NCBI GenBank assembly: GCA_963977055.1
Contig: CAXBMX010000019.1
Span: forward strand, 28,504-92,503
Reading direction: 5' to 3'
DNA length: 64,000 nucleotides
Origin: an uncultured Verrucomicrobiales bacterium
Lineage (GTDB): Bacteria; Verrucomicrobiota; Verrucomicrobiia; Verrucomicrobiales; DEV007
The notes under the pieces were generated by a model, which was not told where the DNA came from, searched no databases, and saw only the letters and a program-made list of their open reading frames with translations. This document shows, piece by piece, positions 1 through 64,000 of this stretch. The position numbers and the translations under genes are program-made. Position 1 is the first letter of the stretch. Every line of letters begins with the position of its first letter.

Positions 1-178
1 AGCAGACGCCCATCGGATCAAGATTGAAGGGCTACCAGGGCCAGCCCACTGCCTGTATTTCGAAACCGAGGTCAGAAACCCCGGCCTCAAAATGGCAACG
101 GACTTAAGGGACTTTATCGGGAATGAGACGGATGTGTTTTGCCTCGCGCGAGGCCTTCTTGGCCCTGTTCAAATCTAA
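1..178 (+). CDS. 3' end of a CDS entering from the left edge (unknown; C-terminal GLLGPVQI resembles ends of some glycoside hydrolases)
   Basis: Frame starting at nt 2 is open to TAA at 176-178: ADAHRIKIEGLPGPAHCLYFETEVRNPGLKMATDLRDFIGNETDVFCLARGLLGPVQI*. Converges on the sulfatase. Confidence 0.4.
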   Translation, partial: ADAHRIKIEGLPGPAHCLYFETEVRNPGLKMATDLRDFIGNETDVFCLARGLLGPVQI

Positions 179-224
179 GCAAGTCACTTGGGTCCCCGCC
201 TATTTCCGCGCCATTCTCCCCCGA

Positions 225-1766
225 TCACTTCTTTGGGGTCTTCTTGGAAGGCTTTGCCTTCCTGGGCGCTTTCACTGGAGGCACCAACCCATCATCAGGC
301 TGATTCCACAATCGCCACGGATCATCGAGGCGGCGCATCTCCGCGAGCAGCAACTCCTCCATCTCGACAAGCTTGTCCGCATACTTGGGATCGCCGGCAA
401 GATTGATCTGATTCTTTTTTGGTTTAATGCCAGTGAGCTCGATCACAGCCGGATCATGATGCTGCTCAAGGTACTCGTTAGGATTCTTGTCCAGATTGAA
501 GAGCTGAGTTTCCTGAACTTCTCCGTCAAGCACGTCATACTTGATTAACTTCCAGTCTCCTTTTTTCACGCAGCGCATTCCCGGTTTGGTCCCACCGTTG
601 TAAACGCCATAGAGCACGTCGCGACTGACGTCCTTTTCCCCCATCAAGACCGGCTTCGCGCTGACGCCTTCACTCGTCGCAGGAACCTCAACCCCCGTGA
701 GATCGCAGAGTGTGGAAAGCACATCGAGCAGGTAGATATTTCCCTCCGCTCGTGAGCCGGCCTCAATGCCAGGGCCTTTAACGATGAAAGGCACCTGCCA
801 GGTGTGCTCGTAGAGGTTCTGTTTTCCCTGAAGCCCATGCCGACCAATAGACATGCCGTGGTCGGCCGTGTAGACGATGTAAGTATTGTCGAGCTCACCC
901 ATTGCTTCGAGTTTCGCCAGCACTTTGCCAATCTGAATATCGATATTTTCATTGCAGGCAAACTCGCGACCCAGCTCGTTGCGAATCGTAGCAGGATCAC
1001 GTTTCTCCCACACCCCTTTCACACTGACCTCATCGCGAAGCCCCGGGTGCCCATGATGAAATGGGTGGGCCGGGAGCCAATTCTCAGGCAGGTCAGGCTG
1101 CTTCTCATCAGTAGCAGGTAAGTTCTCTTTGTCGGTATGATTAACGGCACCATACTTGGCCAGCAATTCTGGAGTGCCGTCTCGGGTATCATGTGGGTGC
1201 GAAAATCCATAATAAATCAGGAAGGGGTCCTCGTCTTTCGACGCCTCGCGTTCACCCAGGTAATCAAGAACGCGCTCACCATGCCAGACGCTGCCCGTTT
1301 CGTCAGTCCCTCCCCGCTTGGTAGCGTCATGCACCACGGAAAACTGCTCATTGGCACCCGCGTAGCTGTTGCCGTTTTTGCAGGTTCTCATCGTGTCGTA
1401 TCCGGCACGGTTAAACACCGCGGCAATAACATTATCAATCACCTCCGGTGGGCATGTCTCGCTCGCTTTGGGCGCATTGGGCAAGTGCCAGACCGTACGA
1501 CCGGACATAATCATGTGGCGTGAAGGCGTGCAAACCGCACCACTGAAAGAACCCATGTGATGGGCCGCGTCCAGGGTCATCCCCTCGGCGGCAAGCCGAT
1601 CAATATTGGGGGTATCCTGCTTCGATGCCGGATTGTAGACTTTCAGATCGAGCGGTGACTGATCGTCAACCAGGATGAAGAGGACGTTGGGTCTTTTGTC
1701 AGCGCCGACCGACAAAACCATCGTCAGAAGAAGCGCCGCGGCGAGCGCGGTGGAGAGTAGTTTCAT
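225..1766 (-). CDS. Secreted formylglycine-dependent sulfatase (S1 family)
   Basis: Signal peptide MKLLSTALAAALLL (ATG 1766; ORF track starts 1793), RPNVLFILVDD, signature CTPSRHMIMSGR (CxPxR), YTADHG, KQNLYE, Lys/Pro-rich tail. Confidence 0.93.
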   Translation of the reverse strand: MKLLSTALAAALLLTMVLSVGADKRPNVLFILVDDQSPLDLKVYNPASKQDTPNIDRLAAEGMTLDAAHHMGSFSGAVCTPSRHMIMSGRTVWHLPNAPKASETCPPEVIDNVIAAVFNRAGYDTMRTCKNGNSYAGANEQFSVVHDATKRGGTDETGSVWHGERVLDYLGEREASKDEDPFLIYYGFSHPHDTRDGTPELLAKYGAVNHTDKENLPATDEKQPDLPENWLPAHPFHHGHPGLRDEVSVKGVWEKRDPATIRNELGREFACNENIDIQIGKVLAKLEAMGELDNTYIVYTADHGMSIGRHGLQGKQNLYEHTWQVPFIVKGPGIEAGSRAEGNIYLLDVLSTLCDLTGVEVPATSEGVSAKPVLMGEKDVSRDVLYGVYNGGTKPGMRCVKKGDWKLIKYDVLDGEVQETQLFNLDKNPNEYLEQHHDPAVIELTGIKPKKNQINLAGDPKYADKLVEMEELLLAEMRRLDDPWRLWNQPDDGLVPPVKAPRKAKPSKKTPKK

Positions 1767-1960
1767 GTTTGAGGGTAATTTCAAGAGGGACACCTAACGC
1801 CGTTGCAAGAAATTCCGCAACGGCACACCTGCGTAGGTGAGATTTATTGACCATGTGTCATTGCAGCTTAACAGGCGGTCCACTTTTTCTTTTCCTTAAT
1901 CCTTTGGCTCTTCCAAAAACACAGAAGAAGCCCCGTTTCTCCAACAGCCATACATCTTAC

Positions 1961-3150
1961 TGACTTGATCCCGGAAGTGGGACACATCAAAAATGAAGTA
2001 CTGCCGCAATTATGGTTCAGTAAGGTGCTTGATCGATAGTTGTGCTGCGAAATAGAAAGGAGGCCGTTGCTAAATTTCGCAGGCGGCCGAAAACTCTGAA
2101 GGTGTCTGATATCCTAGCGAGCGGCGTGGCCACTCTTCGCTAGATTTGCATCGCCAAGAGCCCCTAATAACCGAGCCTTTCGAAACGGTCCAAATATCTC
2201 ATAGCTCAGCAGTTTGTCACGCCGCCTATCATGATAAGCTTTCAATGTAGGCATTCTCCCACGGTGATCCGAGCTTGATATACAGGATTTCAATATCGAG
2301 TTCTTTCAGCCAGCCTTGAACCACATAGGCAATGAATTGATTTGCTATCCCTCACCCTTTGGGCTGCACTACAGGCGGTCTATGTCCGCTTCGCTCCCAT
2401 TCTGAATGTTGTCACTGCGAATATGTTTCGGGGCGCCACAACGCGCAAAGGCCGCCCGATGATCGTGATCACATCTACTGCCCGGATCGACCAGCCCGCG
2501 TGGGCGCCCAAGCCCTCCCGAGTATGTTCGTCGATCAAAGTGAGTTCCATTCGCTGTTTGGTCAATGACGAAGTCTCCACTCCAGATGTTCTTCCGCTTC
2601 TCCGCCTGGCATCGCCAAGCGGCTGAAGGCCCCACACGGTAGGGACTTCGCTACTTTCCCCCTACCTTGAACCTCGCTTCGCGTTGATGACAAGTCCTTC
2701 TTTTCCTGATAGTTGCGGTTGGCGCTCCGCGCGATACCTATACCAAGGGTGCCTCTCGCTGAGTCGAATAATCCCTTTGCACATCGTGACCGATTTCTCA
2801 CTAGTCTGGCTCTGCACGGATCGATCCGCGATCAGTCGCTTCAGACTGCCATTTTTGTCTGCGAGGCTCCCGACATCCATGCCGCCATACTTTCGCGTCC
2901 ATTTGTAAAACTGGTAGCGTCGCAGCTCGAGCGAAGTGGAAATAGCCGGCCTTCAGGCAACTCGAAGGGCGAACGCTGTGAGGCAAATGTTGTGCTTGAA
3001 CACTCCGCTTTCACGGCGCTCTCTCCATCGGCCTCCCGCAGGATCCCGATGTTCTGTTCTTCGCTAAACCTACTTCTCTTCATTCGTTCTGCTCTTTTTC
3101 TTGAGGCAAAATTTTACTTTACGCACGTCTCACTTTTTGGAAGCAGGTCA
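1961..3150 (-). mobile_element. Degenerate IS3-family insertion sequence (IS407-group-like), about 1190 bp
   Basis: Imperfect terminal inverted repeats: TGACTTGATCCCGGAAGTGGGAC at 1961 and, on the minus strand from 3150, TGACCTGCTTCCAAAAAGTGAGAC. OrfA start MKRSRFSEEQNIGILREADG (ATG 3083). OrfB fragments in different frames: NIWSGDFVIDQTANG, LTLIDEHTRE, WLKELDIEILYIKLGSPWENAYIES. Multiple frameshifts and stops; no target duplication seen. Confidence 0.88.
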
Positions 3151-3246
3151 GGTGAGATTGACTTTACTAAATCGAATCCGTATTCTGCATTCGTGGTCGC
3201 GCCCTCAGTATCGAGGCGAGTAACCTTGAACGTTGGGCAAAAGAAA

Positions 3247-4302
3247 ATGAAACTTTGGAAGCTTGAAGCGATTCGTGGTTTAGCCGCGATGTATGTTGCC
3301 ATAGGGCACACGTTTGGTAGTGCAACACTCGTATTACGATTCGGGCAAGAAGCTGTTATCGTCTTCTTCCTGCTGTCAGGATTCGTTATTGAATATTCAC
3401 ATCACCATAGCCACGATAAATCATTTAAAGGATATTTCATAAAAAGAGTTACTCGAATTTACTCGGTATTCGTTGCGATGCTCGTTCTTTGCACCGTGCT
3501 GATTCAACCTGACCTAATGTCACTCGATTTCTGGAGGATCCTAGGGGGAAACCTCTTGATGTTGCAGGATTTTGAAGATGGGAAACCAAACGTAATAGTC
3601 CCGACTTTATTTGCAACTGCCTTATGGTCGCTTCATTACGAATGGTGGTTCTACATGTTATTTTATCCCATTTCAACCTATGTCGAAAAAAGAAGACAGG
3701 CATTGCTCGTCTCTTGTGTGGCGATCGTTTCAGCATTAATATATGTGAGGTTCCCAGAGGCAGTTCCTCGACTCACAATGTATTTTCTCATATGGTGGGT
3801 TGGCGTTGAATTAGCAAAATCCTACATTACCAACGGAGCAGTTAAAATTAGAGATCTAAGAGTTCCGGCAATATCCACGCTGACAGTGCTGCTAATACTC
3901 TCCCTGAACATTCAGCTATACCGACAGTCAGGAGAAACCCTCAAGTTTGGAATCCATCCAGTTCTGGAAGCAAGACATTTCTTGGCTGCAATTCTAACTC
4001 TTGTTGTTGCCCTACTTTGGCAGAGAATGAATTGGATTGGATTTTCCCTATTGAAAATTGGAGTCCTGATCGCACCAATATCCTACTCACTCTACATCAG
4101 TCACCAGCCACTTTTTGTTAATGCAAAATATCTTAATTTTGTAGACAACAAGAGCATCGAAAATATTCTTTATTTCCTAACATTGTTATCATTTTGCTGG
4201 GCTACTGAATTGAAATTATATCCAGCTATCAGAAATAAAATCAAGAAAGCCCAATCGGGTAGGCGGAAGAATTTGACTCCCACCGCCCACACAGATCCGT
4301 AG
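3247..4302 (+). CDS. Acyltransferase family 3 (OafA-like membrane-bound O-acyltransferase)
   Basis: Likely start ATG 3247: MKLWKLEAIRGLAAMYVAIGH, AVIVFFLLSGFVI, LWSLHYEWWFY, ISYSLYISHQP. The ORF-track extension back to 2713 runs through the antisense of the IS and is rejected. Confidence 0.88.
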   Translation: MKLWKLEAIRGLAAMYVAIGHTFGSATLVLRFGQEAVIVFFLLSGFVIEYSHHHSHDKSFKGYFIKRVTRIYSVFVAMLVLCTVLIQPDLMSLDFWRILGGNLLMLQDFEDGKPNVIVPTLFATALWSLHYEWWFYMLFYPISTYVEKRRQALLVSCVAIVSALIYVRFPEAVPRLTMYFLIWWVGVELAKSYITNGAVKIRDLRVPAISTLTVLLILSLNIQLYRQSGETLKFGIHPVLEARHFLAAILTLVVALLWQRMNWIGFSLLKIGVLIAPISYSLYISHQPLFVNAKYLNFVDNKSIENILYFLTLLSFCWATELKLYPAIRNKIKKAQSGRRKNLTPTAHTDP

Positions 4303-4957
4303 CATTGCGGTTCCAATTCACCACCGGCTACCTTTTTTTAAATAGGTCCGTTAAGGTAACGGATAAACATCTATTGTTTCTCAAGACTTGGCACTCCCTG
4401 TTGCTCCAACCACGCATCGGTTATCGCACCTTGCCTGCCAGTAACTGCGAGATCCAGTCCCAAAAAGTAGCGACTTCGGGAAAGGTCCGCTTACGAATGT
4501 CATTTTGGGCGGCTTCCAGAGTCTCGGCAGGATGAACCTTTGCGAAGAGCGACACTAATATCAGCAATGGAACGAGCTCGAAAGATTCGGAGGGAGTCGA
4601 ATCGAAGACGCTTCGCGCACCCTTCAAGTTGTGGCGAAATCCCAGGTAGAGATGGAGTTGCTTTTTCACACTCTAACTCAACCATTCGGCCGGGCTTTTC
4701 ACGCCCAAATTTGTAGATCAAGGCTCTTAAGTCCGTTCTATTCGACCCTGGCATAGAAAGATGAACTCCCACTATACGCCTAAATCCGACCGCTTGTTTT
4801 CTCTTCACCAACAAAGCAGAAATCAACTGCAGGACTCTGGATTTTACGCCTTCGAGAAGCTTAACGCAAATTCAGGGCTAATACCTGTACCCAAAGAGGC
4901 ACCGGCCCCAATCCGGCCGATGCCCTTCCTCGCTAGTGCGATATTCTTTTGCCCCTT

Positions 4958-5920
4958 CTAGAACTTGATCACCATGTCGAGCATGAACACATTTTCCAAA
5001 ATGCCGGAGCTGCTGCAGGTCAATGGAAACTCCCAGCCGAACCCGAAGTCATAAGGCTTTGTAGGGGGAGTCACCCGAAAACCAATTGCAGCCGAAACGA
5101 AATCGCGAATACGAGTGGCATTGGAGGCACTCCAATTCACAGGATCACCTGCCTCAAAGCCAACCAGACTAGGGAGCGCCCCTCCAAGCGGTGAACCAAC
5201 CCGCGCCCCGCGATCTCCCGGATCAAAATCACGTGAAACCAACTAAGCGCGGCAAGCGGCTTGATCCACTCATCCAACTCATAACTAACATGAGCACTGG
5301 TATAAAACATGGTGCTCTCAGCATCTCCATCCACCGGGAGTTTGAATCCCAAATGATTTAAAAACTGCCAGGGACTGAGAAGATTCAAAGTTGAAATCAA
5401 AGGAATGAAAACACCATTTGCCTCGCCCTGCCACACATCCGTATTTCCCATCGAGATCTCGAAGAGAAGTTGCACGCTCGAAGCCGACTTGTCATCGGGT
5501 CGATAAAGCCACGCATACTTGACCCCGGCCGCCACATTAGCCCAACCACCCGTATCGCTAAGAATATTGTCAGGATTAAAATCAATACAACCGTCTTTGG
5601 GCGCATTGATGGAAAGTCGTTCATTTAGAGCATATTCGAATTGCAAGGCATACAACTGATAGCCACCTGCCCGAGAATCGCATCAACCGCGCTCTGCATG
5701 CTGTTGGATATGAAAATGGGGTGAATTAGAGTCGGCGGAATCGCGAGATCAAACAGCGCCTGATTCGAAATGGGACGAATCGCATTTTCCCAGGGATCTA
5801 CTAGAGGAGCCGCAACAATCGCCTCAGGATCGCCGTAGGGCTCCCCGGCGGTGGAAATCGAAGTGCTGCTGCAATAGTTGGTAAAAAGCTATAGATCGTC
5901 AGTCGTTAGATGCGTTTCAT
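4958..5920 (-). pseudogene. Disrupted outer-membrane beta-barrel protein gene
   Basis: ATG 5920 reads MKRI* then a signal-peptide-like stretch. Fragments in changing frames: PWENAIRPISNQALFDLAIPPTLIHPIF, YALQFEYALNERLSINAPKDG...GWANVAAGVKYAWLY..., and a C-terminus DFGFGWEFPLT...ENVFMLDMVIKF* ending in Phe. Confidence 0.7.
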
Positions 5921-6338
5921 TGCCTGCACAGTAGAGTCAGCCTCGCTCCCCTGCTACGCAGATATTACGGCAGAATGAACAGAAAATGCACACTTGCTGC
6001 TGAGTCCAGCGTGATCGAATTAATTCCGAGACAATGACAATCTTCATTTTTCAGTATCTCCAATAAATTCAATCGAAAGCACAAGCCTCAATCAGCAAAA
6101 GGAAAATTAAATCAGAGAGGGAGCGATAACGTTCACCTTGGGTGTATCCACAGCAATTGCTGCTCTCTTCTCTCGATTCAATGAGGACCTAGATCTCTAA
6201 TTTTCAATATAATAGCAACCACAGAATCAGCTCCCTGAAGGAGCGCCTGACTTCTACTTGCCCATCAATGACTTGAACCGGCATATTATGCCGCCCATAC
6301 TATGCGTGGTCGAGTTTCCATCCAACCTCTTAGCTGTT

Positions 6339-7424
6339 GTGTCCACATCAAAAAACGTACCCAACTCCTCTTACATGCCGCAGCTCGATGGTCTGCGCGC
6401 ACTTGCCGTCGCAGCGGTTGCCTTTTCACATTGGCTGCCAAAGAACTATCATTCCGGCCTTCCTTGGGGGCCAGGAGGGGTTCAGCTTTTTTTCGTTCTC
6501 AGTGGATTTCTAATAACTGGGATTTTGCTACGATGCCGGGAGCATGAAAATCCGTGGCATTCGGCTAGAGCCTTTTATGCGAGAAGGTTTCTAAGAATTT
6601 TTCCACTATTCTATGCGGTATTGCTCGTTGGATTTTTCTTGAACATCCATCCTATTCGAGAGTCGATACTTTGGCATATCTCCTATTTTTCGAACTTTTA
6701 CTTCGTCGCCATTGGCGGATGGAACGGGCCAATCTCGCATTTTTGGTCGCTCGCGGTGGAGGAACAGTTCTACCTTTTTTGGCCAGCGGTGATCTTACTA
6801 ATCCCACGTCATTGGTTAAAGCCTTCCCTTGTAGGACTCATCGCAATAGGTCTGGTCTCTCGCTTCTGCTTGCCCATTCTTTTCCCCAACGCATCTCCTC
6901 TTGAAGCTCTTCCTAATTCGAACTTTGATGCCTTGGGCCTCGGCGCCCTATTGGCTTACACCACGGGCGGCATCATTTCTCGCCCGATCGTTCCATGGCT
7001 ATTTGTTGGAGGTCCCGCCTACTTCGGCTTTTTGGGACTCCGACTGCTTGATTTCGAAATTCCATTCCAATCAGAATTGGAACATACCGCGATGCTCCTG
7101 TTTTTCGCATGGGTCGTGTCTAAAGCATCAACGGGCTTTCACGGAGTTACCGGCGCAATCTTGCAGCTCCCTCCACTGCTCTATCTTGGCAAAGTTAGCT
7201 ATGGTCTGTATATATTTCACAATTTTGCAAGCCTCCCGGTTCAACTCCTTGCGAAGACGCTAGATATGCCTTCGATTGAGCTAGGGCCTACTAGAGTAGC
7301 CATGATGACTATTTTTACTATTTTAGCAGCAAGCCTTTCCTGGCATATGTTCGAATACCCTCTGAACAAGCTGAAGCGGCACTTCCCCTACAAGAAACCA
7401 GGCGAAACAGCCCCTCAAATCTGA
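6339..7424 (+). CDS. Acyltransferase family 3 (second OafA-like O-acyltransferase)
   Basis: MPQLDGLRALAV, GVQLFFVLSGFLIT, FYARRFLRIFP, HFWSLAVEEQFY, KVSYGLYIFH. Start uncertain (GTG 6339 or ATG 6375; ORF from 6258). Confidence 0.9.
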   Translation: MSTSKNVPNSSYMPQLDGLRALAVAAVAFSHWLPKNYHSGLPWGPGGVQLFFVLSGFLITGILLRCREHENPWHSARAFYARRFLRIFPLFYAVLLVGFFLNIHPIRESILWHISYFSNFYFVAIGGWNGPISHFWSLAVEEQFYLFWPAVILLIPRHWLKPSLVGLIAIGLVSRFCLPILFPNASPLEALPNSNFDALGLGALLAYTTGGIISRPIVPWLFVGGPAYFGFLGLRLLDFEIPFQSELEHTAMLLFFAWVVSKASTGFHGVTGAILQLPPLLYLGKVSYGLYIFHNFASLPVQLLAKTLDMPSIELGPTRVAMMTIFTILAASLSWHMFEYPLNKLKRHFPYKKPGETAPQI

Positions 7425-7656
7425 ATACCCAATATCATTGAACTGGATTTAAGCAAGCCAAACACCCACAATTTGGGCGTTGCAAATCAGGTTTTGCCAA
7501 CGGCAGTATTTGAAGCTTTGATCGCATTTTGAAACGTCGTAATTTCGCGCTGTATTTTCGAATACTATCTCGAAAAATGCCTCATAGTTGGTTCTGCCTT
7601 GAAGAGCTACTTTCCCTGACGTATCCCTTATTCGCCACGTATCGCCTACCCACAAA

Positions 7657-8583
7657 ATGCCCTCTCTCGAAGAACGCCTTTCTCTTTCCACCTGCTGGTG
7701 CTCCCACCGACACACGGATGGTTACCACATGCTTACGGAAATTCGGGAACTGGGATTTCACCAAACTGAACTCAGCCACGGCATTCGCATGTCATTGGTA
7801 CCGGGAATTATCAAGGCCATCGATGAAGAAATCATCGAGGTATCCTCGGTTCACAATTTCTGCCCGCTTCCTGCCTCGGTCCAACATGCAGCGCCCAATC
7901 TGTTTCAGCCCTCAGTCAAAGGCGGCACTGAATTGGTCATGTGGATGCAATATTCGCAGCAGACCATCGACTTCGCTGTTCGAGTCGGAGCGAAAAAGAT
8001 CGTCATGCACTCTGGCAGCATGAGCTTCCGCTTTGGTTCACCGGGACCTGTTCTCGACGTCCTCGACCCCACTGAAGAAGAGCTCTCCTCGGATGCTCGG
8101 AAGAAGGCTCTGGCCAAGCTCAGGAAAAGGGCCTCAAAGAACACTAAGACCGTCATCGCCAACTATCAGACGCTTGGTCCGTCAGCCGCCGCCCAGGGAA
8201 TTCAACTCGGGGCTGAAAATCGCGAAGGATTGCTCGAGCTTCCTCTCGACGAAGAATTCCCCGAATTCCTTAAACAATTCGATGTGGCTGGCCCGGTCCA
8301 ATATTGGCACGACACCGGCCATGCCCAAATCAAACATAGGCAGGGCCTGCTCGATCACCGCACCCACCTCGAAGCCGTCGCGGATCGCCTCATCGGATTT
8401 CACCTCCATGATGTCAGTGAAACAGGCAAAGACCATCAAGTCCCTGGCACCGGAACGATTGATTTCAAAATGGTTGGAGAGTTTATAAGGCCCGAGCACA
8501 CCCTCATCGCCGAATTGAGCCCAAAGCTCACCAGGGATCAGGTGATTCAGTCACGAGCGTATCTTCTGGAGAATCTAGCCTAA
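7657..8583 (+). CDS. Sugar-phosphate isomerase/epimerase-like TIM-barrel protein (AP endonuclease 2 / xylose isomerase-like fold)
   Basis: Metal-ligand-type motifs GAENRE, WHDTGHA, GFHLHD, HQVPGTGTIDF, IAELSP. Confidence 0.8.
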   Translation: MPSLEERLSLSTCWCSHRHTDGYHMLTEIRELGFHQTELSHGIRMSLVPGIIKAIDEEIIEVSSVHNFCPLPASVQHAAPNLFQPSVKGGTELVMWMQYSQQTIDFAVRVGAKKIVMHSGSMSFRFGSPGPVLDVLDPTEEELSSDARKKALAKLRKRASKNTKTVIANYQTLGPSAAAQGIQLGAENREGLLELPLDEEFPEFLKQFDVAGPVQYWHDTGHAQIKHRQGLLDHRTHLEAVADRLIGFHLHDVSETGKDHQVPGTGTIDFKMVGEFIRPEHTLIAELSPKLTRDQVIQSRAYLLENLA

Positions 8584-8625
8584 GAGAGCCCCTGAAAGAC
8601 TGTTGAAATATCCTGGAATGAAAAA

Positions 8626-8770
8626 GGAAGTCGCCTTGCCATTTGGCGCGGCTGGCGGGCGCTCCACGCGACGAAGAAGCAGGGTTCCCTCTACCCTGAG
8701 GAGCAACGAAGTCAGACGGTAAAAGGGCCATCACCCGAAGGGTCGACTCCATAACACTTCCGGCGAAGCC
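8626..8770 (-). ncRNA. Candidate structured small RNA, family unidentified
   Basis: Nested helices found by eye: 8626-31/8756-61, 8661-65/8700-04, 8680-85/8693-98, 8708-14/8744-50, 8715-19/8728-32. The imperfect pairs are G-U only on the minus strand. A sigma70-like promoter lies upstream and a U5 tract (8621-25) downstream on the same strand. Confidence 0.45.
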
Positions 8771-8774
8771 GCCA

Positions 8775-8803
8775 ATTGAAAGCCCCGAGAGATATTGCGT
8801 CAA
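8775..8803 (-). promoter_or_regulatory. Sigma70-like promoter for the candidate sRNA
   Basis: Minus strand TTGACG (8803-8798), 17-nt spacer, TTCAAT (8780-8775). Confidence 0.5.
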
Positions 8804-9138
8804 AAAAATGTATAAACCGCCTCCTAAGGGGCCATTCAAGAATGGCACGGTATTAAGGTAGTTGTTCGAGGGTGGGGCGTTCGTCGGGAAATTTGGCATC
8901 CTCCGCTACAAGACGCTCACGTAGCGGAACTTGCAAAAAGTTCCGATGATTGGGATTTGCGGGCCAAATTTTCTTAAACCCGGGCCATTCAATTAATAGC
9001 GAGTAGCCTCGGTGTCCTATTTTTGAGTCAACACGCCTCCTGAATTCAAAGAGGAATTTTGTTGCTTAAGACCTCCGCGAATGAAAGCCTACCGCCGAAG
9101 TATATCGTCAAGCTTGAAACATCACATGCCGCACTCTC

Positions 9139-9187
9139 CAGTGAAGGTCTTCGCCCTGAAAGCGAAACGACCGAGGGCGGTAGCGTG
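9139..9187 (+). promoter_or_regulatory. JUMPStart-like leader: hairpin followed by an ops element (RfaH/NusG-paralog recruitment site)
   Basis: CAGTG (9139-43), hairpin GGTC-TTCGC-[CCTGAAA]-GCGAA-AC-GACC (9146-72), then GGCGGTAGCGTG (9176-87), 15 nt before the ATG of the first gene of the glycan operon. Confidence 0.75.
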
Positions 9188-9202
9188 ACCTCAACCTCAA
9201 AA

Positions 9203-9841
9203 ATGCCGCAGACTTGCCCAAGATGGCTGAAACGCCTCACTTTCTTGTTATTACTCCTAGGGCTTGGCACCCTCGTTTTGGTGGCCTTTCATCGCCCAAT
9301 CTTAACTTCGCTGGCGAACGCCTGGATTGTTGACGACAGCCCCATTGATCAGGTGGATGCGCTCATCGTGCCGGGAGGAGGATTTGAAACCCGCCCCTTT
9401 GGCGCAGCCGAACTCTACCTCAAAGGGGTCTCCGATCGGATCATCACCTTTCAAACTGAAGTATCCCCCAGGGGAAAATTGGGACTGGCGAGGCCCCATC
9501 ACCAGGAAAATATCCAGATCCTGACAAAAAAGGGCGTGCCCGCCACTGCGATCACCGTGATAGGGGACCACGTCGCCAGCACTCAGGACGAAGTCAACGC
9601 AACGGCAGATTGGTGTCAAAAAAACGATATCCAGTCCATTGCTGTTTTTACTGAATACCTTGCCAGCAGACGCGCCGCCTGGGCGTTCCGAAAGCAACTT
9701 TCCGCTCAGGGCGTCACCGTGCATCTGGCCGCTCTAGAGCACCATCCATTTACGCTAAAGGAATGGTGGCTCGACGAAGATGGCGTGATCACTTTCCAAA
9801 ACGAAATCCTCAAGTATTTTTACTACCGGTTGCGTTACTGA
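9203..9841 (+). CDS. YdcF/DUF218 (ElyC/SanA-like) protein with N-terminal membrane anchor
   Basis: TM segment [50 protein letters not shown]. Start placed at ATG 9203, downstream of ops (ORF track starts 9059). Confidence 0.75.
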
Positions 9842-9875
9842 TCCCGCAACTGACAGTCCCAGCTACTTCCATATC

Positions 9876-10808
9876 ATGCGTATTTTAGTCACCGGCGGGG
9901 CCGGCTTTCTCGGCTCTCATCTCTGCGAGCGCCTTCTCAACGAAGGACATGAGGTCATCTGCCTCGATAACTTCTTCACTGGACGCAAACTCAACATTGC
10001 CCACCTCCTTAGTAATCCCTATTTTGAGCTGGTGAGGCACGATGTCATCGACCCCTTCAAATTTGAAGTCGACCAAATTTACAACCTCGCCTGCCCCGCC
10101 TCGCCTCCTCACTACCAGTTCAACCCGATCAAGACCACCAAGACCTCGGTCATGGGGGCCATCAATTGCCTTGGGCTAGCTAAGCGTGTCAAAGCCCGGG
10201 TATTCCAGGCCTCGACCTCCGAAGTCTACGGAGACCCGGAGGTGCATCCGCAACCGGAGTCCTACAAAGGCAGCGTCAACCCCATCGGCATCCGGGCCTG
10301 CTACGATGAGGGCAAGCGCTGCGCCGAAACGCTCTTCTTCGACTACCATAGGCAAAACGATGTCGACATTCGAGTCGTTCGCATTTTCAACACCTACGGC
10401 CCCCGTATGCTCCCTGATGACGGTCGCGTCGTCTCCAACTTCATTGTCCAGGCACTCAAAGGGGAAGACATCACCATCTACGGTGACGGCACTCAAACGC
10501 GATCATTCTGCTATGTTGACGATCTCATTGAGGGCTTCTCCCGCCTCATGAACACCGAGGGCATCACCGGCCCGATCAACATTGGCAATCCCGGCGAATT
10601 CACCATGCTGGAACTGGCTGAACTCGTGATCAAAAAGGTGGGAGGCACCTCCAAGCTCACCTTCCACCCCCTTCCCGGCGACGACCCCTTGCAACGCCAA
10701 CCGGACATCACCCAAGCCCGGGAAAAGCTGGGCTGGGAACCGAAGGTCTCGCTAGAGCAAGGGCTCGATCCTACGATCGAATACTTCCGTAAAATCGTGT
10801 GCGGCTAA
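9876..10808 (+). CDS. uxs: UDP-glucuronate decarboxylase (UDP-xylose synthase)
   Basis: [61 protein letters not shown]. Confidence 0.93.
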
Positions 10809-10878
10809 GAGAACCAATACCCGTTAGTTCTGAGCGACTACCTTTCCCTTATTTTTTACTTCGCTGACTAAAATCCCT

Positions 10879-12264
10879 ATGAATATCTGTTGCATCGGAG
10901 CCGGCTACGTTGGCGGACCCACCATGGCGATGATCGCCTCCCGCTGTCCTGACATCACAGTCGATGTCGTCGACGTGAACGAAGAGCGCATCGCCGCCTG
11001 GAATTCAAACGAATTGCCCATTTTTGAACCGGGACTCGACGAAATCGTGACCGAAACCCGTGGACGAAACCTCCACTTTCACACTGATGTCAAAGAAGCC
11101 ATTCGTGCCGCCGACATCGTCTTTGTCTGTGTTGGCACCCCCACCAAGGCGGCCGGCATTGGCGCCGGAAAGGCGGCCGACTTGCGCTTCATCGAACTCG
11201 CCGCTCGCACCATCGCGGAAGTATCCGACAGCCCCAAGATCATCGTCGAAAAGAGCACCATTCCAGTGCGCACCGCCGAAGCGCTTCACACAATTCTTTC
11301 TGCCAACTCTGAGCACGGCACCTTCCAGGTCCTCTCAAATCCCGAGTTCCTCGCCGAAGGAACCGCCATGGTAGATCTCGCTGCCCCGGACCGCATTCTC
11401 ATTGGAGGGGAAACCACCCTCGCAGGCAACCAGGCAGTCGAAACTCTAGCGGGCATCTACGCCAGCTGGGTACCACGCGAACGCATCATCACCACCAACC
11501 TCTGGTCCTCCGAACTTTCCAAGCTCGTCGCCAACGCCTTCCTCGCCCAGCGCATCTCTTCCATCAACAGCATCTCCGCTCTTTGCGAAGCAACTGGGGC
11601 CGACGTGGATGAAGTCGCCAACGCCATCGGCACCGATTCACGCATCGGACCCAAGTTCTTGAAGGCTTCAGTCGGATTCGGCGGGTCCTGCTTTCAGAAA
11701 GACGTGCTCAACCTCTCCTACCTTTGCGAACACTTCGGACTACCCGAAGTGGCCGAATACTGGGATCAAGTCATTCGCATGAACGACTGGCAGAAGAACC
11801 GCTTCACCAAAAAAATCGTCAGCACGCTGTTCAACACCGTCACCGGAAAGCGCATCGCTATTTTTGGCTTTGCCTTCAAGAAGGACACCAACGACACCCG
11901 CGAATCCGCCGCCATTTACGTCTGCCGCGATCTGCTCCTTGAAGAGGCCAAAGTGGCCATCTACGACCCCAGGGTTAGCACAGATCAAATTCGCAAGGAC
12001 TTGCTTGCTGCCGGCGTGCCGCAGGATTGCCTTGATTGCAACCTGGAGATCTCCGAGTCGGCGAAAGCCGCCGCAGATCAAGCCCATGGCATCGCAGTGC
12101 TCACCGAATGGGATCAATTCAACAAACTGAATTGGCCCACCATCCACGAGAGCATGTTCAAACCCGCCTTTCTCTTTGACGGCCGCAATCTGCTCAACCA
12201 CGCGGAGCTTCGCGCAGTGGGGTTTGATGTGTATACGATAGGCAAAGGAGCGGAGGGAAGCTAG
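10879..12264 (+). CDS. ugd: UDP-glucose 6-dehydrogenase
   Basis: [57 protein letters not shown]. Confidence 0.95.
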
Positions 12265-12323
12265 CGCTTCGGCTACTTCTCTAGTCAGCGATTTAGATAC
12301 AAAAAAATACCAATTTCCTAGCT

Positions 12324-13151
12324 ATGTCCAAACCGGTTACTATCCTTGAACACGGTCGCGCGGAAAAGAATTATTGGCGCGATCTCTGGCACTATAGGGA
12401 ACTTTTTCAAGTTCTGGCGTGGCGGGACATTTCCGTAAGGTACAAACAAACTATTATCGGTGTTGCCTGGGCCGTGATACGCCCCGTGCTCACCATGATC
12501 GTTTTCACCGTGATCTTCGGAAAGGTTGCCAAACTCCCTACTGAAGGCAGCGCTCCCTATGCCCTCATGGTCTTTGCCGGCATGTTGCCTTGGCAGTTTT
12601 TTGCGACAGCTTTATCTGACGCTTCAAACAGCCTCGTCACCAATGCCAACTTAATTTCTAAAGTCTACTTCCCGCGAATGATCGTCCCGAGCGCCACGGT
12701 GGTGGTTGCCTTCGTTGATTTTGCAATCAGCTTCGTGATTCTCATTGGAATGATGATCTGGTATCAGTATATTCCTGGGTGGCAAATACTGTCTCTTCCT
12801 TTCTTCATCCTTATCGCACTCCTGGCCTCCCTAGGCCCCGGTCTATGGATCACAGCTCTCAACGTTAAATATCGAGACTTCCGATATGTCATTCCATTTC
12901 TGGTTCAATTCGGGCTCTACATTTCCCCGGTTGGATTTTCGAGTTCAGTTATTCCAGAGAAGTGGCGGCTCCTCTATTCGCTCAATCCGATGGTCGGAGT
13001 CATCGATGGGTTTCGCTGGTGCATCCTTGGCGGTGACGCAACGGTAGACTTGCGAAGCTTTGGAATTTCCATCGCGGTTACCGCTCTCTTTCTTTGGATT
13101 GGGATACGTCAGTTCAGAAAAATGGAAAAGAGTTTCGCAGACTTAATTTAG
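12324..13151 (+). CDS. wzm: Polysaccharide ABC transporter permease
   Basis: LAWRDISVRYKQT, LISKVYFPR, YRDFRYVIPFLVQ, YSLNPMVGVIDGFRW. Confidence 0.93.
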   Translation: MSKPVTILEHGRAEKNYWRDLWHYRELFQVLAWRDISVRYKQTIIGVAWAVIRPVLTMIVFTVIFGKVAKLPTEGSAPYALMVFAGMLPWQFFATALSDASNSLVTNANLISKVYFPRMIVPSATVVVAFVDFAISFVILIGMMIWYQYIPGWQILSLPFFILIALLASLGPGLWITALNVKYRDFRYVIPFLVQFGLYISPVGFSSSVIPEKWRLLYSLNPMVGVIDGFRWCILGGDATVDLRSFGISIAVTALFLWIGIRQFRKMEKSFADLI

Positions 13152-13165
13152 CCATTTAAACGCCT

Positions 13166-14395
13166 ATGTCAGACACTGTTATATCTGTAGAGAATCTTTC
13201 CAAATGCTACCTAGTAGGCCATCAGGATACTCAGGAACAGTATCAATCGTTTCGCGATACACTCGTTCGGCACGGGAAGAACTTCGGGCGAAAAGCCATC
13301 GATATGGCTCGGGGGCGTCAGATCATCCAAGGTGATACGGTCGAAGAATTCTGGGCACTGAAAGACGTTTCATTTGAGGTAAAGCAAGGAGAGGCACTAG
13401 GTATTATTGGCCACAACGGTGCGGGCAAAAGCACACTGCTGAAACTGCTCTCCCGGATCACAGAACCCTCTAAAGGAAGAATCACACTGCACGGCAGGGT
13501 TTCATCCCTCCTCGAAGTCGGGACTGGATTTCACCCGGAACTGACCGGGAGAGAGAACATCTTTCTGAACGGAGCCATCCTCGGAATGAATAAGTCAGAA
13601 ATCCGAGCGAAATTTGATGAAATCGTCGCCTTCGCAGGAGTTGAGAAATTTTTGGATACTCCTGTAAAGCGCTACTCTTCGGGAATGTACGTTCGCCTTG
13701 CCTTTGCTGTAGCCGCTCACCTTGAGTCGGAAATCCTCGTCGTTGATGAAGTGCTGGCAGTCGGCGACATGGACTTCCAAAAAAAGTGTCTCGGCAAAAT
13801 GAACGACATCACGCAAACCGGCCGAACGGTTCTTTTCGTCAGTCACAACTTACAAGCAGTTCGAAAGCTCTGCGACTCAGGAATCGTATTGAGTTCTGGA
13901 CAAGTCACCTTCCATGGCGAGGTCGAAGATTCGATCGCAGCCTACAAAGAATGCTCACAATTTACCCAACGGGAATTGAAAGGCGATTCGAAAAAACCTC
14001 ATATGACTAAAATTTCAGTCTGCGAGGAGACACTGAAAAAAGGCTCTCTTAAGTTCACAGTGCACTACAAATCGCCCAATGAAATATCTACTCCCTTAGT
14101 TGGAATGGTCATCAATGACGAACTTGGATCTCCAGTCATTGGCCACAATACATGGATGGACGAGACCTATGAGCCAATGCCCGGATCAGAGGGGAAAATT
14201 ACTTTAACCGCCGACAACCTACCACTCCATTCAGGAGTTTATTACGTTTCTGCTTTCTTTGGAAATCAGAATGAGAATACTCACGTCGAGCGCGATTTTA
14301 TCGAACTCCATATTGATGGGGACCCTCTTCCCAGAGGACTCTCAAAGAGTCAAATCGGATCAACGGAATTGCTCGGAAAGTGGCGATGTGAATAG
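13166..14395 (+). CDS. wzt: Polysaccharide ABC transporter ATP-binding protein with C-terminal extension (carbohydrate-binding-domain-like)
   Basis: Walker A GHNGAGKST, signature YSSGMYVRLAF, Walker B ILVVDEVLAVGD, about 140-aa extra C-terminal domain. Confidence 0.93.
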   Translation: MSDTVISVENLSKCYLVGHQDTQEQYQSFRDTLVRHGKNFGRKAIDMARGRQIIQGDTVEEFWALKDVSFEVKQGEALGIIGHNGAGKSTLLKLLSRITEPSKGRITLHGRVSSLLEVGTGFHPELTGRENIFLNGAILGMNKSEIRAKFDEIVAFAGVEKFLDTPVKRYSSGMYVRLAFAVAAHLESEILVVDEVLAVGDMDFQKKCLGKMNDITQTGRTVLFVSHNLQAVRKLCDSGIVLSSGQVTFHGEVEDSIAAYKECSQFTQRELKGDSKKPHMTKISVCEETLKKGSLKFTVHYKSPNEISTPLVGMVINDELGSPVIGHNTWMDETYEPMPGSEGKITLTADNLPLHSGVYYVSAFFGNQNENTHVERDFIELHIDGDPLPRGLSKSQIGSTELLGKWRCE

Positions 14396-14406
14396 GAGCT
14401 TCAATT

Positions 14407-15048
14407 ATGAAATCAATTCTTCGAAAAGCACAATATTGGATAACGCATCCGAGCTATGCAGCAAACCGGGCCATTCTTGCTTCCGGCTACGATTACGGAC
14501 AATGGTCACGAGTCGTGATGGACCAAGAAATTTTTGGCATGTTGGCTTCCCTCCCAACAGCTAATATGAGAGCGATGGAGATCTCGCCCAACCCCACAGG
14601 CTCCCGATGGGCGGCGGCAAATTTTGAGTCATTCAAAGATGTCCACTACCCGGAGTTCGACATCTGCTGCGACCAATTAGATGACAAATTTGACATCATC
14701 ATAGCAGATCAAGTATTTGAGCATTTGAAATATCCCTATCGGGCCGCTAAAAATATTTACGAAATGCTCGCGCCCGGAGGATTTTTTCTAAATACCACCC
14801 CCTTTTTAATTCGGCATCACGCCAACCCGGATGATTACAGTCGCTGGACAGAATTAGGAATGACCTATTTTCTCGAAGAGTCGGGATTCTCAGCAGAACA
14901 AACTCAAACCGGAAGCTGGGGAAATCGAAAGTGCGTCGTTGCAAACTTACACAAGACTCGATGGGCCTCTTTTGGATGGGGAAAACCGATTAACAATGAG
15001 CCCGAATTCCCCGTAGTAGTTTGGGCACTAGCGCAAAAGGAATCTTAA
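14407..15048 (+). CDS. Class I SAM-dependent methyltransferase
   Basis: FDIIIADQVFEHL, EMLAPGGFFLNTTPF, HANPDDYSRWT. Confidence 0.8.
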   Translation: MKSILRKAQYWITHPSYAANRAILASGYDYGQWSRVVMDQEIFGMLASLPTANMRAMEISPNPTGSRWAAANFESFKDVHYPEFDICCDQLDDKFDIIIADQVFEHLKYPYRAAKNIYEMLAPGGFFLNTTPFLIRHHANPDDYSRWTELGMTYFLEESGFSAEQTQTGSWGNRKCVVANLHKTRWASFGWGKPINNEPEFPVVVWALAQKES

Positions 15049-15065
15049 AGTCTCAGCCACGTTGC

Positions 15066-15662
15066 ATGATCATCGCTCGCCTCTTTCACTGCAGAGCTTT
15101 TAACTCTTTGATACAAACCTGCAGAAGGGTTTTTTCAATAAGTACGACGACGAGCCTCAGCATTTGCCCATCGGTAAAACTTGGGCGCGACATAGTATTC
15201 GAAACTCACCGCGCCCAGGTAAATCAAAGCTCAATAACGGTGGGATCAGACACCAGTATTGAAGATCATGTAAGACTGGAGGCATGGCGAGGATCAATCA
15301 ATGTGTCTAACAGTGTTTTTATTGGACCCTTCACCGTCATTTACGGCCACGGGGGCGTCGACATCGGGGAGCGCACACTCATCGCAATGCATTGCCGCAT
15401 ACTATCCTCGAATCATACCATTCCGAACTATGAAACGCCCATCTCCAGCTGCCCAGACACGAAATCGCCCACAAAGCTAGGCCGCGATGTATGGCTTGGT
15501 GCAGGCGTCACCATTTTGGGAGGGGTCGAGATCGGCGACGGTTGTGTTATTGGCGCAGGGTCAGTTGTTACCAAGAGCCTCCCTCCCGGTGCTATTGCCT
15601 ATGGAATTCCAGCCGTAATCCAAGGCTGGCGAAAAGGAAGTCCTGGGGATAAATCAGAATAG
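15066..15662 (+). CDS. Hexapeptide-repeat (LbH) O-acetyltransferase
   Basis: IGPFTVIYGHGGVDIG, SSNH, LGRDVWLGAGVTILGGVEIGDGCVIGAGSVVTK. Confidence 0.88.
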   Translation: MIIARLFHCRAFNSLIQTCRRVFSISTTTSLSICPSVKLGRDIVFETHRAQVNQSSITVGSDTSIEDHVRLEAWRGSINVSNSVFIGPFTVIYGHGGVDIGERTLIAMHCRILSSNHTIPNYETPISSCPDTKSPTKLGRDVWLGAGVTILGGVEIGDGCVIGAGSVVTKSLPPGAIAYGIPAVIQGWRKGSPGDKSE

Positions 15663-15712
15663 AAAAGCTCACAAGAGTCCTTGCCCGACACGACGATTAG
15701 CCATCTAAGTCC

Positions 15713-16651
15713 ATGCGTATTACTGTCATCATTCCAACTCACAACCCTGATCTAGGACGGCTCAAGGCTACTCTCTGCGGACTTCAAGCTCAAACATTGG
15801 AGAAAGAACAGTGGGAACTAATCATCGTAGACAACGGCTCCTCCCCCGCTCTGTCTGAAGAATTTTGCCAAGCCCACTTCACCCGGCAATATCGTATTAT
15901 TTGCGAGCCGGAATTGGGACTTTCGAATGCTCGACTTCGTGGGATCAAAGAATCACAGACCGAATTGCTTGTCTTTTCAGATGATGATAATGTCTTGGCC
16001 CCTGATTACCTCAAATTGACCCTAACCCAATTTGAGCTTCACGCTCAAATTGGCATCGCCGGAGGAAAGAGTATTCCGGCCTACGAGGAGGCCTTACCCG
16101 GGTGGTTCGTAGAAGGAATGGCCCCGCTGGGATGTCGCGACCTCGGAGATGAAGACATCGTATTTGACGCCGACTGCTACAAAAAGGAACCCAGCTACCC
16201 GGAGTGTGCCCCCATCGGAGCGGGCATGGCATTTCGAAAACAGGCTGTAAAAACCTGGATGGAAAATGTGGGGGAAACAGGGATTTCCGACCGAAAAGGA
16301 GATTCACTGAGTTCAGCCGGTGATTGTGACATGGTGCTTTACGCCCTGGATGCCGGATGGTCCGCGGCCTACTGGCCTGAATTGTCCTTACAACACCTTA
16401 TCCCGCCGCAAAGAGTGACTCGCAAATACTTAGGACGAATTTCACGCTGTGCCTATAGTGATTTCATCCAAGTGCTTTCGCTGCACCGAATCGAACCGTG
16501 GAGCTCTATTCCTGCTTGGTCAGTCCCTCTAAGGACGATCAAAGCGTGGTTTCAAACCCGCGCTTGGAAGGGACCTCAAGAACACGTTCGATGGCAGTGT
16601 GCCACCGGCAATTTCGAAGGCCGATCAAAATTACACAAAAAGCTACCGTGA
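15713..16651 (+). CDS. Glycosyltransferase family 2
   Basis: ITVIIPTHNP, IIVDNGS, GLSNARLRG, VFSDDDN, AGDCDM. Confidence 0.9.
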   Translation: MRITVIIPTHNPDLGRLKATLCGLQAQTLEKEQWELIIVDNGSSPALSEEFCQAHFTRQYRIICEPELGLSNARLRGIKESQTELLVFSDDDNVLAPDYLKLTLTQFELHAQIGIAGGKSIPAYEEALPGWFVEGMAPLGCRDLGDEDIVFDADCYKKEPSYPECAPIGAGMAFRKQAVKTWMENVGETGISDRKGDSLSSAGDCDMVLYALDAGWSAAYWPELSLQHLIPPQRVTRKYLGRISRCAYSDFIQVLSLHRIEPWSSIPAWSVPLRTIKAWFQTRAWKGPQEHVRWQCATGNFEGRSKLHKKLP

Positions 16652-17652
16652 ATCGACAGTTCCTGAGCAACCTGAAAACGAAAATTTACCGCCGCCCCAA
16701 GGATCAATTGGGGCGTATGGCTAATTGGGGGCCTCGGGCCTATTTTGGTATCAACCGGTGGAAAGCCGAAATGGAGGAAGCGGCAAAAGCTCTTCCCGTG
16801 TTATCGCCTACCCCCCATAGCAACTCCCATGATTCTCATCCTGAGCCGGAGTTGGAACTCTGGTTCCTAACGGGCGCACAATTTTGGTATCAAACTGCAT
16901 TCTGCGCCTGGACGCTGGCAAAACAATCAGGAAGAGAAGTCACACTGAACGTCGTTGATGACGGATCTTTACTAAGGGAGCACGAAGATCATCTCAGGCG
17001 TATTTTCCCCAAAGGCCAGACCATTCAAAAGTCAACTGTAACTGAGCGCCTCAATGAACTGCTCCCAGAAACACGATTCCCGATCCTTCGATCAAGATGG
17101 GAAGACTACGTCAATATCAGGAAACTCACCGACGTCCACTTGGGCTCAACTGGAGCTAAATTGGTTCTCGACTCTGATATGCTCTTCTTCGGCCGACCCA
17201 ATGAGCTTTTGGATTGGTGGGACTGCCAAGGAGTCCGTCGAAAGGCAGACCCAGACAATGACTCATTCTCCACCTGCCTCATGACCGACTGTGAGGAATC
17301 ATACGGCTACTCGCGGCCTCTGATGGAATCTCTTTCTGGAGCACCTATCCCCGAATTGCTGAATGTCGGCGTATGCGGATTGCGCAGTGACGCTCTGGAT
17401 TGGGAGGAACTTGAATACTGGTGTCGAACACTTCTTGAAAAGGAAGGAACGAGCTACTTTTTGGAACAAGCGCTCGTTGCGATGTTAGCATCGCGGTCTT
17501 CGCCAACAGTTATGCCTAAGGCAAGCTACATCACTTTTCCTTCGAAACAGCAAGCAGTAACAGGTGAAGGGGTACTCCAACACTACGTGTCAGACAGTAA
17601 GCCTCAATACTTTGAAGCAGCCTGGAAATTGGCTTCCACAAAGATACATTGA
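16648..17652 (+). CDS. Putative GT-A-fold glycosyltransferase of unassigned family
   Basis: GTG start overlaps the upstream TGA. Motifs LNVVDDGSL, RKLTD, LVLDSDMLFF (DxD), LLNVGVCG, FLEQAL, QHYV. Confidence 0.65.
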   Translation: MNRQFLSNLKTKIYRRPKDQLGRMANWGPRAYFGINRWKAEMEEAAKALPVLSPTPHSNSHDSHPEPELELWFLTGAQFWYQTAFCAWTLAKQSGREVTLNVVDDGSLLREHEDHLRRIFPKGQTIQKSTVTERLNELLPETRFPILRSRWEDYVNIRKLTDVHLGSTGAKLVLDSDMLFFGRPNELLDWWDCQGVRRKADPDNDSFSTCLMTDCEESYGYSRPLMESLSGAPIPELLNVGVCGLRSDALDWEELEYWCRTLLEKEGTSYFLEQALVAMLASRSSPTVMPKASYITFPSKQQAVTGEGVLQHYVSDSKPQYFEAAWKLASTKIH

Positions 17653-18611
17653 TGAATCACCGCCCTCTCGTCAGTATCTGCATCCCGTGCCACAACGGTG
17701 GTCCGTTCGTCCGTCAGGCTGTGCAATCGGCCCTAGACCAGACTTGGCAAGATATTGAAATCATCGTAGTTAATGATGCTTCAACAGACGAAAGCGCATC
17801 AGTCCTCGCTTCATTCGACGATTCCCGATTGACTGTTATTGATGAGAAGTGTGGAAGCGCACCTCGAACTCGAAACCGAGCCCTTGAGCAAGCAGAAGGC
17901 GAATACATCAAATTCTTTGACGCCGACGATGTAATCTCACCCGGGTTAATCGAAAGACAGATAGAGAAATTGAAGGGGAGGCAGGACGCGATTGCTTCCT
18001 CTGAATGGGGTAGGTTTTACGATGATAACCTATCGACCTATCGCGCAAATCCAGAACCCGTTTGGCAAGATATGGAAGCTTCCGATTGGCTGGTAAAATC
18101 TTGGGAAAAAGCGCGACCCATGTGCCAGCCGGGAATGTTTCTCATTCCCAGAACCCTCATTCAAAAGTCAGGCCCATGGGATACCAAACTTGCGGAGCAC
18201 TCCCCCTGTGACGATTTCGAGTTTTTTGCCCGAGTAATCAGCAATGCGAATGAGGTCTTGTTCACGCCGGGTGAAACCCTTTATTATCGCTCAGAAATTG
18301 AGGGTAGCCTGTCAAAGCAAACGTCGAAAAAGGCGGTGGAAGCAGCCTACCACTCAATACTTCAAGGAACAAACGCACTGCTAAGCCGTCGAAACGATGC
18401 TGAATCTCGCCAATCCTGCGCAAGCGTTCTTCAGAATTTCATCTATACATACTATCCAAACTTTCCCGACCTTCTCAAGCGTATGGAGGCTCGCGTCGCG
18501 GAACTTGGAGGAACCAATTTGAGGGCGGGCGGACCGCCTCGATTTCAACAGGTCCAAAAATTTCTTGGTTGGAAACTAGCTCGCAGAATTCAACGGCTAT
18601 TCGGACACTGA
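17652..18611 (+). CDS. Glycosyltransferase family 2
   Basis: LVSICIPCHN, IIVVNDASTD, RNRAL, IKFFDADD, DDFEF. Confidence 0.9.
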   Translation: MNHRPLVSICIPCHNGGPFVRQAVQSALDQTWQDIEIIVVNDASTDESASVLASFDDSRLTVIDEKCGSAPRTRNRALEQAEGEYIKFFDADDVISPGLIERQIEKLKGRQDAIASSEWGRFYDDNLSTYRANPEPVWQDMEASDWLVKSWEKARPMCQPGMFLIPRTLIQKSGPWDTKLAEHSPCDDFEFFARVISNANEVLFTPGETLYYRSEIEGSLSKQTSKKAVEAAYHSILQGTNALLSRRNDAESRQSCASVLQNFIYTYYPNFPDLLKRMEARVAELGGTNLRAGGPPRFQQVQKFLGWKLARRIQRLFGH

Positions 18612-18643
18612 ATTCCCTTTTTGATCGCGAAACAAACCTCCGA

Positions 18644-19795
18644 ATGAAAAAAATCGCACTAGTTGTCGGGACTCGCCCCGAAGCAATCAAACTCGCTCCC
18701 GTGTACCATGCCTTAGCAGAATCATCAAAATTTCGACCAGTACTGCTATCGACAGGGCAGCATCGCGAGATGCTTCACCAAGCCCTTTCAGCATTTGACA
18801 TTCAACCTGACTTCGACTTGGACCTTATGACGAAAGGCCAATCATTGGCCCAGATTACGTCTCGAGTGATTGGAGCAGTTTCACAATTCCTCCAAGAGAG
18901 CTCCCCTGCCGCAGTTCTCGTACAAGGTGACACCACAACTGTTTTAGCGGCATCGATATCCGCTTTTTATGAGAGGATTCCGTTAGGCCATATCGAGGCG
19001 GGCTTGAGGACTCACAACATGAACTCACCTTGGCCCGAAGAAATGAATCGCCGCCTTGTTTCCCCAATAGCAAAGTGGAATTTTGCTCCAACTGAAGGTA
19101 GTCGATCCAATTTGCTCAAAGAAGCCATTGATGCTTCGAGCATCCACGTCACGGGCAATACGGTTATCGATTCTCTTCTTTTCATTCGAGATCGTATCCG
19201 CACCACAGATATTGACGAGAGCCTACTTTGTAAACGCTTAGGAATTCCGAACGAATTTCACTCTGAATTCATGGCCAATCCCGCCCGAAAGTGGCTACTT
19301 GTGACAGGTCATCGAAGGGAATCGTTTGGCAGTGGCTTTGAAAACATTTGCCAGGCACTGATTCAGCTTACTGAGGCTCATCCCGATCTAGGCATTCTCT
19401 ATCCCGTTCACCTCAACCCAAACGTACAGGAACCCGTCAACAGGATCCTCAACAAGAATCCTCAGATTGCTCTTATTGAACCTGCCGGCTACGAAGATTT
19501 CGTATGGCTATTGGATCATTGTCACTTTGTGATGAGTGATTCCGGAGGGGTTCAGGAGGAAGCGCCAAGCCTAGGCAAACCCGTTTTGGTGCTCAGGGAA
19601 AACACTGAGCGCCCGGAAGCAGTTTCGGCTGGCACTTGCCGTCTGGTTGGCACCGACTCCGAATCGATCTGTCGCGAAGCCGAGGTTCTCCTCAACGACC
19701 CTTCGGAGTACGCCAGGCGGAGCACTCTCGTTAACCCCTACGGGGACGGGAAAGCTTCCGGCCGGATCCTCAACATTCTGGAAGACTCTTTATAG
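18644..19795 (+). CDS. wecB: UDP-N-acetylglucosamine 2-epimerase (non-hydrolysing)
   Basis: GTRPEAIK, TGQHREM, VQGDTTT, HIEAGLR, WPEEMNR, HRRES, DSGGVQEEAPSLGKP, TERPE, NPYGDG. Confidence 0.95.
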   Translation: MKKIALVVGTRPEAIKLAPVYHALAESSKFRPVLLSTGQHREMLHQALSAFDIQPDFDLDLMTKGQSLAQITSRVIGAVSQFLQESSPAAVLVQGDTTTVLAASISAFYERIPLGHIEAGLRTHNMNSPWPEEMNRRLVSPIAKWNFAPTEGSRSNLLKEAIDASSIHVTGNTVIDSLLFIRDRIRTTDIDESLLCKRLGIPNEFHSEFMANPARKWLLVTGHRRESFGSGFENICQALIQLTEAHPDLGILYPVHLNPNVQEPVNRILNKNPQIALIEPAGYEDFVWLLDHCHFVMSDSGGVQEEAPSLGKPVLVLRENTERPEAVSAGTCRLVGTDSESICREAEVLLNDPSEYARRSTLVNPYGDGKASGRILNILEDSL

Positions 19796-19812
19796 AGTTT
19801 GGGATCATCTAA

Positions 19813-21027
19813 ATGTCTAACAAATCGAGAATATGCGTTTGCACTCCCTACCCAGCTAGCGCTGAACCGCGAGGCCCTCGGCATGCTCGGGCCCTCGCCG
19901 AGCTATTCCCTGAAAGAGAAATCGTATTTTTAGACTGTGCCCCAATTGGATCGAAGAATGTTGCAACTCCCGCATTGGGGGAACTACCGAACCTTCGCTG
20001 GATCACCCATTATTTCCCGACAAAGAAGAACCCAATCATACTTTGCGTTCACAAACTTCGGGCTCGAATTGCCTCATTTTTTTTCCAAATCACCGGCCTC
20101 TTACTTCCTGAAATTTTCACGCCAAGAGTAATCGGAATTGAGAAGATACTCACGGATCTTGCCGCCGATGTTTACTTCCCACACAATATTGAACTTCTTC
20201 TCCCCACGCTCCGCTCCATGCCGGAGGGAAGCTCTTTGCTTTTTGATTGCATGGAATTTTATTCAGATATGGGAGCCGGCCAAACTCCCGCCATTCGCCG
20301 GGCGGTTTCAGAGCTTGAATCAGCAGCCATCCCCAAATGCACACTATTGACTACGAGCAGCCCACAAGTCTCGGCAGCCTACCTCGCAGCCTACGAGGCA
20401 AAAAAAACACTGTCACTTTACAATTGCCCCCCACGCTCCGACTCGATCGAACAAGGCGAGAGTGACCCAATAAAGCTGTACTGGAGAAACTCAGTCTTGG
20501 GGCTCGGACAACGAGGCCTGGAGGGCGCGCTTGACGCACTCGTTAACCTCCCCCACGACATTACTCTGCACCTGCAAGGGAATCTCGGTTTCGACAGAGG
20601 TGCCACACTCAAACGGGCGATCGACGACCGTAATCTCAAATCGAGAGTCTTTCTACTACCACCGCATGGTCCTGACGAAGCCGTTTCGGCCGCTTCGCCC
20701 CACACGATAGGCCTTTGTCTCGAACAAAGTGGAGTTCAGAATCACGAACTGACCGTTTCGAATAAAATATTCGACTACATGATGTCCGGGTTGGCTGTCA
20801 TCTCCAGCGATCTAACGGGGCTCAGCCAAGTCATTCATGACAGTAAGGGCGGGCTGCTCTTCGAGCCGGGCTCATCGGAATCTCTGGCCAATCAAATTCT
20901 TCACCTCAAGAACCACCCCGAAGAGCTTGCGAAACTTCGCAATAATGCCCGTTCCTATGCTCTCAAATACGGAAACCGTGAAGCTCAAATGAAAAGCTTT
21001 AAGCAAACTGTCATTTCCCATATATGA
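19813..21027 (+). CDS. Glycosyltransferase, GT-B / GT4-like
   Basis: QRGLE, SNKIFDYMMSGLAVISSD, GLLFEPGSSESLA. Confidence 0.82.
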   Translation: MSNKSRICVCTPYPASAEPRGPRHARALAELFPEREIVFLDCAPIGSKNVATPALGELPNLRWITHYFPTKKNPIILCVHKLRARIASFFFQITGLLLPEIFTPRVIGIEKILTDLAADVYFPHNIELLLPTLRSMPEGSSLLFDCMEFYSDMGAGQTPAIRRAVSELESAAIPKCTLLTTSSPQVSAAYLAAYEAKKTLSLYNCPPRSDSIEQGESDPIKLYWRNSVLGLGQRGLEGALDALVNLPHDITLHLQGNLGFDRGATLKRAIDDRNLKSRVFLLPPHGPDEAVSAASPHTIGLCLEQSGVQNHELTVSNKIFDYMMSGLAVISSDLTGLSQVIHDSKGGLLFEPGSSESLANQILHLKNHPEELAKLRNNARSYALKYGNREAQMKSFKQTVISHI

Positions 21028-21854
21028 AAAAACTCCTTCAAGCTGCTGGAAGCAAAATCCCCTATCGAATTCGCGGATGGGTTAAGCATATACCTGGAAT
21101 CAAGCAACTGCAGCACTCCCTGTTTGAATCTCACCTCTCGGGCGAAGCGTTCACCCATCAAATCCAAGGAGGTCCCGCAGATGGCCTCAACTATCCAATT
21201 CAACTTCCACAGGACAAACAAATCTGGATCGGAACCTACGAGCAGGAGTTCTCCGAACGACTAGCTGCCTTGATTCAACCGGGGTACACGTGCTACGACA
21301 TTGGGGGCTACCGGGGATACTTCTCTGGCGTCATGAGTCGCCAGGGGGCCTCAACAGTGCATACATTTGAACCGTTTCCGGAAAACATCACGCAGATTAA
21401 CAAAATGGTGGAACTCAACCCTTCCTCAAAAATTTTAGTGCATCAAATGGCGCTGGCAGATCAAACAGGGGAAACCGAATTTGTGGTTATGCCAGAATCA
21501 AGCATGGGAAAACTGGGGAACAGTAATTTTGATTCTGGGGATGATTCCACCGAAAAAATTCAAGTGACCATCGGAACTATTGATGCGCTGATAGACAACG
21601 GCTCAATCGCACCGGCAAACTTGTTGAAAATTGATGTCGAAGGTGCTGAGGCAATGGTCCTAAAAGGGGGGCAAAACATGATAGAAAAATTCAAACCACT
21701 ATTTCTGATTGAAGTGCACTCTCGAAAGCTCTGCAAAGAGTGCGTCGAATTTCTCGCCCCACTCGGCTACAGTTTTTCGATTCTCGAAACCAACAATGCT
21801 CCAAACTACGGCGCGGATCCGGAAGTTTGTCACTTGGTGGCCCTTCCTCAGTGA
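21024..21854 (+). CDS. FkbM-family methyltransferase
   Basis: YDIGGYRGYFS, TFEP, LLKIDVEGAEAMVLKGG, FLIEVH. Confidence 0.88.
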   Translation: MKKLLQAAGSKIPYRIRGWVKHIPGIKQLQHSLFESHLSGEAFTHQIQGGPADGLNYPIQLPQDKQIWIGTYEQEFSERLAALIQPGYTCYDIGGYRGYFSGVMSRQGASTVHTFEPFPENITQINKMVELNPSSKILVHQMALADQTGETEFVVMPESSMGKLGNSNFDSGDDSTEKIQVTIGTIDALIDNGSIAPANLLKIDVEGAEAMVLKGGQNMIEKFKPLFLIEVHSRKLCKECVEFLAPLGYSFSILETNNAPNYGADPEVCHLVALPQ

Positions 21855-21921
21855 AATCATAGCTCAACTTTTCGCCAAATAGTGGAGTTCCCTCAAGTTT
21901 GAACCATGACAAAGATTATAT

Positions 21922-22797
21922 ATGCTCGAAGAGCTTAGACGAACGTATCAATTCATTAACCGTCACCCCATCGGACGGAGGGCCAAACCTCAGGCTTGGA
22001 AGCGATGGGTGCAGTGGCAACTAGGCACCAGGCTGCTAAACGCCCCTGTAGTTATGCCTTGGATCGACGATTCCTCACTAGTCGCTGAAAGAGGAATGAC
22101 CGGGGCCACCGGAAACATTTACTGCGGCCTTCACGAGTTCGCTGATATGTCACTTCTATTGCATTATTTTTCGGCCCCCGATGAGACTGATAGATTTTAT
22201 GATATCGGGGCCAATGTTGGCTCCTACTCATTATTGGCCGGAAAAGTCTGTAAAGTTCCAGGACTGGCATTCGAGCCAGTCCCAACTACATTCAACGCTT
22301 TGGAACGCAATCTGAAGACCAATGAACTAGAGGGACTCATCCATGCCAAACGAACGGCGGTGGGAGCCAGTTCTGAATGGATCAAGTTCAGCACTGATCG
22401 AGGACCCACAAATCAGGTCGTTGACCATTCCTACAAAGGGTCTTCTCAAGATGTCCCGGTGATCACTCTTGATTCATTGATCGGTGAAAGCCCCGTCGCC
22501 TCGTTTTGGAAAATTGATGTGGAAGGCTTTGAAATGGAAGTGCTTGAGGGAGCAAAAGAAAGCCTGCAAAGCCCTCGAGTAAATGTCATTCTGTTAGAGG
22601 AGACCTCCGTTGCCATCGCGGCTATCATGTCAGATGCCGGATTTCGCCAGATGAGTTATGATCCATTCAGCCGAGAACTAATATCAGCCACCTCCGAAAC
22701 CAACCGGAATAACCAAGTTTGGATACGTAATCCTGAAAAAGTTCAGGAGCGCTGCCGAAATGCTCCAAAACGCGAGATTCTCGGAGTCGAATTCTGA
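21922..22797 (+). CDS. FkbM-family methyltransferase
   Basis: FYDIGANVGSYS, AFEPVP, VITLDSL, WKIDVEGFEMEVLEGA. Confidence 0.88.
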   Translation: MLEELRRTYQFINRHPIGRRAKPQAWKRWVQWQLGTRLLNAPVVMPWIDDSSLVAERGMTGATGNIYCGLHEFADMSLLLHYFSAPDETDRFYDIGANVGSYSLLAGKVCKVPGLAFEPVPTTFNALERNLKTNELEGLIHAKRTAVGASSEWIKFSTDRGPTNQVVDHSYKGSSQDVPVITLDSLIGESPVASFWKIDVEGFEMEVLEGAKESLQSPRVNVILLEETSVAIAAIMSDAGFRQMSYDPFSRELISATSETNRNNQVWIRNPEKVQERCRNAPKREILGVEF

Positions 22798-22840
22798 CTA
22801 GAAAATTCTAGCCCCCTGCACTCCTTTGCGACTCTTTAGT

Positions 22841-23235
22841 CATTTTCCCCCGACCAACGCTGCGGATATGCAGCGTGTTAGACCGGTCTGCATTTCAATG
22901 ACTCAATGTGGGATTCATCATCTCGGCTGCCACTAGTTAAAAGGAATTTGGAATTCCATTTATTCTGAATTACCAAGACGCACGGGTAAACAATTATTAC
23001 AAAGAACACTCTGAAATTTTTCCGATCATTTGAATCGTGAGTTCCGCGCGAGTTCCCTAGCATTTCTTCAGTTTTGAAAGCTTATCCCGAACAGCAAGAT
23101 AAATGGCACCCATGGCTCAGACTCAAATTCGGTCTGCGGCCTCCGATCCGTCAAAGCCAAGGGCAATCGCCAATCAATCACTTGACCGGAACACAACCCC
23201 GGCAAGACTTTACTTATGATGTGTCCCGCTTCCGG
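22841..23235 (+). pseudogene. Deleted, frameshifted relic homologous to the glycosyltransferase at 24278-25621
   Basis: HFPPTNAADMQRVR (22841-82) equals the N-terminus of that GT. FGIPFILNYQDARVNNYYKEH (about 22947-23009) matches YGVPFILDYQDPWVNDYYKEH. AYPEQQDKWHPWL (23080-118) matches AYPEQLDKRYPWL. Confidence 0.85.
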
Positions 23236-23295
23236 GATCGGGTCACTATTTCATGAATTGGGGCAGCATAGATTCAAGCCAGAGAGAAATCGCCG

Positions 23296-24222
23296 ATGAA
23301 ACATAGTATCTCCCGCCTCCAGACACCAAACCTCTTTGTCCCCGGGGCACCTAAAAGTGGAACCACATATCTGGCAAATATCCTTTGCACCCATCCCGAA
23401 GTCTTCATCCCCGGGGAAAAAGAACTCCATTTTTTTTGCGACTGGAAGTATGCCGAAGACAAGCGGCCCAACTACGAAAGTCGTTTTCACGATCGGGATT
23501 GTGATCAGAAACTCAAGTGGTGGGCGGATTGCTCAACTTCCTACTGGACCCAAGAAAGCGCGGCTTCCCTAATTCAAAAGCACTACCCGAACAGCAGAAT
23601 CCTAATTCTCTTACGCGATCCTATATCTCAAATTTACTCACATTATTGGCATTTAAGACGCCAGAACTTTCACTGTGAGAACACCGAAAAGTTGAACCTT
23701 CAAGAGGCCATTCAGCAATACCCTGAGCATTTGCTTGAGCCTGCGCTCTATTCCAAGCATCTATCCACGTGGAAAAATTACTTTGGAAGCAATGTAAAGG
23801 TTATCCTATTTGAGGACCTCATCAAAGGGCAAGAGAAACTGGACCAAATTTCTGAGTTTTTAGGTTTAAGCTCCACACTAAAATCCCCGGAGTCCCTCGA
23901 CTCCCGAGGCGGGGTGGAACCAAAGAACAAACTATTAGAGTCAGTTTATCGGAGCGCCTATCGAAACACGACTCGTGCCCTAATAAAGCCAGTCGATGCT
24001 ATTTTTGGCTGGGACAACTTCCTCAAGTATTTCAATCGAATTGGAGCCCGTCAGAAACTGGAGTTACTCTTCTACCGAAAAAAGTCCTCAAGGATCAGTG
24101 ATGAGGATGCCAGCTTCATCGTCGAACTACTCCGAGCGGATCTCAATAATTTGCCCGAGCAACTTGGTTTCCAGCCCGACTGCTGGCGCAGCTACCGCAT
24201 GGCACAAAACGATACTTCCTAA
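23296..24222 (+). CDS. Sulfotransferase (PAPS-dependent)
   Basis: 5'-PSB-like PNLFVPGAPKSGTTYL, KELHFF, 3'-PB-like ILLRDPISQIYSHY, YSKHL, FEDL. Confidence 0.9.
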   Translation: MKHSISRLQTPNLFVPGAPKSGTTYLANILCTHPEVFIPGEKELHFFCDWKYAEDKRPNYESRFHDRDCDQKLKWWADCSTSYWTQESAASLIQKHYPNSRILILLRDPISQIYSHYWHLRRQNFHCENTEKLNLQEAIQQYPEHLLEPALYSKHLSTWKNYFGSNVKVILFEDLIKGQEKLDQISEFLGLSSTLKSPESLDSRGGVEPKNKLLESVYRSAYRNTTRALIKPVDAIFGWDNFLKYFNRIGARQKLELLFYRKKSSRISDEDASFIVELLRADLNNLPEQLGFQPDCWRSYRMAQNDTS

Positions 24223-24277
24223 CGAAATTTGTCATCACGCCTCCCCTGCATCAGTAGTCCAAACGCGATCTATAGTA

Positions 24278-25621
24278 ATGCGAGTTCTAATTATTTCTCC
24301 TCACTTCCCTCCTACCAATGCAGCGGACATGCAACGGGTTCGTTTGATCACCCCATACCTAAAGGAGAACGGAATTGAGGCGGAAATACTTGCCGTCGAG
24401 CCAGGACAGGTCACGCAACCTCAAGACCCTTGGCTGGAAGAGGGCCTTCCCGCTGAGGTTCCTATTCACAGAGTTAAGGCACTTTCCCCTAAGTGGGGAT
24501 GCATCCCCGGATTTGGATCCTTAAGCTGGAGGGCGTACCATGCACTACGCAGAAAGGGCAGCCAACTACTCCGAAATTCAAACTTTGATCTCGTCTATTT
24601 TTCGAACACACAAGCCAGTATTCATAAGTTAGGTCCAGAGTGGAATTCACGGTATGGCGTTCCCTTTATTCTGGATTACCAAGACCCGTGGGTGAACGAC
24701 TATTACAAGGAGCACCCTGAACTCTCGCCTCCCGGTGGCCGGCTAAAATACGCCGTTGCCGATCGCATAAATCGATTCCTCGAGCCTCGTGTGCTGCGCC
24801 AGTGCTCCGGAATTACTTCAGTTTCGACAGCTTACCCCGAACAGCTAGATAAACGGTATCCATGGCTAGACGTGATCCAGGAGCACCCACATTCCGTTAC
24901 TGAAGGTTGCAAGGCACTTCACCAGTTTCCTTCCATTGTGCTCCCGTTCCCGGGAGACTCCATCGACCTGGAACGAACCAAGGCTGAAAAAGTCAGACAA
25001 CACTGCTTTGACCCAAACGGCGGGGAAACCAATTGGGTTTATGTTGGTGTTTGTCCCCCGCAAATGCACCCTGCGTTAAAGGGCCTCTTCAGCGCTTTGG
25101 AATTGGCTGGATCCCGATATCCCGATCAGCTGCGGAAACTTCGTTTGCACTTCATTGGAACCTCCTACGCAGCACCCGGCATGGGGCAAAGTTCGATTCC
25201 GGCTCTAGCCAAAGAGTTTGGCTTAGCTGAAAATGTCATTGAATCTCCCGATCGAATCCCCTATTCCGCGTCCCTTCGTTGCCTTCTCGATGCCGACGCC
25301 CTCATCGTCCTCGGTTCCGACGACCCCGGCTACACCGCCTCGAAAATCTATCCCTATCTGCTGGCCGGAAAACCTCTCGTAACAATCTTTCACGAACAAA
25401 GTTCCATCAATACGCTGATCCAAAATGTGGGCGGGGCAAATGCCTTTTCGTTCACCTCGGATACGCCAACATCCACGATTGCAAAGACCATCGCAGACAA
25501 TCTATTCTCAGATTCTCTCTCAATCGCCAAGGTCCCTCTTGATCTAGAGGCTTTCATTCCCCACACGGCAAGAAATCAGGCCAATAAATTGGCCCATTTT
25601 TTTCGCATTGTTCTACATTAA
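24278..25621 (+). CDS. Glycosyltransferase, GT-B / GT4-like
   Basis: MRVLIISPHFPP, DYQDPW, WVYVG, LHFIG, ADALIVLG, SKIYPYLLAGKP. Confidence 0.82.
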   Translation: MRVLIISPHFPPTNAADMQRVRLITPYLKENGIEAEILAVEPGQVTQPQDPWLEEGLPAEVPIHRVKALSPKWGCIPGFGSLSWRAYHALRRKGSQLLRNSNFDLVYFSNTQASIHKLGPEWNSRYGVPFILDYQDPWVNDYYKEHPELSPPGGRLKYAVADRINRFLEPRVLRQCSGITSVSTAYPEQLDKRYPWLDVIQEHPHSVTEGCKALHQFPSIVLPFPGDSIDLERTKAEKVRQHCFDPNGGETNWVYVGVCPPQMHPALKGLFSALELAGSRYPDQLRKLRLHFIGTSYAAPGMGQSSIPALAKEFGLAENVIESPDRIPYSASLRCLLDADALIVLGSDDPGYTASKIYPYLLAGKPLVTIFHEQSSINTLIQNVGGANAFSFTSDTPTSTIAKTIADNLFSDSLSIAKVPLDLEAFIPHTARNQANKLAHFFRIVLH

Positions 25622-25629
25622 TTCAGCAA

Positions 25630-27330
25630 ATGCGGCTCGAATTCTCAAAACTCAAACGACTCACTCGAAGCAATCGGCACGAGTTAAAGCAGTTGCCTCA
25701 AACTTTCAGTGAGCTTTCCGAAGGCTCCGCGCGCCTCTACCGAGGAGGGTATCTGGCAGTGATTTCGGCACTCGCATTCGGCCTTGTTTACCTGGCACTA
25801 ATCGATTCTTTTGACACGATTCCTTACTTCTTCTCAATTGGGATTGTTACGATTTTCGCGCTTCACGCCTGGCTAAGAAATGGCCTATCCAGTATTCCTC
25901 TGCTCCCGGTCTTTATTCTCCAGCAATCCATCATTTACTCGCTCCCGATGGTGGTTCAAGACGAAGCCTTCCTCAAAACCTCAGAGAGGACCCTGCTTTC
26001 CTCTTCTTTTGCGATCTGTCTATTCATTTTGGCGCTCATTGGCGGATGGTCCTATGGCAAAACGATCGTCAAGCGCCCCCCACCTTCTCGTTTCGTACTC
26101 CTTTCCAGCCACCTGAAACGCGACCGCACTCGCATTCTCCAAGTTGGCCTCTCTCTTCTCCTCTTCGGCTTTCTATTCAACATTTTTAACCGAACGGGCC
26201 TTCTTCACGCAATTCTTCCGGATGAATTCATCGGCCTTCTCGCCATTCTTCGCGCGGGCGCGGACGCGTCCACCTTGTTGGGTGCCACCATCAGCGGCAT
26301 GTTTCTAGCCCTCAAACCGAAAGATATCTGGACCTGGTCCTTCGCTCTCCTCGTTATCGCCAATATAGGATTTTCATTGATCGATTTCCGGCTCGCGGCG
26401 GCCTCGACCATTATTATTTCCACCGCGGCCGGCCTTTCTCTGGCTAAACGTCGCGTACCTTGGGTTTTCTTGATTTCAGCCTTCCTGATCTTTGGTTTTC
26501 TGAACCAAAGTAAATTCATCATGCGCGATCGCTACTGGGAAGGAGATGCAACATGGGTGGATGTGCCACTGAAAGAAATACCCAAATTGTACCGGGAATG
26601 GTTCTCAACCAGCGCCAAAATGTTTACCGGTAATGGCGATTCATTTAAAAAATCGATTGTCGCAAAGACTTCAAGCGTCGATTCAGGCCAATCGATTATA
26701 GAACGCATCGACAATTTGCAAAACTTGATCTGGGCAGTGGATGCCGTGCAAGAAAAGAATATCCCTGTTCTCAATGGGAAAACCTACCTTCTCGTCCCCA
26801 AGCTTCTTTTTCCCCGCTTCCTCTGGAAGGACAAGCCAAGAGTCCACGAAGGGCAGGTGCTCTTAAACCTTCACTTCCAGCGACAGTTTTCGGTTAAGCA
26901 AACAGAGAGGACCTATATTGCTTGGGGGGCGCTCCCTGAAGCTGTCGGGAATTTCGGCATCGTTTTCGGGCCTGCCCTGATTGGACTGCTTATCGGGATC
27001 TTCCTGGGCCTCATCGAAAAGATCTCCATTCATCAGCGCTTTTTCTCCATCGAAGGGTTACTCCTTATTGGATTTTTGCTCAAAATGGGAGTGTCTCACG
27101 AGATGGTCGCATCAGTGTTTATCACCTCCTTCTTTCAATTTTCAGTCCTCATCATAGCTGCCGGAATGGCATTCCGAATCTGGATCGGCCCAACTGACGC
27201 CGCCGCCGCTTACGCATACCCCTCTTCGCGAAAGAAGAGGGAGTCCGAGTCGGAAAACGCTCCCTTAACGAATCCCGCTCAAAAAAGCACGCCAACCACC
27301 CGCCCCTGGCCACCCACCAATGACGGCTAA
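25630..27330 (+). CDS. Polytopic membrane protein, Wzy (polymerase)-like, paralog 1
   Basis: About 11-13 hydrophobic segments, a large loop, motifs MRDRYW, FPRFLWKDKP, WGALPEAVGNFG. Confidence 0.6.
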   Translation: MRLEFSKLKRLTRSNRHELKQLPQTFSELSEGSARLYRGGYLAVISALAFGLVYLALIDSFDTIPYFFSIGIVTIFALHAWLRNGLSSIPLLPVFILQQSIIYSLPMVVQDEAFLKTSERTLLSSSFAICLFILALIGGWSYGKTIVKRPPPSRFVLLSSHLKRDRTRILQVGLSLLLFGFLFNIFNRTGLLHAILPDEFIGLLAILRAGADASTLLGATISGMFLALKPKDIWTWSFALLVIANIGFSLIDFRLAAASTIIISTAAGLSLAKRRVPWVFLISAFLIFGFLNQSKFIMRDRYWEGDATWVDVPLKEIPKLYREWFSTSAKMFTGNGDSFKKSIVAKTSSVDSGQSIIERIDNLQNLIWAVDAVQEKNIPVLNGKTYLLVPKLLFPRFLWKDKPRVHEGQVLLNLHFQRQFSVKQTERTYIAWGALPEAVGNFGIVFGPALIGLLIGIFLGLIEKISIHQRFFSIEGLLLIGFLLKMGVSHEMVASVFITSFFQFSVLIIAAGMAFRIWIGPTDAAAAYAYPSSRKKRESESENAPLTNPAQKSTPTTRPWPPTNDG

Positions 27331-28930
27331 CCATCAGGCTCCTGGCGTTCAGCCAATCCGTCCGAAAAAGCAGCTGACTCCAGGGTCATTTGGCGCACTC
27401 GGCCTCCGACTAAGGCGCCTCTGGCATCCACTAAACTGGCTACTGTTGATGGTATGCCTCATCACATTCAGCATCGTGGCCATCAAGCCCGATTCACCTG
27501 CGTTTCCCTTTTTGATGATCACCGCCCCGTGTTTGGTCGCGCTGTTTGTGTGGTCCAGATGCTCCCTAAAATCAATCCCTTTACTCCCCTTATTCCTGAT
27601 CCAACAGGGAGTGTTATATGGCATATCCTTACTGAATTTTGATACGGGTTCGGATCGCCTCCCTCCGGCTATTATTTCTCTGGCCAGTTTGAATGTCGGG
27701 CTCTTTTTTGTTGCACTACTAATCGGGTGGAGCCTGGGAATTCACGCCATCAAGGTACCTCCGCCGACACGATGGCCACTGCTTCAGCAAAACAACAGCA
27801 GCCACATGAAGAATGCTCGCATGCTATCCATATGGCTTCTCGTCGGCTCTATTTTTTTCCAACTGCTCATTAAGTCCGGCTGGTTGCACCAACTTCTTCC
27901 TGATGGGCTGTGGAGCGTCTTCCCCCTCCTGAGAGCCTTCTCTGATGCGGCCACGATGCTGGGGGCACTGATCGGCAGCCTCACGATCCGTTTCCGCTCC
28001 GATGAATTCACCACCTGGCTGTTCTGGGGTTGTGTCATCAGCCTCTTCTTTTTCTCCGTTTCCAATTTGATCCTGGCCACAGCGACAGGGCTCATCATGG
28101 CCCTGGCCGCCGGACAGGCTTTGAAGAACCATCGCCCCCCGTGGACGTTCGCGCTAATCAGCCTGTTGATTCTGGCGTTCTTCAATCAGGGCAAAATACA
28201 GATGCGGGATAAATACTGGCCCTCCGGCTCGACGGATGTCGAAGTACATATAGGCCGTATGCCCGCTTTCTTTCAGGATTGGGCCGTCACCAGTATACAC
28301 GCACTTCCCAGTTCGTCTCAAACCAGAGACACGGCAGTCGATTCGGAAAGTAGCCAGTCCCTTCTTGAACGCATTAACAACATCAACAATCTGACTTTCG
28401 TAATCCGGGCCATTGAAGAACAGAACATCAGTCAACTCAACGGAGAAACCTACGCACTCATCCCCCCCTTGTTGGTGCCTCGGTTTCTTTGGAAAGCCAA
28501 GCCCCGGGCTCACGAAGGACAGGCGACCCTAAACCTTCACTTTCGCCGCCAGCTCACCCGGGCCGAGACGGAAAAAACCTATATTGCCTGGGGACTACTC
28601 CCTGAAGCAGTCGGCAACTTCGGGGTCTTTTTTGGGCCCCTGATTCTCGGAATTGGATTCGGGGTACTTCTCGGAGCGCTCGAAAAATACGCTTACAACA
28701 AAATACTTTTCTCCATTGAGGGCCTGATTCTGATTGGATTCTTACTAAAGTTGGCGATTTCATACGAAATGGTTGCCAGCGTATTCGTTACCACGACTTT
28801 TCAATTTATGGTGGTCATCAGTCTGGCCGGAGGGCTCATGCGCCTCTGGATGAACCGGCGCGGCGCTGCCTTCCCCCCCAAGACTCACGCGAGAACACCC
28901 CCCAGTACACCTGGACAGCGCGAGACCTAG
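27320..28930 (+). CDS. Polytopic membrane protein, Wzy (polymerase)-like, paralog 2
   Basis: Collinear with paralog 1: SIPLLP, MRDKYW, VPRFLWKAKPRAHEGQ, TYIAWGLLPEAVGNFG, FSIEGL, EMVASVF. Confidence 0.6.
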   Translation: MTANHQAPGVQPIRPKKQLTPGSFGALGLRLRRLWHPLNWLLLMVCLITFSIVAIKPDSPAFPFLMITAPCLVALFVWSRCSLKSIPLLPLFLIQQGVLYGISLLNFDTGSDRLPPAIISLASLNVGLFFVALLIGWSLGIHAIKVPPPTRWPLLQQNNSSHMKNARMLSIWLLVGSIFFQLLIKSGWLHQLLPDGLWSVFPLLRAFSDAATMLGALIGSLTIRFRSDEFTTWLFWGCVISLFFFSVSNLILATATGLIMALAAGQALKNHRPPWTFALISLLILAFFNQGKIQMRDKYWPSGSTDVEVHIGRMPAFFQDWAVTSIHALPSSSQTRDTAVDSESSQSLLERINNINNLTFVIRAIEEQNISQLNGETYALIPPLLVPRFLWKAKPRAHEGQATLNLHFRRQLTRAETEKTYIAWGLLPEAVGNFGVFFGPLILGIGFGVLLGALEKYAYNKILFSIEGLILIGFLLKLAISYEMVASVFVTTTFQFMVVISLAGGLMRLWMNRRGAAFPPKTHARTPPSTPGQRET

Positions 28931-28950
28931 TTCTCAATTCTCTCCCAATC

Positions 28951-30165
28951 GTGCCCAAAAAGTCGAAGCATCATCTGCGCCTTGCCGTCGTTCTTTCGCA
29001 CCCGGTGCAGTATTACTCACCGTGGTTCCGCGAGATCGCACGGGAGTCACGCCTGGATCTCAAAGTGTTTTACCTATGGGATTCCGGAGTGGCTAAAACA
29101 GAAGACCGCACCTTTCAGACTTCATTCTCCTGGGACATCCCTCTCCTCGATGACTACGAGTCCGAATTCGTCACCAACCTGAGTCGGGATCCCGGCACGC
29201 ACCATTTCTCCGGACTCGACAATCCCGGGCTAATCGACGCAATCTCCCAGTGGGGGCCGGATGCCATTCTCATTTTCGGCTACGCCTGGAAGACTCACCT
29301 TAAGGTTCTCTTTTCTCCTCAGCTCAGGCGAATCCCCAAACTTCTCCGGGGAGATTCTCACGATCTCCACCCCCGGACTGGCCTCAAGGCAACTCTCATC
29401 AAACAGCTCAAACGCGGGATCCTCAAACGTTTCTCACACTGCCTCGCGGTGGGCCACGCAAACCGGGAATATCTGCTCGAACACGGAGTCGCAGAGAGGA
29501 ACATCACTCTCGTACCGCACTGCGTGGACAATGCCCGCTTCTCGACGGAAGTGGAAACTTCCCGGGAAGCGGCCGCCGACTGGAAAGCCGGAATGGATTT
29601 GTCATCAGACCGCCCCGTGGCTCTGTTCGCCGGCAAATTCGAACCCAAGAAACGCCCAGGGGACCTTCTTGAAGCCTTCCTCAAACTTCCTCACACGAAC
29701 ACATCAGCGGCTCCGGCCTTACTCATGGTGGGCGGGGGTCCGCTCGAGGCGGAATTGAGAAGGCAGGCAGGAGAGGCTCTCGGAAAAACGGTGTTTTTTG
29801 CTCCCTTCCAGAATCAAAGCCAGATGCCAAAAGTCTACGCTGCCGGCTCATTCATTGTGCTACCCTCATTCGGCAACGGTGAAACCTGGGGACTGGCCAT
29901 CAACGAAGCCATGAATCTGTGCCTTCCGGCCATCGTCAGTTCGCATGTGGGTTGTGCCCGAGATCTAATCATTCCCAATGAAACGGGTTGGATCTTTGAA
30001 TCGAGTAATGTGAGCGAACTCCAATCAATACTTAAAGAGGCTCTATCCGATCTCGGGAAAACGCGGAAGATGGGGCACTCAGCCAAGGCGCATATTGCCT
30101 CTTTTTCCTATGAGGAGGCAACAAAGACGTTACTCTCCGCCTTGGAAGGACTAAAAGACAACTAG
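28951..30165 (+). CDS. Glycosyltransferase family 4
   Basis: HPVQYYSP, LFAGKFEPKKRP, ETWGLAINEAM, VGCARDLI. Confidence 0.9.
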   Translation: MPKKSKHHLRLAVVLSHPVQYYSPWFREIARESRLDLKVFYLWDSGVAKTEDRTFQTSFSWDIPLLDDYESEFVTNLSRDPGTHHFSGLDNPGLIDAISQWGPDAILIFGYAWKTHLKVLFSPQLRRIPKLLRGDSHDLHPRTGLKATLIKQLKRGILKRFSHCLAVGHANREYLLEHGVAERNITLVPHCVDNARFSTEVETSREAAADWKAGMDLSSDRPVALFAGKFEPKKRPGDLLEAFLKLPHTNTSAAPALLMVGGGPLEAELRRQAGEALGKTVFFAPFQNQSQMPKVYAAGSFIVLPSFGNGETWGLAINEAMNLCLPAIVSSHVGCARDLIIPNETGWIFESSNVSELQSILKEALSDLGKTRKMGHSAKAHIASFSYEEATKTLLSALEGLKDN

Positions 30166-30204
30166 CTCTTCATCGAACCGCAACATCTGCTCCCTATTGC
30201 CATC

Positions 30205-31332
30205 TTGAATATTAGTTCGCTTCATCTCTGGGCCCCCGGATTCACTGAGTTCGGAGGTGGAATCACCGCTTTCAGCCGAGAACTGGCATCAGCGCTAAAG
30301 CCGGATATTCACGACTTGCGTTTGTTTGGAAAAAAAGACCACTCAGGCGTATGGAGCGGCATTCCGCTTCAGGGGACCGGGGGTGTTCCTGGACGGCTCC
30401 AATCGCCCGCATTTGCCGGAAAGCTAATTTTGAATGGTTGGGTAGAGCCACCACAACTGGTAGTCAGCACTCACCTCAATTTTGGTCCAGCCGCGGCTCT
30501 GCTCAAAAAGCACCGAAATACCCCATACATCCTAGTCGCTCATGGGGTCGATGTTCATCCCAACCTATCCAAGAGTCGGTTATCTGCTATTCGACAAGCC
30601 GATTGCATCCTCGCAGTCAGTGAATGGACTCGCCAAAAAGTCATTGCACTTGGAGGGGTGGATTCTGATCGAATTGGAGTTTTGCCTAACACATACGATG
30701 AAGATCGTTTCACTCCTAAAGCAAAGTCTGAGGAACTTCTCCAGCGCTATGATATTAATGAGAGCGATCAAGTTGTCCTGACTGTTGCCCGCATTGAAAA
30801 AGCAGAAGGCTACAAGGGACACGATCTCGTCATGAAGGCCGTCTCAACACTTCTCTCATCGGGCCAATCGGTGAAACTCATTGTAGTCGGAAAAGGCAAT
30901 GATAAGGAGCGGTTGGTGCAAATGGCAGACGATCTTGGAATTCGCGCCTCTGTTTCTTTCACCGGATTCGTCCCGGACGAAGAACTCGCCGCCCACTACC
31001 AACTGGCAGACGTATTTGCCATGCCTAGCTCAGGAGAAGGGTTTGGCATCGTTTTCCTCGAATCAATGGGTTGCGGCACTCCAGTCCTGGCCGGAAATCG
31101 CGACGGTTCAGTGGATGCCTTGGACGGCGGCCGCCTCGGCGTGCTCGTCGACCCTTCCTCCGCCGATGAAATCACTCGTGGGCTCAACCAACTCCTCCAA
31201 AATGAAGGCCCCAAGCTATGGTCCAATCGGGAGGAACTCTCGAGCGAGGTGCGTCAAACATTCGGGCGAACCGCTTTTCGCGACAGATTGAATTCTCACC
31301 TCTCCCAACTGAGCATAAACCCGGCAGTATAA
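30205..31332 (+). CDS. Glycosyltransferase family 4
   Basis: VAHGVD, LTVARI, YKGHD, DVFAMPSSGEGFGIVFLESMGCGTPV. Confidence 0.9.
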   Translation: MNISSLHLWAPGFTEFGGGITAFSRELASALKPDIHDLRLFGKKDHSGVWSGIPLQGTGGVPGRLQSPAFAGKLILNGWVEPPQLVVSTHLNFGPAAALLKKHRNTPYILVAHGVDVHPNLSKSRLSAIRQADCILAVSEWTRQKVIALGGVDSDRIGVLPNTYDEDRFTPKAKSEELLQRYDINESDQVVLTVARIEKAEGYKGHDLVMKAVSTLLSSGQSVKLIVVGKGNDKERLVQMADDLGIRASVSFTGFVPDEELAAHYQLADVFAMPSSGEGFGIVFLESMGCGTPVLAGNRDGSVDALDGGRLGVLVDPSSADEITRGLNQLLQNEGPKLWSNREELSSEVRQTFGRTAFRDRLNSHLSQLSINPAV

Positions 31333-33134
31333 TGTGTGGAATCGGAGGATGGATTGGAGAGCGCAAAAGTTGGGACGCACGAGAAATGGTCGATGCGCTA
31401 AAGCATCGAGGGCCGGATGGCCACGGCATCTGGACGAGCAATGAGGCGTGCCTTGTCCACACACGCTTGGCCATCCTCGACTTGAGTACCAAGGCCACTC
31501 AGCCGATGACGTTTCCGGCCGCCCCCTCCACTACGAATTCAAATGCCCATGTGTTAGCGTTTAATGGGGAAATCTACAATTTTCGTAAACTGAGGGAGGA
31601 GCTCAAGGGTTCCGGTGAAGTATTTCAAAGCGATTCGGATACAGAAGTTCTGCTTCGATTACTTGTCCGTGAAGGCTCCGCGTGCCTGCCCAAGCTTCAC
31701 GGAATGTTCGCTTTTGCCTATTGGGACGGCCTGAATAAACGTGCCCTTCTCGCCAGAGACCCCTTTGGAATCAAACCACTCTATTATCGCAACCTGAATA
31801 GCACCCTCGAATTTGCCTCAGAGGTCAAAGCACTGCGCAAAGGCAATGAAAAAATCGATGCCGATACTGTTCGGGATTTTTTATTATGGGGAACCTCTCC
31901 GGAACCTGGAACGCTGTTCCAATCTATTCGCCAACTCCCTGCTGGACACCTCCTGAGATGGGAAAATGGTAAGGTCAATATCGAACCGTGGAACAAGCTG
32001 GAATTTCAAACTCACCACTCAGACGAGAAGCCGGAACGGATCGCTCGCAAAGCACTTCAGGAAAGCGTTGCACGACATTTAGTCAGCGACGTGCCGGTTG
32101 GGTTTTTCCTAAGTGGTGGAATCGACTCGACGGCACTTCTCGCTTTAGCCAGAGAACACCTAGGCCCTACCGCTGACATTCGAACTTTCTCTATTGGGTT
32201 TAGCAATCCCGAATTCGATGAGTCTTCTGCGGCCCGTCAAACCGCCGAACACTTTGGGGCCCTTCATACTGAGTGGCAAATGACTTCAAATGATGCCCGC
32301 CTCGAGATTCCTGAATTTCTCGCAGCATCCGACCAGCCCACCATCGACGGATTCAATACCTGGTGCGTCAGCAAACTCGCCAGAAAGCACGGCGTGAAAG
32401 TGGTCATCTCTGGACTGGGTGGAGATGAGCTGGCAGCCGGTTACAATTCCTTTCGCCGTGTTCCAAATTTAATGCGGGCCCACCGCGCGTTGGGCTACAG
32501 TAGGCCACTCGCTGCCAATCTGTTGAAACGCCTCCCTCTGGGTAGTCCGTGGCAGCGACTAGCATCATTCTTCGAGGCTCCGGAGCCGTCGTGGCTCCAT
32601 GCTTTTCATGCTCAGCGCGGCATTTTCACTCCTTCTGAAGCGGTTCAGCTGACAGAATCCATTTGCGACATAAAGACTGAGCCCCCTGATTTTGACTGGA
32701 ATGCGCCCGTGATGAATCCACGTGACACCGTGAGTTTTCTTGAACTAACCCGCTACATGCGCAATCAGCTTCTGCGAGATAGCGATATATTTTCGATGGC
32801 GCACGGCCTTGAACTCAGAGTTCCGCTAGTCGACCAACACCTCTTTTCCAAACTTTCTAAGATTCCCACAGAGTCCAGGCTTCGCGACGGAAAACAATTA
32901 ATACTGGATGCCGTTCCTGAAATTCCAAGCTGGGTAAGAAACCGGCCTAAGAAGGGATTTCGATTCCCATTTCAATCCTGGATGGAATCAAATTTTGGTG
33001 ATCTGCTTGAACGGACCGAGCATATTTCAACAACGATCCCTCTCACCGCGTGGTATCGAAAATGGGCGGTCGCCATTTTACTACAAAATATCGACCATCA
33101 ACCGATTACGTCCCACTCTTCCGATGTCGATTGA
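31332..33134 (+). CDS. asnB: Asparagine synthase-like glutamine amidotransferase
   Basis: N-terminal MCGI (Ntn Cys), HRGPDG, FNGEIYN, ARDPFGIKPLYY, FLSGGIDS, SGLGGDE, ELRVPLVD, KKGFRFP. TAATG overlap with the upstream GT. Confidence 0.92.
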   Translation: MCGIGGWIGERKSWDAREMVDALKHRGPDGHGIWTSNEACLVHTRLAILDLSTKATQPMTFPAAPSTTNSNAHVLAFNGEIYNFRKLREELKGSGEVFQSDSDTEVLLRLLVREGSACLPKLHGMFAFAYWDGLNKRALLARDPFGIKPLYYRNLNSTLEFASEVKALRKGNEKIDADTVRDFLLWGTSPEPGTLFQSIRQLPAGHLLRWENGKVNIEPWNKLEFQTHHSDEKPERIARKALQESVARHLVSDVPVGFFLSGGIDSTALLALAREHLGPTADIRTFSIGFSNPEFDESSAARQTAEHFGALHTEWQMTSNDARLEIPEFLAASDQPTIDGFNTWCVSKLARKHGVKVVISGLGGDELAAGYNSFRRVPNLMRAHRALGYSRPLAANLLKRLPLGSPWQRLASFFEAPEPSWLHAFHAQRGIFTPSEAVQLTESICDIKTEPPDFDWNAPVMNPRDTVSFLELTRYMRNQLLRDSDIFSMAHGLELRVPLVDQHLFSKLSKIPTESRLRDGKQLILDAVPEIPSWVRNRPKKGFRFPFQSWMESNFGDLLERTEHISTTIPLTAWYRKWAVAILLQNIDHQPITSHSSDVD

Positions 33135-33138
33135 ATTG

Positions 33139-34314
33139 ATGAAAGTACTTCACGTCATCCCCTCTCTTTCTCCTGCACATGGGGGCCCAAGCAAGGCACT
33201 TCCGCTGATGGCAGAGGCTCTGTCGGCAGAAGGCGTTGAAGTGACCATCGTGACCACTGACGATGACGGGCCCGGGAGGCGTCTACCCCAGCCCGTCGAA
33301 TTTCCGGAAAACACGGACTTTGGTCCGATCTGGAGATTTCCGAAACAAACTGAATTTTACAAAGTTTCGTTTCCCCTCTCGAAGTGGATAAGGCGGCACA
33401 TTAATGAATTCGACGTCGTTCATGTGCACGCTCTCTTTTCATACACCAGCGTGGCTGCCGCCCGCATTGCCAGAAAAGCTGGAGTGCCTTACATCATTCG
33501 CCCGCTCGGCGTCCTGAACTCGTATGGGATCTCCAATCGCCGCAAACTGCTGAAGAAGCTCTCTATCCGACGGATTGAAGCCCCTCTCTTAAGAGACGCC
33601 GCCGCCATGCATTTCACGAGCAACGCGGAGAAAATTGAAGCGGAAGAGCTAAGCATCCCCATGCGCCCAAGGATTATTCCTCTGGGCATTCCCATCGCCG
33701 CCTCGACAGAGGACAGCCATGATCCCCCTTGTCGGGAAACGCCCTACGTTCTCTTTCTTTCCCGCGTTGATCCCAAGAAAAATCTGGAATCACTTTTTAA
33801 AGCGTGGGCCGATCTTGACGATGTCGATCAGAACAAGTGGGACCTTCGAATTGCCGGCGACGGTCCTCCTGACTACGTCACTTCACTCAAATCGCTAGCA
33901 GAGAATCTGGGCATTTCAGATTCGGTTTTCTGGGAAGGGTATGTCAGTGGGTCCGACAAGGATCGATTGCTGCGAGAGGCCAGTGTTTTCGCCTTGCCTT
34001 CTTACTCTGAGAATTTTGGTATCGCCGCAGTTGAGGCAATGGGGTTTGGTCTACCATCCTTGATCGGAAAGGGGGTTGCCGTAGGCGAGGAGGCAGTAGA
34101 TGATCACGCATGTTTACTCACCGACCCATCCCCTGAAAGCGTGCGGGACCAATTACAAAGGCTCCTCGACGACAAAAATTTAAGATCATCGCTAGGCAAA
34201 GCCGCGAAAGCGTTCGTCGAACGTGAATACAGCTTGGAGAGAATGGGGCGAGCACTTTCCGACCTATATGCGGAGCTTACATCCCCCGCGCACGAATCTC
34301 ATGGATCTGAATAG
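33139..34314 (+). CDS. Glycosyltransferase family 4
   Basis: MKVLHVIPSLSPAHGGPS, VHVHALFS, FLSRVDPKKN, PSYSENFGIAAVEAM. Confidence 0.9.
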   Translation: MKVLHVIPSLSPAHGGPSKALPLMAEALSAEGVEVTIVTTDDDGPGRRLPQPVEFPENTDFGPIWRFPKQTEFYKVSFPLSKWIRRHINEFDVVHVHALFSYTSVAAARIARKAGVPYIIRPLGVLNSYGISNRRKLLKKLSIRRIEAPLLRDAAAMHFTSNAEKIEAEELSIPMRPRIIPLGIPIAASTEDSHDPPCRETPYVLFLSRVDPKKNLESLFKAWADLDDVDQNKWDLRIAGDGPPDYVTSLKSLAENLGISDSVFWEGYVSGSDKDRLLREASVFALPSYSENFGIAAVEAMGFGLPSLIGKGVAVGEEAVDDHACLLTDPSPESVRDQLQRLLDDKNLRSSLGKAAKAFVEREYSLERMGRALSDLYAELTSPAHESHGSE

Positions 34315-35071
34315 TATCACCCCTGTCATCATCACATGGAACGAGGAACCCAATATAGAGCGTTGCCTTGAGCGCCTGCAATGGGCCCAGGAGATCCTTG
34401 TTGTCGACAGCGGGAGTACTGACAGGACCCTGGAACTGTGCCGTTCCAATTCCAAGGTCAACGTATTGACCCGAGAGTTTGATGACTTCGCCAACCAGGT
34501 CAATTTTGGTATCGAACGCGTTACGACTCCCTGGGTTCTTACTCTCGACGCCGACTTCATTCTCTCAGAGCAATTTCCCGACGAGTTGCAGTCAATTCCC
34601 AAAGATTGTCCAGAAGCCGGATTCAAATCCCGATTCGTCTACTGTATTGAAGGTGCGCCCCTCCGCGGAACACTCTACCCACCACGAACCGTGCTATTCA
34701 GAAAGGGTTCACCAACATACGTTCAAGACGGTCACGGACATCGACTCATCAATGACGAACCCTCCCGACTCCTTGAAACTAGGATCGAACATGATGACCG
34801 CAAGCCTCTCGATCGCTGGTTCAGTTCTCAGGCGAATTACGCCAAACAAGAAGCTTCAAAGTTGAGCCAACCTTCATCTGAAAAATTGCCGATACAGGAT
34901 CGATTGAGACAGCAGATTTGGCCCATGGTTCCCGTCATATTTATCTACACTCTTATCGGGAAAGGGGTCATCCTCGACGGATGGAAGGGCTGGTTCTACG
35001 CACTCCAGCGCACCTATGCGGAATTGCTGCTGTCATTGGAACTTCTCAAGATCAAGTTGGGTGTAGATTAG
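34301..35071 (+). CDS. Glycosyltransferase family 2
   Basis: ITWNEEPNIERCL, VVDSGSTD, WVLTLDAD, IEHDDRK. Confidence 0.9.
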   Translation: MDLNSITPVIITWNEEPNIERCLERLQWAQEILVVDSGSTDRTLELCRSNSKVNVLTREFDDFANQVNFGIERVTTPWVLTLDADFILSEQFPDELQSIPKDCPEAGFKSRFVYCIEGAPLRGTLYPPRTVLFRKGSPTYVQDGHGHRLINDEPSRLLETRIEHDDRKPLDRWFSSQANYAKQEASKLSQPSSEKLPIQDRLRQQIWPMVPVIFIYTLIGKGVILDGWKGWFYALQRTYAELLLSLELLKIKLGVD

Positions 35072-35179
35072 TCGGGGAAATACGACGTTACTCGCCCATG
35101 ATCAATTGGCCTTTCTTCAAGCCACCTGTGCGATTCGGGTGGCTCGGGGTTTCGCCGATTGAACAAAGCCGCCGCAACC

Positions 35180-35731
35180 ATGCAAAAAGTCTCACTAAGG
35201 GAATATTCGACCAAGGGCTACGATTCTGGCCCTCGTTGGCGCCGCACTGTCTGGCTTCTTATTAGCAGAGTCTTTTTTGAAAGTTTTTTCCCGTGGCCGT
35301 CTTCTTTCAAATCTTCAATCCTCCGTCTCTACGGCGCAAATATTGGCTCAAGGGTAGTCATTAAGCCGCAAGTCAAATTCAAATACCCATGGCATCTCGA
35401 TATCGGCGATGATTGTTGGATCGGCGAGCAGGTCTGGATTGACAACGTGGCTCACGTGTCACTTTCGGACAATGTGGTTCTTTCTCAAGGCGCTTACCTG
35501 CTCACCGGAAACCATGACTATAACTCCAGGACCTTCGATTTAACCGCTGCACCCATTTCGATTGAAAGTGGCGCCTGGATTGCCGCGATGGCAATTGTTG
35601 GACCTGGAACTCTTGTGAAAAGGCTCGCCGTAGTTTGCGCAGGTTCCGTAGCTACGGGAGAGTTATCCGAGTGCGGGGTTTACCGGGGCAACCCAGCTTC
35701 CCAAATTCATATCCGGAAAATTTTGGACTGA
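35180..35731 (+). CDS. wcaF: WcaF-like hexapeptide acetyltransferase
   Basis: ILRLYGANIG, KYPWHLDIGDDCWIGEQVWIDN, SQGAYLLTGNHDY, YRGNPA. Confidence 0.88.
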   Translation: MQKVSLREYSTKGYDSGPRWRRTVWLLISRVFFESFFPWPSSFKSSILRLYGANIGSRVVIKPQVKFKYPWHLDIGDDCWIGEQVWIDNVAHVSLSDNVVLSQGAYLLTGNHDYNSRTFDLTAAPISIESGAWIAAMAIVGPGTLVKRLAVVCAGSVATGELSECGVYRGNPASQIHIRKILD

Positions 35732-36083
35732 TACAAGGGGAAGTGCTCTGGATTAACAATCCTTCCTACCCATCTTCTCATTGATGCCCATAGTTTGGGG
35801 CACACCCGGTGTCCGAGTTGCATTTACCTGGCGATCACAATCGACCTTCATCTAGTCACATTTGGGGCGGTGCATTCACCAAAAGAAAATGAATCAAAGT
35901 TGGCGTTCAATTCAATATGGCCCGAAACTTCATTCCTCAGGCAATGAATCTGGTAACGGGTTTATCAAGCAAGAAGGAGCGAATTGAATTAAACTGCTGG
36001 CCAGCGGAATCGCTCTCTAGACCAAGCGCCGGAAACCCGCCCAACCGTCTGAATCGGCGCTGGACCAGTCCAGCTAACTCCCC

Positions 36084-36869
36084 ATGAAATCAATGCTTTT
36101 TGGCTCACCTTTAAGATATTGGTGGCTGGCTGCGGCCGCCATCCTTCTGATTGAGGGTGGAGTCCATTTGTGGCTCAAGCCCGAACAGAGTCAATGGGAC
36201 TCGGTGGCAGTGTTGGAGCTCAATATTCCTGATCTTGCAATCATTTCGGAATCAGGATCCGTGAACCTGCCGGACGGAGGGGGCAGCTCTCATGGTGTTG
36301 AAACACAGTTTCGATTTCACAACCAGCCGGAACGGCTCGAAAGTGCCAATCAACAACTTTCCTTTGCCGGCGGAACCTGTGGGGTTTTCCTTCCCAATGA
36401 CAATCCAACCCTATCGACTCCAGCCCTTGAACTCTTTTACTTTGAGTACGACGCGGGTAATCCACGCTTCATCCACGATGTATTCGGTCACGCCCCTGAA
36501 GTTTGCATGAAGGCAATTGGTGCAGAACTGCGAGCCAACCATCCATCACGCATAATTAGCGTGGGCGACTCCTCAATCCCAGTCAGAGTCATTGAATTCG
36601 AAACTCCTTCTCTGCCCTCTCCTCTCTGGGTATTCAAACTAACCTGGGTACCCGAAGAGGCCCCCTATCAGCCCGACGACAGCGCTTCTTCGCTACGCAG
36701 AGAAAAAATCCTCGCCGGTGTCCTTGGAAACCCCAGACCTCCGGCAAGGGTCATTCTCGTTGGAGCACGAAACTTCGATAGTGTCGATGCGGCATGGCGA
36801 GCCTATCAAGCGATTGTCGTAGATCACCTTTCGCTAAAGCAACAGAACGAGTATCCGAAGTCGACCTAG
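36084..36869 (+). CDS. Exosortase-associated EpsI-like protein
   Basis: N-terminal TM, then a soluble domain with HAPEVCMKAIG (HxPExC); lies two genes before the exosortase. Confidence 0.65.
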   Translation: MKSMLFGSPLRYWWLAAAAILLIEGGVHLWLKPEQSQWDSVAVLELNIPDLAIISESGSVNLPDGGGSSHGVETQFRFHNQPERLESANQQLSFAGGTCGVFLPNDNPTLSTPALELFYFEYDAGNPRFIHDVFGHAPEVCMKAIGAELRANHPSRIISVGDSSIPVRVIEFETPSLPSPLWVFKLTWVPEEAPYQPDDSASSLRREKILAGVLGNPRPPARVILVGARNFDSVDAAWRAYQAIVVDHLSLKQQNEYPKST

Positions 36870-36889
36870 ACCTTAACTGCAGCACTTCC

Positions 36890-36941
36890 AAACCATTATT
36901 TCAGACCCATTTCAGGTTCTGGGATAATGGTTTTATTTTTT
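36890..36941 (+). terminator. Long hairpin plus T tract (intrinsic-terminator-like)
   Basis: AAACCATTAT (36890-99) / ATAATGGTTT (36924-33) with an inner CAGACC/GGTTCTG stem, followed by TATTTTTT. Confidence 0.5.
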
Positions 36942-37048
36942 GATTTGAATGCCAAAACGGCGACCCAGTAATGTTCCAATCTGACGACTACAATCAATTT
37001 TTTCTGTCGCGAAACCTCCAGTCAGGGTGAATCTTTCCTGATACTCTT

Positions 37049-38785
37049 ATGACTCTCAAAAAATGGCATTGGATGGCAGCTATTGCTGGCGTCCTCCTAA
37101 TCGCATTCAGCACGGCGGCCTTCATCAAAAGAAAAGGCATCAAATACCACGTGAGCTCATGGCGAGCCACAGGGCTACTGGGTGATGCCCAAGAGGCATC
37201 TGAAAAGGGGAACTGGCGGGAATCTGAACGCCTCGCCCTTGCTGCGTGGCAGCTGAATCAGGGTAACTACGAAGTCTTGATCCAACTCTATCGATCCGCT
37301 CTTAAACAAAAGTCGCAATACCTTCTCGCGACAGCCCGAATGGTCTTCAAACACCCCGAATCCAATTTCAATGATCGAATTGAGGCCTTAAACATTTTTC
37401 TTCAAGTTGGAGATTTGGTGACATTCAAAAGCCTGTTTTCCGAATTGCCTAATGAGGAACAAGATTTTCCCGAAGCAATGGCACTGGGAGTCAAGTATCT
37501 GATGGCGAGGAGCGACTTTCCACGAGCCCTCACTCTGGTTGAGGAGCTATTGAGAATGCGCGGGAATGATAGCGACAAACTTTTCAAGGCAAGAATTCTT
37601 GCTCGTATTGAAAGTGGGAACAAATCAATGACTGATGAAACTCAACGTCTCATAGTCGAACTTTTTCATTCAGACTCTGATCTTTCGATTGCCCTCAGTG
37701 CGTTTTCCATTCTTAAACAAATCCCAAAAGGGGACTGGCAATTGGAAAGATTCGTCGACGCCAATGATAGGTTAGTTGCGATTGAGAAAACACGAGAGGT
37801 ACCAGTCCAGCTCTGGCTACTAGCTTTCGAAATCGAACTGGCCTTCTCCCCATCTGGCCAGAAAACAATAGTTGATCAAGCCATATCAGACTGGCAGGAC
37901 TCGGAGCCGGCTCCCCTATGCAGTTGGCTCCTCTCTCTGGGTGAAGCTGATCGCGTCATCTCGTTGATCTCGTTGGAAAGAGCCCGGGCGTCAGAAAGTC
38001 TTTTCCGGCTCCTGGTGCAAGCAAACATTGCCCTGAATGACTGGGCTACCGCCCAGAAGCTCCTCGACCAACCCCACCCTAAAATGCGTTTTTCGATCGT
38101 TTACGGATTAAAGGCCGCGATCAAATCTCAACAAGGAGAGCATGCAGAAAGTGATGTGTTATGGTCCCGGGCTTTGAATCAGGCGGAGCTTTCCACCGGA
38201 CAGTCAACACTATTAGATCTCGCGAAACTGGCATCAAAATCAGGAAACAGCGACATTCGCAACAGAGCAATGACGGAGGCCTTAAGACGTCCTAGCGCCG
38301 TCAATCTCCCCGTCTCAGAAGTGTCCTTTCTGTTTTCGGACCTTGCTTCAGAAAACGAATCAGAAAATTTGCTAACGGTCAGTCGAAACCTTCTTATGAC
38401 TGACCCCCAAAACCCCGTCTTGATTAATAATGTTGTCTGGCTGGAACTAATTACCCAATCTTCTCGGAAAAATCTGGCTAAAGTCATGGAAAGTCTCGTT
38501 GCAAAGCATCCGAAAATGAATGAATTGAGATCCACACTTGCGTTGGCTTTTATTCAAGAGGGCAAGGTAAAGGATGCCGTTCCGGTCCTTGGGCCTATTA
38601 TCAACGAAGTATCGAAGGGACAAGCTTCAGGAAGCTCAGATCAGGCGGTTGTAGCTCTGGCCTTGGCAAAAAACGGTGATCGTTTACGCGCCAAAGCATT
38701 GTTTCAGGGAATCGATTGGAGCCAAATGATGGAAATCGAAAGACAATTTTTTCAGAAACAGATCTCTGCAACGCTTGAACCCTGA
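37049..38785 (+). CDS. Membrane-anchored TPR/alpha-solenoid protein associated with the exosortase
   Basis: N-terminal TM, Ala/Leu-rich helical repeats, TPR-like DPQNPVLINNVVWLEL and LRSTLALAFIQEG. Confidence 0.65.
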   Translation: MTLKKWHWMAAIAGVLLIAFSTAAFIKRKGIKYHVSSWRATGLLGDAQEASEKGNWRESERLALAAWQLNQGNYEVLIQLYRSALKQKSQYLLATARMVFKHPESNFNDRIEALNIFLQVGDLVTFKSLFSELPNEEQDFPEAMALGVKYLMARSDFPRALTLVEELLRMRGNDSDKLFKARILARIESGNKSMTDETQRLIVELFHSDSDLSIALSAFSILKQIPKGDWQLERFVDANDRLVAIEKTREVPVQLWLLAFEIELAFSPSGQKTIVDQAISDWQDSEPAPLCSWLLSLGEADRVISLISLERARASESLFRLLVQANIALNDWATAQKLLDQPHPKMRFSIVYGLKAAIKSQQGEHAESDVLWSRALNQAELSTGQSTLLDLAKLASKSGNSDIRNRAMTEALRRPSAVNLPVSEVSFLFSDLASENESENLLTVSRNLLMTDPQNPVLINNVVWLELITQSSRKNLAKVMESLVAKHPKMNELRSTLALAFIQEGKVKDAVPVLGPIINEVSKGQASGSSDQAVVALALAKNGDRLRAKALFQGIDWSQMMEIERQFFQKQISATLEP

Positions 38786-38803
38786 GCAAAGTTGCTAAAT
38801 CAA

Positions 38804-39736
38804 ATGAGCAAAGAATCAACAATGACGGCCGGTGAAGGCAGTCTCGCCAGGAACTTCATTCCGTTTTGGGTATTTCTGGGACTTTGGTTTGGACAACTGT
38901 TTCTTTCTCTGATTCCCAGCTGGGCAGACGGCACCTACTACGACTACGGCTTTTTGGTGCCACCAATCGCTGTGATGATGTTCCTCGGGAGATGGAATGA
39001 AATCGTTCCAAAATCTGATTATCAAAGAATCCTCTCCTCGATCGCAAATACTTTACGATCACCGGTGATCTGGTTTTTCGGAATCGCAGCCCTAGTGGCC
39101 GTTACTTTACTAAGACTGATTGAATCCGTTGATTCCGGATGGAGAGTCCCGCTTTATTTGCATTGGGTGATCGTATGGGCATTCGTAGGGCTGCTTTTTT
39201 CGCGGTTCCTCACTCCTCGAGAAACGCTCCAATTCACACCAATTCTGGTACTGACGCTTCTGGGTATCCCTCTGCCATCATTCATCGAACACTCATTGAT
39301 CCAGGGGCTCACAGATCAGGTAATCGAAACTTCTGTCGCATTAAACAGGTTTGGTGGATATCCCCTGGATATTTCGGGACAAACAATATTCGCCAATGGA
39401 ATCCCGCTCCGTGTCAGCGACGGTTGTAGCGGAATTCGGTCCTTTCAGAGCAGTATATTCGCAGGATTTGTCATAGGAGAACTCCTTCGACTGAAATGGT
39501 TCATAAGAATTTTTCTGATTATCGCCGGAGGGACCGTCGCTTTTCTAGGAAATTGCGCCCGCGTCGTATTTCTCGTTAAGCACGTATTTGACCACGGGGA
39601 TGTTGACCTTCAGAAGCTGCACGATATCAGCGGATATGTTTCGCTTACCCTGACCTTGGTTGTGATACTTGGAATTGGTTTCATTCTGGAGCGTTACAAG
39701 TTCGCTGCCAGCAAGAATCACAGTCGCACTCAGTAG
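38804..39736 (+). CDS. xrt: Exosortase (EpsH/archaeosortase family)
   Basis: Multi-TM; YYDYGFLVPP; putative catalytic Cys (VSDGCSGIRS), Arg (GNCARV) and His (LHDISG). Confidence 0.9.
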   Translation: MSKESTMTAGEGSLARNFIPFWVFLGLWFGQLFLSLIPSWADGTYYDYGFLVPPIAVMMFLGRWNEIVPKSDYQRILSSIANTLRSPVIWFFGIAALVAVTLLRLIESVDSGWRVPLYLHWVIVWAFVGLLFSRFLTPRETLQFTPILVLTLLGIPLPSFIEHSLIQGLTDQVIETSVALNRFGGYPLDISGQTIFANGIPLRVSDGCSGIRSFQSSIFAGFVIGELLRLKWFIRIFLIIAGGTVAFLGNCARVVFLVKHVFDHGDVDLQKLHDISGYVSLTLTLVVILGIGFILERYKFAASKNHSRTQ

Positions 39737-39773
39737 ATTCAAGTAGCTATCACAGTCAAAACGAGTAGCCGCC

Positions 39774-41159
39774 TCACTCTTTGATCCGAACTTTTCTAGA
39801 TCCCCGTGGCATTCTAACCGCCCAGAAAATCGCCAAGTAGACTAAAACCTGTAGCTGGATGGCTGGGATCTGCAAAGGGAAGTCAATGAGAGCGTGAGTC
39901 AAAACCAGAACTAATGCTATCAGACCACAGCTGATTGAACTCTCAATCGTTCTTCTTTTTGCCAGCCGGCGAACAAAGATTGACGCTCGGAGGATTCCTC
40001 CTCCGATAAGCACGAGCCAAGCAGTAGCTCCCACAAATCCCCACTCGATAGCAGCCTGAAGATAGTCTTGATGAGCATGAGAGTAAACGCCACCAATTGA
40101 TCCGTTATCCTCACGATAGAACGGGAAAATTAAGTGAAACGTCCCTGGACCTTTGCCGTAAATACCCGAATCACCGAGTAGGTTAATACAGTAACCATAT
40201 GCCGTAATCCTACCGCCTACATTTCCCCAGCGATCAATAAACCCATTCCAATTTTCGACAGATGTAGAAAGAGATGGAAGCAAAACAATACAAAATACAG
40301 TTAAGCAAAGGAACGCCGACACTGCTAATGTAGCTTTTGAATAGGTACCCGAAAAAAATTCATTCCGAAACCTGCATGCACATATCAATATTCCAGCCAG
40401 CCCCAGCACATGACCGGCTTTCGAAGTGTTAACGAAAACGGCCAAAACAGTGAAGAATAGAACAGTTAACCAGAAAGAACTCTCCAAACTTCCACGCTTC
40501 TTGGTTCGACAGTGCAACCATACCGTTAACGCCGCAGGCCAGGAAAGATTCAGAAATGCGGCGGCATTTGCGTGGTAGCGGAAAGCGGCAAAGAACTTCA
40601 CTATCGGTTTCTCGGAATGCACCCAGAGCATATTTTCTGCTCCTCCCGCTTTCTGCGCAATCCCAATCACCGTGATCACAAACCCAGAAAGCGCTATCGC
40701 TTTCAAAACAATGCTACGAATTCTTCTGTCCCTCGTTAAGTCGATCAAAACAACGAGACCCATAGAAAGTGCGGCATAGTGGATTATCGCCTGCTGAGTG
40801 GTCGCTTTGTCAATGGTTCCGGGCAACCATGAAACAGCTCCGACGATTTCATCGAACCCCCAAAAAGATTCAAAAAATATCGATTTGGGATTTAACCAGC
40901 AGACGACCCCGTATACCTGGAGAAAGATGATCGCGCCGAGGCAGACAGAATTTAATCTGGGCAGCCTTTTCTCTTTTAAGAGAAAAAGTATCCAGCCCAG
41001 AAATGACAATAATAGTAGTCCGTCAATAACTCCCACTGTGATGGGCGTTGTGCCGCCAAATCCTAAGGGAGCAAACAACAGCGCGACGACAATTGGGACT
41101 AGGGCTAGATTCCTCGCTGAATTGGAAGCTTGGCTAAAATCGTCCGTCATGAGCAGCAA
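39774..41159 (-). CDS. O-antigen ligase / oligosaccharyltransferase family protein (Wzy_C domain)
   Basis: FRYHANAAAFL, TSKAG, GRITAY, GKGPGTF, HAHQDYLQAAIEWG, HALIDFPLQIPA. Confidence 0.85.
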   Translation of the reverse strand: MLLMTDDFSQASNSARNLALVPIVVALLFAPLGFGGTTPITVGVIDGLLLLSFLGWILFLLKEKRLPRLNSVCLGAIIFLQVYGVVCWLNPKSIFFESFWGFDEIVGAVSWLPGTIDKATTQQAIIHYAALSMGLVVLIDLTRDRRIRSIVLKAIALSGFVITVIGIAQKAGGAENMLWVHSEKPIVKFFAAFRYHANAAAFLNLSWPAALTVWLHCRTKKRGSLESSFWLTVLFFTVLAVFVNTSKAGHVLGLAGILICACRFRNEFFSGTYSKATLAVSAFLCLTVFCIVLLPSLSTSVENWNGFIDRWGNVGGRITAYGYCINLLGDSGIYGKGPGTFHLIFPFYREDNGSIGGVYSHAHQDYLQAAIEWGFVGATAWLVLIGGGILRASIFVRRLAKRRTIESSISCGLIALVLVLTHALIDFPLQIPAIQLQVLVYLAIFWAVRMPRGSRKVRIKE

Positions 41160-41232
41160 TAGATAGCCTGAAAGACAGGCTCTAACGACCGATAGAGATG
41201 CTTTACATCAAAAAAGAGGCGTGCCAAACACA

Positions 41233-43296
41233 CTATTCTGAGGCGTTTCGCTCGACACCTTCTAGCTTACCCAAGTCGGAAGTGCCTTCTTCTTTCGGGG
41301 TCTCGTCATCATCACTAGGCTCAACACTTGAATAGTTCGAGTAACTACCCCCACCGCCGTAGTATGAATAGTAGTATCCGTATCCACCCTTGGTTCTCGC
41401 TATAGGTAAACCATTGGCAACCACTCCTACCGGATAGGATGCATTATCTTTTAAGGTTCTCACGGCACGCTTAATAGCCGTTCGAGGCGTCTTTCCAATC
41501 CGACAGACCAAGACAACCGATTGAGCTAATTTGGCAATCGGAAGAGTATCCGCCACAGGAATCAGAGGCGCTGAATCAATAATAATTCGATCGAAATATT
41601 CTGAGAGTTTGGCTAACAAACCGGGAAGATTTTTACCTGCCAGCAATTCCGAAGGATTCGCAGAGTAGCTACCAGCGGACATCACAAACATATTTTCTGA
41701 AAATTCCGTTCGCTTGATAACTTCCTTAAAACTTTTACCAAGTGACAGATAATCTGCCAAGCCCACCGATTTTTGGCTATAGCCAAATATCTCATGCTGA
41801 ACCGGCCTTCTTAAGTCCGCATCAATTAAGAGAGTTCGGTCGCCTTGCGTGGCAAAGGAGCTAGCCAAATTGGCAGCAACGAAACTTTTGCCTTCTCCAG
41901 GAACGGCACTTGTTACTAAAAATGTACACCGTTCACTCGAATCGCCCAAAAAGGTGAGGCCTGCTCGAAGAGTTCTCACTGCTTCCGTAGCCTGCGAATT
42001 TGGGTCAGCCTGTAACATCAACGCACTGCTTCGACCTAATTTCTTTGCCCCAGGCATCGCACCGATTACCGGAATTCCAGTCAATACCTCCAAATCAGCA
42101 ACAGTTCTGACAGTTGGGTCCAAGAAGCCCATTAGGAATATCAATCCGATACCGATTGCGCTGCCTGCCAAAACAAATTTGGTAATCAGCTTTTTCTTGA
42201 CGGGAGCAATCGGACTAGTGGGCAAATAGGGATTCTGCAACACCTCGAATTGCTTGGTGGCAAATCCAGCTGAAAGATTTCCTTCCTTCAGTTTCGTAGT
42301 CAAATTGTCATACATCTGTTGCTCGACTTCAATTTCACGTTCCAATACGCTCGCACGCGTCGATGCCAGCTGAATTTGGGCATTGATAAGATCCTCTCCC
42401 ACGAGTCCAACCAATACCTGCTGATTAACCTGCCAGAATTTGGCTTCGTCAGCAGATGATCTCAGCACTTGCTGCAACTCCTTTCCAAATCGCTCGTTTA
42501 ATATTCTACCAAGTTCTTTCGCTTCAACCAGAGCGGGCCAGCGAGGTAGGTATCGCTTCTCCATTTCACTAATAGACCGCTCGGAATTCCTGATCTCCTC
42601 GCTCAATTCGATACACCTGTTATAAAGACGATTCGCTTTTTCGAGGCCAAGTAATTTTTCTTTGATCACTGTCGAGTTTTCCAAAATATAGTCGAGGGCA
42701 TATTCAGATGAACCCGCGACCTTACTTTCGATTGCCCTTTCATATTCCGAGAGCAACGCAATCACAATATCCCTCGCAATCGTAGGGTCACTATGAGTAC
42801 CGTATATGTCGAGCAAAGTGGTATCCTCTCGCCAACTAACAGTAACCCAACTCCGCATCATCCCCCCTAAAACAGCCGGATTAATTTCCTTACTGGAAAC
42901 AGACATATCCTCTTCCCATGGCAGCTTAAAGAGCTTAGGAAGCACATCCTCGCGCTCGGAAAAAAGATGACTTCGAGCAATCTCCGCATAAATACTGGGC
43001 ATTTTCAGCTTCTCTGAAGCTGAAAGTAGTTCTCCAACTCCTGTCATACGAATCCGCTCTTCTTCATCAACGTCAGCGGCATCTTGCTTAACTCGTCGAA
43101 TCTCAATCGTGGCGGAGGAGCGAAATGTTTCCGGGGTATTGGTGAAGATGAAAAGCCCATAAAAGTACCCTCCCAGGGCACAGATAAGAAATATCCAAAA
43201 ACGACGAAGAAACCATCTTAGAAAGTCTTGCGGACCCCTCGTAGTTTGTGGAGCCGTGTTGCTTAGTTCCTCCTCTTGATAATCCGATTCGTTCAT
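41233..43296 (-). CDS. wzc: Polysaccharide co-polymerase / BY tyrosine kinase
   Basis: Two TMs flanking a coiled-coil region, Walker A SAVPGEGKS, LIDADLRRP, IIIDSAP, Tyr cluster GGYGYYYSYYGGGGSYSNY. Confidence 0.92.
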   Translation of the reverse strand: MNESDYQEEELSNTAPQTTRGPQDFLRWFLRRFWIFLICALGGYFYGLFIFTNTPETFRSSATIEIRRVKQDAADVDEEERIRMTGVGELLSASEKLKMPSIYAEIARSHLFSEREDVLPKLFKLPWEEDMSVSSKEINPAVLGGMMRSWVTVSWREDTTLLDIYGTHSDPTIARDIVIALLSEYERAIESKVAGSSEYALDYILENSTVIKEKLLGLEKANRLYNRCIELSEEIRNSERSISEMEKRYLPRWPALVEAKELGRILNERFGKELQQVLRSSADEAKFWQVNQQVLVGLVGEDLINAQIQLASTRASVLEREIEVEQQMYDNLTTKLKEGNLSAGFATKQFEVLQNPYLPTSPIAPVKKKLITKFVLAGSAIGIGLIFLMGFLDPTVRTVADLEVLTGIPVIGAMPGAKKLGRSSALMLQADPNSQATEAVRTLRAGLTFLGDSSERCTFLVTSAVPGEGKSFVAANLASSFATQGDRTLLIDADLRRPVQHEIFGYSQKSVGLADYLSLGKSFKEVIKRTEFSENMFVMSAGSYSANPSELLAGKNLPGLLAKLSEYFDRIIIDSAPLIPVADTLPIAKLAQSVVLVCRIGKTPRTAIKRAVRTLKDNASYPVGVVANGLPIARTKGGYGYYYSYYGGGGSYSNYSSVEPSDDDETPKEEGTSDLGKLEGVERNASE

Positions 43297-43409
43297 ATCA
43301 CAATATAATGCATCGTTGCGCACGCCGGCCAACTACTTCCGTCTAGCCCGGAACGATAATGGCCGCATCCAGCAAAGCCATCAAAACGATTCGCAATCCT
43401 CTCAAAACC

Positions 43410-44237
43410 TTAGAATATACTTTCCGGAACCGAGATCGTGTCATTGGGCTGAAGTATGAACGGCGCACTCTGATCCTTTTGCATCTTAGTGATATTCACC
43501 TCAAAGGTTTTCACCCCTTCGGCCGTTCGTCGCCTCACCACTACTTTTGACGGTCTTGCAATATTGGTAAGCCCTCCGGCGACTGCAATGGCCGTGATCA
43601 GATCGAATGGATTATCGGGATCCATTTCAATGGCACCCGGTTTAGTGACCTGACCAATCACAGTAACCGTTGTTATCCTCTCCTTTACCTCTTCAAGCGC
43701 GTGAACGATCACTGTGTCACCTTCTCGAAGTTGATAGTTCCTATCAGCATCAATCGACAAAATCGCGGTGCGGAGGTCGGCCCCTTCGCGACGTTTAAGC
43801 TCAATCCGATTCCTATTTCCCCGCTCGGCTAGACCTCCCGCCGAAGCGACGGCGGTAAATAGGTCGATTGAGGTTCCAGCGTCAAAATTGACTCGCCCGG
43901 GTGAAGTTACCTGGCCGATAACAGTGACTGATTGGGGCGGAAGCTCTGACTCCTTTGAAAGCGCCACGACGACTTGCGCATCGCGAATGAAGTCAGCCTC
44001 CAATCGAACTTCAATCTCAGAGGCCAGGTCTTTCGCTGACTTCCCTACCGCTGCCAAACTGCCAAGCAGCGGCAATACCACGCCACCACTTGGTCCTACC
44101 GTAAAAGGTCCTGAGAGCGACGCTTCATCAAAAACAGTAACACTGACAATGTCTCCTTCCTTCAGGAGAACATCTTCCGACCACGCGCATTGAACGGCTC
44201 CAATTGCGAAAACTGCAACCCAAATTGCGAATCTCAT
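43410..44237 (-). CDS. wza: Polysaccharide export protein (Poly_export plus two SLBB domains)
   Basis: LKEGDIVSVTVFDE, VTVIGQVTSPG, AGGL, LQPNDTISVPESIF. Confidence 0.88.
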   Translation of the reverse strand: MRFAIWVAVFAIGAVQCAWSEDVLLKEGDIVSVTVFDEASLSGPFTVGPSGGVVLPLLGSLAAVGKSAKDLASEIEVRLEADFIRDAQVVVALSKESELPPQSVTVIGQVTSPGRVNFDAGTSIDLFTAVASAGGLAERGNRNRIELKRREGADLRTAILSIDADRNYQLREGDTVIVHALEEVKERITTVTVIGQVTKPGAIEMDPDNPFDLITAIAVAGGLTNIARPSKVVVRRRTAEGVKTFEVNITKMQKDQSAPFILQPNDTISVPESIF

Positions 44238-44339
44238 ACTTTCTTCTCAGCCTCAACCTCCCACAAAATCGAACGCACCTTCACGACAGGACATTCACCC
44301 GTCGATGAAGAATACTTCTACCTCTAGGTGCCCTATGCC

Positions 44340-44792
44340 CTATGGGGTGAATGGTGACACTTCAGGTCCCCTCGAGCTCCCCGGGTTCACCAAACTCAGG
44401 TTTGGACTGGTTGTATGCCTGCCATTCGTTGCCTCCACCACCGGTGCATCAAAAACGATATCTTCACCATTTCGGATATCAATCAGCGCAGTCTGGACTT
44501 GCAATCCATTTGGATAGGTAAATCGGACGCGATACTTACCTGGAGGAATTGCCGTAAAATTATATTGGCCATTCGCATCAGCCACCATTGTTGCAATAAC
44601 AGTGCCGTTATTACTAAGCAATTCCACCGTCGTACCAGGGACAACAGGCTCGCCAGCATCAGCTTCACCATCGCCATCGGAGTCAACGAAGACGACACCA
44701 GAGACAGAGCCCGCTTGGGCAAATATCTCCTGAGAGCACCCAAAGACGAGCGCCACAACAATTACTGAGATCCAAATTTTATATAGTTTCAT
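44340..44792 (-). CDS. Small secreted protein with an SdrD B-like / Cna-type Ig domain
   Basis: Signal peptide, SVSGVVFVDSDGDGEADAGEP, TTVEL, ADANGQYNFTAIPPGKYRVRF, tail LVNPGSSRGPEVSPFTP. Confidence 0.8.
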   Translation of the reverse strand: MKLYKIWISVIVVALVFGCSQEIFAQAGSVSGVVFVDSDGDGEADAGEPVVPGTTVELLSNNGTVIATMVADANGQYNFTAIPPGKYRVRFTYPNGLQVQTALIDIRNGEDIVFDAPVVEATNGRHTTSPNLSLVNPGSSRGPEVSPFTP

Positions 44793-44829
44793 ATTCTATA
44801 AAGTTTCAATGTTTCGTGAAAAAATCTAA

Positions 44830-46095
44830 TTAATAAGTAACACCAAACCGAACCCCTGCAATTGACTGATCAAAAGAAGCAATAGCAAGATTCGAGTCGT
44901 TTTCATTGTAGTTATAAAATACGCTCATTACGCCGCCCACACTCTCGCAGAGGCGAACAGGATGAGAAAGAGAAACACCCAAGCGGAGGAAATCGTCCTC
45001 TCTTAGATTAGCGATAACCGTCCCCGCACCTGAAGAGAAGTAGTCGGCATTTTCATATCCAACATTTGCAGCCAACTGAAACTGCCCCGGGAGATCGTGA
45101 GAAATCGTCAAGATAAAAGCGTCCGAGGTATAGTCCTGGCTGACACCGCTAGAGGAAGGCCTAACCGTCCTCGCTGCGTAGAAATCAAGAGAAGTCTTAT
45201 CAGAAACCGCCCACGCAACTCCTACATCATAAACGAAATTTTCACTGTCGCCACCAGTCGAGGTAGCATTGGAACGGGACTCATATCCCATCGATCCGTA
45301 AGCAGTCGTCTTCGCTGAAGCCTGATAGCGCCAGCGGAATGAAGGAGCAATCGTATCTTGGTTCACGTTGCCAGTGAAGTCATCAGTCCCAACCCTAAGA
45401 CCCACACCCAAACTTGATTTTGGCGCAAATATCGGCTTATGGAAGAAAGCAAAGTCACCGTAGTAGCTATTCTGGTCATTCAGAAGAGTCCCTGAGTCAA
45501 AATCTCTCATGAAGTAGCCTCCCCCAAACTCAATCGAGCCTCGGTCTAAATCCCGTACTACCGACGCATCAATTCTGTAGTCATGACTTTGAGCATTCCT
45601 TGCCTCACGATCAATGCCCGAGAACTCGATCGAGTTTCCATTATTCCGGTAATAGTTGGTATCCAACCTGAAACGAGTCTTACCACCATTCAGCCCAAAA
45701 AAGCCTCCAACATAGTGCTCCAACGGATCACGGCCAGCGGCGGCAGCAGAATTTTCATACCAATAGGCGTTGCCGTCATAATTGAAGCCATACACCACCC
45801 CTCTAGCACCTTCATCACCGGAGGCGAACGCCACCCCATAATCAAAGACACCCATCCACGCCCCAGTGCCATTAGACAATTGGGTTGTGTTTGAATTGTA
45901 TACGGCGGATGCACCCCCGTAGAGACTTAACTTGTATGGCGACTCCTGCAGCAATCCAGCGCCAGGCGCCTCATAAGCTGACTTCCCAGAGTAGGATGAC
46001 TTGCCGGAATCGGCGTAATAATCACCCGAAATAAGGGTTCCCGGCGCGGTTATTGCGAAGCCGATTAAGGCCAATGCGTATCTCTTTATGTTCAT
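44830..46095 (-). CDS. Outer-membrane beta-barrel protein of the polysaccharide export locus
   Basis: Signal peptide, alternating Tyr/Gly/Asn-rich strands, C-terminal GVRFGVTY, position between wecA and wza. Confidence 0.75.
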   Translation of the reverse strand: MNIKRYALALIGFAITAPGTLISGDYYADSGKSSYSGKSAYEAPGAGLLQESPYKLSLYGGASAVYNSNTTQLSNGTGAWMGVFDYGVAFASGDEGARGVVYGFNYDGNAYWYENSAAAAGRDPLEHYVGGFFGLNGGKTRFRLDTNYYRNNGNSIEFSGIDREARNAQSHDYRIDASVVRDLDRGSIEFGGGYFMRDFDSGTLLNDQNSYYGDFAFFHKPIFAPKSSLGVGLRVGTDDFTGNVNQDTIAPSFRWRYQASAKTTAYGSMGYESRSNATSTGGDSENFVYDVGVAWAVSDKTSLDFYAARTVRPSSSGVSQDYTSDAFILTISHDLPGQFQLAANVGYENADYFSSGAGTVIANLREDDFLRLGVSLSHPVRLCESVGGVMSVFYNYNENDSNLAIASFDQSIAGVRFGVTY

Positions 46096-46178
46096 GCTTG
46101 TGTTTGAAAACTGTTAGAACCGATAATCTTGGAGGTTATTTGCTTCGACTTCAAGAGAAATTCTAAATAAAATCTAAT

Positions 46179-47705
46179 TTATAATTTTGATAAACGTTCT
46201 CTATTTTCAAGTATCTCTGTTTCCCGTTTTACGCTAGTTTGATTCAATCTTGTTTCGACCGCATCAAGTGGTTCATCGTGGCTGGTTTCGATAATGCCCA
46301 ACCCGTCCGGGTACCCACCCCACCTCGCCTTGCCATTCATGACAGCGGGATAGAAACAGCGCATTACTCTAGTCCACTGACTGCGCCGCCCTTTAGGGAT
46401 TGGGCAACAGAGATTCCACACATGGTCCTCACCGATGGGAAAAACAATCAGACACGATTCCAATTCGCAGGCGTAATCTCCGCTCGCTCCCTTTGATGCA
46501 GGGACAATTTTGAGCTTCTTTAATGCCAGTAGCAACTCGTCCCAATACTCCTGCTCTGCCTCAAGGCGATCAACGTCGTGTTCCAGTACTTGAGCCATTG
46601 AATAAGCGTAACGAACATCTTTACGGGAGGCGATCAACTCCCTCATAACAGCTCTAGCTTCAGACACAGTATGCGGCAACCCGAGAAATCGGAGGGCTGA
46701 AAGGACTGCCACCACCACGACCATCCCGGCAATTGGCAATGAATTCCCTTTGGTTACAAAAACACTCAAACCCAGCAAGCAAAGCCCGGCAAACACCCCG
46801 TATAACACCATGAGAACGATGCGCTTGGAAAAGCCCAAGGTCATTAATCGGTGATGAAGGTGCCTCGCATCGGGCGCCATCACGGGTAAACCCGACAACG
46901 ATCGGCGCAAAACGGCCAGGGACGTATCCAGAATTGGAAATCCCAATGCTATAATAACCACCAAAAGAGGACCAAAAATCGAGCCCTTGTTCGAGGTTAG
47001 CAGAGATGAGCCCGCAATAAAGAAACCAAGCAGATAAGCGCCGCCGTCTCCCATGTAAATTCTCGCTGGAGGAAGATTAAAAACCAGGAAAGCCGCAATA
47101 CCTCCCGCCACACCAACGCCCAGAGTAGCCAATGCGATATTCCCGGTCATCATCCCAATCACAGCCAGGGTAATCGAGAGAAAAAGGCTGATCCCGCCAG
47201 CCAAACCATCCAATCCATCAATGAGGTTAATCAGATTAGGCAAAGCCACAAACCACAGAACCGTCAACACAAGGCCATAACCACCCAAATCCAATGATCC
47301 TGATTCCAGTGGATCCGTAATAGATTCGATCCGCATTCCGCACGAATAGGCCGCAACAGCGATCCCTATCTGCGCCAAAAATTTGATTTTGGCTGGCACT
47401 TGATACAAATCGTCAACAATCCCCAAAATGAAGATCGCCGAACCCAGAAAGAGAAACGCATAGGAAACCAGAGACTCTGACTCCCCCTTTTCGCCAAGAA
47501 CAGCAAAGAAAAATGACACGACAAATGCGGCGTAGATAGGAAGCCCTCCAATCCGCAAAATAGGCTCCGCCTGATGTTTTCTGATTCCATCAGCAGCATC
47601 CACCCCCCTCTCAAACCGCCAATATCGGCGCAGCAACACAATCCCGACGAATGCTACCGCAAACGCCGCTACCGCCACTCCACTATATTGCGCAAGTTGA
47701 TTCAT
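46179..47705 (-). CDS. wecA: MraY/WecA-family polyprenyl-phosphate sugar-1-phosphate transferase with C-terminal extension
   Basis: RIGGLPI, GIVDDL, NLINLIDGLDGLAGG, IYMGDGG, PDARHLHHRL. Confidence 0.88.
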   Translation of the reverse strand: MNQLAQYSGVAVAAFAVAFVGIVLLRRYWRFERGVDAADGIRKHQAEPILRIGGLPIYAAFVVSFFFAVLGEKGESESLVSYAFLFLGSAIFILGIVDDLYQVPAKIKFLAQIGIAVAAYSCGMRIESITDPLESGSLDLGGYGLVLTVLWFVALPNLINLIDGLDGLAGGISLFLSITLAVIGMMTGNIALATLGVGVAGGIAAFLVFNLPPARIYMGDGGAYLLGFFIAGSSLLTSNKGSIFGPLLVVIIALGFPILDTSLAVLRRSLSGLPVMAPDARHLHHRLMTLGFSKRIVLMVLYGVFAGLCLLGLSVFVTKGNSLPIAGMVVVVAVLSALRFLGLPHTVSEARAVMRELIASRKDVRYAYSMAQVLEHDVDRLEAEQEYWDELLLALKKLKIVPASKGASGDYACELESCLIVFPIGEDHVWNLCCPIPKGRRSQWTRVMRCFYPAVMNGKARWGGYPDGLGIIETSHDEPLDAVETRLNQTSVKRETEILENRERLSKL

Positions 47706-47713
47706 TTTCTGAG

Positions 47714-47876
47714 AAAAATTATAACTGCAACCGCCTTAAATTTGAAAAGTTTTGAATGGAATCACACACACAAACCATTAATTCTATTTAGGCGCGCCAA
47801 CCTAAGGGTCAAATTACCATCCGTAAAAAGAAATTTGTTCATTTTTCAAAACTTTTCGCAATAGATTATAATTTTT
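47714..47876. repeat. Two nested inverted repeats upstream of wecA
   Basis: AAAAATTATAA 47714-24 / TTATAATTTTT 47866-76, and GAAAAGTTTTGAA 47744-56 / TTCAAAACTTTTC 47845-57. Confidence 0.6.
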
Positions 47877-48122
47877 GCGAATGCCAAAAGAAATCAGCGC
47901 TTCTCTGTGTCTCCATTGTTTTACCGGTTTTCTCATAAATGACTTACAGTGAACGATTTACACCATTAGGTCGATGCCTAACTCATCCATCAGTGCCTCA
48001 TCATTCCGCACTCAACATCGATGAGGCTCACTAGGAGATCCACTTTTATAGCGTGACGTGTTCTTCAAGCCACTTTTTCACTTTCGGCTTTCGCTACCAC
48101 AGCGCCTCGCTAGGCTAACCAA

Positions 48123-48872
48123 GTGAATTGGAGCACCAGAAGAATTCTTGTTACCGGAGGAACTCGAGGCATCGGGCGGGCAATTGCCACCGCATTGCTA
48201 AACAAAGGGGTCAAACAGCTAATCGTAGCGGCCGAAGAGAAGGAACCTCACTCATGGGAAGAATTGGCAAGCGGAGGGGCTCAATACCTGCGGGCTGATT
48301 TAGGAACCGAAGATGAACCCGGGGAACTGGTGCGTAAGTCCTGTGAATCAATGGGCGGGATCGATGGCTTGGTCCATTGTGCCGGTGTCTATCTCGAAGG
48401 AAATCCGGGAAACCGAACTGCGGCACAGCTCTGGAACGAAACCATCAACGTCAAAGCAAGGGGAGGCTATCTACTGGCGCATGAATTTTCAGCACTCGCC
48501 GAGGAAGGCTCAAGCTTCGTCGGAATCACTTCGATCAATGCCGAGCGGTCCGAGCCAGATCACCTGGCCTATGATCCCGCCTGCGCTGCGCTCGGAGGAG
48601 TAATCCGGGCCTTCGCGGTTCATTGCGCGCCTCGAGTCAGATACAATGGACTCGCTCCCGGCTTAATCCAAACCCGACTGACCGAAGAAGTGGCCTCGTC
48701 TGCCCAATTGAGAAATCATGCTGCGAAAAATATACCGATGGGGGAAATCGGGCAACCGGAAGACTGCGTCGGTGCGGCTCTCTTTCTTTTAAGCACTGAC
48801 TCAGCCTATATCACAGGAGAAACGATCTTCGTGGACGGCGGCATTCATGCCAATCAGATGTCACGAGATTGA
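48123..48872 (+). CDS. SDR-family oxidoreductase with atypical active site (YxxxC)
   Basis: TGGTRGIG, HCAG, ITSINA, AYDPACAAL, NGLAPGLIQT, YITGETIFVDGG. Confidence 0.88.
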   Translation: MNWSTRRILVTGGTRGIGRAIATALLNKGVKQLIVAAEEKEPHSWEELASGGAQYLRADLGTEDEPGELVRKSCESMGGIDGLVHCAGVYLEGNPGNRTAAQLWNETINVKARGGYLLAHEFSALAEEGSSFVGITSINAERSEPDHLAYDPACAALGGVIRAFAVHCAPRVRYNGLAPGLIQTRLTEEVASSAQLRNHAAKNIPMGEIGQPEDCVGAALFLLSTDSAYITGETIFVDGGIHANQMSRD

Positions 48873-50150
48873 ATCGGAAGAATCGCTCTCCACTCTAAAT
48901 CTCAGTATAAACACGATCATTCCGATCAGAGAGATCGCGCCCAACACATACCAGAAGTTCTGGAACTCCGCGTGAGCGAATTTCTTCCCACTCGCAAAGA
49001 AATGTGCGAGCACCCAATTGAGGGCAACAGCGAGAAGCGGCCCTATCCCATACCAAATAAAATTGAAAACCGACTGCGCTGTATTGGCGACATCTTTCGA
49101 TGCGACCTTATTGATATAGATGAAACAGGTGCTCGTAAAAAATGCATAGCAAATCCCGTGGATCCCGAGGCCGACCAGAATAATCCACATCGGGACTCCA
49201 ATAGTTCCAAACAAGAAGAATCGGAGGGCGTAGGCAGCGATCCCGATCGTAAGGACGGCCTTAAAGCCAATTTTCGGAAGGAGCCGACCTAACACGACAT
49301 ACATGACGATCTCGCAGATCTGGCCTATCGCCATAGCCGGAAGCAAATACGCACTATCAAGACCGGCCTCGCTGAGAAATTTCGCGCACTGCATGAAATA
49401 GATCGTGTTCATCGGACTGATGATCAATGTCACGAATAGCAACACAGCGATGGATGGGATTTTTAAAAGGGCAAATGCGTCGGCCACAGCCGGCCGCTGC
49501 GATTTCGACTCGATCGGAGGGGTGTTCGGCAGAAAGAAAAATGCCCATACCCCATACCCAAATGCCATGATTCCAGACCACATGACCGACTTCTTCATCT
49601 CTCCCATCACCTGAGGGACGTCATCGCCCTTAAAGAAAGGTGGCAGCCAGCTTCCCGTGACATTGGTTTTGAGAACGATCAGGGAAAAAGTCCATCCCAT
49701 CAGCACCCAACCTACCGCCGTCCACAATCGAACATTAGGAAACTGCCGGCTCGGCTCGTCGAGGTGTCGCATTGCCAGCGCATTACAAATAGCTGCGGCG
49801 GGCATGAACATGAGAGTGAATGATACGGACAGGAGCAACCAGGCGAGAAAAGTCGACTGAGGATAGATACCAATCTTAAGCAACCCACCAATCATCATGA
49901 GCACGCCAAGAACGCGCTGGGCCGCAAACCGGCGATCCGCAATCTGAACGATAAACGGAGAACAAAGGGCTCCTACCGATGCCGCAATACCGACAATCGC
50001 CCCCATCTGCGTTTCGGTGAACCCAAGCCCTCCAGTCGAAGGGTCGGCCGTGAGAAACTTTCCTGCAATCGGCAGCCAAAGACCATAGATGCCAAACTGA
50101 AGAAACATCATCGCACAGAGGCGAACGTAGTTTTTAGGTAACGCAATCAT
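48861..50150 (-). CDS. MFS transporter, nucleoside:H+ symporter (NupG/XapB)-like
   Basis: MMFLQFGIYGLWLP, FPNVRLWTAVGW, IGQICEI, LGIHGICYAFF; about 12 TMs. Confidence 0.85.
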   Translation of the reverse strand: MIALPKNYVRLCAMMFLQFGIYGLWLPIAGKFLTADPSTGGLGFTETQMGAIVGIAASVGALCSPFIVQIADRRFAAQRVLGVLMMIGGLLKIGIYPQSTFLAWLLLSVSFTLMFMPAAAICNALAMRHLDEPSRQFPNVRLWTAVGWVLMGWTFSLIVLKTNVTGSWLPPFFKGDDVPQVMGEMKKSVMWSGIMAFGYGVWAFFFLPNTPPIESKSQRPAVADAFALLKIPSIAVLLFVTLIISPMNTIYFMQCAKFLSEAGLDSAYLLPAMAIGQICEIVMYVVLGRLLPKIGFKAVLTIGIAAYALRFFLFGTIGVPMWIILVGLGIHGICYAFFTSTCFIYINKVASKDVANTAQSVFNFIWYGIGPLLAVALNWVLAHFFASGKKFAHAEFQNFWYVLGAISLIGMIVFILRFRVESDSSDSIS

Positions 50151-50175
50151 AGGTTTTTAGAAAAAGGAAGAGCCA

Positions 50176-51438
50176 TCAAACGCCAGGTCCGTCGAGTAGA
50201 GTGTCCAATTTCACCGTTTGGCCGCCGTCGTCGATCGATTGCATTGCTCCTAAAATCATTCGGGTAGCCTCCATTCCATTCCATCCATTCACAGGCGATT
50301 GTTCACCTCTCGCATACTTCGCCATTTCCTGAACCAGCTTTCGGTCCGCCCCAAAATGCGATGTTTCAAACGCCTCCGATTTGCAATGGATCACTTCGCG
50401 TTTCTTCTCCCCGTAGTCCGTCACCACGTCGATCTCTCCCCTGAGGCGAGTTAAGATAACGCGACCTTTCGTCCCGACCAACTCCAACGTTTCTTCATCG
50501 TCAGACTGAGGCCCGTATACGGTGTAAAAGATATTGGCGACGATTCCATTGTTGTATTGATAGTGAATCGACGCGTGATCAAAAATATCGGCTCCCGACT
50601 TATAGACACAGTTGTCTTTTCGCTTCAGCGGATCCGTTTCCGTCTCATAACTTCTATCGACCGCTCCCTTCATCTGATCCTGTGAATCAGGCATCGCAAT
50701 TTCTGCCCGGTAGGGGCAATCCCGATCGCACACGGAACAAAATTCCGGAGCATCTTCTTCTTCCTTAAACACATTCCGTCCTCCAAAGGCATTCACCTGA
50801 GTGGCACGAGCGTCTCCGGCGAACCAATTAAACACATCAGTATAATGCGAACCTTTGTCATTGAGAGCCCCGCCACTGACCGCTCTCGAACGGTGCCAGG
50901 TTTGAAAATAGAACGAGTAGGGCAGCACCGCCCGGATCAGCATCATTTTCAAATCGCCAATCAGCCCGCTGCTCACCATCTCATGCAAATCGATCCACGG
51001 CTTTTCATAGCGGCGGGTGAATCCCATGATCATCGGATTCTCGGTCTGCCGCTCAGCTTCGCGAATGGCCACCGAATCTTCAAGCGTATGAGCAATAGGC
51101 TTATCAAGGTAAACTTTTTTCCCCGAGCGCAAGGCTGGAATCGTCGCCTCCGCATGAGCCGCCGTCGGCGAAGTAATCACAATAAGGTCGACCTGATCAT
51201 CGTTAATCAAGTCAATCGGGTCACTGTAGAAGGCTGGAGAGAACGGATCATTGCCCGCCTTAATCGCGACATCATTGACATCATCCAGGGCAATCTGCAT
51301 CCGACTCTCGGTACGATTGCAAAAGGCCGTGATCGTCATCCCAAGCTCGCGACTCTGCTCAGCAATCTGCCGCCCAATACAAGTGATGCCGCGGCTGCCC
51401 GTTCCGATAATTCCGACTCGAATCGTATCTGCACTCAT
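50176..51438 (-). CDS. Gfo/Idh/MocA-family oxidoreductase
   Basis: RVGIIGTGSRG, ITSPTAAH, YLDKPIA, GFTRRY, GGALNDKGSHYTD. The ATG overlaps the upstream TGA. Confidence 0.9.
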   Translation of the reverse strand: MSADTIRVGIIGTGSRGITCIGRQIAEQSRELGMTITAFCNRTESRMQIALDDVNDVAIKAGNDPFSPAFYSDPIDLINDDQVDLIVITSPTAAHAEATIPALRSGKKVYLDKPIAHTLEDSVAIREAERQTENPMIMGFTRRYEKPWIDLHEMVSSGLIGDLKMMLIRAVLPYSFYFQTWHRSRAVSGGALNDKGSHYTDVFNWFAGDARATQVNAFGGRNVFKEEEDAPEFCSVCDRDCPYRAEIAMPDSQDQMKGAVDRSYETETDPLKRKDNCVYKSGADIFDHASIHYQYNNGIVANIFYTVYGPQSDDEETLELVGTKGRVILTRLRGEIDVVTDYGEKKREVIHCKSEAFETSHFGADRKLVQEMAKYARGEQSPVNGWNGMEATRMILGAMQSIDDGGQTVKLDTLLDGPGV

Positions 51439-52970
51439 GACTCTTTTCTCAAAAACACGGGCGAACTCCAGGCCCACTGATCATTCATCTGGCGAACACG
51501 CGCGTAATAAAACCCGTCTTCCAATTCCCCTTTGTCCTCAAAAGCAAAACTCCAATTCAGTTCCTCCGGTCGCGGCGCTCGATTGAAACGCCACGAAGGG
51601 GCATCAGTATGATCGTGACTCCCACTTCGAGCCCCTTCCATGAGCTCAGCTAAAGAGTGCTGTGTCCGTATGCCATTAATAATGGCGTAGACCATCGCAG
51701 TCCGTGGCATCTCTACTTCGATGCACATCCCTTGTGTCGCGCTGGTAGAATTCGTCGCATTACCCTGGGAATAGGTTTCAAAAGTAACGGCTTGCTTGGT
51801 GCTGCCATGCACTTTTGATCGATAGAATGACTCACCCACTTCCGTATCTCGTTCCGCCGGCGATACCACCTCCAGCCCACGAAATCTAGGCTCGACGCCA
51901 AGTAGTCGCCCTTCTTCAACCCCTAACTCAACCTTCCACTCTGCACTACGATGCTTGGCACCCCACCCCAGTTCGAGGTGAATTTTTGTCCGGACTAATT
52001 CTGATTCATTTGCCACCACATCCGTTTGTGAAAACCGTCTTAACAGCTTGCCGTCTTTGATCACATCAACGCAGTCAATCGCCCCACCTCCCACGACATT
52101 GATCGCAATATCGCGCTTCCTGGCATGTGGAATCACCGCACCCATGGCTGCCCCGTTTACCGAGAACTTCAGTTCGATTCGGTCACCCGTCAGGGCCACC
52201 ATACGACGCTGATAAAGAGCCTCCCATATTGCTTCCCGGGTGCATGACTCAGCCCAGAGCTCAGTTCTTCCATGCCCAAAACTTCCCGGATGCCCGGAAT
52301 GATGATCGGTGCCCCCTGAGAAACCGAAGACATGTCCTTTCGACAGCCCACAGGCAATAGTGCTCTCCCAGTCGGACGGCCCCATCGAATGCAGAAATGG
52401 TCTCGTGTTTTCACTATTCTCCGAGCAGCCATGCATCGAGAGCATCTCTACAAATGGAGCAAATGTCGGATCAAAAGAATCCCAATCGATCCCCCGCGTT
52501 CCTTTGCGATACCCAAGGTGATGAGGCTGGGCAATGCTATCCTTTCCCCCTGCCCTCAATCCACCCAACTTGGCGTGCAGGTCTTCAAGATCCTTCGGAT
52601 ACAAAATATCACCGTCCAGATCCTTGTAGAGCATGTTCCGGTCGCCAGTGGCACAAAAGTGGACTTCAAAACCGGGGAATACGATGAAGTTCCCTTCCTC
52701 GTTTCGATCCCTCAATGTTTCCAGCATTTCCTGCCACACTTGCTTTAGCCGCCCGAAACCCTCCTCGTGAAAATCAATGATGTATTGAATTCGCTCCGAT
52801 GAGGCCGGCATATCCGGCCAGTGAGCGTGTCCGGTGATGGACACAAAATCTAGCTGCTCCCTCGCATTGGAAAGCGCATCTTCGAGCGAACCGTGACCAT
52901 ACGATATGCCGCAATGATTGTGCATATCACCATAATAGGGAAGTAGGGACTGGAATGGATCTTCCGGCAT
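51435..52970 (-). CDS. PHP-like metal-dependent hydrolase (DUF3604-like)
   Basis: YYGDMHNHCGISYG, FVSITGHAHW, FPGFEVH, QPHH, EMLSMHG, GGTDHHSGHPG, C-terminal YYARVRQ...WAWSSPVF. Confidence 0.75.
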   Translation of the reverse strand: MPEDPFQSLLPYYGDMHNHCGISYGHGSLEDALSNAREQLDFVSITGHAHWPDMPASSERIQYIIDFHEEGFGRLKQVWQEMLETLRDRNEEGNFIVFPGFEVHFCATGDRNMLYKDLDGDILYPKDLEDLHAKLGGLRAGGKDSIAQPHHLGYRKGTRGIDWDSFDPTFAPFVEMLSMHGCSENSENTRPFLHSMGPSDWESTIACGLSKGHVFGFSGGTDHHSGHPGSFGHGRTELWAESCTREAIWEALYQRRMVALTGDRIELKFSVNGAAMGAVIPHARKRDIAINVVGGGAIDCVDVIKDGKLLRRFSQTDVVANESELVRTKIHLELGWGAKHRSAEWKVELGVEEGRLLGVEPRFRGLEVVSPAERDTEVGESFYRSKVHGSTKQAVTFETYSQGNATNSTSATQGMCIEVEMPRTAMVYAIINGIRTQHSLAELMEGARSGSHDHTDAPSWRFNRAPRPEELNWSFAFEDKGELEDGFYYARVRQMNDQWAWSSPVFLRKES

Positions 52971-52993
52971 AGCGTCTTGTCGAAATTACACTT

Positions 52994-53060
52994 TTGACAC
53001 CACTAGGCAATCATTATTATGCAATTAATATACATTTTGATTCTGCACATTAACTGTGAG
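52994..53060. promoter_or_regulatory. Divergent promoter/operator region between the catabolic operon and lacI-like gene
   Basis: AT-rich; TTGACA 52994-99 and TATTAT 53015-20 (short 15-nt spacer); imperfect palindromes TATTA-TGCAAT-TAATA (53015-30) and CACA-TTAAC-TGTG (53046-58). Confidence 0.3.
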
Positions 53061-53090
53061 AACATCCTTTGTCGCCCCTCCCGCTTTTAA

Positions 53091-54155
53091 ATGAAATCTC
53101 CCACCATGACCGATGTGGCCCGTCGGGCCGGTGTTTCGCATGCCACCGTGTCGCGCATCATCAACGGACGTTCCGGGGTGAGTTCTGAAACGGAGGATAG
53201 GGTGCGAAAGGCCATTGCGGAGCTTCAATACCTGGCGCCCCCAATCACCCAGCGCCCTGGCAAAACCGCTCGCATCGAACGCCGATCAAAATGCCACCAT
53301 GTCGCACTCCTGACTTTTGATCAAGCGCTCACCGAACACAGTGCCTTTGTCGCATCAATTTACGAAGGCGCCCGTCGAGCGGCCGCGGAACATGGCGTCG
53401 CCGTCTCGCTTCTTTCGCTCGATCACTTCGACACTGTTCCCGAATGGATCACCCCGAAGAACCTTGATGGCCTCCTCCTTCACGGGCTTCGATCCAGGGG
53501 ACACCTCACCCGAACTGCCGCTGAAATTCCGTCACTTTGGCTGACCACACACGAAGACGAAGGTGTCGACTCAGTGTTACCTGGCAATCGGCAGGTAGGA
53601 ACCATCGCAGCGAGGTACCTCGCGGACCGGGGACACTCGATCGTAGCAGCCCTTTCCCCCGAAACAGAGAACCCTTCCTATCAGGTCCGAATCAAAGCCT
53701 TCCTTGATGAGGCGGGAAAGAATGGAACCAAGGCATCGCGATGTAAACTGACCCAGCGCGAACGGTCTTCGACTCTCGACGAAGAGGGCAAAATACGAGC
53801 CCTGATTCGCAAACTGGCTGATGCAAAAAAATCACTCCGACCGACAGGCATATTTGTTCCGTCGGACAAGATGGCCTCACTCGCCTATGCCGCCTGTCGG
53901 CGGGAGGGACTGGAGCCAGGACAGGATTTCGAATTCATTTCCTGCGACAATGAAACAGCCTACCTGATTGGACTGTTCCCCCGCCCCGCCACGATTGACC
54001 TGGGAACCGAAGCGCGCGGCCGAATGGCTTTCGAATTGCTGCTCTCCAGAATTCAAGACCCTAGCTTAGATCGAAAGGCGACCCTCATTTTGGATCCCGT
54101 TTTGGTACCCTCGCCCGACGATTCACCCACCTCGCATCGTAGGTTTCAGCCCTAG
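53091..54155 (+). CDS. LacI-family transcriptional regulator
   Basis: HTH MTDVARRAGVSHATVSRIING, sugar-binding domain with YLADRGH, PTGIFVPSD, ISCDN, PRPATID. Confidence 0.92.
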   Translation: MKSPTMTDVARRAGVSHATVSRIINGRSGVSSETEDRVRKAIAELQYLAPPITQRPGKTARIERRSKCHHVALLTFDQALTEHSAFVASIYEGARRAAAEHGVAVSLLSLDHFDTVPEWITPKNLDGLLLHGLRSRGHLTRTAAEIPSLWLTTHEDEGVDSVLPGNRQVGTIAARYLADRGHSIVAALSPETENPSYQVRIKAFLDEAGKNGTKASRCKLTQRERSSTLDEEGKIRALIRKLADAKKSLRPTGIFVPSDKMASLAYAACRREGLEPGQDFEFISCDNETAYLIGLFPRPATIDLGTEARGRMAFELLLSRIQDPSLDRKATLILDPVLVPSPDDSPTSHRRFQP

Positions 54156-54160
54156 TTGCT

Positions 54161-54796
54161 ATGATGAAACGCGAAATCGTCCCGGAGATACTCGACACGC
54201 TGGATCCGACCGACCCGGCGGCGATCAGAAGTCGGAAGGATCTGCGGTTTCTCAATTTCATGATGGGAAATGATCGCTGGGTCCGCTCAACCGTTGCCGC
54301 GCATTCCGACTCATCCCAAAAAGGAATCACTGAGATTGGGGCAGGAGAAGGGCGTCTTCTGAGCAAGCTCGCCGATCATGGGCCAGCCTCCGGGGTGGAC
54401 CTTGCTCCCCGCCCACCTGACCTCAACCCCTCCATCAGCTGGATTGAAGGAGATCTCTTCGAAAATTCCCCCGACATTGGCGGCGGGGTGCTGGTCGCGA
54501 ATCTCTTCCTGCACCACTTCAACGCTTCAGATCTGGCCAGAATCGGAACCCTCGCTGAAAACTTCGAAGTTCTGATATTCTCCGAACCTCTCCGGAATAA
54601 AAACATCCTCCGATTAAGCCAGTGCGTCATGCCGCTGATGGGAAGCGTAACCCGTCACGACATGCCCGTCAGCATCCGGGCAGGATTTGTCATGGACGAA
54701 ATTTCCACATTCCTCAGGCTCCCGGATGCCTGGCAGATCTCCGAGCACGGCACGGCACTGGGAGCAATCAGAACCGTTGCCCGCCGTTCACGATGA
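54161..54796 (+). CDS. Class I SAM-dependent methyltransferase of the PKS trio
   Basis: PEILDTLD, EIGAGEG, GVDL, ANLFLHHF, TRHDMPVSIRAGF. Confidence 0.85.
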   Translation: MMKREIVPEILDTLDPTDPAAIRSRKDLRFLNFMMGNDRWVRSTVAAHSDSSQKGITEIGAGEGRLLSKLADHGPASGVDLAPRPPDLNPSISWIEGDLFENSPDIGGGVLVANLFLHHFNASDLARIGTLAENFEVLIFSEPLRNKNILRLSQCVMPLMGSVTRHDMPVSIRAGFVMDEISTFLRLPDAWQISEHGTALGAIRTVARRSR

Positions 54797-55806
54797 AGCC
54801 GGTAACGATCATCGGCGGCGGGCTGGCAGGACTTTCACTGGCAACTGGCCTCGCCCGTAGAAACGTTCCAGTGGAAGTGCACGAAGCCGGATCGTATCCA
54901 CGACATCGCGTCTGCGGGGAATTCATTTCCGGCATCTCTGACAGCACTTTATCGGAACTCGGCATCTCCGATGACCTTAGCGATGCCAAACTCCACCACA
55001 GCGGCATCTGGTTTCGAGAGGGGCGCCCCCTTATGAAGATGCGCTTGCCCGAACCGGCCCGCGGGCTGTCCCGTTTTTGCCTCGACGAACGCCTCAAGAA
55101 CCGAGTCAGAGACTGCGGCGGTAATGTCATCACTAACTCCCGCCGCAAACTAAGTTCCGAAGACGGTATCGTCATCGCCGCAGGACGACGGCGGCAGAAA
55201 AGCCGATGGATCGGACTGAAATGTCATTTCAAAAACCTCGCCATGGAAGAAGGCCTCGAAATGCACCTCGGCAAAAATGGCTACCTGGGACTGGCCCCCG
55301 TTGAGCAAGGAAGAGTCAACTTGTGCGCCCTCTTCGTTAAAGACAACCAGGCTCAAGGAAAAGGGCCCGAGCTTCTCTTCAGCTACCTCGCCGCTGGCGG
55401 ACACCACGAATTGATAGAGCGCCTCAATGCTGCTGAAATCGACGAAACATCCTTCATCGGAGTTTCATCTCTCAATCTAGGTTGGCAGGAACAGTCAGAC
55501 TCTTCATTTGTGATTGGGGACGCAGGAAGCGTCATTCCACCTTTCACCGGGAACGGCATGAGCATGGCTTTCAAATCGGCCGAACTCGCTCTCGACCCGC
55601 TTACCAAATGGAGCCGGGGCGAAATGGGCTGGAATGTAGCGCTCCAGGCTTCACGCAAAGCCCAGTCCAAAACCTTTAATCGCCGCCTTCGGTCAGCCCT
55701 GACTCTCCAAAATATCCTTCTCCATCCGCAGGGCCAGGACCTGCTCGAATCTTTCTCCAAACTCGGCGTCATTCCTTTCAGAATGCTTCTCTCCCTAGTC
55801 AGATAA
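54793..55806 (+). CDS. FAD-dependent oxidoreductase (geranylgeranyl reductase / aromatic hydroxylase-like)
   Basis: IIGGGLAG, RHRVCGEFIS, IGDAGSVIPPFTGNGMSMAF. The ATG overlaps the upstream TGA. Confidence 0.88.
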   Translation: MKPVTIIGGGLAGLSLATGLARRNVPVEVHEAGSYPRHRVCGEFISGISDSTLSELGISDDLSDAKLHHSGIWFREGRPLMKMRLPEPARGLSRFCLDERLKNRVRDCGGNVITNSRRKLSSEDGIVIAAGRRRQKSRWIGLKCHFKNLAMEEGLEMHLGKNGYLGLAPVEQGRVNLCALFVKDNQAQGKGPELLFSYLAAGGHHELIERLNAAEIDETSFIGVSSLNLGWQEQSDSSFVIGDAGSVIPPFTGNGMSMAFKSAELALDPLTKWSRGEMGWNVALQASRKAQSKTFNRRLRSALTLQNILLHPQGQDLLESFSKLGVIPFRMLLSLVR

Positions 55807-55809
55807 CTC

Positions 55810-56850
55810 ATGTTTCTTGAATCAATTGCCACCGCTCTACCGGCCCATCGCTACACTCAGGCAGAATGCCTCGCGTCCCTTAGAGAATCATCACTCGCCC
55901 AGGACCTGAAACCACGATCCCGAGCCCTGTTGCGCCGACTTCTTACCAGCGAAGCCTCCGGCATCAACACTCGCCATTTCTGTCTCGACGAACTTGGCCC
56001 GATATTTTCCCAGGAAGCTCAAGATCTCAACGAGAGCTTCGAGAAGCTGGCCCCCGATCTTGCAGGCAAAGCCCTTCACAAAGCTCTGGCGAATGCCTCG
56101 CTTGAACCAACTGAACTCGATGCCCTCTTTATCTGCACCTGCACCGGCTACCTTTGCCCGGGAGTCACGAGTCACGTCGCAGAATCATTGGGACTGAACC
56201 AGTCCGTCTTCCTTCAGGATCTGGTGGGACTGGGCTGCGGCGCTGCAATCCCCACCATGCGCGCGGCCTCAGGATTTCTGGCCGCCAATCCAGGCGCGAA
56301 AGTTGCCACAATTGCCGTCGAAATCTGCTCGGCCGCCTTCTACGCCGACGATGATCCCGGAGTGCTGGTTTCCCTTTGTCTTTTCGGAGATGGTGCCGCT
56401 GCAGCCATTTGGTCCGACGAATCGGCCATAGGCAAATGGCAAGCCGACGCATTCACCACCATTCATCAACCGGAGAACCGGGAGAAAATTCGCTTCGTTA
56501 ATGCAGGTGGAAAACTGAAGAATCAACTCGACAAAACGGTCCCTGAACTCGCTGCGATTGCCGTTGAGCAATTGTATCAACAGCGACAAAACACACCCGA
56601 CCGAGTCCTTGCCCACTCAGGAGGCCGCGATGTCATCGATGCCCTGGAAAAACGCCTGCCTCACAAACTCGCCGAAACCAGAACCGTTCTCACGGACTGC
56701 GGCAACATGAGCAGTCCCTCCGTGCTCTTTGCTCTCGAAAGAGCCCTGAGAGAACCCGGAAACGATCGCCATTGGTGGCTCACTGCCTTCGGTGCCGGTT
56801 TCGCAGCTCACGCTTGCGAAATGAGCAGGGACTTAGACAGACCTGCTTAA
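55810..56850 (+). CDS. Type III polyketide synthase (chalcone/stilbene synthase-like)
   Basis: Catalytic triad Cys (GLGCGAA), His (LAHSGG), Asn ([10 protein letters not shown]); also [24 protein letters not shown]. Confidence 0.93.
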
Positions 56851-56913
56851 TCACTTTTGTTCAGCAAAATTGCTTAATGGCCCGGCTGTCATAATTCGCT
56901 CCAAGTGAGAAAA

Positions 56914-56998
56914 TGGTGGGCAGGGAAGGATTCGAACCTTCGAAGGCATAGCCAGCAGATTTACAGTCTGCCCCGTTTGACCGCTTCGGTACCTACCC
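56914..56998 (-). tRNA. tRNA-Tyr: tRNA-Tyr (anticodon GTA), encoded CCA, long variable arm
   Basis: GGGTAGGTACCGAAGCGGTCAAACGGGGCAGACTGTAAATCTGCTGGCTATGCCTTCGAAGGTTCGAATCCTTCCCTGCCCACCA. Confidence 0.97.
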
Positions 56999-57097
56999 GT
57001 TCTCGCAAGGGTGGAAATCACCAATTTTGCAAGGCCGGTAAAATGGCGGGATGCGACGCGTTTGCAAGGAATTTCTTCGCTGAATCAGCGAAAACTC

Positions 57098-57334
57098 TTA
57101 CATCAAATCTTCCGCGACGACGGAATTCTGTTCGCGAGTCGACAAAGCCTTGGCCTGAGCCACGACTATTTCAGCATCGATCTCAAAGCGATACGCATGG
57201 CAGTTTGGGCAAATATTGACCTTCGAAGCCACGATCGAGTCACATCCCACGCAAACCTTATACATTGCAGGGTTGCGTACGATTCGACGTGCTCTTTTGG
57301 CACGATCAGCTAAAGCGGTGTTTTCCTTTGCCAT
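57098..57334 (-). CDS. Small zinc-ribbon protein (CxxC-x10-CxxC)
   Basis: YKVCVGCDSIVASKVNICPNCHAYRF; divergent from mfd and upstream of tRNA-Tyr on the same strand. Confidence 0.7.
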   Translation of the reverse strand: MAKENTALADRAKRARRIVRNPAMYKVCVGCDSIVASKVNICPNCHAYRFEIDAEIVVAQAKALSTREQNSVVAEDLM

Positions 57335-57478
57335 GCGAGGCAAAAACTACTCGTGAGGGGTCATTTTTGCAAGAATGAAATTACAAATCTGCAATTTTAT
57401 CATATTTTTTATAAGTAATTCGATGATATTCAGGAATCTAAGGCGACTATTCGCAAAATTGCGATTCAACCATGCGTA

Positions 57479-60400
57479 TTGCCACTTTTGCTTGTAGCAT
57501 CCTGCGGTTTGAAGAATTTGACGGAAATCGAAGCGCTGGAAACAGCAGCCATCCAATTTCAGCGAAGCCGTAAGCTCGTTTCGGCGTTCAAGTCGATCCG
57601 TCTCGCCACCCCGGAGCAACCTTCAGTCTTCGAACACGTTTCAGAAGCGGGCCAACCTCTCTACGTCGCATCGACCGCAGCCGCCTGGCGTGAGGCTGGA
57701 AATGTCGACTCAACCATCTGGGTGCTCAGTCCCAACGTTAAGGCACAGGAGATCATTCAAACAGAGCTCGCGGCCTGGGGAGCGGACCCTTTATTTCTGC
57801 CGGAATATGAATGGGCCGGATTCGAAGAAAGTCTGCCCGACCCTGAGTCCGCGGCAGAACGCCTCGCTGTGCTCAAGGAGATACACGAAGAGATTCAGAG
57901 CGATAGCAGTCCCATGATTGTCCTGACGGCAGAAGCGCTTGAAGAAGTCGCGCCGCCACCCGGATCATTAACGAAGCAAGCAGAGCTGATTCAGGTCGGC
58001 AAAGAGCTGGATCTCAAATCATTCGCAACGGCACTCGAAGAGGCCGGTTACGAGCAAGAGGCTCAAATCTATCAACGCGGGCAATTCAGTTTACGTGGCG
58101 GCATCATCGACATCTTTTCGTGGCACGCCCTTCAGCCGGTCCGAATCGAGTTGTTTGACCAAGACATTGAATCGATACGGGAATTTGACGTCGATGCACA
58201 AACCTCAATTCGAAAAATCGAATCCTGCGAGATTCTACTAAGTGAATCGAATCTCGAACACACCGGTAAAATCTCCGACTACATCGGAGCCAACGATCTG
58301 ATCATTGCGGTCGAGTGCGATGCCGAGCAGGCCCATGTCAGGATCTCCAGTGGAATCCTTTCTACGGCCGAAGGCACTGAGGATTTTGACGGAGCCTGCT
58401 TTGACAATCCGCTTGGCGAATTCAGCGCGGGTGACTTCATTCTCCAAGAATCGAGGCGTGAGGAATTCAGCCGTCAGCTCGACGAATGGCGCCGCGACAA
58501 ATGGACGGTGCTGATGGCATTCCATTCTGATGGAGAAAAAGCGCGATTCACGGAGCTAATTCTCGAGAACGCATGGGCTGACGGCTTTCTCAAACCAATC
58601 ACAGGAACCCTGAGCCGCGGCTTCACTGTTCCAGACGCCAAGCTGGCCGTTTTGAGCGACGCGGAAATTTTTGGGCGCTACCAGAATCAGCGTAGCCGTC
58701 GCCGCTACCGTCTGGCCCGCGAGCGCCAATCCAGCCAGCAGGTCAGCAGCCTTCGCGAATACAACTACGGAGATCTGGTCGTTCACATCGACTACGGGAT
58801 CGGAAAATTCCGAGGCATCAAATCCAAGGAAACGCCAGACGGATCTGAAGAAGTCCTCGAGATCGAATACGACGATCAGGCGCGACTCTACGTTCCTCTG
58901 GATCAGGCCCACCTGGTCTCCCGGTACATCGGCAGCGGGAAGAGGGCACCCAAGCTGTCCCGCCTGGGAGACAAACGATGGGCCCGACTTCGACGCGATG
59001 CAGAGAACTCGATCATGGACTACGCCGCTAGGCTCCTGTCCATTCAGGCCGAGCGCGAGTCGCATCGAGGGTTTTCTCATGCTCCCGACAACAAGTGGCA
59101 GTGGGAATTCGAAAATGCTTTTATCTACAAGGAAACTCCCGACCAGCTCCGCTCCATCGAGGAAGCGAAAGCCGACATGGAAAGCCCCAAGCCCATGGAT
59201 CGCCTTGTCTGTGGCGATGTCGGCTTTGGAAAAACCGAAGTCGCGATCCGGGCTGCTTTTAAAGCAGTGATGTCCGGTAAACAGGTCGCGATCCTTGTGC
59301 CAACGACGGTACTGGCAGAGCAACACTACCGGAATTTTCAGGAACGAATGTCCGACTTCCCGGTAAAGATTGAAACCCTTAGCCGATACCGCACAACCGC
59401 ACAGTTGCGGCAGACTCTGGTGAATCTCTCCACAGGAAGCGTCGACATCGTCATCGGAACGCATCGAATCATTTCGAAAGATGTCCACTTCAAGAATCTT
59501 GGACTTGTCGTAGTCGACGAGGAGCAGCGATTCGGTGTCGCTCACAAGGAACGCTTCAAGGAAATGTGGCGCTTCGTCGACGTGCTAACTCTTTCCGCGA
59601 CCCCGATCCCGCGAACGCTCTACCTCTCAATGATGGGCGTCCGCGAAATGTCTGTCATCGACACACCTCCGCCGAATCGTCGACCTGTCGCCACGACAAT
59701 ATGCCCCTACGACGAGCGCATCATTCGTTCTGCCGTAGAAAAGGAAATAGGCCGTCAAGGACAGGTCTTCTTTCTTCACAACCGGGTCAAAACCATCCGG
59801 GGCATGAAACGTCGCATCGAAGACTTGGTTCCGGGTGCTCGGGTCGAGGTTGGCCACGGACAAATGGGGGACGAAGAACTGGAAGACGTGATGAGCCGCT
59901 TCATCAAACACGAATTCGACGTGCTCGTCTGCACCACCATTATCGAAAGTGGCGTCGACATTCCCAATGCGAACACCATTATCATCGATCGTGCAGACCG
60001 GTTTGGTTTAGCCGATCTTTATCAAATCAGGGGCCGGGTTGGTCGCGCCGACCGCCGCGCATATGCCTACCTCATGCTACCCCCTGACATGCTCACCGTC
60101 GGTGATGCCAGAAAGAGGATCAACGCGATCAAACAATACTCCTCTCTCGGCGCCGGATTCAAAATCGCGATGCGAGACCTTGAAATTCGAGGGGCCGGGA
60201 ATCTTCTAGGCACCCAACAAAGCGGACACATTGCCGCAATCGGATTCGATCTTTACTGCCAACTTTTGAAACAGTCAGTTTCCAAGCTCAAGGGAGAGCC
60301 CTCCGCGGATCGAATCGATCTTTCCCTCAATATCGATTTTATCTGTACCAACGAAGCACAATTTCATCAAGGACCAGACGGAAGCCTCCCGGCATATATT

Positions 60401-60733
60401 CCGGCTAATTACATGGTAGAAGCTCGCCTTCGCATCACTGCCTACAGAGAATTAGCAGAAGCTTCTCAGGTCGAAGACTTGGAAACCCTCAAGCAAACGT
60501 GGTCAGATCGCTTCGGCAGGATACCCGTACCAGTCGAGACTCTTCTCATATGCACTGAATTGAAAATTCGCGCGGGACGCAAAGGGTGCAGCTCACTTGA
60601 GGTCAAAGATAGTAAGCTGAAACTGATGAAAAACGGAAAATACGTTCAAATAAACGGTAAGTTCCCTCGTTTAATCGGAGACAACGAGGAAGAATGGCTT
60701 GAGTCTGCACTGGACTGGGTCCTAGATTTATAA
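57479..60733 (+). CDS. mfd: Transcription-repair coupling factor
   Basis: UvrB-like RGGIIDIF, CarD/RID GDLVVHIDYGIGKF, GDVGFGKTEVA, VVDEEQRFGV, SATPIPRTL, QIRGRVGR, DLEIRGAGNLLG. Exact start uncertain. Confidence 0.96.
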   Translation: MPLLLVASCGLKNLTEIEALETAAIQFQRSRKLVSAFKSIRLATPEQPSVFEHVSEAGQPLYVASTAAAWREAGNVDSTIWVLSPNVKAQEIIQTELAAWGADPLFLPEYEWAGFEESLPDPESAAERLAVLKEIHEEIQSDSSPMIVLTAEALEEVAPPPGSLTKQAELIQVGKELDLKSFATALEEAGYEQEAQIYQRGQFSLRGGIIDIFSWHALQPVRIELFDQDIESIREFDVDAQTSIRKIESCEILLSESNLEHTGKISDYIGANDLIIAVECDAEQAHVRISSGILSTAEGTEDFDGACFDNPLGEFSAGDFILQESRREEFSRQLDEWRRDKWTVLMAFHSDGEKARFTELILENAWADGFLKPITGTLSRGFTVPDAKLAVLSDAEIFGRYQNQRSRRRYRLARERQSSQQVSSLREYNYGDLVVHIDYGIGKFRGIKSKETPDGSEEVLEIEYDDQARLYVPLDQAHLVSRYIGSGKRAPKLSRLGDKRWARLRRDAENSIMDYAARLLSIQAERESHRGFSHAPDNKWQWEFENAFIYKETPDQLRSIEEAKADMESPKPMDRLVCGDVGFGKTEVAIRAAFKAVMSGKQVAILVPTTVLAEQHYRNFQERMSDFPVKIETLSRYRTTAQLRQTLVNLSTGSVDIVIGTHRIISKDVHFKNLGLVVVDEEQRFGVAHKERFKEMWRFVDVLTLSATPIPRTLYLSMMGVREMSVIDTPPPNRRPVATTICPYDERIIRSAVEKEIGRQGQVFFLHNRVKTIRGMKRRIEDLVPGARVEVGHGQMGDEELEDVMSRFIKHEFDVLVCTTIIESGVDIPNANTIIIDRADRFGLADLYQIRGRVGRADRRAYAYLMLPPDMLTVGDARKRINAIKQYSSLGAGFKIAMRDLEIRGAGNLLGTQQSGHIAAIGFDLYCQLLKQSVSKLKGEPSADRIDLSLNIDFICTNEAQFHQGPDGSLPAYIPANYMVEARLRITAYRELAEASQVEDLETLKQTWSDRFGRIPVPVETLLICTELKIRAGRKGCSSLEVKDSKLKLMKNGKYVQINGKFPRLIGDNEEEWLESALDWVLDL

Positions 60734-60769
60734 GTTCGAAGTTCGTCGAACAACACCACCGTAGCATTC

Positions 60770-61771
60770 ATGAGTAATCCAAGCCTTAAGCAGATCTATT
60801 CTATTGCCTTCCTTGTGATCGCATGCGCAGGAATCATCCCCGCCTCGGCCAAGCCTATTGTCTTAAATAGCATCAGGGCAGCGGTCAATGGGGAGCCCAT
60901 CACCCAGTCAATGCTGGATGCGGCAGTGCAAACTCAATTCCAAGTCTGGCTGTTAAGCAATAAAGGGATGGTGAGCAAATCTCAGGCGGAAAAAGAAATC
61001 CGCGAAATGGAAACTCGGGCACTCGACGATTTGATCGACCGAACACTGATCCTCACCGAATTCGAGCGTCTCGGAGGAAACATTAAGGACCAATACATCG
61101 ATGAATCCGTCGCGCGCTTCACTAAAGAACGATTTGGTGGTGACCGAGACAAATTCCTAGCTGAGCTGCAAGAATCAGGGATGACCATTGCACAATTCAG
61201 GGAAGTCCAGCGCGATCAGATTGCGATACAGGCCCTGCGCACCCAAAACTCGGGGGACAATTCAGTCCCAAACACCCCTTGGGAAAAGAAAGACAAATAC
61301 GACGAAATCAAAGGCGAATTTGCCTCCGAGGGAAAGGTGAAGTTAAGAATCATGTCGATCCCCAAGCAAACGCCCGAGTCGAGTATGGATAAGCAGGCAG
61401 CCCTATTAAAAGAAATCGCAAAAAAACTCAACGATGGTTCTGATTTTTCCGCTCTTGCCAAACAATACTCCGCCGACAGTTTTGCCGCCAAGGGTGGTTA
61501 CGTGGGAATCATTGGACGCGGAACGCTCAACGAAGGACTTACCCGCGCCGCTTACGCCATCCCCACAGGACAATTCAGCTCACCTCTCGACGATGGTCCT
61601 TTCTGGCGAATCCTTAAAGTCGAAGAACGCGTTGGGCAATCGGCACCTTCTTTCGATAAAATGGAGGACGAAGCCGATAAGAGGCTCAGCATCGATAAGC
61701 GCCAGAAGGCACTCGAGACTTGGTTGCTGAAACTAAGACGGGACGCCAACGTGCGAATTTACGAGAACTAA
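60770..61771 (+). CDS. surA: SurA-like peptidyl-prolyl isomerase/chaperone
   Basis: Signal peptide, AAVNGEPIT, SurA N-domain helices, parvulin DFSALAKQYSAD...KGGYVG. Confidence 0.8.
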   Translation: MSNPSLKQIYSIAFLVIACAGIIPASAKPIVLNSIRAAVNGEPITQSMLDAAVQTQFQVWLLSNKGMVSKSQAEKEIREMETRALDDLIDRTLILTEFERLGGNIKDQYIDESVARFTKERFGGDRDKFLAELQESGMTIAQFREVQRDQIAIQALRTQNSGDNSVPNTPWEKKDKYDEIKGEFASEGKVKLRIMSIPKQTPESSMDKQAALLKEIAKKLNDGSDFSALAKQYSADSFAAKGGYVGIIGRGTLNEGLTRAAYAIPTGQFSSPLDDGPFWRILKVEERVGQSAPSFDKMEDEADKRLSIDKRQKALETWLLKLRRDANVRIYEN

Positions 61772-61863
61772 CCTCGACGACCCGATCCAGAGTGCCGGCA
61801 ACTACCTCTCGGATCACTCCGAATCTAACGTGCCTCGCAGGTATTTCGGTGTAACATTCCAAC

Positions 61864-62388
61864 GTGCGTGTTCTTTCCATAGATCCCGCGCTTCGAAACA
61901 CCGGCTATGCCGTGATCGAGCGCACTGTAGTAGCGGGACGTAAGCCAAATTACCAGGCTCTCGTCTACGGAGTGATTGCGAATCAGCGAAAATTACGCCA
62001 GTCAGGCTGTCTTGTTGCGATTCGCGAACAACTGCGTGAAATCATCGACAAACATCAGCCAGAGGTGTGCGCCGTTGAGGGAGTGATTTTTGTCCAAAGC
62101 TACAAAACAGCAATCACCATGGGTGCCGCCCGTGGAGCCGCCATCCTGGCCGCAGCTGAGTATGGTATGGAGGTTTACGAATACGCCCCTAAACGAGTAA
62201 AACAGGCCATTGTTGGAAAGGGCAGCGCCGACAAACAGCAGGTCGCATTCATGGTACGAGCCCTGTTAGGACTGACCGAAACCCCCGACCACGATGCCGC
62301 CGATGCTCTCGCCATCGGAATGGCCCACCTTTACGATCAGGATCCCACCCGTATCTCAGCGATCAGTGACAAGCCGACTGCTATTTGA
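61864..62388 (+). CDS. ruvC: Holliday junction resolvase RuvC
   Basis: VLSIDPALRNTGYAVI, CAVEGVIF, EYAPKRVKQAIVGKGSADKQQV, DAADALAIG. Confidence 0.95.
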   Translation: MRVLSIDPALRNTGYAVIERTVVAGRKPNYQALVYGVIANQRKLRQSGCLVAIREQLREIIDKHQPEVCAVEGVIFVQSYKTAITMGAARGAAILAAAEYGMEVYEYAPKRVKQAIVGKGSADKQQVAFMVRALLGLTETPDHDAADALAIGMAHLYDQDPTRISAISDKPTAI

Positions 62389-62403
62389 ATCCCAGAGCTA
62401 GGC

Positions 62404-63867
62404 ATGAAGGTGGACCACATTCGAAAAATCCTCATTGTTCAGTCAGTCGAAGAGACTGACGAACATGATAGTGCTATTTCGGGTCCCGACCGAGCCGACG
62501 CCGCAGCGATCGCCGGGGCACCAATCCCTAAGAACTGCAGCCCTTCGGATGAAAATGCTTTCCTTGCTAAGAGAGCGGATATTCTATTTCTCAAAATCAC
62601 TTCGCGATTCTCGGAAAACAACTCTTGGCTTCATTCCTCCCCTTCGCCACACCGCCTCGCTTTCATCACCTTTGCGGTATTCGCCATTGCAGCCATCTGC
62701 GGGTTTCTTACCAATGAGCTAGGCCCTGACAAACGAATCAATATTCTTTCCTTTCCTCTTCTCGGCATCCTGGGGTGGAGCCTGATCGTCTATATCAGGG
62801 AAATAATCCTGTTTTTCCAAAAACGCGACCAACTGTTTCGCGACGGATGGCTCGCGGCACTGATTCATTTTGCAATCCACCCGACACGCCGACAGATCAG
62901 CTCGGACAACAGTCCGCCCGATTCTCTTTCTTCCGCCAATACTCTGTTCCAGCATCGGTGGTTCGAACTGATGACACCAGTTCATGGCTCACGATTAAAA
63001 TCCGTCCTCCACTTTGCCGCTCTCATCCTCGCGGCATCCGCTATTCTTGGCATGTACTTCAACGGACTGGCCAATGAATATCGCGCCGTCTGGGAAAGCA
63101 CTTTTTTCAGCGATGCCGGTCAGCTGCGCCCCTTCCTTAAATTTGTCCTCGGACCCGCTGCGGCAATGACCGGCGACGCAATTCCAACGATAAGTGAGCT
63201 TGCCTCAATGCGATGGACCGTCGGGCAATCCGATTCACCGGGCGAAAATGCAGCGCGCTGGATTCATTGGTATGCCGTCACTATTGGACTGTTTGTGATT
63301 CTGCCTCGCGGAGTCCTCGGGGTGATTTGGAAATTAAAAAGCCTTCAGCTTTCCAGGACCCTGCCATATCGAGAAACCTCGCCACACTATTACGAACACC
63401 TCCTGGCTATTTCATCAGGTACGGCTAAACCCGTCTTCATCATCCCTTACATCCTCGACCCTTCGAATGAACTTCGTGAACTCACCAATTCTCTAGAGCA
63501 CCACTTTCAGTGTCCCGTCGAGATCGATTGCCTAGACACCATTCCTTTTGGAAAAGAAGATCTCGAGCCGAATGTGACTGTGGCGGAAAATAATTCTGTC
63601 ATTCCCTTGTTCAATTTTGCTTCCACCCCAGAACAAGAAACTCATCTAGCCCTGTATCAAACCCTGTTGGATGCCTCACCAAACCCTGTTAAATTCATCC
63701 TGCTGGACCCGACCTCCTTTGACAAAAAAGCAGCCGGGTTTGCTGATTCTGAAAAACAACGCGCAGACCGGCTTGAAGCATGGCAACGCTTGTTTTCTGA
63801 CACCGATGTTGAATTCATTCTGACACCGGTTTCCTCATCGACACCAAACAACCCAGGCCTTTCCTGA
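62404..63867 (+). CDS. DUF2868-like membrane protein
   Basis: TM segments, INILSF, LANEYRAVWESTF, WIHWYAVTIGLFVILPR; sits next to a DUF3482-like GTPase gene. Confidence 0.7.
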   Translation: MKVDHIRKILIVQSVEETDEHDSAISGPDRADAAAIAGAPIPKNCSPSDENAFLAKRADILFLKITSRFSENNSWLHSSPSPHRLAFITFAVFAIAAICGFLTNELGPDKRINILSFPLLGILGWSLIVYIREIILFFQKRDQLFRDGWLAALIHFAIHPTRRQISSDNSPPDSLSSANTLFQHRWFELMTPVHGSRLKSVLHFAALILAASAILGMYFNGLANEYRAVWESTFFSDAGQLRPFLKFVLGPAAAMTGDAIPTISELASMRWTVGQSDSPGENAARWIHWYAVTIGLFVILPRGVLGVIWKLKSLQLSRTLPYRETSPHYYEHLLAISSGTAKPVFIIPYILDPSNELRELTNSLEHHFQCPVEIDCLDTIPFGKEDLEPNVTVAENNSVIPLFNFASTPEQETHLALYQTLLDASPNPVKFILLDPTSFDKKAAGFADSEKQRADRLEAWQRLFSDTDVEFILTPVSSSTPNNPGLS

Positions 63868-63874
63868 TTCATCA

Positions 63875-64000
63875 ATGCCATCTTCAAATCAAGGAATCGT
63901 ACTAAGCCTCATTTCACATACCAATGTGGGAAAGACGGCCCTGGCGCGCACCCTGTTGCGGCGCGACGTGGGGGAAGTGGCAGACAGCGCCCATGTCACT
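63875..64000 (+). CDS. 5' end of a P-loop GTPase (DUF3482-associated type), truncated by the window edge
   Basis: MPSSNQGIVLSLISHTNVGKTALARTLLRRDVGEVADSAHVT; variant P-loop SHTNVGKT and switch-I-like HVT. Confidence 0.75.
   Translation, partial: MPSSNQGIVLSLISHTNVGKTALARTLLRRDVGEVADSAHVT

Follow-up and report, generated by a model that had tools for sequence, protein, structure and literature searches.

A probable MITE relic beside a glycan operon of an uncultured Verrucomicrobiales bacterium, and the structured core of its repeat family

Bacterial MITEs are non-coding repeats of 70-300 bp with TIRs of 15-30 bp and short target duplications; they are intergenic, often abut gene ends, form robust hairpins, and depend for their mobility on an IS transposase, which acts in trans by recognizing their TIRs (PMC3733652). 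The repeat family described here resembles Correia/NEMIS of Neisseria, ERIC/YPAL of enterobacteria, RUP of S. pneumoniae and Nezha of cyanobacteria in size, TIRs, target duplication and hairpins, as well as in its intergenic placement and in the existence of an IS with matching TIRs, by which it would have been mobilized in trans. Correia, ERIC and RUP make a TA duplication, whereas the present family has a 4-bp duplication and IS1182/IS5-like ends. It also differs from known bacterial MITEs in its interior, which goes beyond a palindrome and consists of a covarying helix and two near-invariant strands, both purine-rich on the same strand of the element, and in that its core is shared by MITEs of at least five phyla, whose TIRs differ.

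The copy considered here lies in the window (the whole stretch of 64,000 nt that was analysed), between a xylose-isomerase-like gene and an ops-led glycan operon. The gap at 8584-9058 is a mosaic of mobile repeats, which holds a third repeat and, 100 nt from the MITE copy, a true GTAG-tagged REP (8921-8946). A 123-aa ORF (8528-8899, minus strand) overlaps the copy, and a Pfam search gave no match to it. The parts of the copy are collected in Table 1; the 'forward' orientation of the family corresponds to the minus strand of the window.

Table 1. Features of the repeat copy in the window, with positions counted from the first letter of the window
Feature	Position	Strand	Sequence	Basis or remark
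Whole MITE copy	8592-8827	.		nhmmer and covariance-model matches, family alignments
Flanking tetranucleotides	8827-8824 / 8595-8592		TTAG / TCAG	what is left of the 4-bp target duplication, 3 of 4 positions matching
Left TIR, degenerate	8808-8823	-	GAGGCGGTTTATACAT	10/16 match to the family consensus GAGACTGTTGAAAAAC
Right TIR	8596-8611	-	ATATTTCAACAGTCTT	13/16 match to GTTTTTCAACAGTCTC; end lies 9 nt past the stop codon (8581-8583) of the gene at 7657-8583 (+)
Core matched by covariance model R1	8615-8774	-		96.1 bits
Hairpin H1	8761-8772	-	GCGGCUUCGCCG (plus strand: GGCGAAGCC)	
Hairpin H2	8733-8743	-	ACCC-UUC-GGGU	the 'CUUCG hairpin' of the initial annotation
P3 long-range helix, 5' arm	8711-8724	-	UUUUACCGUCUGAC	pairs with 8634-8647; covariation
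P3 long-range helix, 3' arm	8634-8647	-	GCCAAAUGGCAAGG	covariation
J1 near-invariant strand	8695-8710	-	TTCGTTGCTCCTCAGG	family consensus GCTTCGTTGCTCCTCRGTC
H4 variable hairpin	8679-8694	-	GUAGAG-GGAA-CCCUGC	family register
J2 near-invariant strand, first part	8668-8678	-	TTCTTCGTCGC	
J2 continuation	8652-8645	-	GCCGCGCC	
15-nt insertion splitting J2	8653-8667	-	GTGGAGCGCCCGCCA	otherwise in L038 only
U tract	8621-8625	-		in the family, 3' arm of P2 (GUUUUUC paired with GAAAAAU)
Promoter of the initial annotation	8775-8803	-	TTGACG-N17-TTCAAT	conserved in no other copy

We consider it probable, at roughly 0.85, that 8592-8827 is an old, degenerate MITE copy that would have been moved in trans by an IS1182/IS5-like DDE transposase. 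On sequence grounds, this stretch is most likely the relic of a transposon and no stand-alone sRNA gene. The initial annotation had placed a stand-alone RNA gene of the minus strand here, but this genome contains about 20 TIR-bounded, target-duplicating copies of the same repeat (about 21 matches by BLAST, nhmmer and covariance-model searches, 11 of them full length). The family is about 228 nt long, with individual copies of about 224-250 nt, and is non-coding, since its hairpin stems vary by compensatory changes that are incompatible with coding. Its ends are TIRs of 16-20 bp, GAGACTGTTGAAAAAC...GTTTTTCAACAGTCTC, which pair by Watson-Crick rules in 671 of the 736 cells given by 16 positions in 46 copies. 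The target duplication is a 4-bp direct repeat (CTAG, TTAA, CTAA, CTAT or GTAA). In this genome, 6 of 11 copies have identical 4-bp flanks, among which are the non-palindromic CTAA, CTAT and GTAA, and CTAG or TTAA duplications also occur in the genome G041 and in a delta-proteobacterial MAG. We also considered a MITE of IS630/Tc1 type, with TA as its duplication; however, DDE_3 is absent or fragmentary in the copy-rich genomes, and this reading was dropped because the non-palindromic 4-bp repeats and an IS1182-like partner fit better.

Within the genus, the family occurs in 38 of 58 genomes, with 0 to over 54 copies per genome. G024 has over 54 core matches and 173 TIR ends, and many of its contigs end inside these repeats. 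In G041, six copies are near-identical exactly from TIR to TIR, with scattered single-base differences, and their flanks are unrelated, which points indirectly to a discrete unit that may be mobile. The window copy and many others show visible decay. The family has bloomed recently in some species (G041 and G024) and is a fossil in others, including the present one. Among the compared genomes, which represent one per species and are about 70% identical at the locus, no empty site or insertion polymorphism was seen.

An IS1182/IS5-like IS of about 1.55 kb, with a transposase of 469-511 aa, is found in congeners, and full-length copies are present in G020, G072, G024 and G055 (L116-L119). Its TIR is GAGACTGTTGAAAAAC in the first three and CAGCCTGTTGAAGAAC in G055. 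Three of these ISs are surrounded by identical 4-bp repeats (CTAA in G020, TTAA in G072 and TTAG in G055); the flanks of the copy in G024 are TTGA and TTAG. G041 has a partial copy (L109/L115), in which the end of the ORF falls within the TIR. The transposase combines DUF772 with a DDE domain, and its best NCBIfam match is IS1182, followed by IS5. PF05598 (DUF772, 67.5) and PF01609 (23.4) scored above their cut-offs and PF13751 (DDE_Tnp_1_6) fell just short (24.7 versus 25.1), whereas NF033551 (IS1182) reached 154.3 bits, well below its curated cut-off of 270. The likeness to IS1182 and IS5 lies in the domains, in TIRs starting with GAG, in an ORF that runs into the terminal repeat, and in a 4-bp duplication at CTAA/TTAA/TTAG-type sites, which we take to resemble the IS5 target YTAR (ISfinder). 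The partner would be IS1182/IS5-like, and a distant member of IS1182 at best.

We also searched the interior of the IS for the MITE core and found none. Because the interiors of the IS and the MITE are unrelated, the link between them rests on the shared ends and the shared duplication, through which the transposase of the IS would move the MITE copies in trans. A search of the present genome found no such transposase, so that the copies here are probably stranded. Contig ends of G024 and of the present genome (C21/C22) that resembled a full-length IS proved to be MITE copies cut by the assembler.

The copy in the window is among the worn ones. Its score with the covariance model R1, 96.1 bits, is among the lowest of the full-length copies; 21 other core matches that are full length, untruncated and above 100 bits reach 104-165 bits. 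In the family alignment it shows a degenerate left TIR and the 15-nt insertion. Its folding energy on the reverse strand (the plus strand of the window) is the weakest among 46 copies. Against shuffled sequences, the z-scores of the whole element were +0.86 and +0.97 on the two strands, and those of 8615-8775 were -0.19 on the minus strand and -0.13 on the plus strand. The fold has been lost in this copy, whose energy is like that of shuffled sequence on both strands. At the syntenic site of G018, where identity in the flanking genes is no more than about 70%, we found a homologous stretch that is still more decayed. Its identity to the window copy is about 75% across about 70 nt, compared with 70% in the flanking coding DNA, so that some constraint on the window copy is possible. 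An exact look-up of the flanking protein found no other assembly that carries an identical protein. The window copy most likely has no role of its own and is passively transcribed spacer DNA.

The fold of the family is a long rod, in which the TIR stem is followed by helix P2 and the 14-bp helix P3, and beyond P3 two near-invariant strands, J1 and J2, surround a variable hairpin, H4. Compensatory changes were found in 22 of 29 pairs, in 152 cells compared with 45 after shuffling and 26-37 after sliding; the corresponding values for the multi-phylum set were 374 versus 130. In this respect the initial annotation was right in part: its candidate comes from an element whose conserved secondary structure is real and covaries, with homologs elsewhere and no entry in Rfam. 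The annotation had taken the minus strand as the folding strand, but the family folds better on the plus strand of the window, which is the more stable strand in 42 of 46 copies; in the young copy L061, z was -10.5 on this strand and -7.95 on the other. The argument that imperfect pairs are G-U wobbles on the minus strand and A-C mismatches on the plus strand holds weakly for the window copy (6 versus 4) and is reversed in the family, where the minus strand has more A.C than G.U mismatches both in the core (62:22) and in P2 (137:50). On the plus strand of the window, J1 and J2 align in an alternation of Watson-Crick pairs and four tandem G.A/A.G mismatches, and among 58 distinct J1/J2 pairs this pattern reached 0.80 in register versus 0.40-0.65 when shifted. 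One strand carries a GCGAAGC-type triloop along with the tandem G.A mismatches. Two likenesses to known RNA motifs were discarded: UNCG/GNRA loops as a mark of minus-strand RNA, because the best-pairing register of H2, whose closing pair differs among copies (A-U, U-A or G-C), gives CUNC loops and not UNCG; and the hammerhead box CUGANGA, to which CUGAGGA is similar, because stem II would not fit and Rfam gives no match.

In the core of about 80 nt, the two arms of a variable stem of 12-14 bp enclose GCTTCGTTGCTCCTCRGTC, a variable hairpin and CTCCYTCGTCGCGCCTCGCC, in this order. J1 and J2 are near-invariant in the core while the stems of P3 and H4 covary freely. MITEs of Myxococcota, Bacteroidota, Acidobacteriota and Chloroflexota, whose TIRs differ, carry the core too, and in one Verrucomicrobiae MAG it occurs twice per element. 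In a phylum-wide sample of 150 genomes, a single further one contained it, and viral contigs, used as a negative control, gave six chance 17-mer matches and zero model matches. Literature searches by sequence words, and for MITEs together with IS1182 or Verrucomicrobia, returned no description of such a shared core. Given that a DDE element needs only its ends, the MITE model leaves this strand-specific, covarying, cross-phylum core unexplained, and selection for the fold may operate at element level, in a transcript or in single-stranded DNA. We propose, tentatively and as a possibility to which we give rather less than even weight, that the core is a previously undescribed strand-specific structured module, of RNA or single-stranded DNA, borne in at least five phyla by MITEs whose ends are unrelated. 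If this were true, many non-autonomous transposons would depend on or exploit its function, which might be to recruit a host or transposase factor or to act as a regulatory RNA.

In a further explanation, the family would be primarily a functional non-coding RNA or single-stranded DNA signal, with the MITE ends as a mere vehicle and the core as the selected payload. In one sense, the plus-strand RNA would form a stable G.A rod, rich in purines, and bind a protein; in the other, the unpaired CUCCUC and CUCCCUC of the opposite strand could pair with Shine-Dalgarno sequences. Such a function would suit the near-invariance of J1 and J2 beside freely covarying stems, the regular Watson-Crick/G.A pattern in register, the strand asymmetry in mismatches and folding energy, and the reuse of the core in four other phyla as well as its doubling in one MAG. 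However, no promoter is conserved across the family on either strand, and a candidate family promoter, TTGAAA-N17-TCTAAT, has a usable -10 in some G024 copies only. Nor is there an orientation bias with respect to neighbouring genes (co-directional contexts 4 versus 5) or an Rfam family, since four well-preserved copies gave no Rfam match at E <= 5. The range from none to more than 54 copies within one genus, together with the near absence from the 150 further genomes, is the pattern of a selfish repeat, and many copies are decaying. We therefore regard this explanation as unlikely, and keep to the MITE reading for the family as a whole.

Far less probable is the model of the initial annotation itself, a minus-strand sRNA of about 140 nt with a sigma-70 promoter at 8803-8775 and a terminator at 8625-8621. 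Its sequence items are present: TTGACG (8803-8798) and TTCAAT (8780-8775) are separated by 17 nt, the closing helix of GGAAGU (8761-8756) and ACUUCC (8631-8626) and the U tract can be found, no CDS of the minus strand follows downstream, and in the window copy the minus strand folds better than the plus strand by about 8-10 kcal/mol, in addition to the slight excess of wobbles. As an RNA gene, however, they do not rise above chance in folding energy, promoter scan or Rfam search, and promoter, closing helix and terminator are missing in all other copies of this multi-copy element, of which the locus is a relic. Other copies have CTGAAACGCAAAA where TTGACG stands here, and TTCAAT lies within a variable stretch; the latter also lacks the A at position 2 of the -10 hexamer, which the promoter scanner requires, and a scan of 8300-9400 turned up no sigma-70-like site. 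In the family alignment, the U tract corresponds to an arm of P2 whose partner, GAAAAAU, lies towards the opposite end of the element, and a terminator scan flagged only the H4 hairpin, within the number expected from shuffles. Each of the two inner domains contains a real hairpin of the family. In the first, the CCC-UUC-GGG hairpin (8743-8733) is the family hairpin H2, whereas the accompanying GAUGG/CCGUC is unconserved; in the second, CAGGGU/ACCCUG (8698-8680) is an alternative register of H4, and GCUCC/GGAGC is present but takes its GGAGC from the 15-nt insertion, which is found only in this copy and L038. The candidate folds no better than shuffled sequence, which the initial annotation had named among the results that would count against it. 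A divergent 6S RNA had been suggested as one possibility. The family is indeed like 6S and other Rfam sRNAs in size (about 150-230 nt) and in a rod fold with internal loops, but differs from them in being multi-copy and TIR-bounded, with no conserved promoter and no Rfam match; a search of 8400-9300 against Rfam, including its 6S families, gave none at the gathering threshold nor at E <= 10.

The weakest alternative is a repeat of REP/REPIN or IS200/IS605 type that an HUH enzyme (RAYT/TnpA) would mobilize in the form of single-stranded DNA. Tandem G.A mismatches and GCGAAGC-type triloops are stable in DNA, and such an enzyme would account for the strand-specific hairpin that carries them; a true REP also lies nearby, and REPs are likewise interspersed, strand-asymmetric hairpin repeats of many phyla. 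However, HUH single-strand transposons (IS200/IS605) make neither TIRs nor target duplications, and the present element, at about 228 bp, has both true TIRs and a 4-bp duplication, besides a DDE IS with matching ends. REPs are single hairpins of 20-40 bp with a terminal GTAG/CGTC tag, no TIRs and no target duplication, so that an untagged element of 5-10 times this length falls outside their definition (PMC3733652). We therefore give this origin hardly any credence.

For the annotation of the window, these results are deflationary, since the glycan operon most likely has no novel sRNA gene at its side. In practical terms, repeats of this kind break MAG assemblies and can pass for sRNA genes, as happened here. 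The family itself goes beyond a routine MITE, in that its partner IS can be identified and that a recent bloom in some species stands beside fossils in others. Heavy covariation, two near-invariant strands, a fold that clearly prefers one strand and the reuse of the core with different ends across phyla suggest that the interior is under selection, which is not predicted by the view that only the ends matter in DDE-mobilized MITEs. If the core is a functional RNA or a single-stranded DNA signal, it would represent a new and widespread motif, and would provide a handle on the persistence of MITEs.

The candidate lies in a 475-bp gap between two plus-strand genes. It is a fossil member of a new MITE family, whose putative partner is an IS1182/IS5-like element. 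The initial annotation had read it as a minus-strand RNA gene, possibly a divergent 6S RNA, and all the hexamers and helices listed there can be read at their positions in the sequence. A promoter scanner made no call between 8300 and 9400, where a promoter had been proposed. Nothing in Rfam matched the candidate, whether we applied the gathering threshold or E <= 10, and 8615-8775 has, on both strands, a minimum free energy that cannot be told apart from that of dinucleotide-shuffled sequence (z = -0.19 and -0.13). These results weaken the RNA-gene reading on the grounds that its author had named for checking it. We also compared 8560-9060 by BLAST with 40 relatives and with the window's own genome, which showed the gap to be a patchwork of three or more repeat families, the candidate being one of them.

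An iterated profile HMM picked up about 21 matches in this genome, of which 11 span the full length. Aligned copies are about 224-240 nt long, start with (N)TAN-GAGACTGTTGAAAAAC and finish with GTTTTTCAACAGTCTC-NTA(N); when the first 16 positions are set against the last 16, 671 of 736 cells across 46 distinct copies form Watson-Crick pairs. The four outer flanking bases are identical on both sides in six of 11 copies of this genome, and since non-palindromic tetramers are among them (CTAA twice, CTAT and GTAA), they represent a target-site duplication and not a prolonged inverted repeat. Based on R1, a covariance model of the 148-position family core, copies occur in 38 of the 58 genomes of the genus, with as few as 0 per genome and, in G024, at least 54 (G022 has 47, this genome and G066 have 21 each, and G043 has 18). 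The 16-nt end is matched 173 times in G024, a genome in which many contigs break off within a copy. Among 150 genomes sampled evenly across the phylum, the core turned up in only one further genome. Six copies in G041, located at unrelated loci and with CTAG or TTAA on their flanks, are near-identical exactly from end to end, with scattered single-base differences only, a pattern characteristic of a discrete unit that has recently transposed. The general properties of the family match those of bacterial MITEs as summarised in PMC3733652.

Several copies lie 0-10 nt from a stop or start codon and occupy the whole intergenic space; speculatively, insertion may be into stop codons, which the duplication would then regenerate, the NTAN target containing TAA or TAG. 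Two contig ends of the window's own genome are exact reverse complements of each other, consisting of the terminal inverted repeat (TIR) GAGACTGTTGCAAAAC followed by CTCAGGTGCAAGCGAATCAATAATTGGTAAGGTTC, and they probably mark an assembly break within a long perfect palindromic element with the same ends and a different interior. A MITE variant in G024 (L095) has its TIR pair spaced 313 nt apart and carries about 90 extra nt at the tip of hairpin H4, including CCCTTCGGGCAACCCTTCGGGCAACCCTGCGGG repeats.

In G041, a DDE_Tnp_1 match at a distance of 230 nt from a solitary end pointed us to a transposase ORF that extends with its final codons into the terminal repeat. Intact homologous ORFs of 469-511 aa are present in G020, G072, G024 and G055, in elements of 1.47-1.58 kb; three of these elements have GAGACTGTTGAAAAAC at one or both ends, and the G055 element has CAGCCTGTTGAAGAAC. 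Identical 4-bp flanks surround three of the four, namely CTAA (G020), TTAA (G072) and TTAG (G055), whereas those of the G024 copy differ (TTGA versus TTAG). The transposase has DUF772 and DDE domains; among NCBIfam models it is matched best by IS1182, whose 154 bits fall short of the 270-bit cut-off, and next best by IS5. Because the ends and the 4-bp duplication are common to both, the MITE is probably mobilised in trans by this IS1182/IS5-like transposase. Beyond about 20 nt the two elements are unrelated, and the core is absent from the insertion sequence. A search of the window's own genome found no homolog of the transposase; on its contig C82, DDE genes are present but without matching ends.

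In window minus-strand sense, the family architecture runs TIR, P2 5' arm (..ACGAAAAAUCU), variable stretch, hairpin H1 (GCGGCUUCGCCG), hairpin H2 (GCCC-CUNC-GGGC), P3 5' arm, J1 (GCUUCGUUGCUCCUCRGUC), H4 (variable stem, 4-nt loop), J2 (CUCCYUCGUCGCGCCUCGCC), P3 3' arm, P2 3' arm (GUUUUUCAU..) and TIR, where P2 and P3 are long-range helices. Compensatory changes are frequent: 22 of 29 modelled pairs changed on both sides (36 matches from 31 genus genomes, 35 distinct rows). Two-sided changes occupied 152 cells in the genus set (column shuffles 45 +/- 5; partners slid 26-37) and 374 in the wider-scan set of 58 distinct sequences (130 and 57-129, respectively); these alignments are model-guided and so biased towards the structure of R1, and the counts are not independent events, since copies sharing a genome are related. 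The 14-bp P3 is paired in 90% of cells in the wider-scan set. Two elements of the original fold belong to this architecture, the CUUCG hairpin being H2 and the CAGGGU/ACCCUG hairpin being H4. The GAUGG/CCGUC, GGAGUCG/UGACUUC and GGAAGU/ACUUCC helices are not conserved in other copies, the supposed U-tract terminator tail is a P2 arm, and the GGAGC partner sits in a 15-nt insertion seen only in the window copy and one other (L038). The initial observation is partly confirmed, and its interpretation as an RNA gene is not upheld.

Next, we considered which strand folds. On the minus-sense strand, the modelled pairs contain 62 A.C mismatches, scattered over many pairs and lineages, versus 22 G.U wobbles, and P2 shows the same imbalance, at 137 to 50. 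Minus-sense A.C mismatches are wobbles on the opposite strand, which therefore has the lower free energy; this was so in 42 of 46 copies (mean -108.5 versus -95.0 kcal/mol), and a young G041 copy reached -126.3 kcal/mol (z = -10.5) in plus sense and -111.6 (z = -7.95) on the other strand. On the window-plus-sense strand, J2' and J1' are both purine-rich, and outward from H4 most of the 58 distinct J1/J2 pairs read A.G, G.A, WC, WC, A.G, G.A, WC, A.G, G.A, WC, WC, C.A, G.A, WC, A.G, G.A. The WC/GU/GA fraction of J1/J2 positions is 0.80 in register versus 0.40-0.65 when shifted. Tandem G.A mismatches are stable in RNA and in DNA alike. The mismatch asymmetry, the energies and the G.A pattern point to the window's plus strand, and not the minus strand favoured at first, as the strand under selection, which would act as RNA or as single-stranded DNA. 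On this strand H1 reads GGCGAAGCC, presumably a GNA-type triloop. We found no conserved promoter on either strand, and no orientation preference relative to flanking genes (co-directional contexts 4 versus 5, with gene orientation taken from open frames and GC3 and not from annotation). In P2, positions 21, 24 and 32 of the end-to-end pairing carry A.C or C.A in 28-38 of the 46 copies, and these persist across subfamilies despite altered surrounding sequence; read from the other strand, each would be a conserved G.U wobble, and position 31 is opposite.

The copy in the window is a relic. With 96 bits, its core falls below the 21 other full-length, untruncated core matches above 100 bits, which score 104-165; at its left end, 10 of 16 positions agree with the consensus, its duplication reads TTAG versus TCAG, and its J2 is interrupted by the 15-nt insertion. 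The whole element folds at shuffle level (z = +0.97 plus, +0.86 minus), and its reverse-strand energy is the weakest among the 46 copies. At the syntenic site in G018, between the same two flanking genes (about 70% identical), lies a homologous stretch of like orientation that is eroded still further (23 bits; about 70 nt align at about 75%). The insertion is therefore probably older than the split of these species, independent insertions of the same subfamily at the two sites being the less favoured alternative. The similarity retained between the two sites could reflect some constraint.

As for the other repeats in the gap, the 26-nt GTAG REP unit is found again in many congeners, and inverted REP doublets form 115-116-nt tandem arrays in G008:C64 and G015:C30 (4.7-4.8 units, 91-93% matches). 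The third repeat family has at least eight partial copies elsewhere in the window's own genome (C15, C33 twice, C17, C55, C68, C54 and C1) and copies in G018. The ops element GGGCGGTAGCGTG also occurs in the syntenic G018 region.

Coordinates of the candidate, its neighbours and related copies (window positions unless a contig is named)
Feature	Position	Strand	Remark
Xylose-isomerase-like TIM-barrel gene	7657-8583	+	5' side of gap
MITE copy	8592-8827	-	family sense on minus strand; 8592 edge within 0-10 nt of a stop or start codon
P2 positions 21, 24, 32	about 8792-8800 with 8613-8620		
Third repeat family	8827-8887		GCCCCACCCTCGAACAACTACCTTAATACCGTGCCATTCTTGAATGG...; adjoins left end of MITE copy
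Second, partial REP unit	about 8908-8900		GTAGCGGAG
GTAG-tagged REP-like hairpin	8921-8946	-	TCGGAACTTTTTGCAAGTTCCGCTAC; plus strand GTAGCGGAACTTGCAAAAAGTTCCGA
DUF218 gene	9059-9841	+	first gene of sugar-nucleotide/glycan operon
JUMPstart/ops Rfam match	9160-9187	+	sub-threshold, 21 bits vs gathering score 35; includes ops
Copies near stop or start codons, own genome	C42:6315-6542, C60:12309-12545, C17:19493-19669		
Palindromic contig ends, own genome	C21:94119-94169, C22:1-51		
L095	G024:C78:10485-10813		MITE variant

To follow the core (the P3 stem, J1, H4 and J2) beyond the genus, we scanned one genome per species for the exact word TTCGTTGCTCCTCRGTC; at least 120 stretches matched, 80 of them listed, and by our own arithmetic about 140 chance matches would be expected in 596 Gb. 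R1 was used to tell real copies from chance word matches, and it gave 67 hits at E <= 1e-4 within the 80 listed loci. Among the matches listed, it matched none of the singletons from isolates of unrelated taxa; it also matched none of six word matches on viral contigs. Real copies at the listed loci are multi-copy in several Verrucomicrobiota MAGs and occur also in Myxococcales, Kofleriaceae, Lewinellaceae, Saprospiraceae, Chitinophagales, one Acidobacteriota MAG and one Limnocylindria MAG, and a "delta proteobacterium" MAG has three, on contigs of 2.4 and 4.0 Mb, which rule out binning error as their source. The delta-proteobacterial copies are 165-nt MITEs (CTAG-CAGGGTGTTGAAAAACTC...GAGTTCTTCAACACCCTG-CTAG), and other copies have the ends GAGCCTGTCGGAGAAG (Lewinellaceae), GGCCTGATTCAGG (Acidobacteriota) and GTACTCTGTAA-CTAAGT (Saprospiraceae). 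The Verrucomicrobiae MAG MFD04944 carries a 275-nt MITE with ends AGAGACTGTCTGAAAAATAA and two inverted cores 9 nt apart, in six near-identical copies across the genome (L126, L131, L136, L152, L128, L144). The family is absent from Rfam, and in the literature covered, searched by sequence words and by topic, we found no description of it or its core. In all real copies J1 and J2 are near-invariant while P3 and H4 covary, which is unexplained by the ordinary MITE model and forms the basis of the case for the core as something new. We suggest that this conserved strand-specific core merits follow-up in its own right.

Follow-up and report, generated by a model that had tools for sequence, protein, structure and literature searches.

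The DNA analyzed here (a stretch of 64 kb, hereafter referred to as the window) comes from a Tara Oceans scaffold of 449 kb. The host had been proposed to be a Verrucomicrobiales-like organism, and the Mfd protein, which is approximately 80% identical to those of named Verrucomicrobiales MAGs, agrees with this assignment. The features of interest are listed in Table 1. The co-directional run of genes, described in the original prediction as a glycan operon, is real and made up of glycan genes. It has a size of approximately 26-30 kb and encodes nucleotide-sugar enzymes (a UDP-glucuronate decarboxylase-like epimerase, a UDP-glucose dehydrogenase and a UDP-GlcNAc 2-epimerase), a Wzm/Wzt ABC exporter, GT2 and GT4 glycosyltransferases, methyltransferases including FkbM, acetyltransferases, a sulfotransferase and an AsnB-like amidotransferase. 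The run has one gap of 499 nt (22798-23295), and terminator-like sites within it are not above shuffle expectation. On the upstream side, a promoter scan of the + strand found no sigma-70-like site before the leader element, and a 123-aa ORF on the minus strand (8528-8899) is without a family match.

Table 1. Coordinates of the leader element and of the neighboring features in the window.
Feature	Position	Strand	Remarks
Upstream non-coding stretch, presumed promoter region	8584-9138	+	
CAGTG box	9139-9143	+	counterpart: 5' box of E. coli JUMPStart (CAGTG/CAGCG)
Whole element, match of covariance model R1	9140-9192	+	44.8 bits, E 1.3e-10
Hairpin	9146-9172	+	two stems, 3' bulge and loop; covariation in copies
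Hairpin outer stem, GGTC/GACC	9146-9149 with 9169-9172	+	
Hairpin inner stem, TTCGC/GCGAA	9150-9154 with 9162-9166	+	
Hairpin loop, CCTGAAA	9155-9161	+	
Hairpin 2-nt 3' bulge, AC	9167-9168	+	
3-nt spacer, GAG	9173-9175	+	family consensus RRK, mostly AAG
ops-identical 12-mer, GGCGGTAGCGTG	9176-9187	+	exact match
DUF218 (YcdF-like) membrane protein gene	9203-9841	+	operon gene 1; Pfam DUF218
Co-directional glycan operon	9203-35731	+	maybe on to the exosortase gene ending at 39736

The arrangement originally described for the leader, in which GGCGGTAGCGTG follows a hairpin and a CAGTG box and lies 15 nt 5' of an ATG (9203-9205), was confirmed in the window sequence. The 12-mer matches the 12-nt ops consensus GGCGGTAGnnTG exactly on the sense strand, and T 9186 within it lies 14 nt from the end of the hairpin stem. 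A stem-loop 5' of ops is thus present, its geometry being unlike that of the 5-bp E. coli stem. There is no Shine-Dalgarno sequence at ATG 9203. When the region 9100-9215 was folded alone, it was no better than shuffles (z -0.57), and a long-range pairing of 9127-9136 with 9173-9183 obtained from folding was dropped because it is not conserved in the relatives. In the window as a whole there are two matches to the ops consensus GGCGGTAGNNTG, compared with 0.07 expected from shuffles. The second match (49708-49719) is on the minus strand within the CDS of a transporter-like protein and is attributed to chance. For the exact 12-mer, the arithmetic behind the previously given expectation of 0.008 is correct, the covariance-model score described below being the stronger statistic.

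For the first gene, the reading frame is open from TTG 9059, an AGAGGA sequence lies 3-6 nt before the TTGs at 9059 and 9062, and a public gene call has the long, 259-aa form. A start at 9059, which would turn the motif into coding sequence, had been named as an alternative and was checked by homolog alignment and by phase comparison, both of which favor 9203. The 48-residue stretch encoded by 9059-9202 corresponds to gaps in all 23 aligned homologs. Moreover, the codon phase of the motif differs between related loci, an in-frame stop follows the motif in loci L012 and L134, and in L008 the frame containing the motif opens just 7 nt before CGACC. As this stretch is unaligned, the phases differ and unrelated genes follow the element, the region is a non-coding leader, and the DUF218 CDS most likely starts at ATG 9203, not at 9059.

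Related genomes were scanned for the motif, as the original prediction had suggested, and it recurs in the leaders of polysaccharide loci in Verrucomicrobiales. A DUF218 alignment used for the scan of a genome collection returned 54 loci. The motif is absent from the first homolog contexts (L002-L005), where DUF218 sits inside clusters; a 200-aa ORF at a contig edge in these contexts encodes a DedA-like membrane protein and not NusG. Six Verrucomicrobiales/Akkermansiaceae MAGs carry the motif as ...GAAACGACCAGTGGCGGTAGCGT..., directly upstream of DUF218 in five of them and approximately 3.8 kb upstream in the sixth (L009). All six copies are preceded by the hairpin, the inner stems of which differ and still pair. 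Additionally, at least 119 metagenome stretches were returned by the DNA pattern AWCGACCRRKGGCGGTAGCNT, which in this large set fixed the 3' half of the element. A strict hairpin rule (4-bp outer stem, 2-nt bulge and at least three inner pairs) was passed by 77 of the 111 distinct copies in the fetched loci. Approximately 15-18 copies have no hairpin and are located inside CDSs, a number near our own rough chance estimate.

Altogether, more than 90 related copies were found upstream of polysaccharide genes. In an analysis of 69 copies, the first ORF downstream mostly belonged to nucleotide-sugar or polysaccharide metabolism; these ORFs include epimerases/dehydratases, UDP-glucose dehydrogenases, UDP-galactopyranose mutase, Polysacc_synt_2 proteins, initiating transferases, ABC-2 exporters, DegT and DUF218 proteins. 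The median distance between the element and the start codon in the family is approximately 50 nt.

A covariance model, R1, was built from 13 metagenome copies, with the window's own copy excluded. The R1 match in the window (Table 1; 922 kb searched) is the only one there at E ≤ 1, and R1 also recovers the six MAG copies. In the fetched loci, the model has 93 matches, corresponding to 80 distinct rows. Among these 80 distinct copies, hairpin positions are paired in 97.1% of the cells versus 77% in shuffles, changes on both sides of a pair are seen in 151 cells versus 47.7 expected, and compensatory change is found at seven of the ten hairpin pairs; the alignment was fitted to R1, which favors structure, yet the effect is large and the inner stem lies outside the search pattern. 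In slid controls, pairing fell to 13-57%. U-G pairs are common, with U-G at outer pair 4 in 52 of the 80 copies, which places the hairpin on the sense strand, most likely in RNA form. Conserved bases are absent from the loop and the inner stem, the latter varying while its pairing persists.

The 3' half of the element was also assessed in copies retrieved without the DNA pattern. The spacer is 3 nt long in all 15 such copies, and loci retrieved via proteins only show no variation in this spacing or in the ops core, with the exception of position 6, which is C or T. In eight loci sampled via a paralog protein (see below), the core reads GGCGG, then C (six loci) or T (two loci), then AGCGT, and the family consensus deduced from unbiased loci is GGCGGYAGCGTG. 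The bases G2, T11 and G12, which belong to the consensus pause, are conserved. Since position 6 is C in six of the eight loci, the T of the window is one allele of GGCGGYAGCGTG; the description of the window's motif as a perfect ops thus holds for the exact 12-mer at 9176-9187, but its T at position 6 represents just one of the family's alleles. Where a second copy of the element is present, in L135 and L063, this position is A or G. Because position 6, at which T is critical in E. coli, varies between C and T, and is A or G in second copies, a reading of T6 of the RfaH type is unlikely, and RfaH-style base reading at the element is doubtful. The CAGTG box was rejected as a family-wide feature: it is present in just 5 of 77 copies, all of them in a DUF218-linked Verrucomicrobiales subset, and its role is uncertain for this reason. 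Judged from these comparisons of related sequences, the element in the window is neither a chance match nor coding sequence; it represents a genuine, conserved signal in the leaders of glycan operons in Verrucomicrobiales.

The JUMPStart/ops leader of RfaH-dependent operons in Gammaproteobacteria, reportedly described by Hobbs and Reeves in 1994, is one of the closest known systems. The verrucomicrobial element resembles it in that a stem-loop lies directly 5' of ops, at the head of long polysaccharide operons. The leader of E. coli K-12 rfb consists of CAGUGC, a 5-bp stem-loop and then GGGCGGUAGCGUG, and the Rfam JUMPstart consensus begins with CAGCGcA. The 13-mer GGGCGGTAGCGTG at the 3' end of JUMPStart (RF01707, E. 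coli rfb) is identical in the window. When E. coli rfb CCAGGGGCGGTAGCGTG was compared with the verrucomicrobial consensus CCAAGGGCGGTAGCGTG, 16 of the 17 bases (CCA, then A or G, then GGGCGGTAGCGTG) were identical, a hairpin preceding each. The CAGTG box of JUMPStart is common to the window and a few relatives. In contrast to JUMPStart, the verrucomicrobial element has a longer hairpin built in two tiers, in which a 2-nt bulge and the bases GGTYT/AWCGACC are conserved; three further bases lie between the stem and the GGGCGG run; and ops position 6 is C or T across the family.

These similarities and differences are also reflected in the model scores. At the gathering threshold, Rfam found tRNA only over the whole window. 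In a permissive scan of 8500-9500, RF01707 gave a match at 9160-9187 (21.0 bits, E 0.077), which is below its gathering score of 35 bits and comes essentially from the 13-mer GGGCGGUAGCGUG; the E. coli K-12 rfb leader, used as a control, scored 60 bits. Conversely, R1 scored 20.5 bits (E 2e-5) on the E. coli rfb JUMPStart. RF01707 has been described for gamma-Proteobacteria only (PMC2864571). RNA polymerase is halted at ops, where RfaH is loaded, and diverse RNA polymerases pause at ops-like sequences; RfaH-like proteins occur in 23 of 117 phyla, their recruitment being known only for E. coli (PMC7593976). In the literature, we found no paper on RfaH/NusG paralogs in Verrucomicrobia, nor on the motif string.

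In relatives of the window, the element is genetically tied to RfaH-like NusG paralogs. Upstream sequence of 700 nt or more was available for 62 copies, and 17 of these (approximately 27%) have a NusG-paralog gene on the same strand that ends 55-480 nt upstream. The reverse test was performed with eight loci fetched by paralog protein identity only, including Akkermansiaceae CP059069.1 and a Luteolibacter MAG: an R1 match lies 95-125 nt after the paralog stop codon in all eight, and the element sits just before the first glycan gene. The order in these cassettes is MarR-like gene, paralog, element and glycan genes, the MarR-like gene overlapping the paralog start codon by 4 nt in all eight. 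The paralog family comprises at least 4,874 clusters at E ≤ 1e-10, and members of it are called "antiterminator RfaH" by the JGI automatic annotation. Within the 64-kb window, no NusG/RfaH gene was detected by tblastn, for which E. coli RfaH, E. coli NusG and 28 ORFs of NusG paralogs from the fetched loci served as queries; any such factor would therefore be encoded elsewhere and act in trans.

The element-linked paralogs share the NGN and KOW architecture of RfaH and its association with LPS/polysaccharide operons. All 17 match TIGR01955 (RfaH), with a best E value of 3.9e-25. For the one paralog analyzed in detail, this was the best NCBIfam family (69 bits versus a cut-off of 144.5), followed by UpxY (65 bits versus 100) and the LoaP model NF033641 (56 bits versus 125), neither of which reached its threshold; for the first paralog member, TIGR01955 was narrowly ahead of UpxY. 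The profile matches to LoaP and UpxY are thus little weaker than those to RfaH. LoaP (Firmicutes/Actinobacteria) and UpxY (Bacteroides) are similar in another respect, their genes lying at the start of the clusters that they activate. LoaP-type NusG paralogs bind a leader RNA hairpin, and neither LoaP nor UpxY is known to have an ops-like DNA or pause motif. In a PDB sequence search, the best matches were E. coli RfaH structures (72.7 bits; NusG 58.7), and the matches also included 8f5g ("NusG-RNA complex"), which we take to be LoaP.

The full list of RfaH residues contacting ops (K10, H20, R23, Q24 and R73) reportedly comes from structure work on RfaH:ops9. A comparison of these residues in the relatives' paralogs, proposed in the original prediction, spoke against a conserved ops-binding pocket: in the main paralog clade H20 alone is kept of the five, the others being changed (K10 to Q, R23 to E, Q24 to L and R73 to Q). 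K10 and R73 have been named as RfaH ops contacts (PMC7593976). Where RfaH has E48, I93 and F130, the paralogs carry E, V and I. An AlphaFold2 model of one paralog (P0058), obtained with a shallow alignment (mean pLDDT 74.9, pTM 0.58), has beta strands at 116-169, an extra helix at 96-109 and no alpha hairpin, and its highest Foldseek TM-scores are to active-state RfaH. The C-terminal domain of the linked paralogs is therefore predicted to be beta, whereas that of RfaH is an alpha hairpin, and the paralogs are predicted not to be autoinhibited, although a model of this kind would be compatible with a fold switch like that of the metamorphic RfaH of Enterobacteria. They also differ from RfaH in often being encoded in cis, directly upstream of the element. 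The prediction of RfaH-like control thus stands insofar as the leader is conserved and paralog-linked in relatives, and is not supported insofar as the linked paralogs reach neither the RfaH cut-offs nor its set of contact residues.

A 2026 preprint described homologs of RfaH whose beta domain is monomorphic and whose genes lie in cis beside LPS operons (PMC13015549). These beta-RfaH homologs are without ops-binding residues, were ops-independent in E. coli assays, and have been proposed to be recruited in cis with no need for ops (PMC13015549). As modeled, the verrucomicrobial paralogs match this "monomorphic beta-RfaH" class, having a predicted beta domain, lacking key ops residues and being located beside long polysaccharide operons. 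They differ in that the verrucomicrobial paralog gene is followed by a strictly conserved ops-like site and a hairpin, and in that this site occurs also at loci with no paralog, such as the window.

Taken together, we propose that 9139-9187 is probably a verrucomicrobial JUMPStart/ops leader, at which pausing and conversion by a NusG paralog would allow the operon to be transcribed to its end. Transcription would start somewhere in 8584-9138. The 27-nt RNA hairpin would be just out of the exit channel as the active site meets the ops-like sequence, and GGCGGTAGCGTG has the pause features G-10, Y-1 and G+1, so that, by analogy with E. coli ops, the polymerase is predicted to pause at about 9186, with T 9186 as the pause position and G 9187 as the incoming base. 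A member of the element-adjacent family of NusG paralogs, acting on the window operon by analogy with the relatives, may then bind the paused complex via the non-template DNA, the RNA hairpin or both. The modified complex would resist pausing and Rho-dependent termination. More speculatively, the KOW domain of the paralog may help to recruit the ribosome to the start codon, which is 15 nt further on and has no Shine-Dalgarno sequence. We suggest more tentatively, and at somewhat less than even odds, that the element is a cross-phylum loading site at which a beta-type, pocket-less paralog would still need the ops pause, with specificity coming from the hairpin or another DNA surface, and with action both in cis and in trans.

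The most serious alternative, which we consider unlikely, is a factor-independent leader in which the hairpin and the pause slow the polymerase for ribosome coupling or for housekeeping NusA/NusG, with no dedicated paralog. It would account for the approximately 70% of copies, the window's included, that have no adjacent paralog; it is also consistent with paralogs that are without the DNA-reading residues of RfaH and are predicted not to be autoinhibited, and with the nearby start codon lacking a Shine-Dalgarno sequence. It does not account for the two-way linkage of element and paralog (17/62 and 8/8), which is far beyond chance for a gene present 1-2 times per genome, nor for the restriction to polysaccharide loci, which is typical of the targets of specialized NusG paralogs. 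Less likely still is a function at the RNA level only, with the stem-loop and its single-stranded tail serving an RNA-binding protein or mRNA stability/processing. Covariation and U-G pairs do indicate a sense-strand, RNA-type structure, and RNA-hairpin binding by LoaP-type paralogs, noted above, would fit. However, base conservation is absent from the loop and the inner stem, the conserved tail is a known DNA/RNA polymerase pause signal that cross-matches JUMPStart, and Rfam contains no such RNA family.

MarR proteins bind palindromes, and the inverted repeat could be a duplex-DNA operator for the MarR-like regulator encoded upstream of the paralog, the gene of which overlaps the paralog start codon in all eight cassettes. 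This we regard as very improbable: the inner stem is free to vary as long as pairing is kept, its G-U pairs would not make a palindrome in duplex DNA, there is no symmetry in the conserved bases, and the element follows the regulator genes, in what is presumably the transcribed leader. Finally, we give practically no credence to a chance match or to coding sequence of a longer DUF218 protein from TTG 9059/9062, as the open frame with its AGAGGA, the public 259-aa call and the second ops-consensus match inside a CDS are outweighed by the homolog gaps, the stops in L012 and L134, the late frame of L008, the differing phases, the many unrelated gene families that follow the element and a model E value of 1e-10.

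How specialized NusG paralogs outside Enterobacteria find their operons has been described as unknown (PMC7593976). With the verrucomicrobial family, a further phylum now has a candidate site that is precisely delimited. More than 90 naturally occurring variants of it and an adjoining cognate protein family are available, and the base read by RfaH in E. coli varies naturally between C and T. The probable verrucomicrobial JUMPStart/ops leader also challenges the idea that beta-type, cis-encoded relatives of RfaH need no ops. For genome annotation, the element marks what is most likely the true start of large Verrucomicrobiales glycan operons, and in the window it would move an over-extended gene call from 9062 to 9203.

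No element other than the one that heads the glycan operon was found anywhere in the 64-kb window using R1, the covariance model of the JUMPStart-like element, and thus the minus-strand polysaccharide assembly and export cluster, which is convergent with the exosortase EpsH gene, lacks an R1 element at its head. This cluster comprises genes for a Wzy_C ligase-like protein, a GNVR/P-loop chain-length regulator, Poly_export/SLBB, a beta-barrel porin and a GT4 initiating transferase. A further match to the consensus GGCGGTAGNNTG, reading GGCGGTAGGTTG, lies within the CDS of a transporter-like protein of 429 aa, and was taken as a chance occurrence because neither a hairpin nor an R1 match is present there. 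The otherwise tightly packed glycan operon contains a gap of 499 nt, without a listed ORF of at least 150 aa, where a small gene or a promoter within the operon could be located.

The ops motif of the window ends in a GTG that is in frame with DUF218, the first gene of the operon. The over-long DUF218 protein (259 aa) of the public gene call is probably due to an AGAGGA sequence followed by TTG TTG; this extension was without support from homologs. In L151, the closest relative (58% identity), the ops-terminal GTG is likewise in the DUF218 frame, and since no ATG can be found from the element to the membrane helix, translation in L151 might begin at the ops GTG itself. In several loci, the element is separated from the first gene by short repeats in tandem (3-7 copies with a period of 7-8) or by runs rich in CTGAAA, the density of CTGAAA being approximately 4-fold higher downstream than upstream; the window counterpart of this stretch reads ACCTCAACCTCA.

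At some loci two elements are found in tandem. In the upstream copy of L135 and L063, the outer stem GGCT/AGCC replaces GGTC/GACC, which is a compensatory change, and position 6 of the ops motif is A or G.

Coordinates of the features in the window and in related loci (L-numbers)
Feature	Position	Strand
Sulfatase and two acyltransferase-3 genes, upstream of glycan region	1-7424	
AGAGGA, TTG TTG	9050-9064	
ops-terminal GTG	9185-9187; L151:1505	
Operon gap	22798-23295	
Exosortase EpsH gene	38792-39736	+
Polysaccharide cluster	within 38792-47705	-
Transporter-like CDS	48861-50150	-
Second ops-consensus match	49708-49719	-
Type III polyketide synthase-like gene, downstream of glycan region	55810-56850	+
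tRNA gene, downstream of glycan region	56917-56998	-
mfd, downstream of glycan region	57479-60733	+
Tandem elements	L135:5632-5686 and 5845-5898; L063:1690-1744 and 1478-1530; L064:6530-6583 and 4359-4410; L087:5695 and 7409	
Repeats or CTGAAA-rich runs	L009:775-810, L071, L119, L160; also L112, L131, L142, L146, L170, L179	
UpxY-like NusG paralogs	L024:8638-9132 (-); L017:5315-5974; L037:1-369 (-)	
Alphaproteobacterial hairpin and GGCGGTAGCRTG	L036:5167-5199; L038:7366-7397; L035:146; L052:145; L054:3887 (-); L021:3820 (-)	
RfaH-like genes near alphaproteobacterial hairpin type	L036:796-1380; L038:4082-3279; L050, L032	
MarR-like gene overlapping NusG paralog	L179:9492-10004; L180:5492-6004; L182, L183, L185-L188	

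A second type of NusG paralog, UpxY-like, adjoins the DUF218 glycan loci of three other MAGs, of which one bears the label Verrucomicrobia and two have another or no taxon label; neither a GGCGGTAG element nor an R1 match was found in these three loci. A different hairpin, GGTGAA...TTCACC, with YGAAY and GGCGGTAGCRTG after it, occurs at glycan loci in MAGs of Alphaproteobacteria, among them Stellaceae. RfaH-like genes are located close to it, and those of L038 and L036 score 102-126 bits against TIGR01955, the RfaH family model (cut-off 144.5 bits).

In the cassettes in which a NusG paralog precedes the element, a MarR-like gene (150-172 aa) and the start of the NusG-paralog gene share 4 nt in all eight cases (8/8), which suggests that the two genes form a two-gene regulator unit preceding the element.
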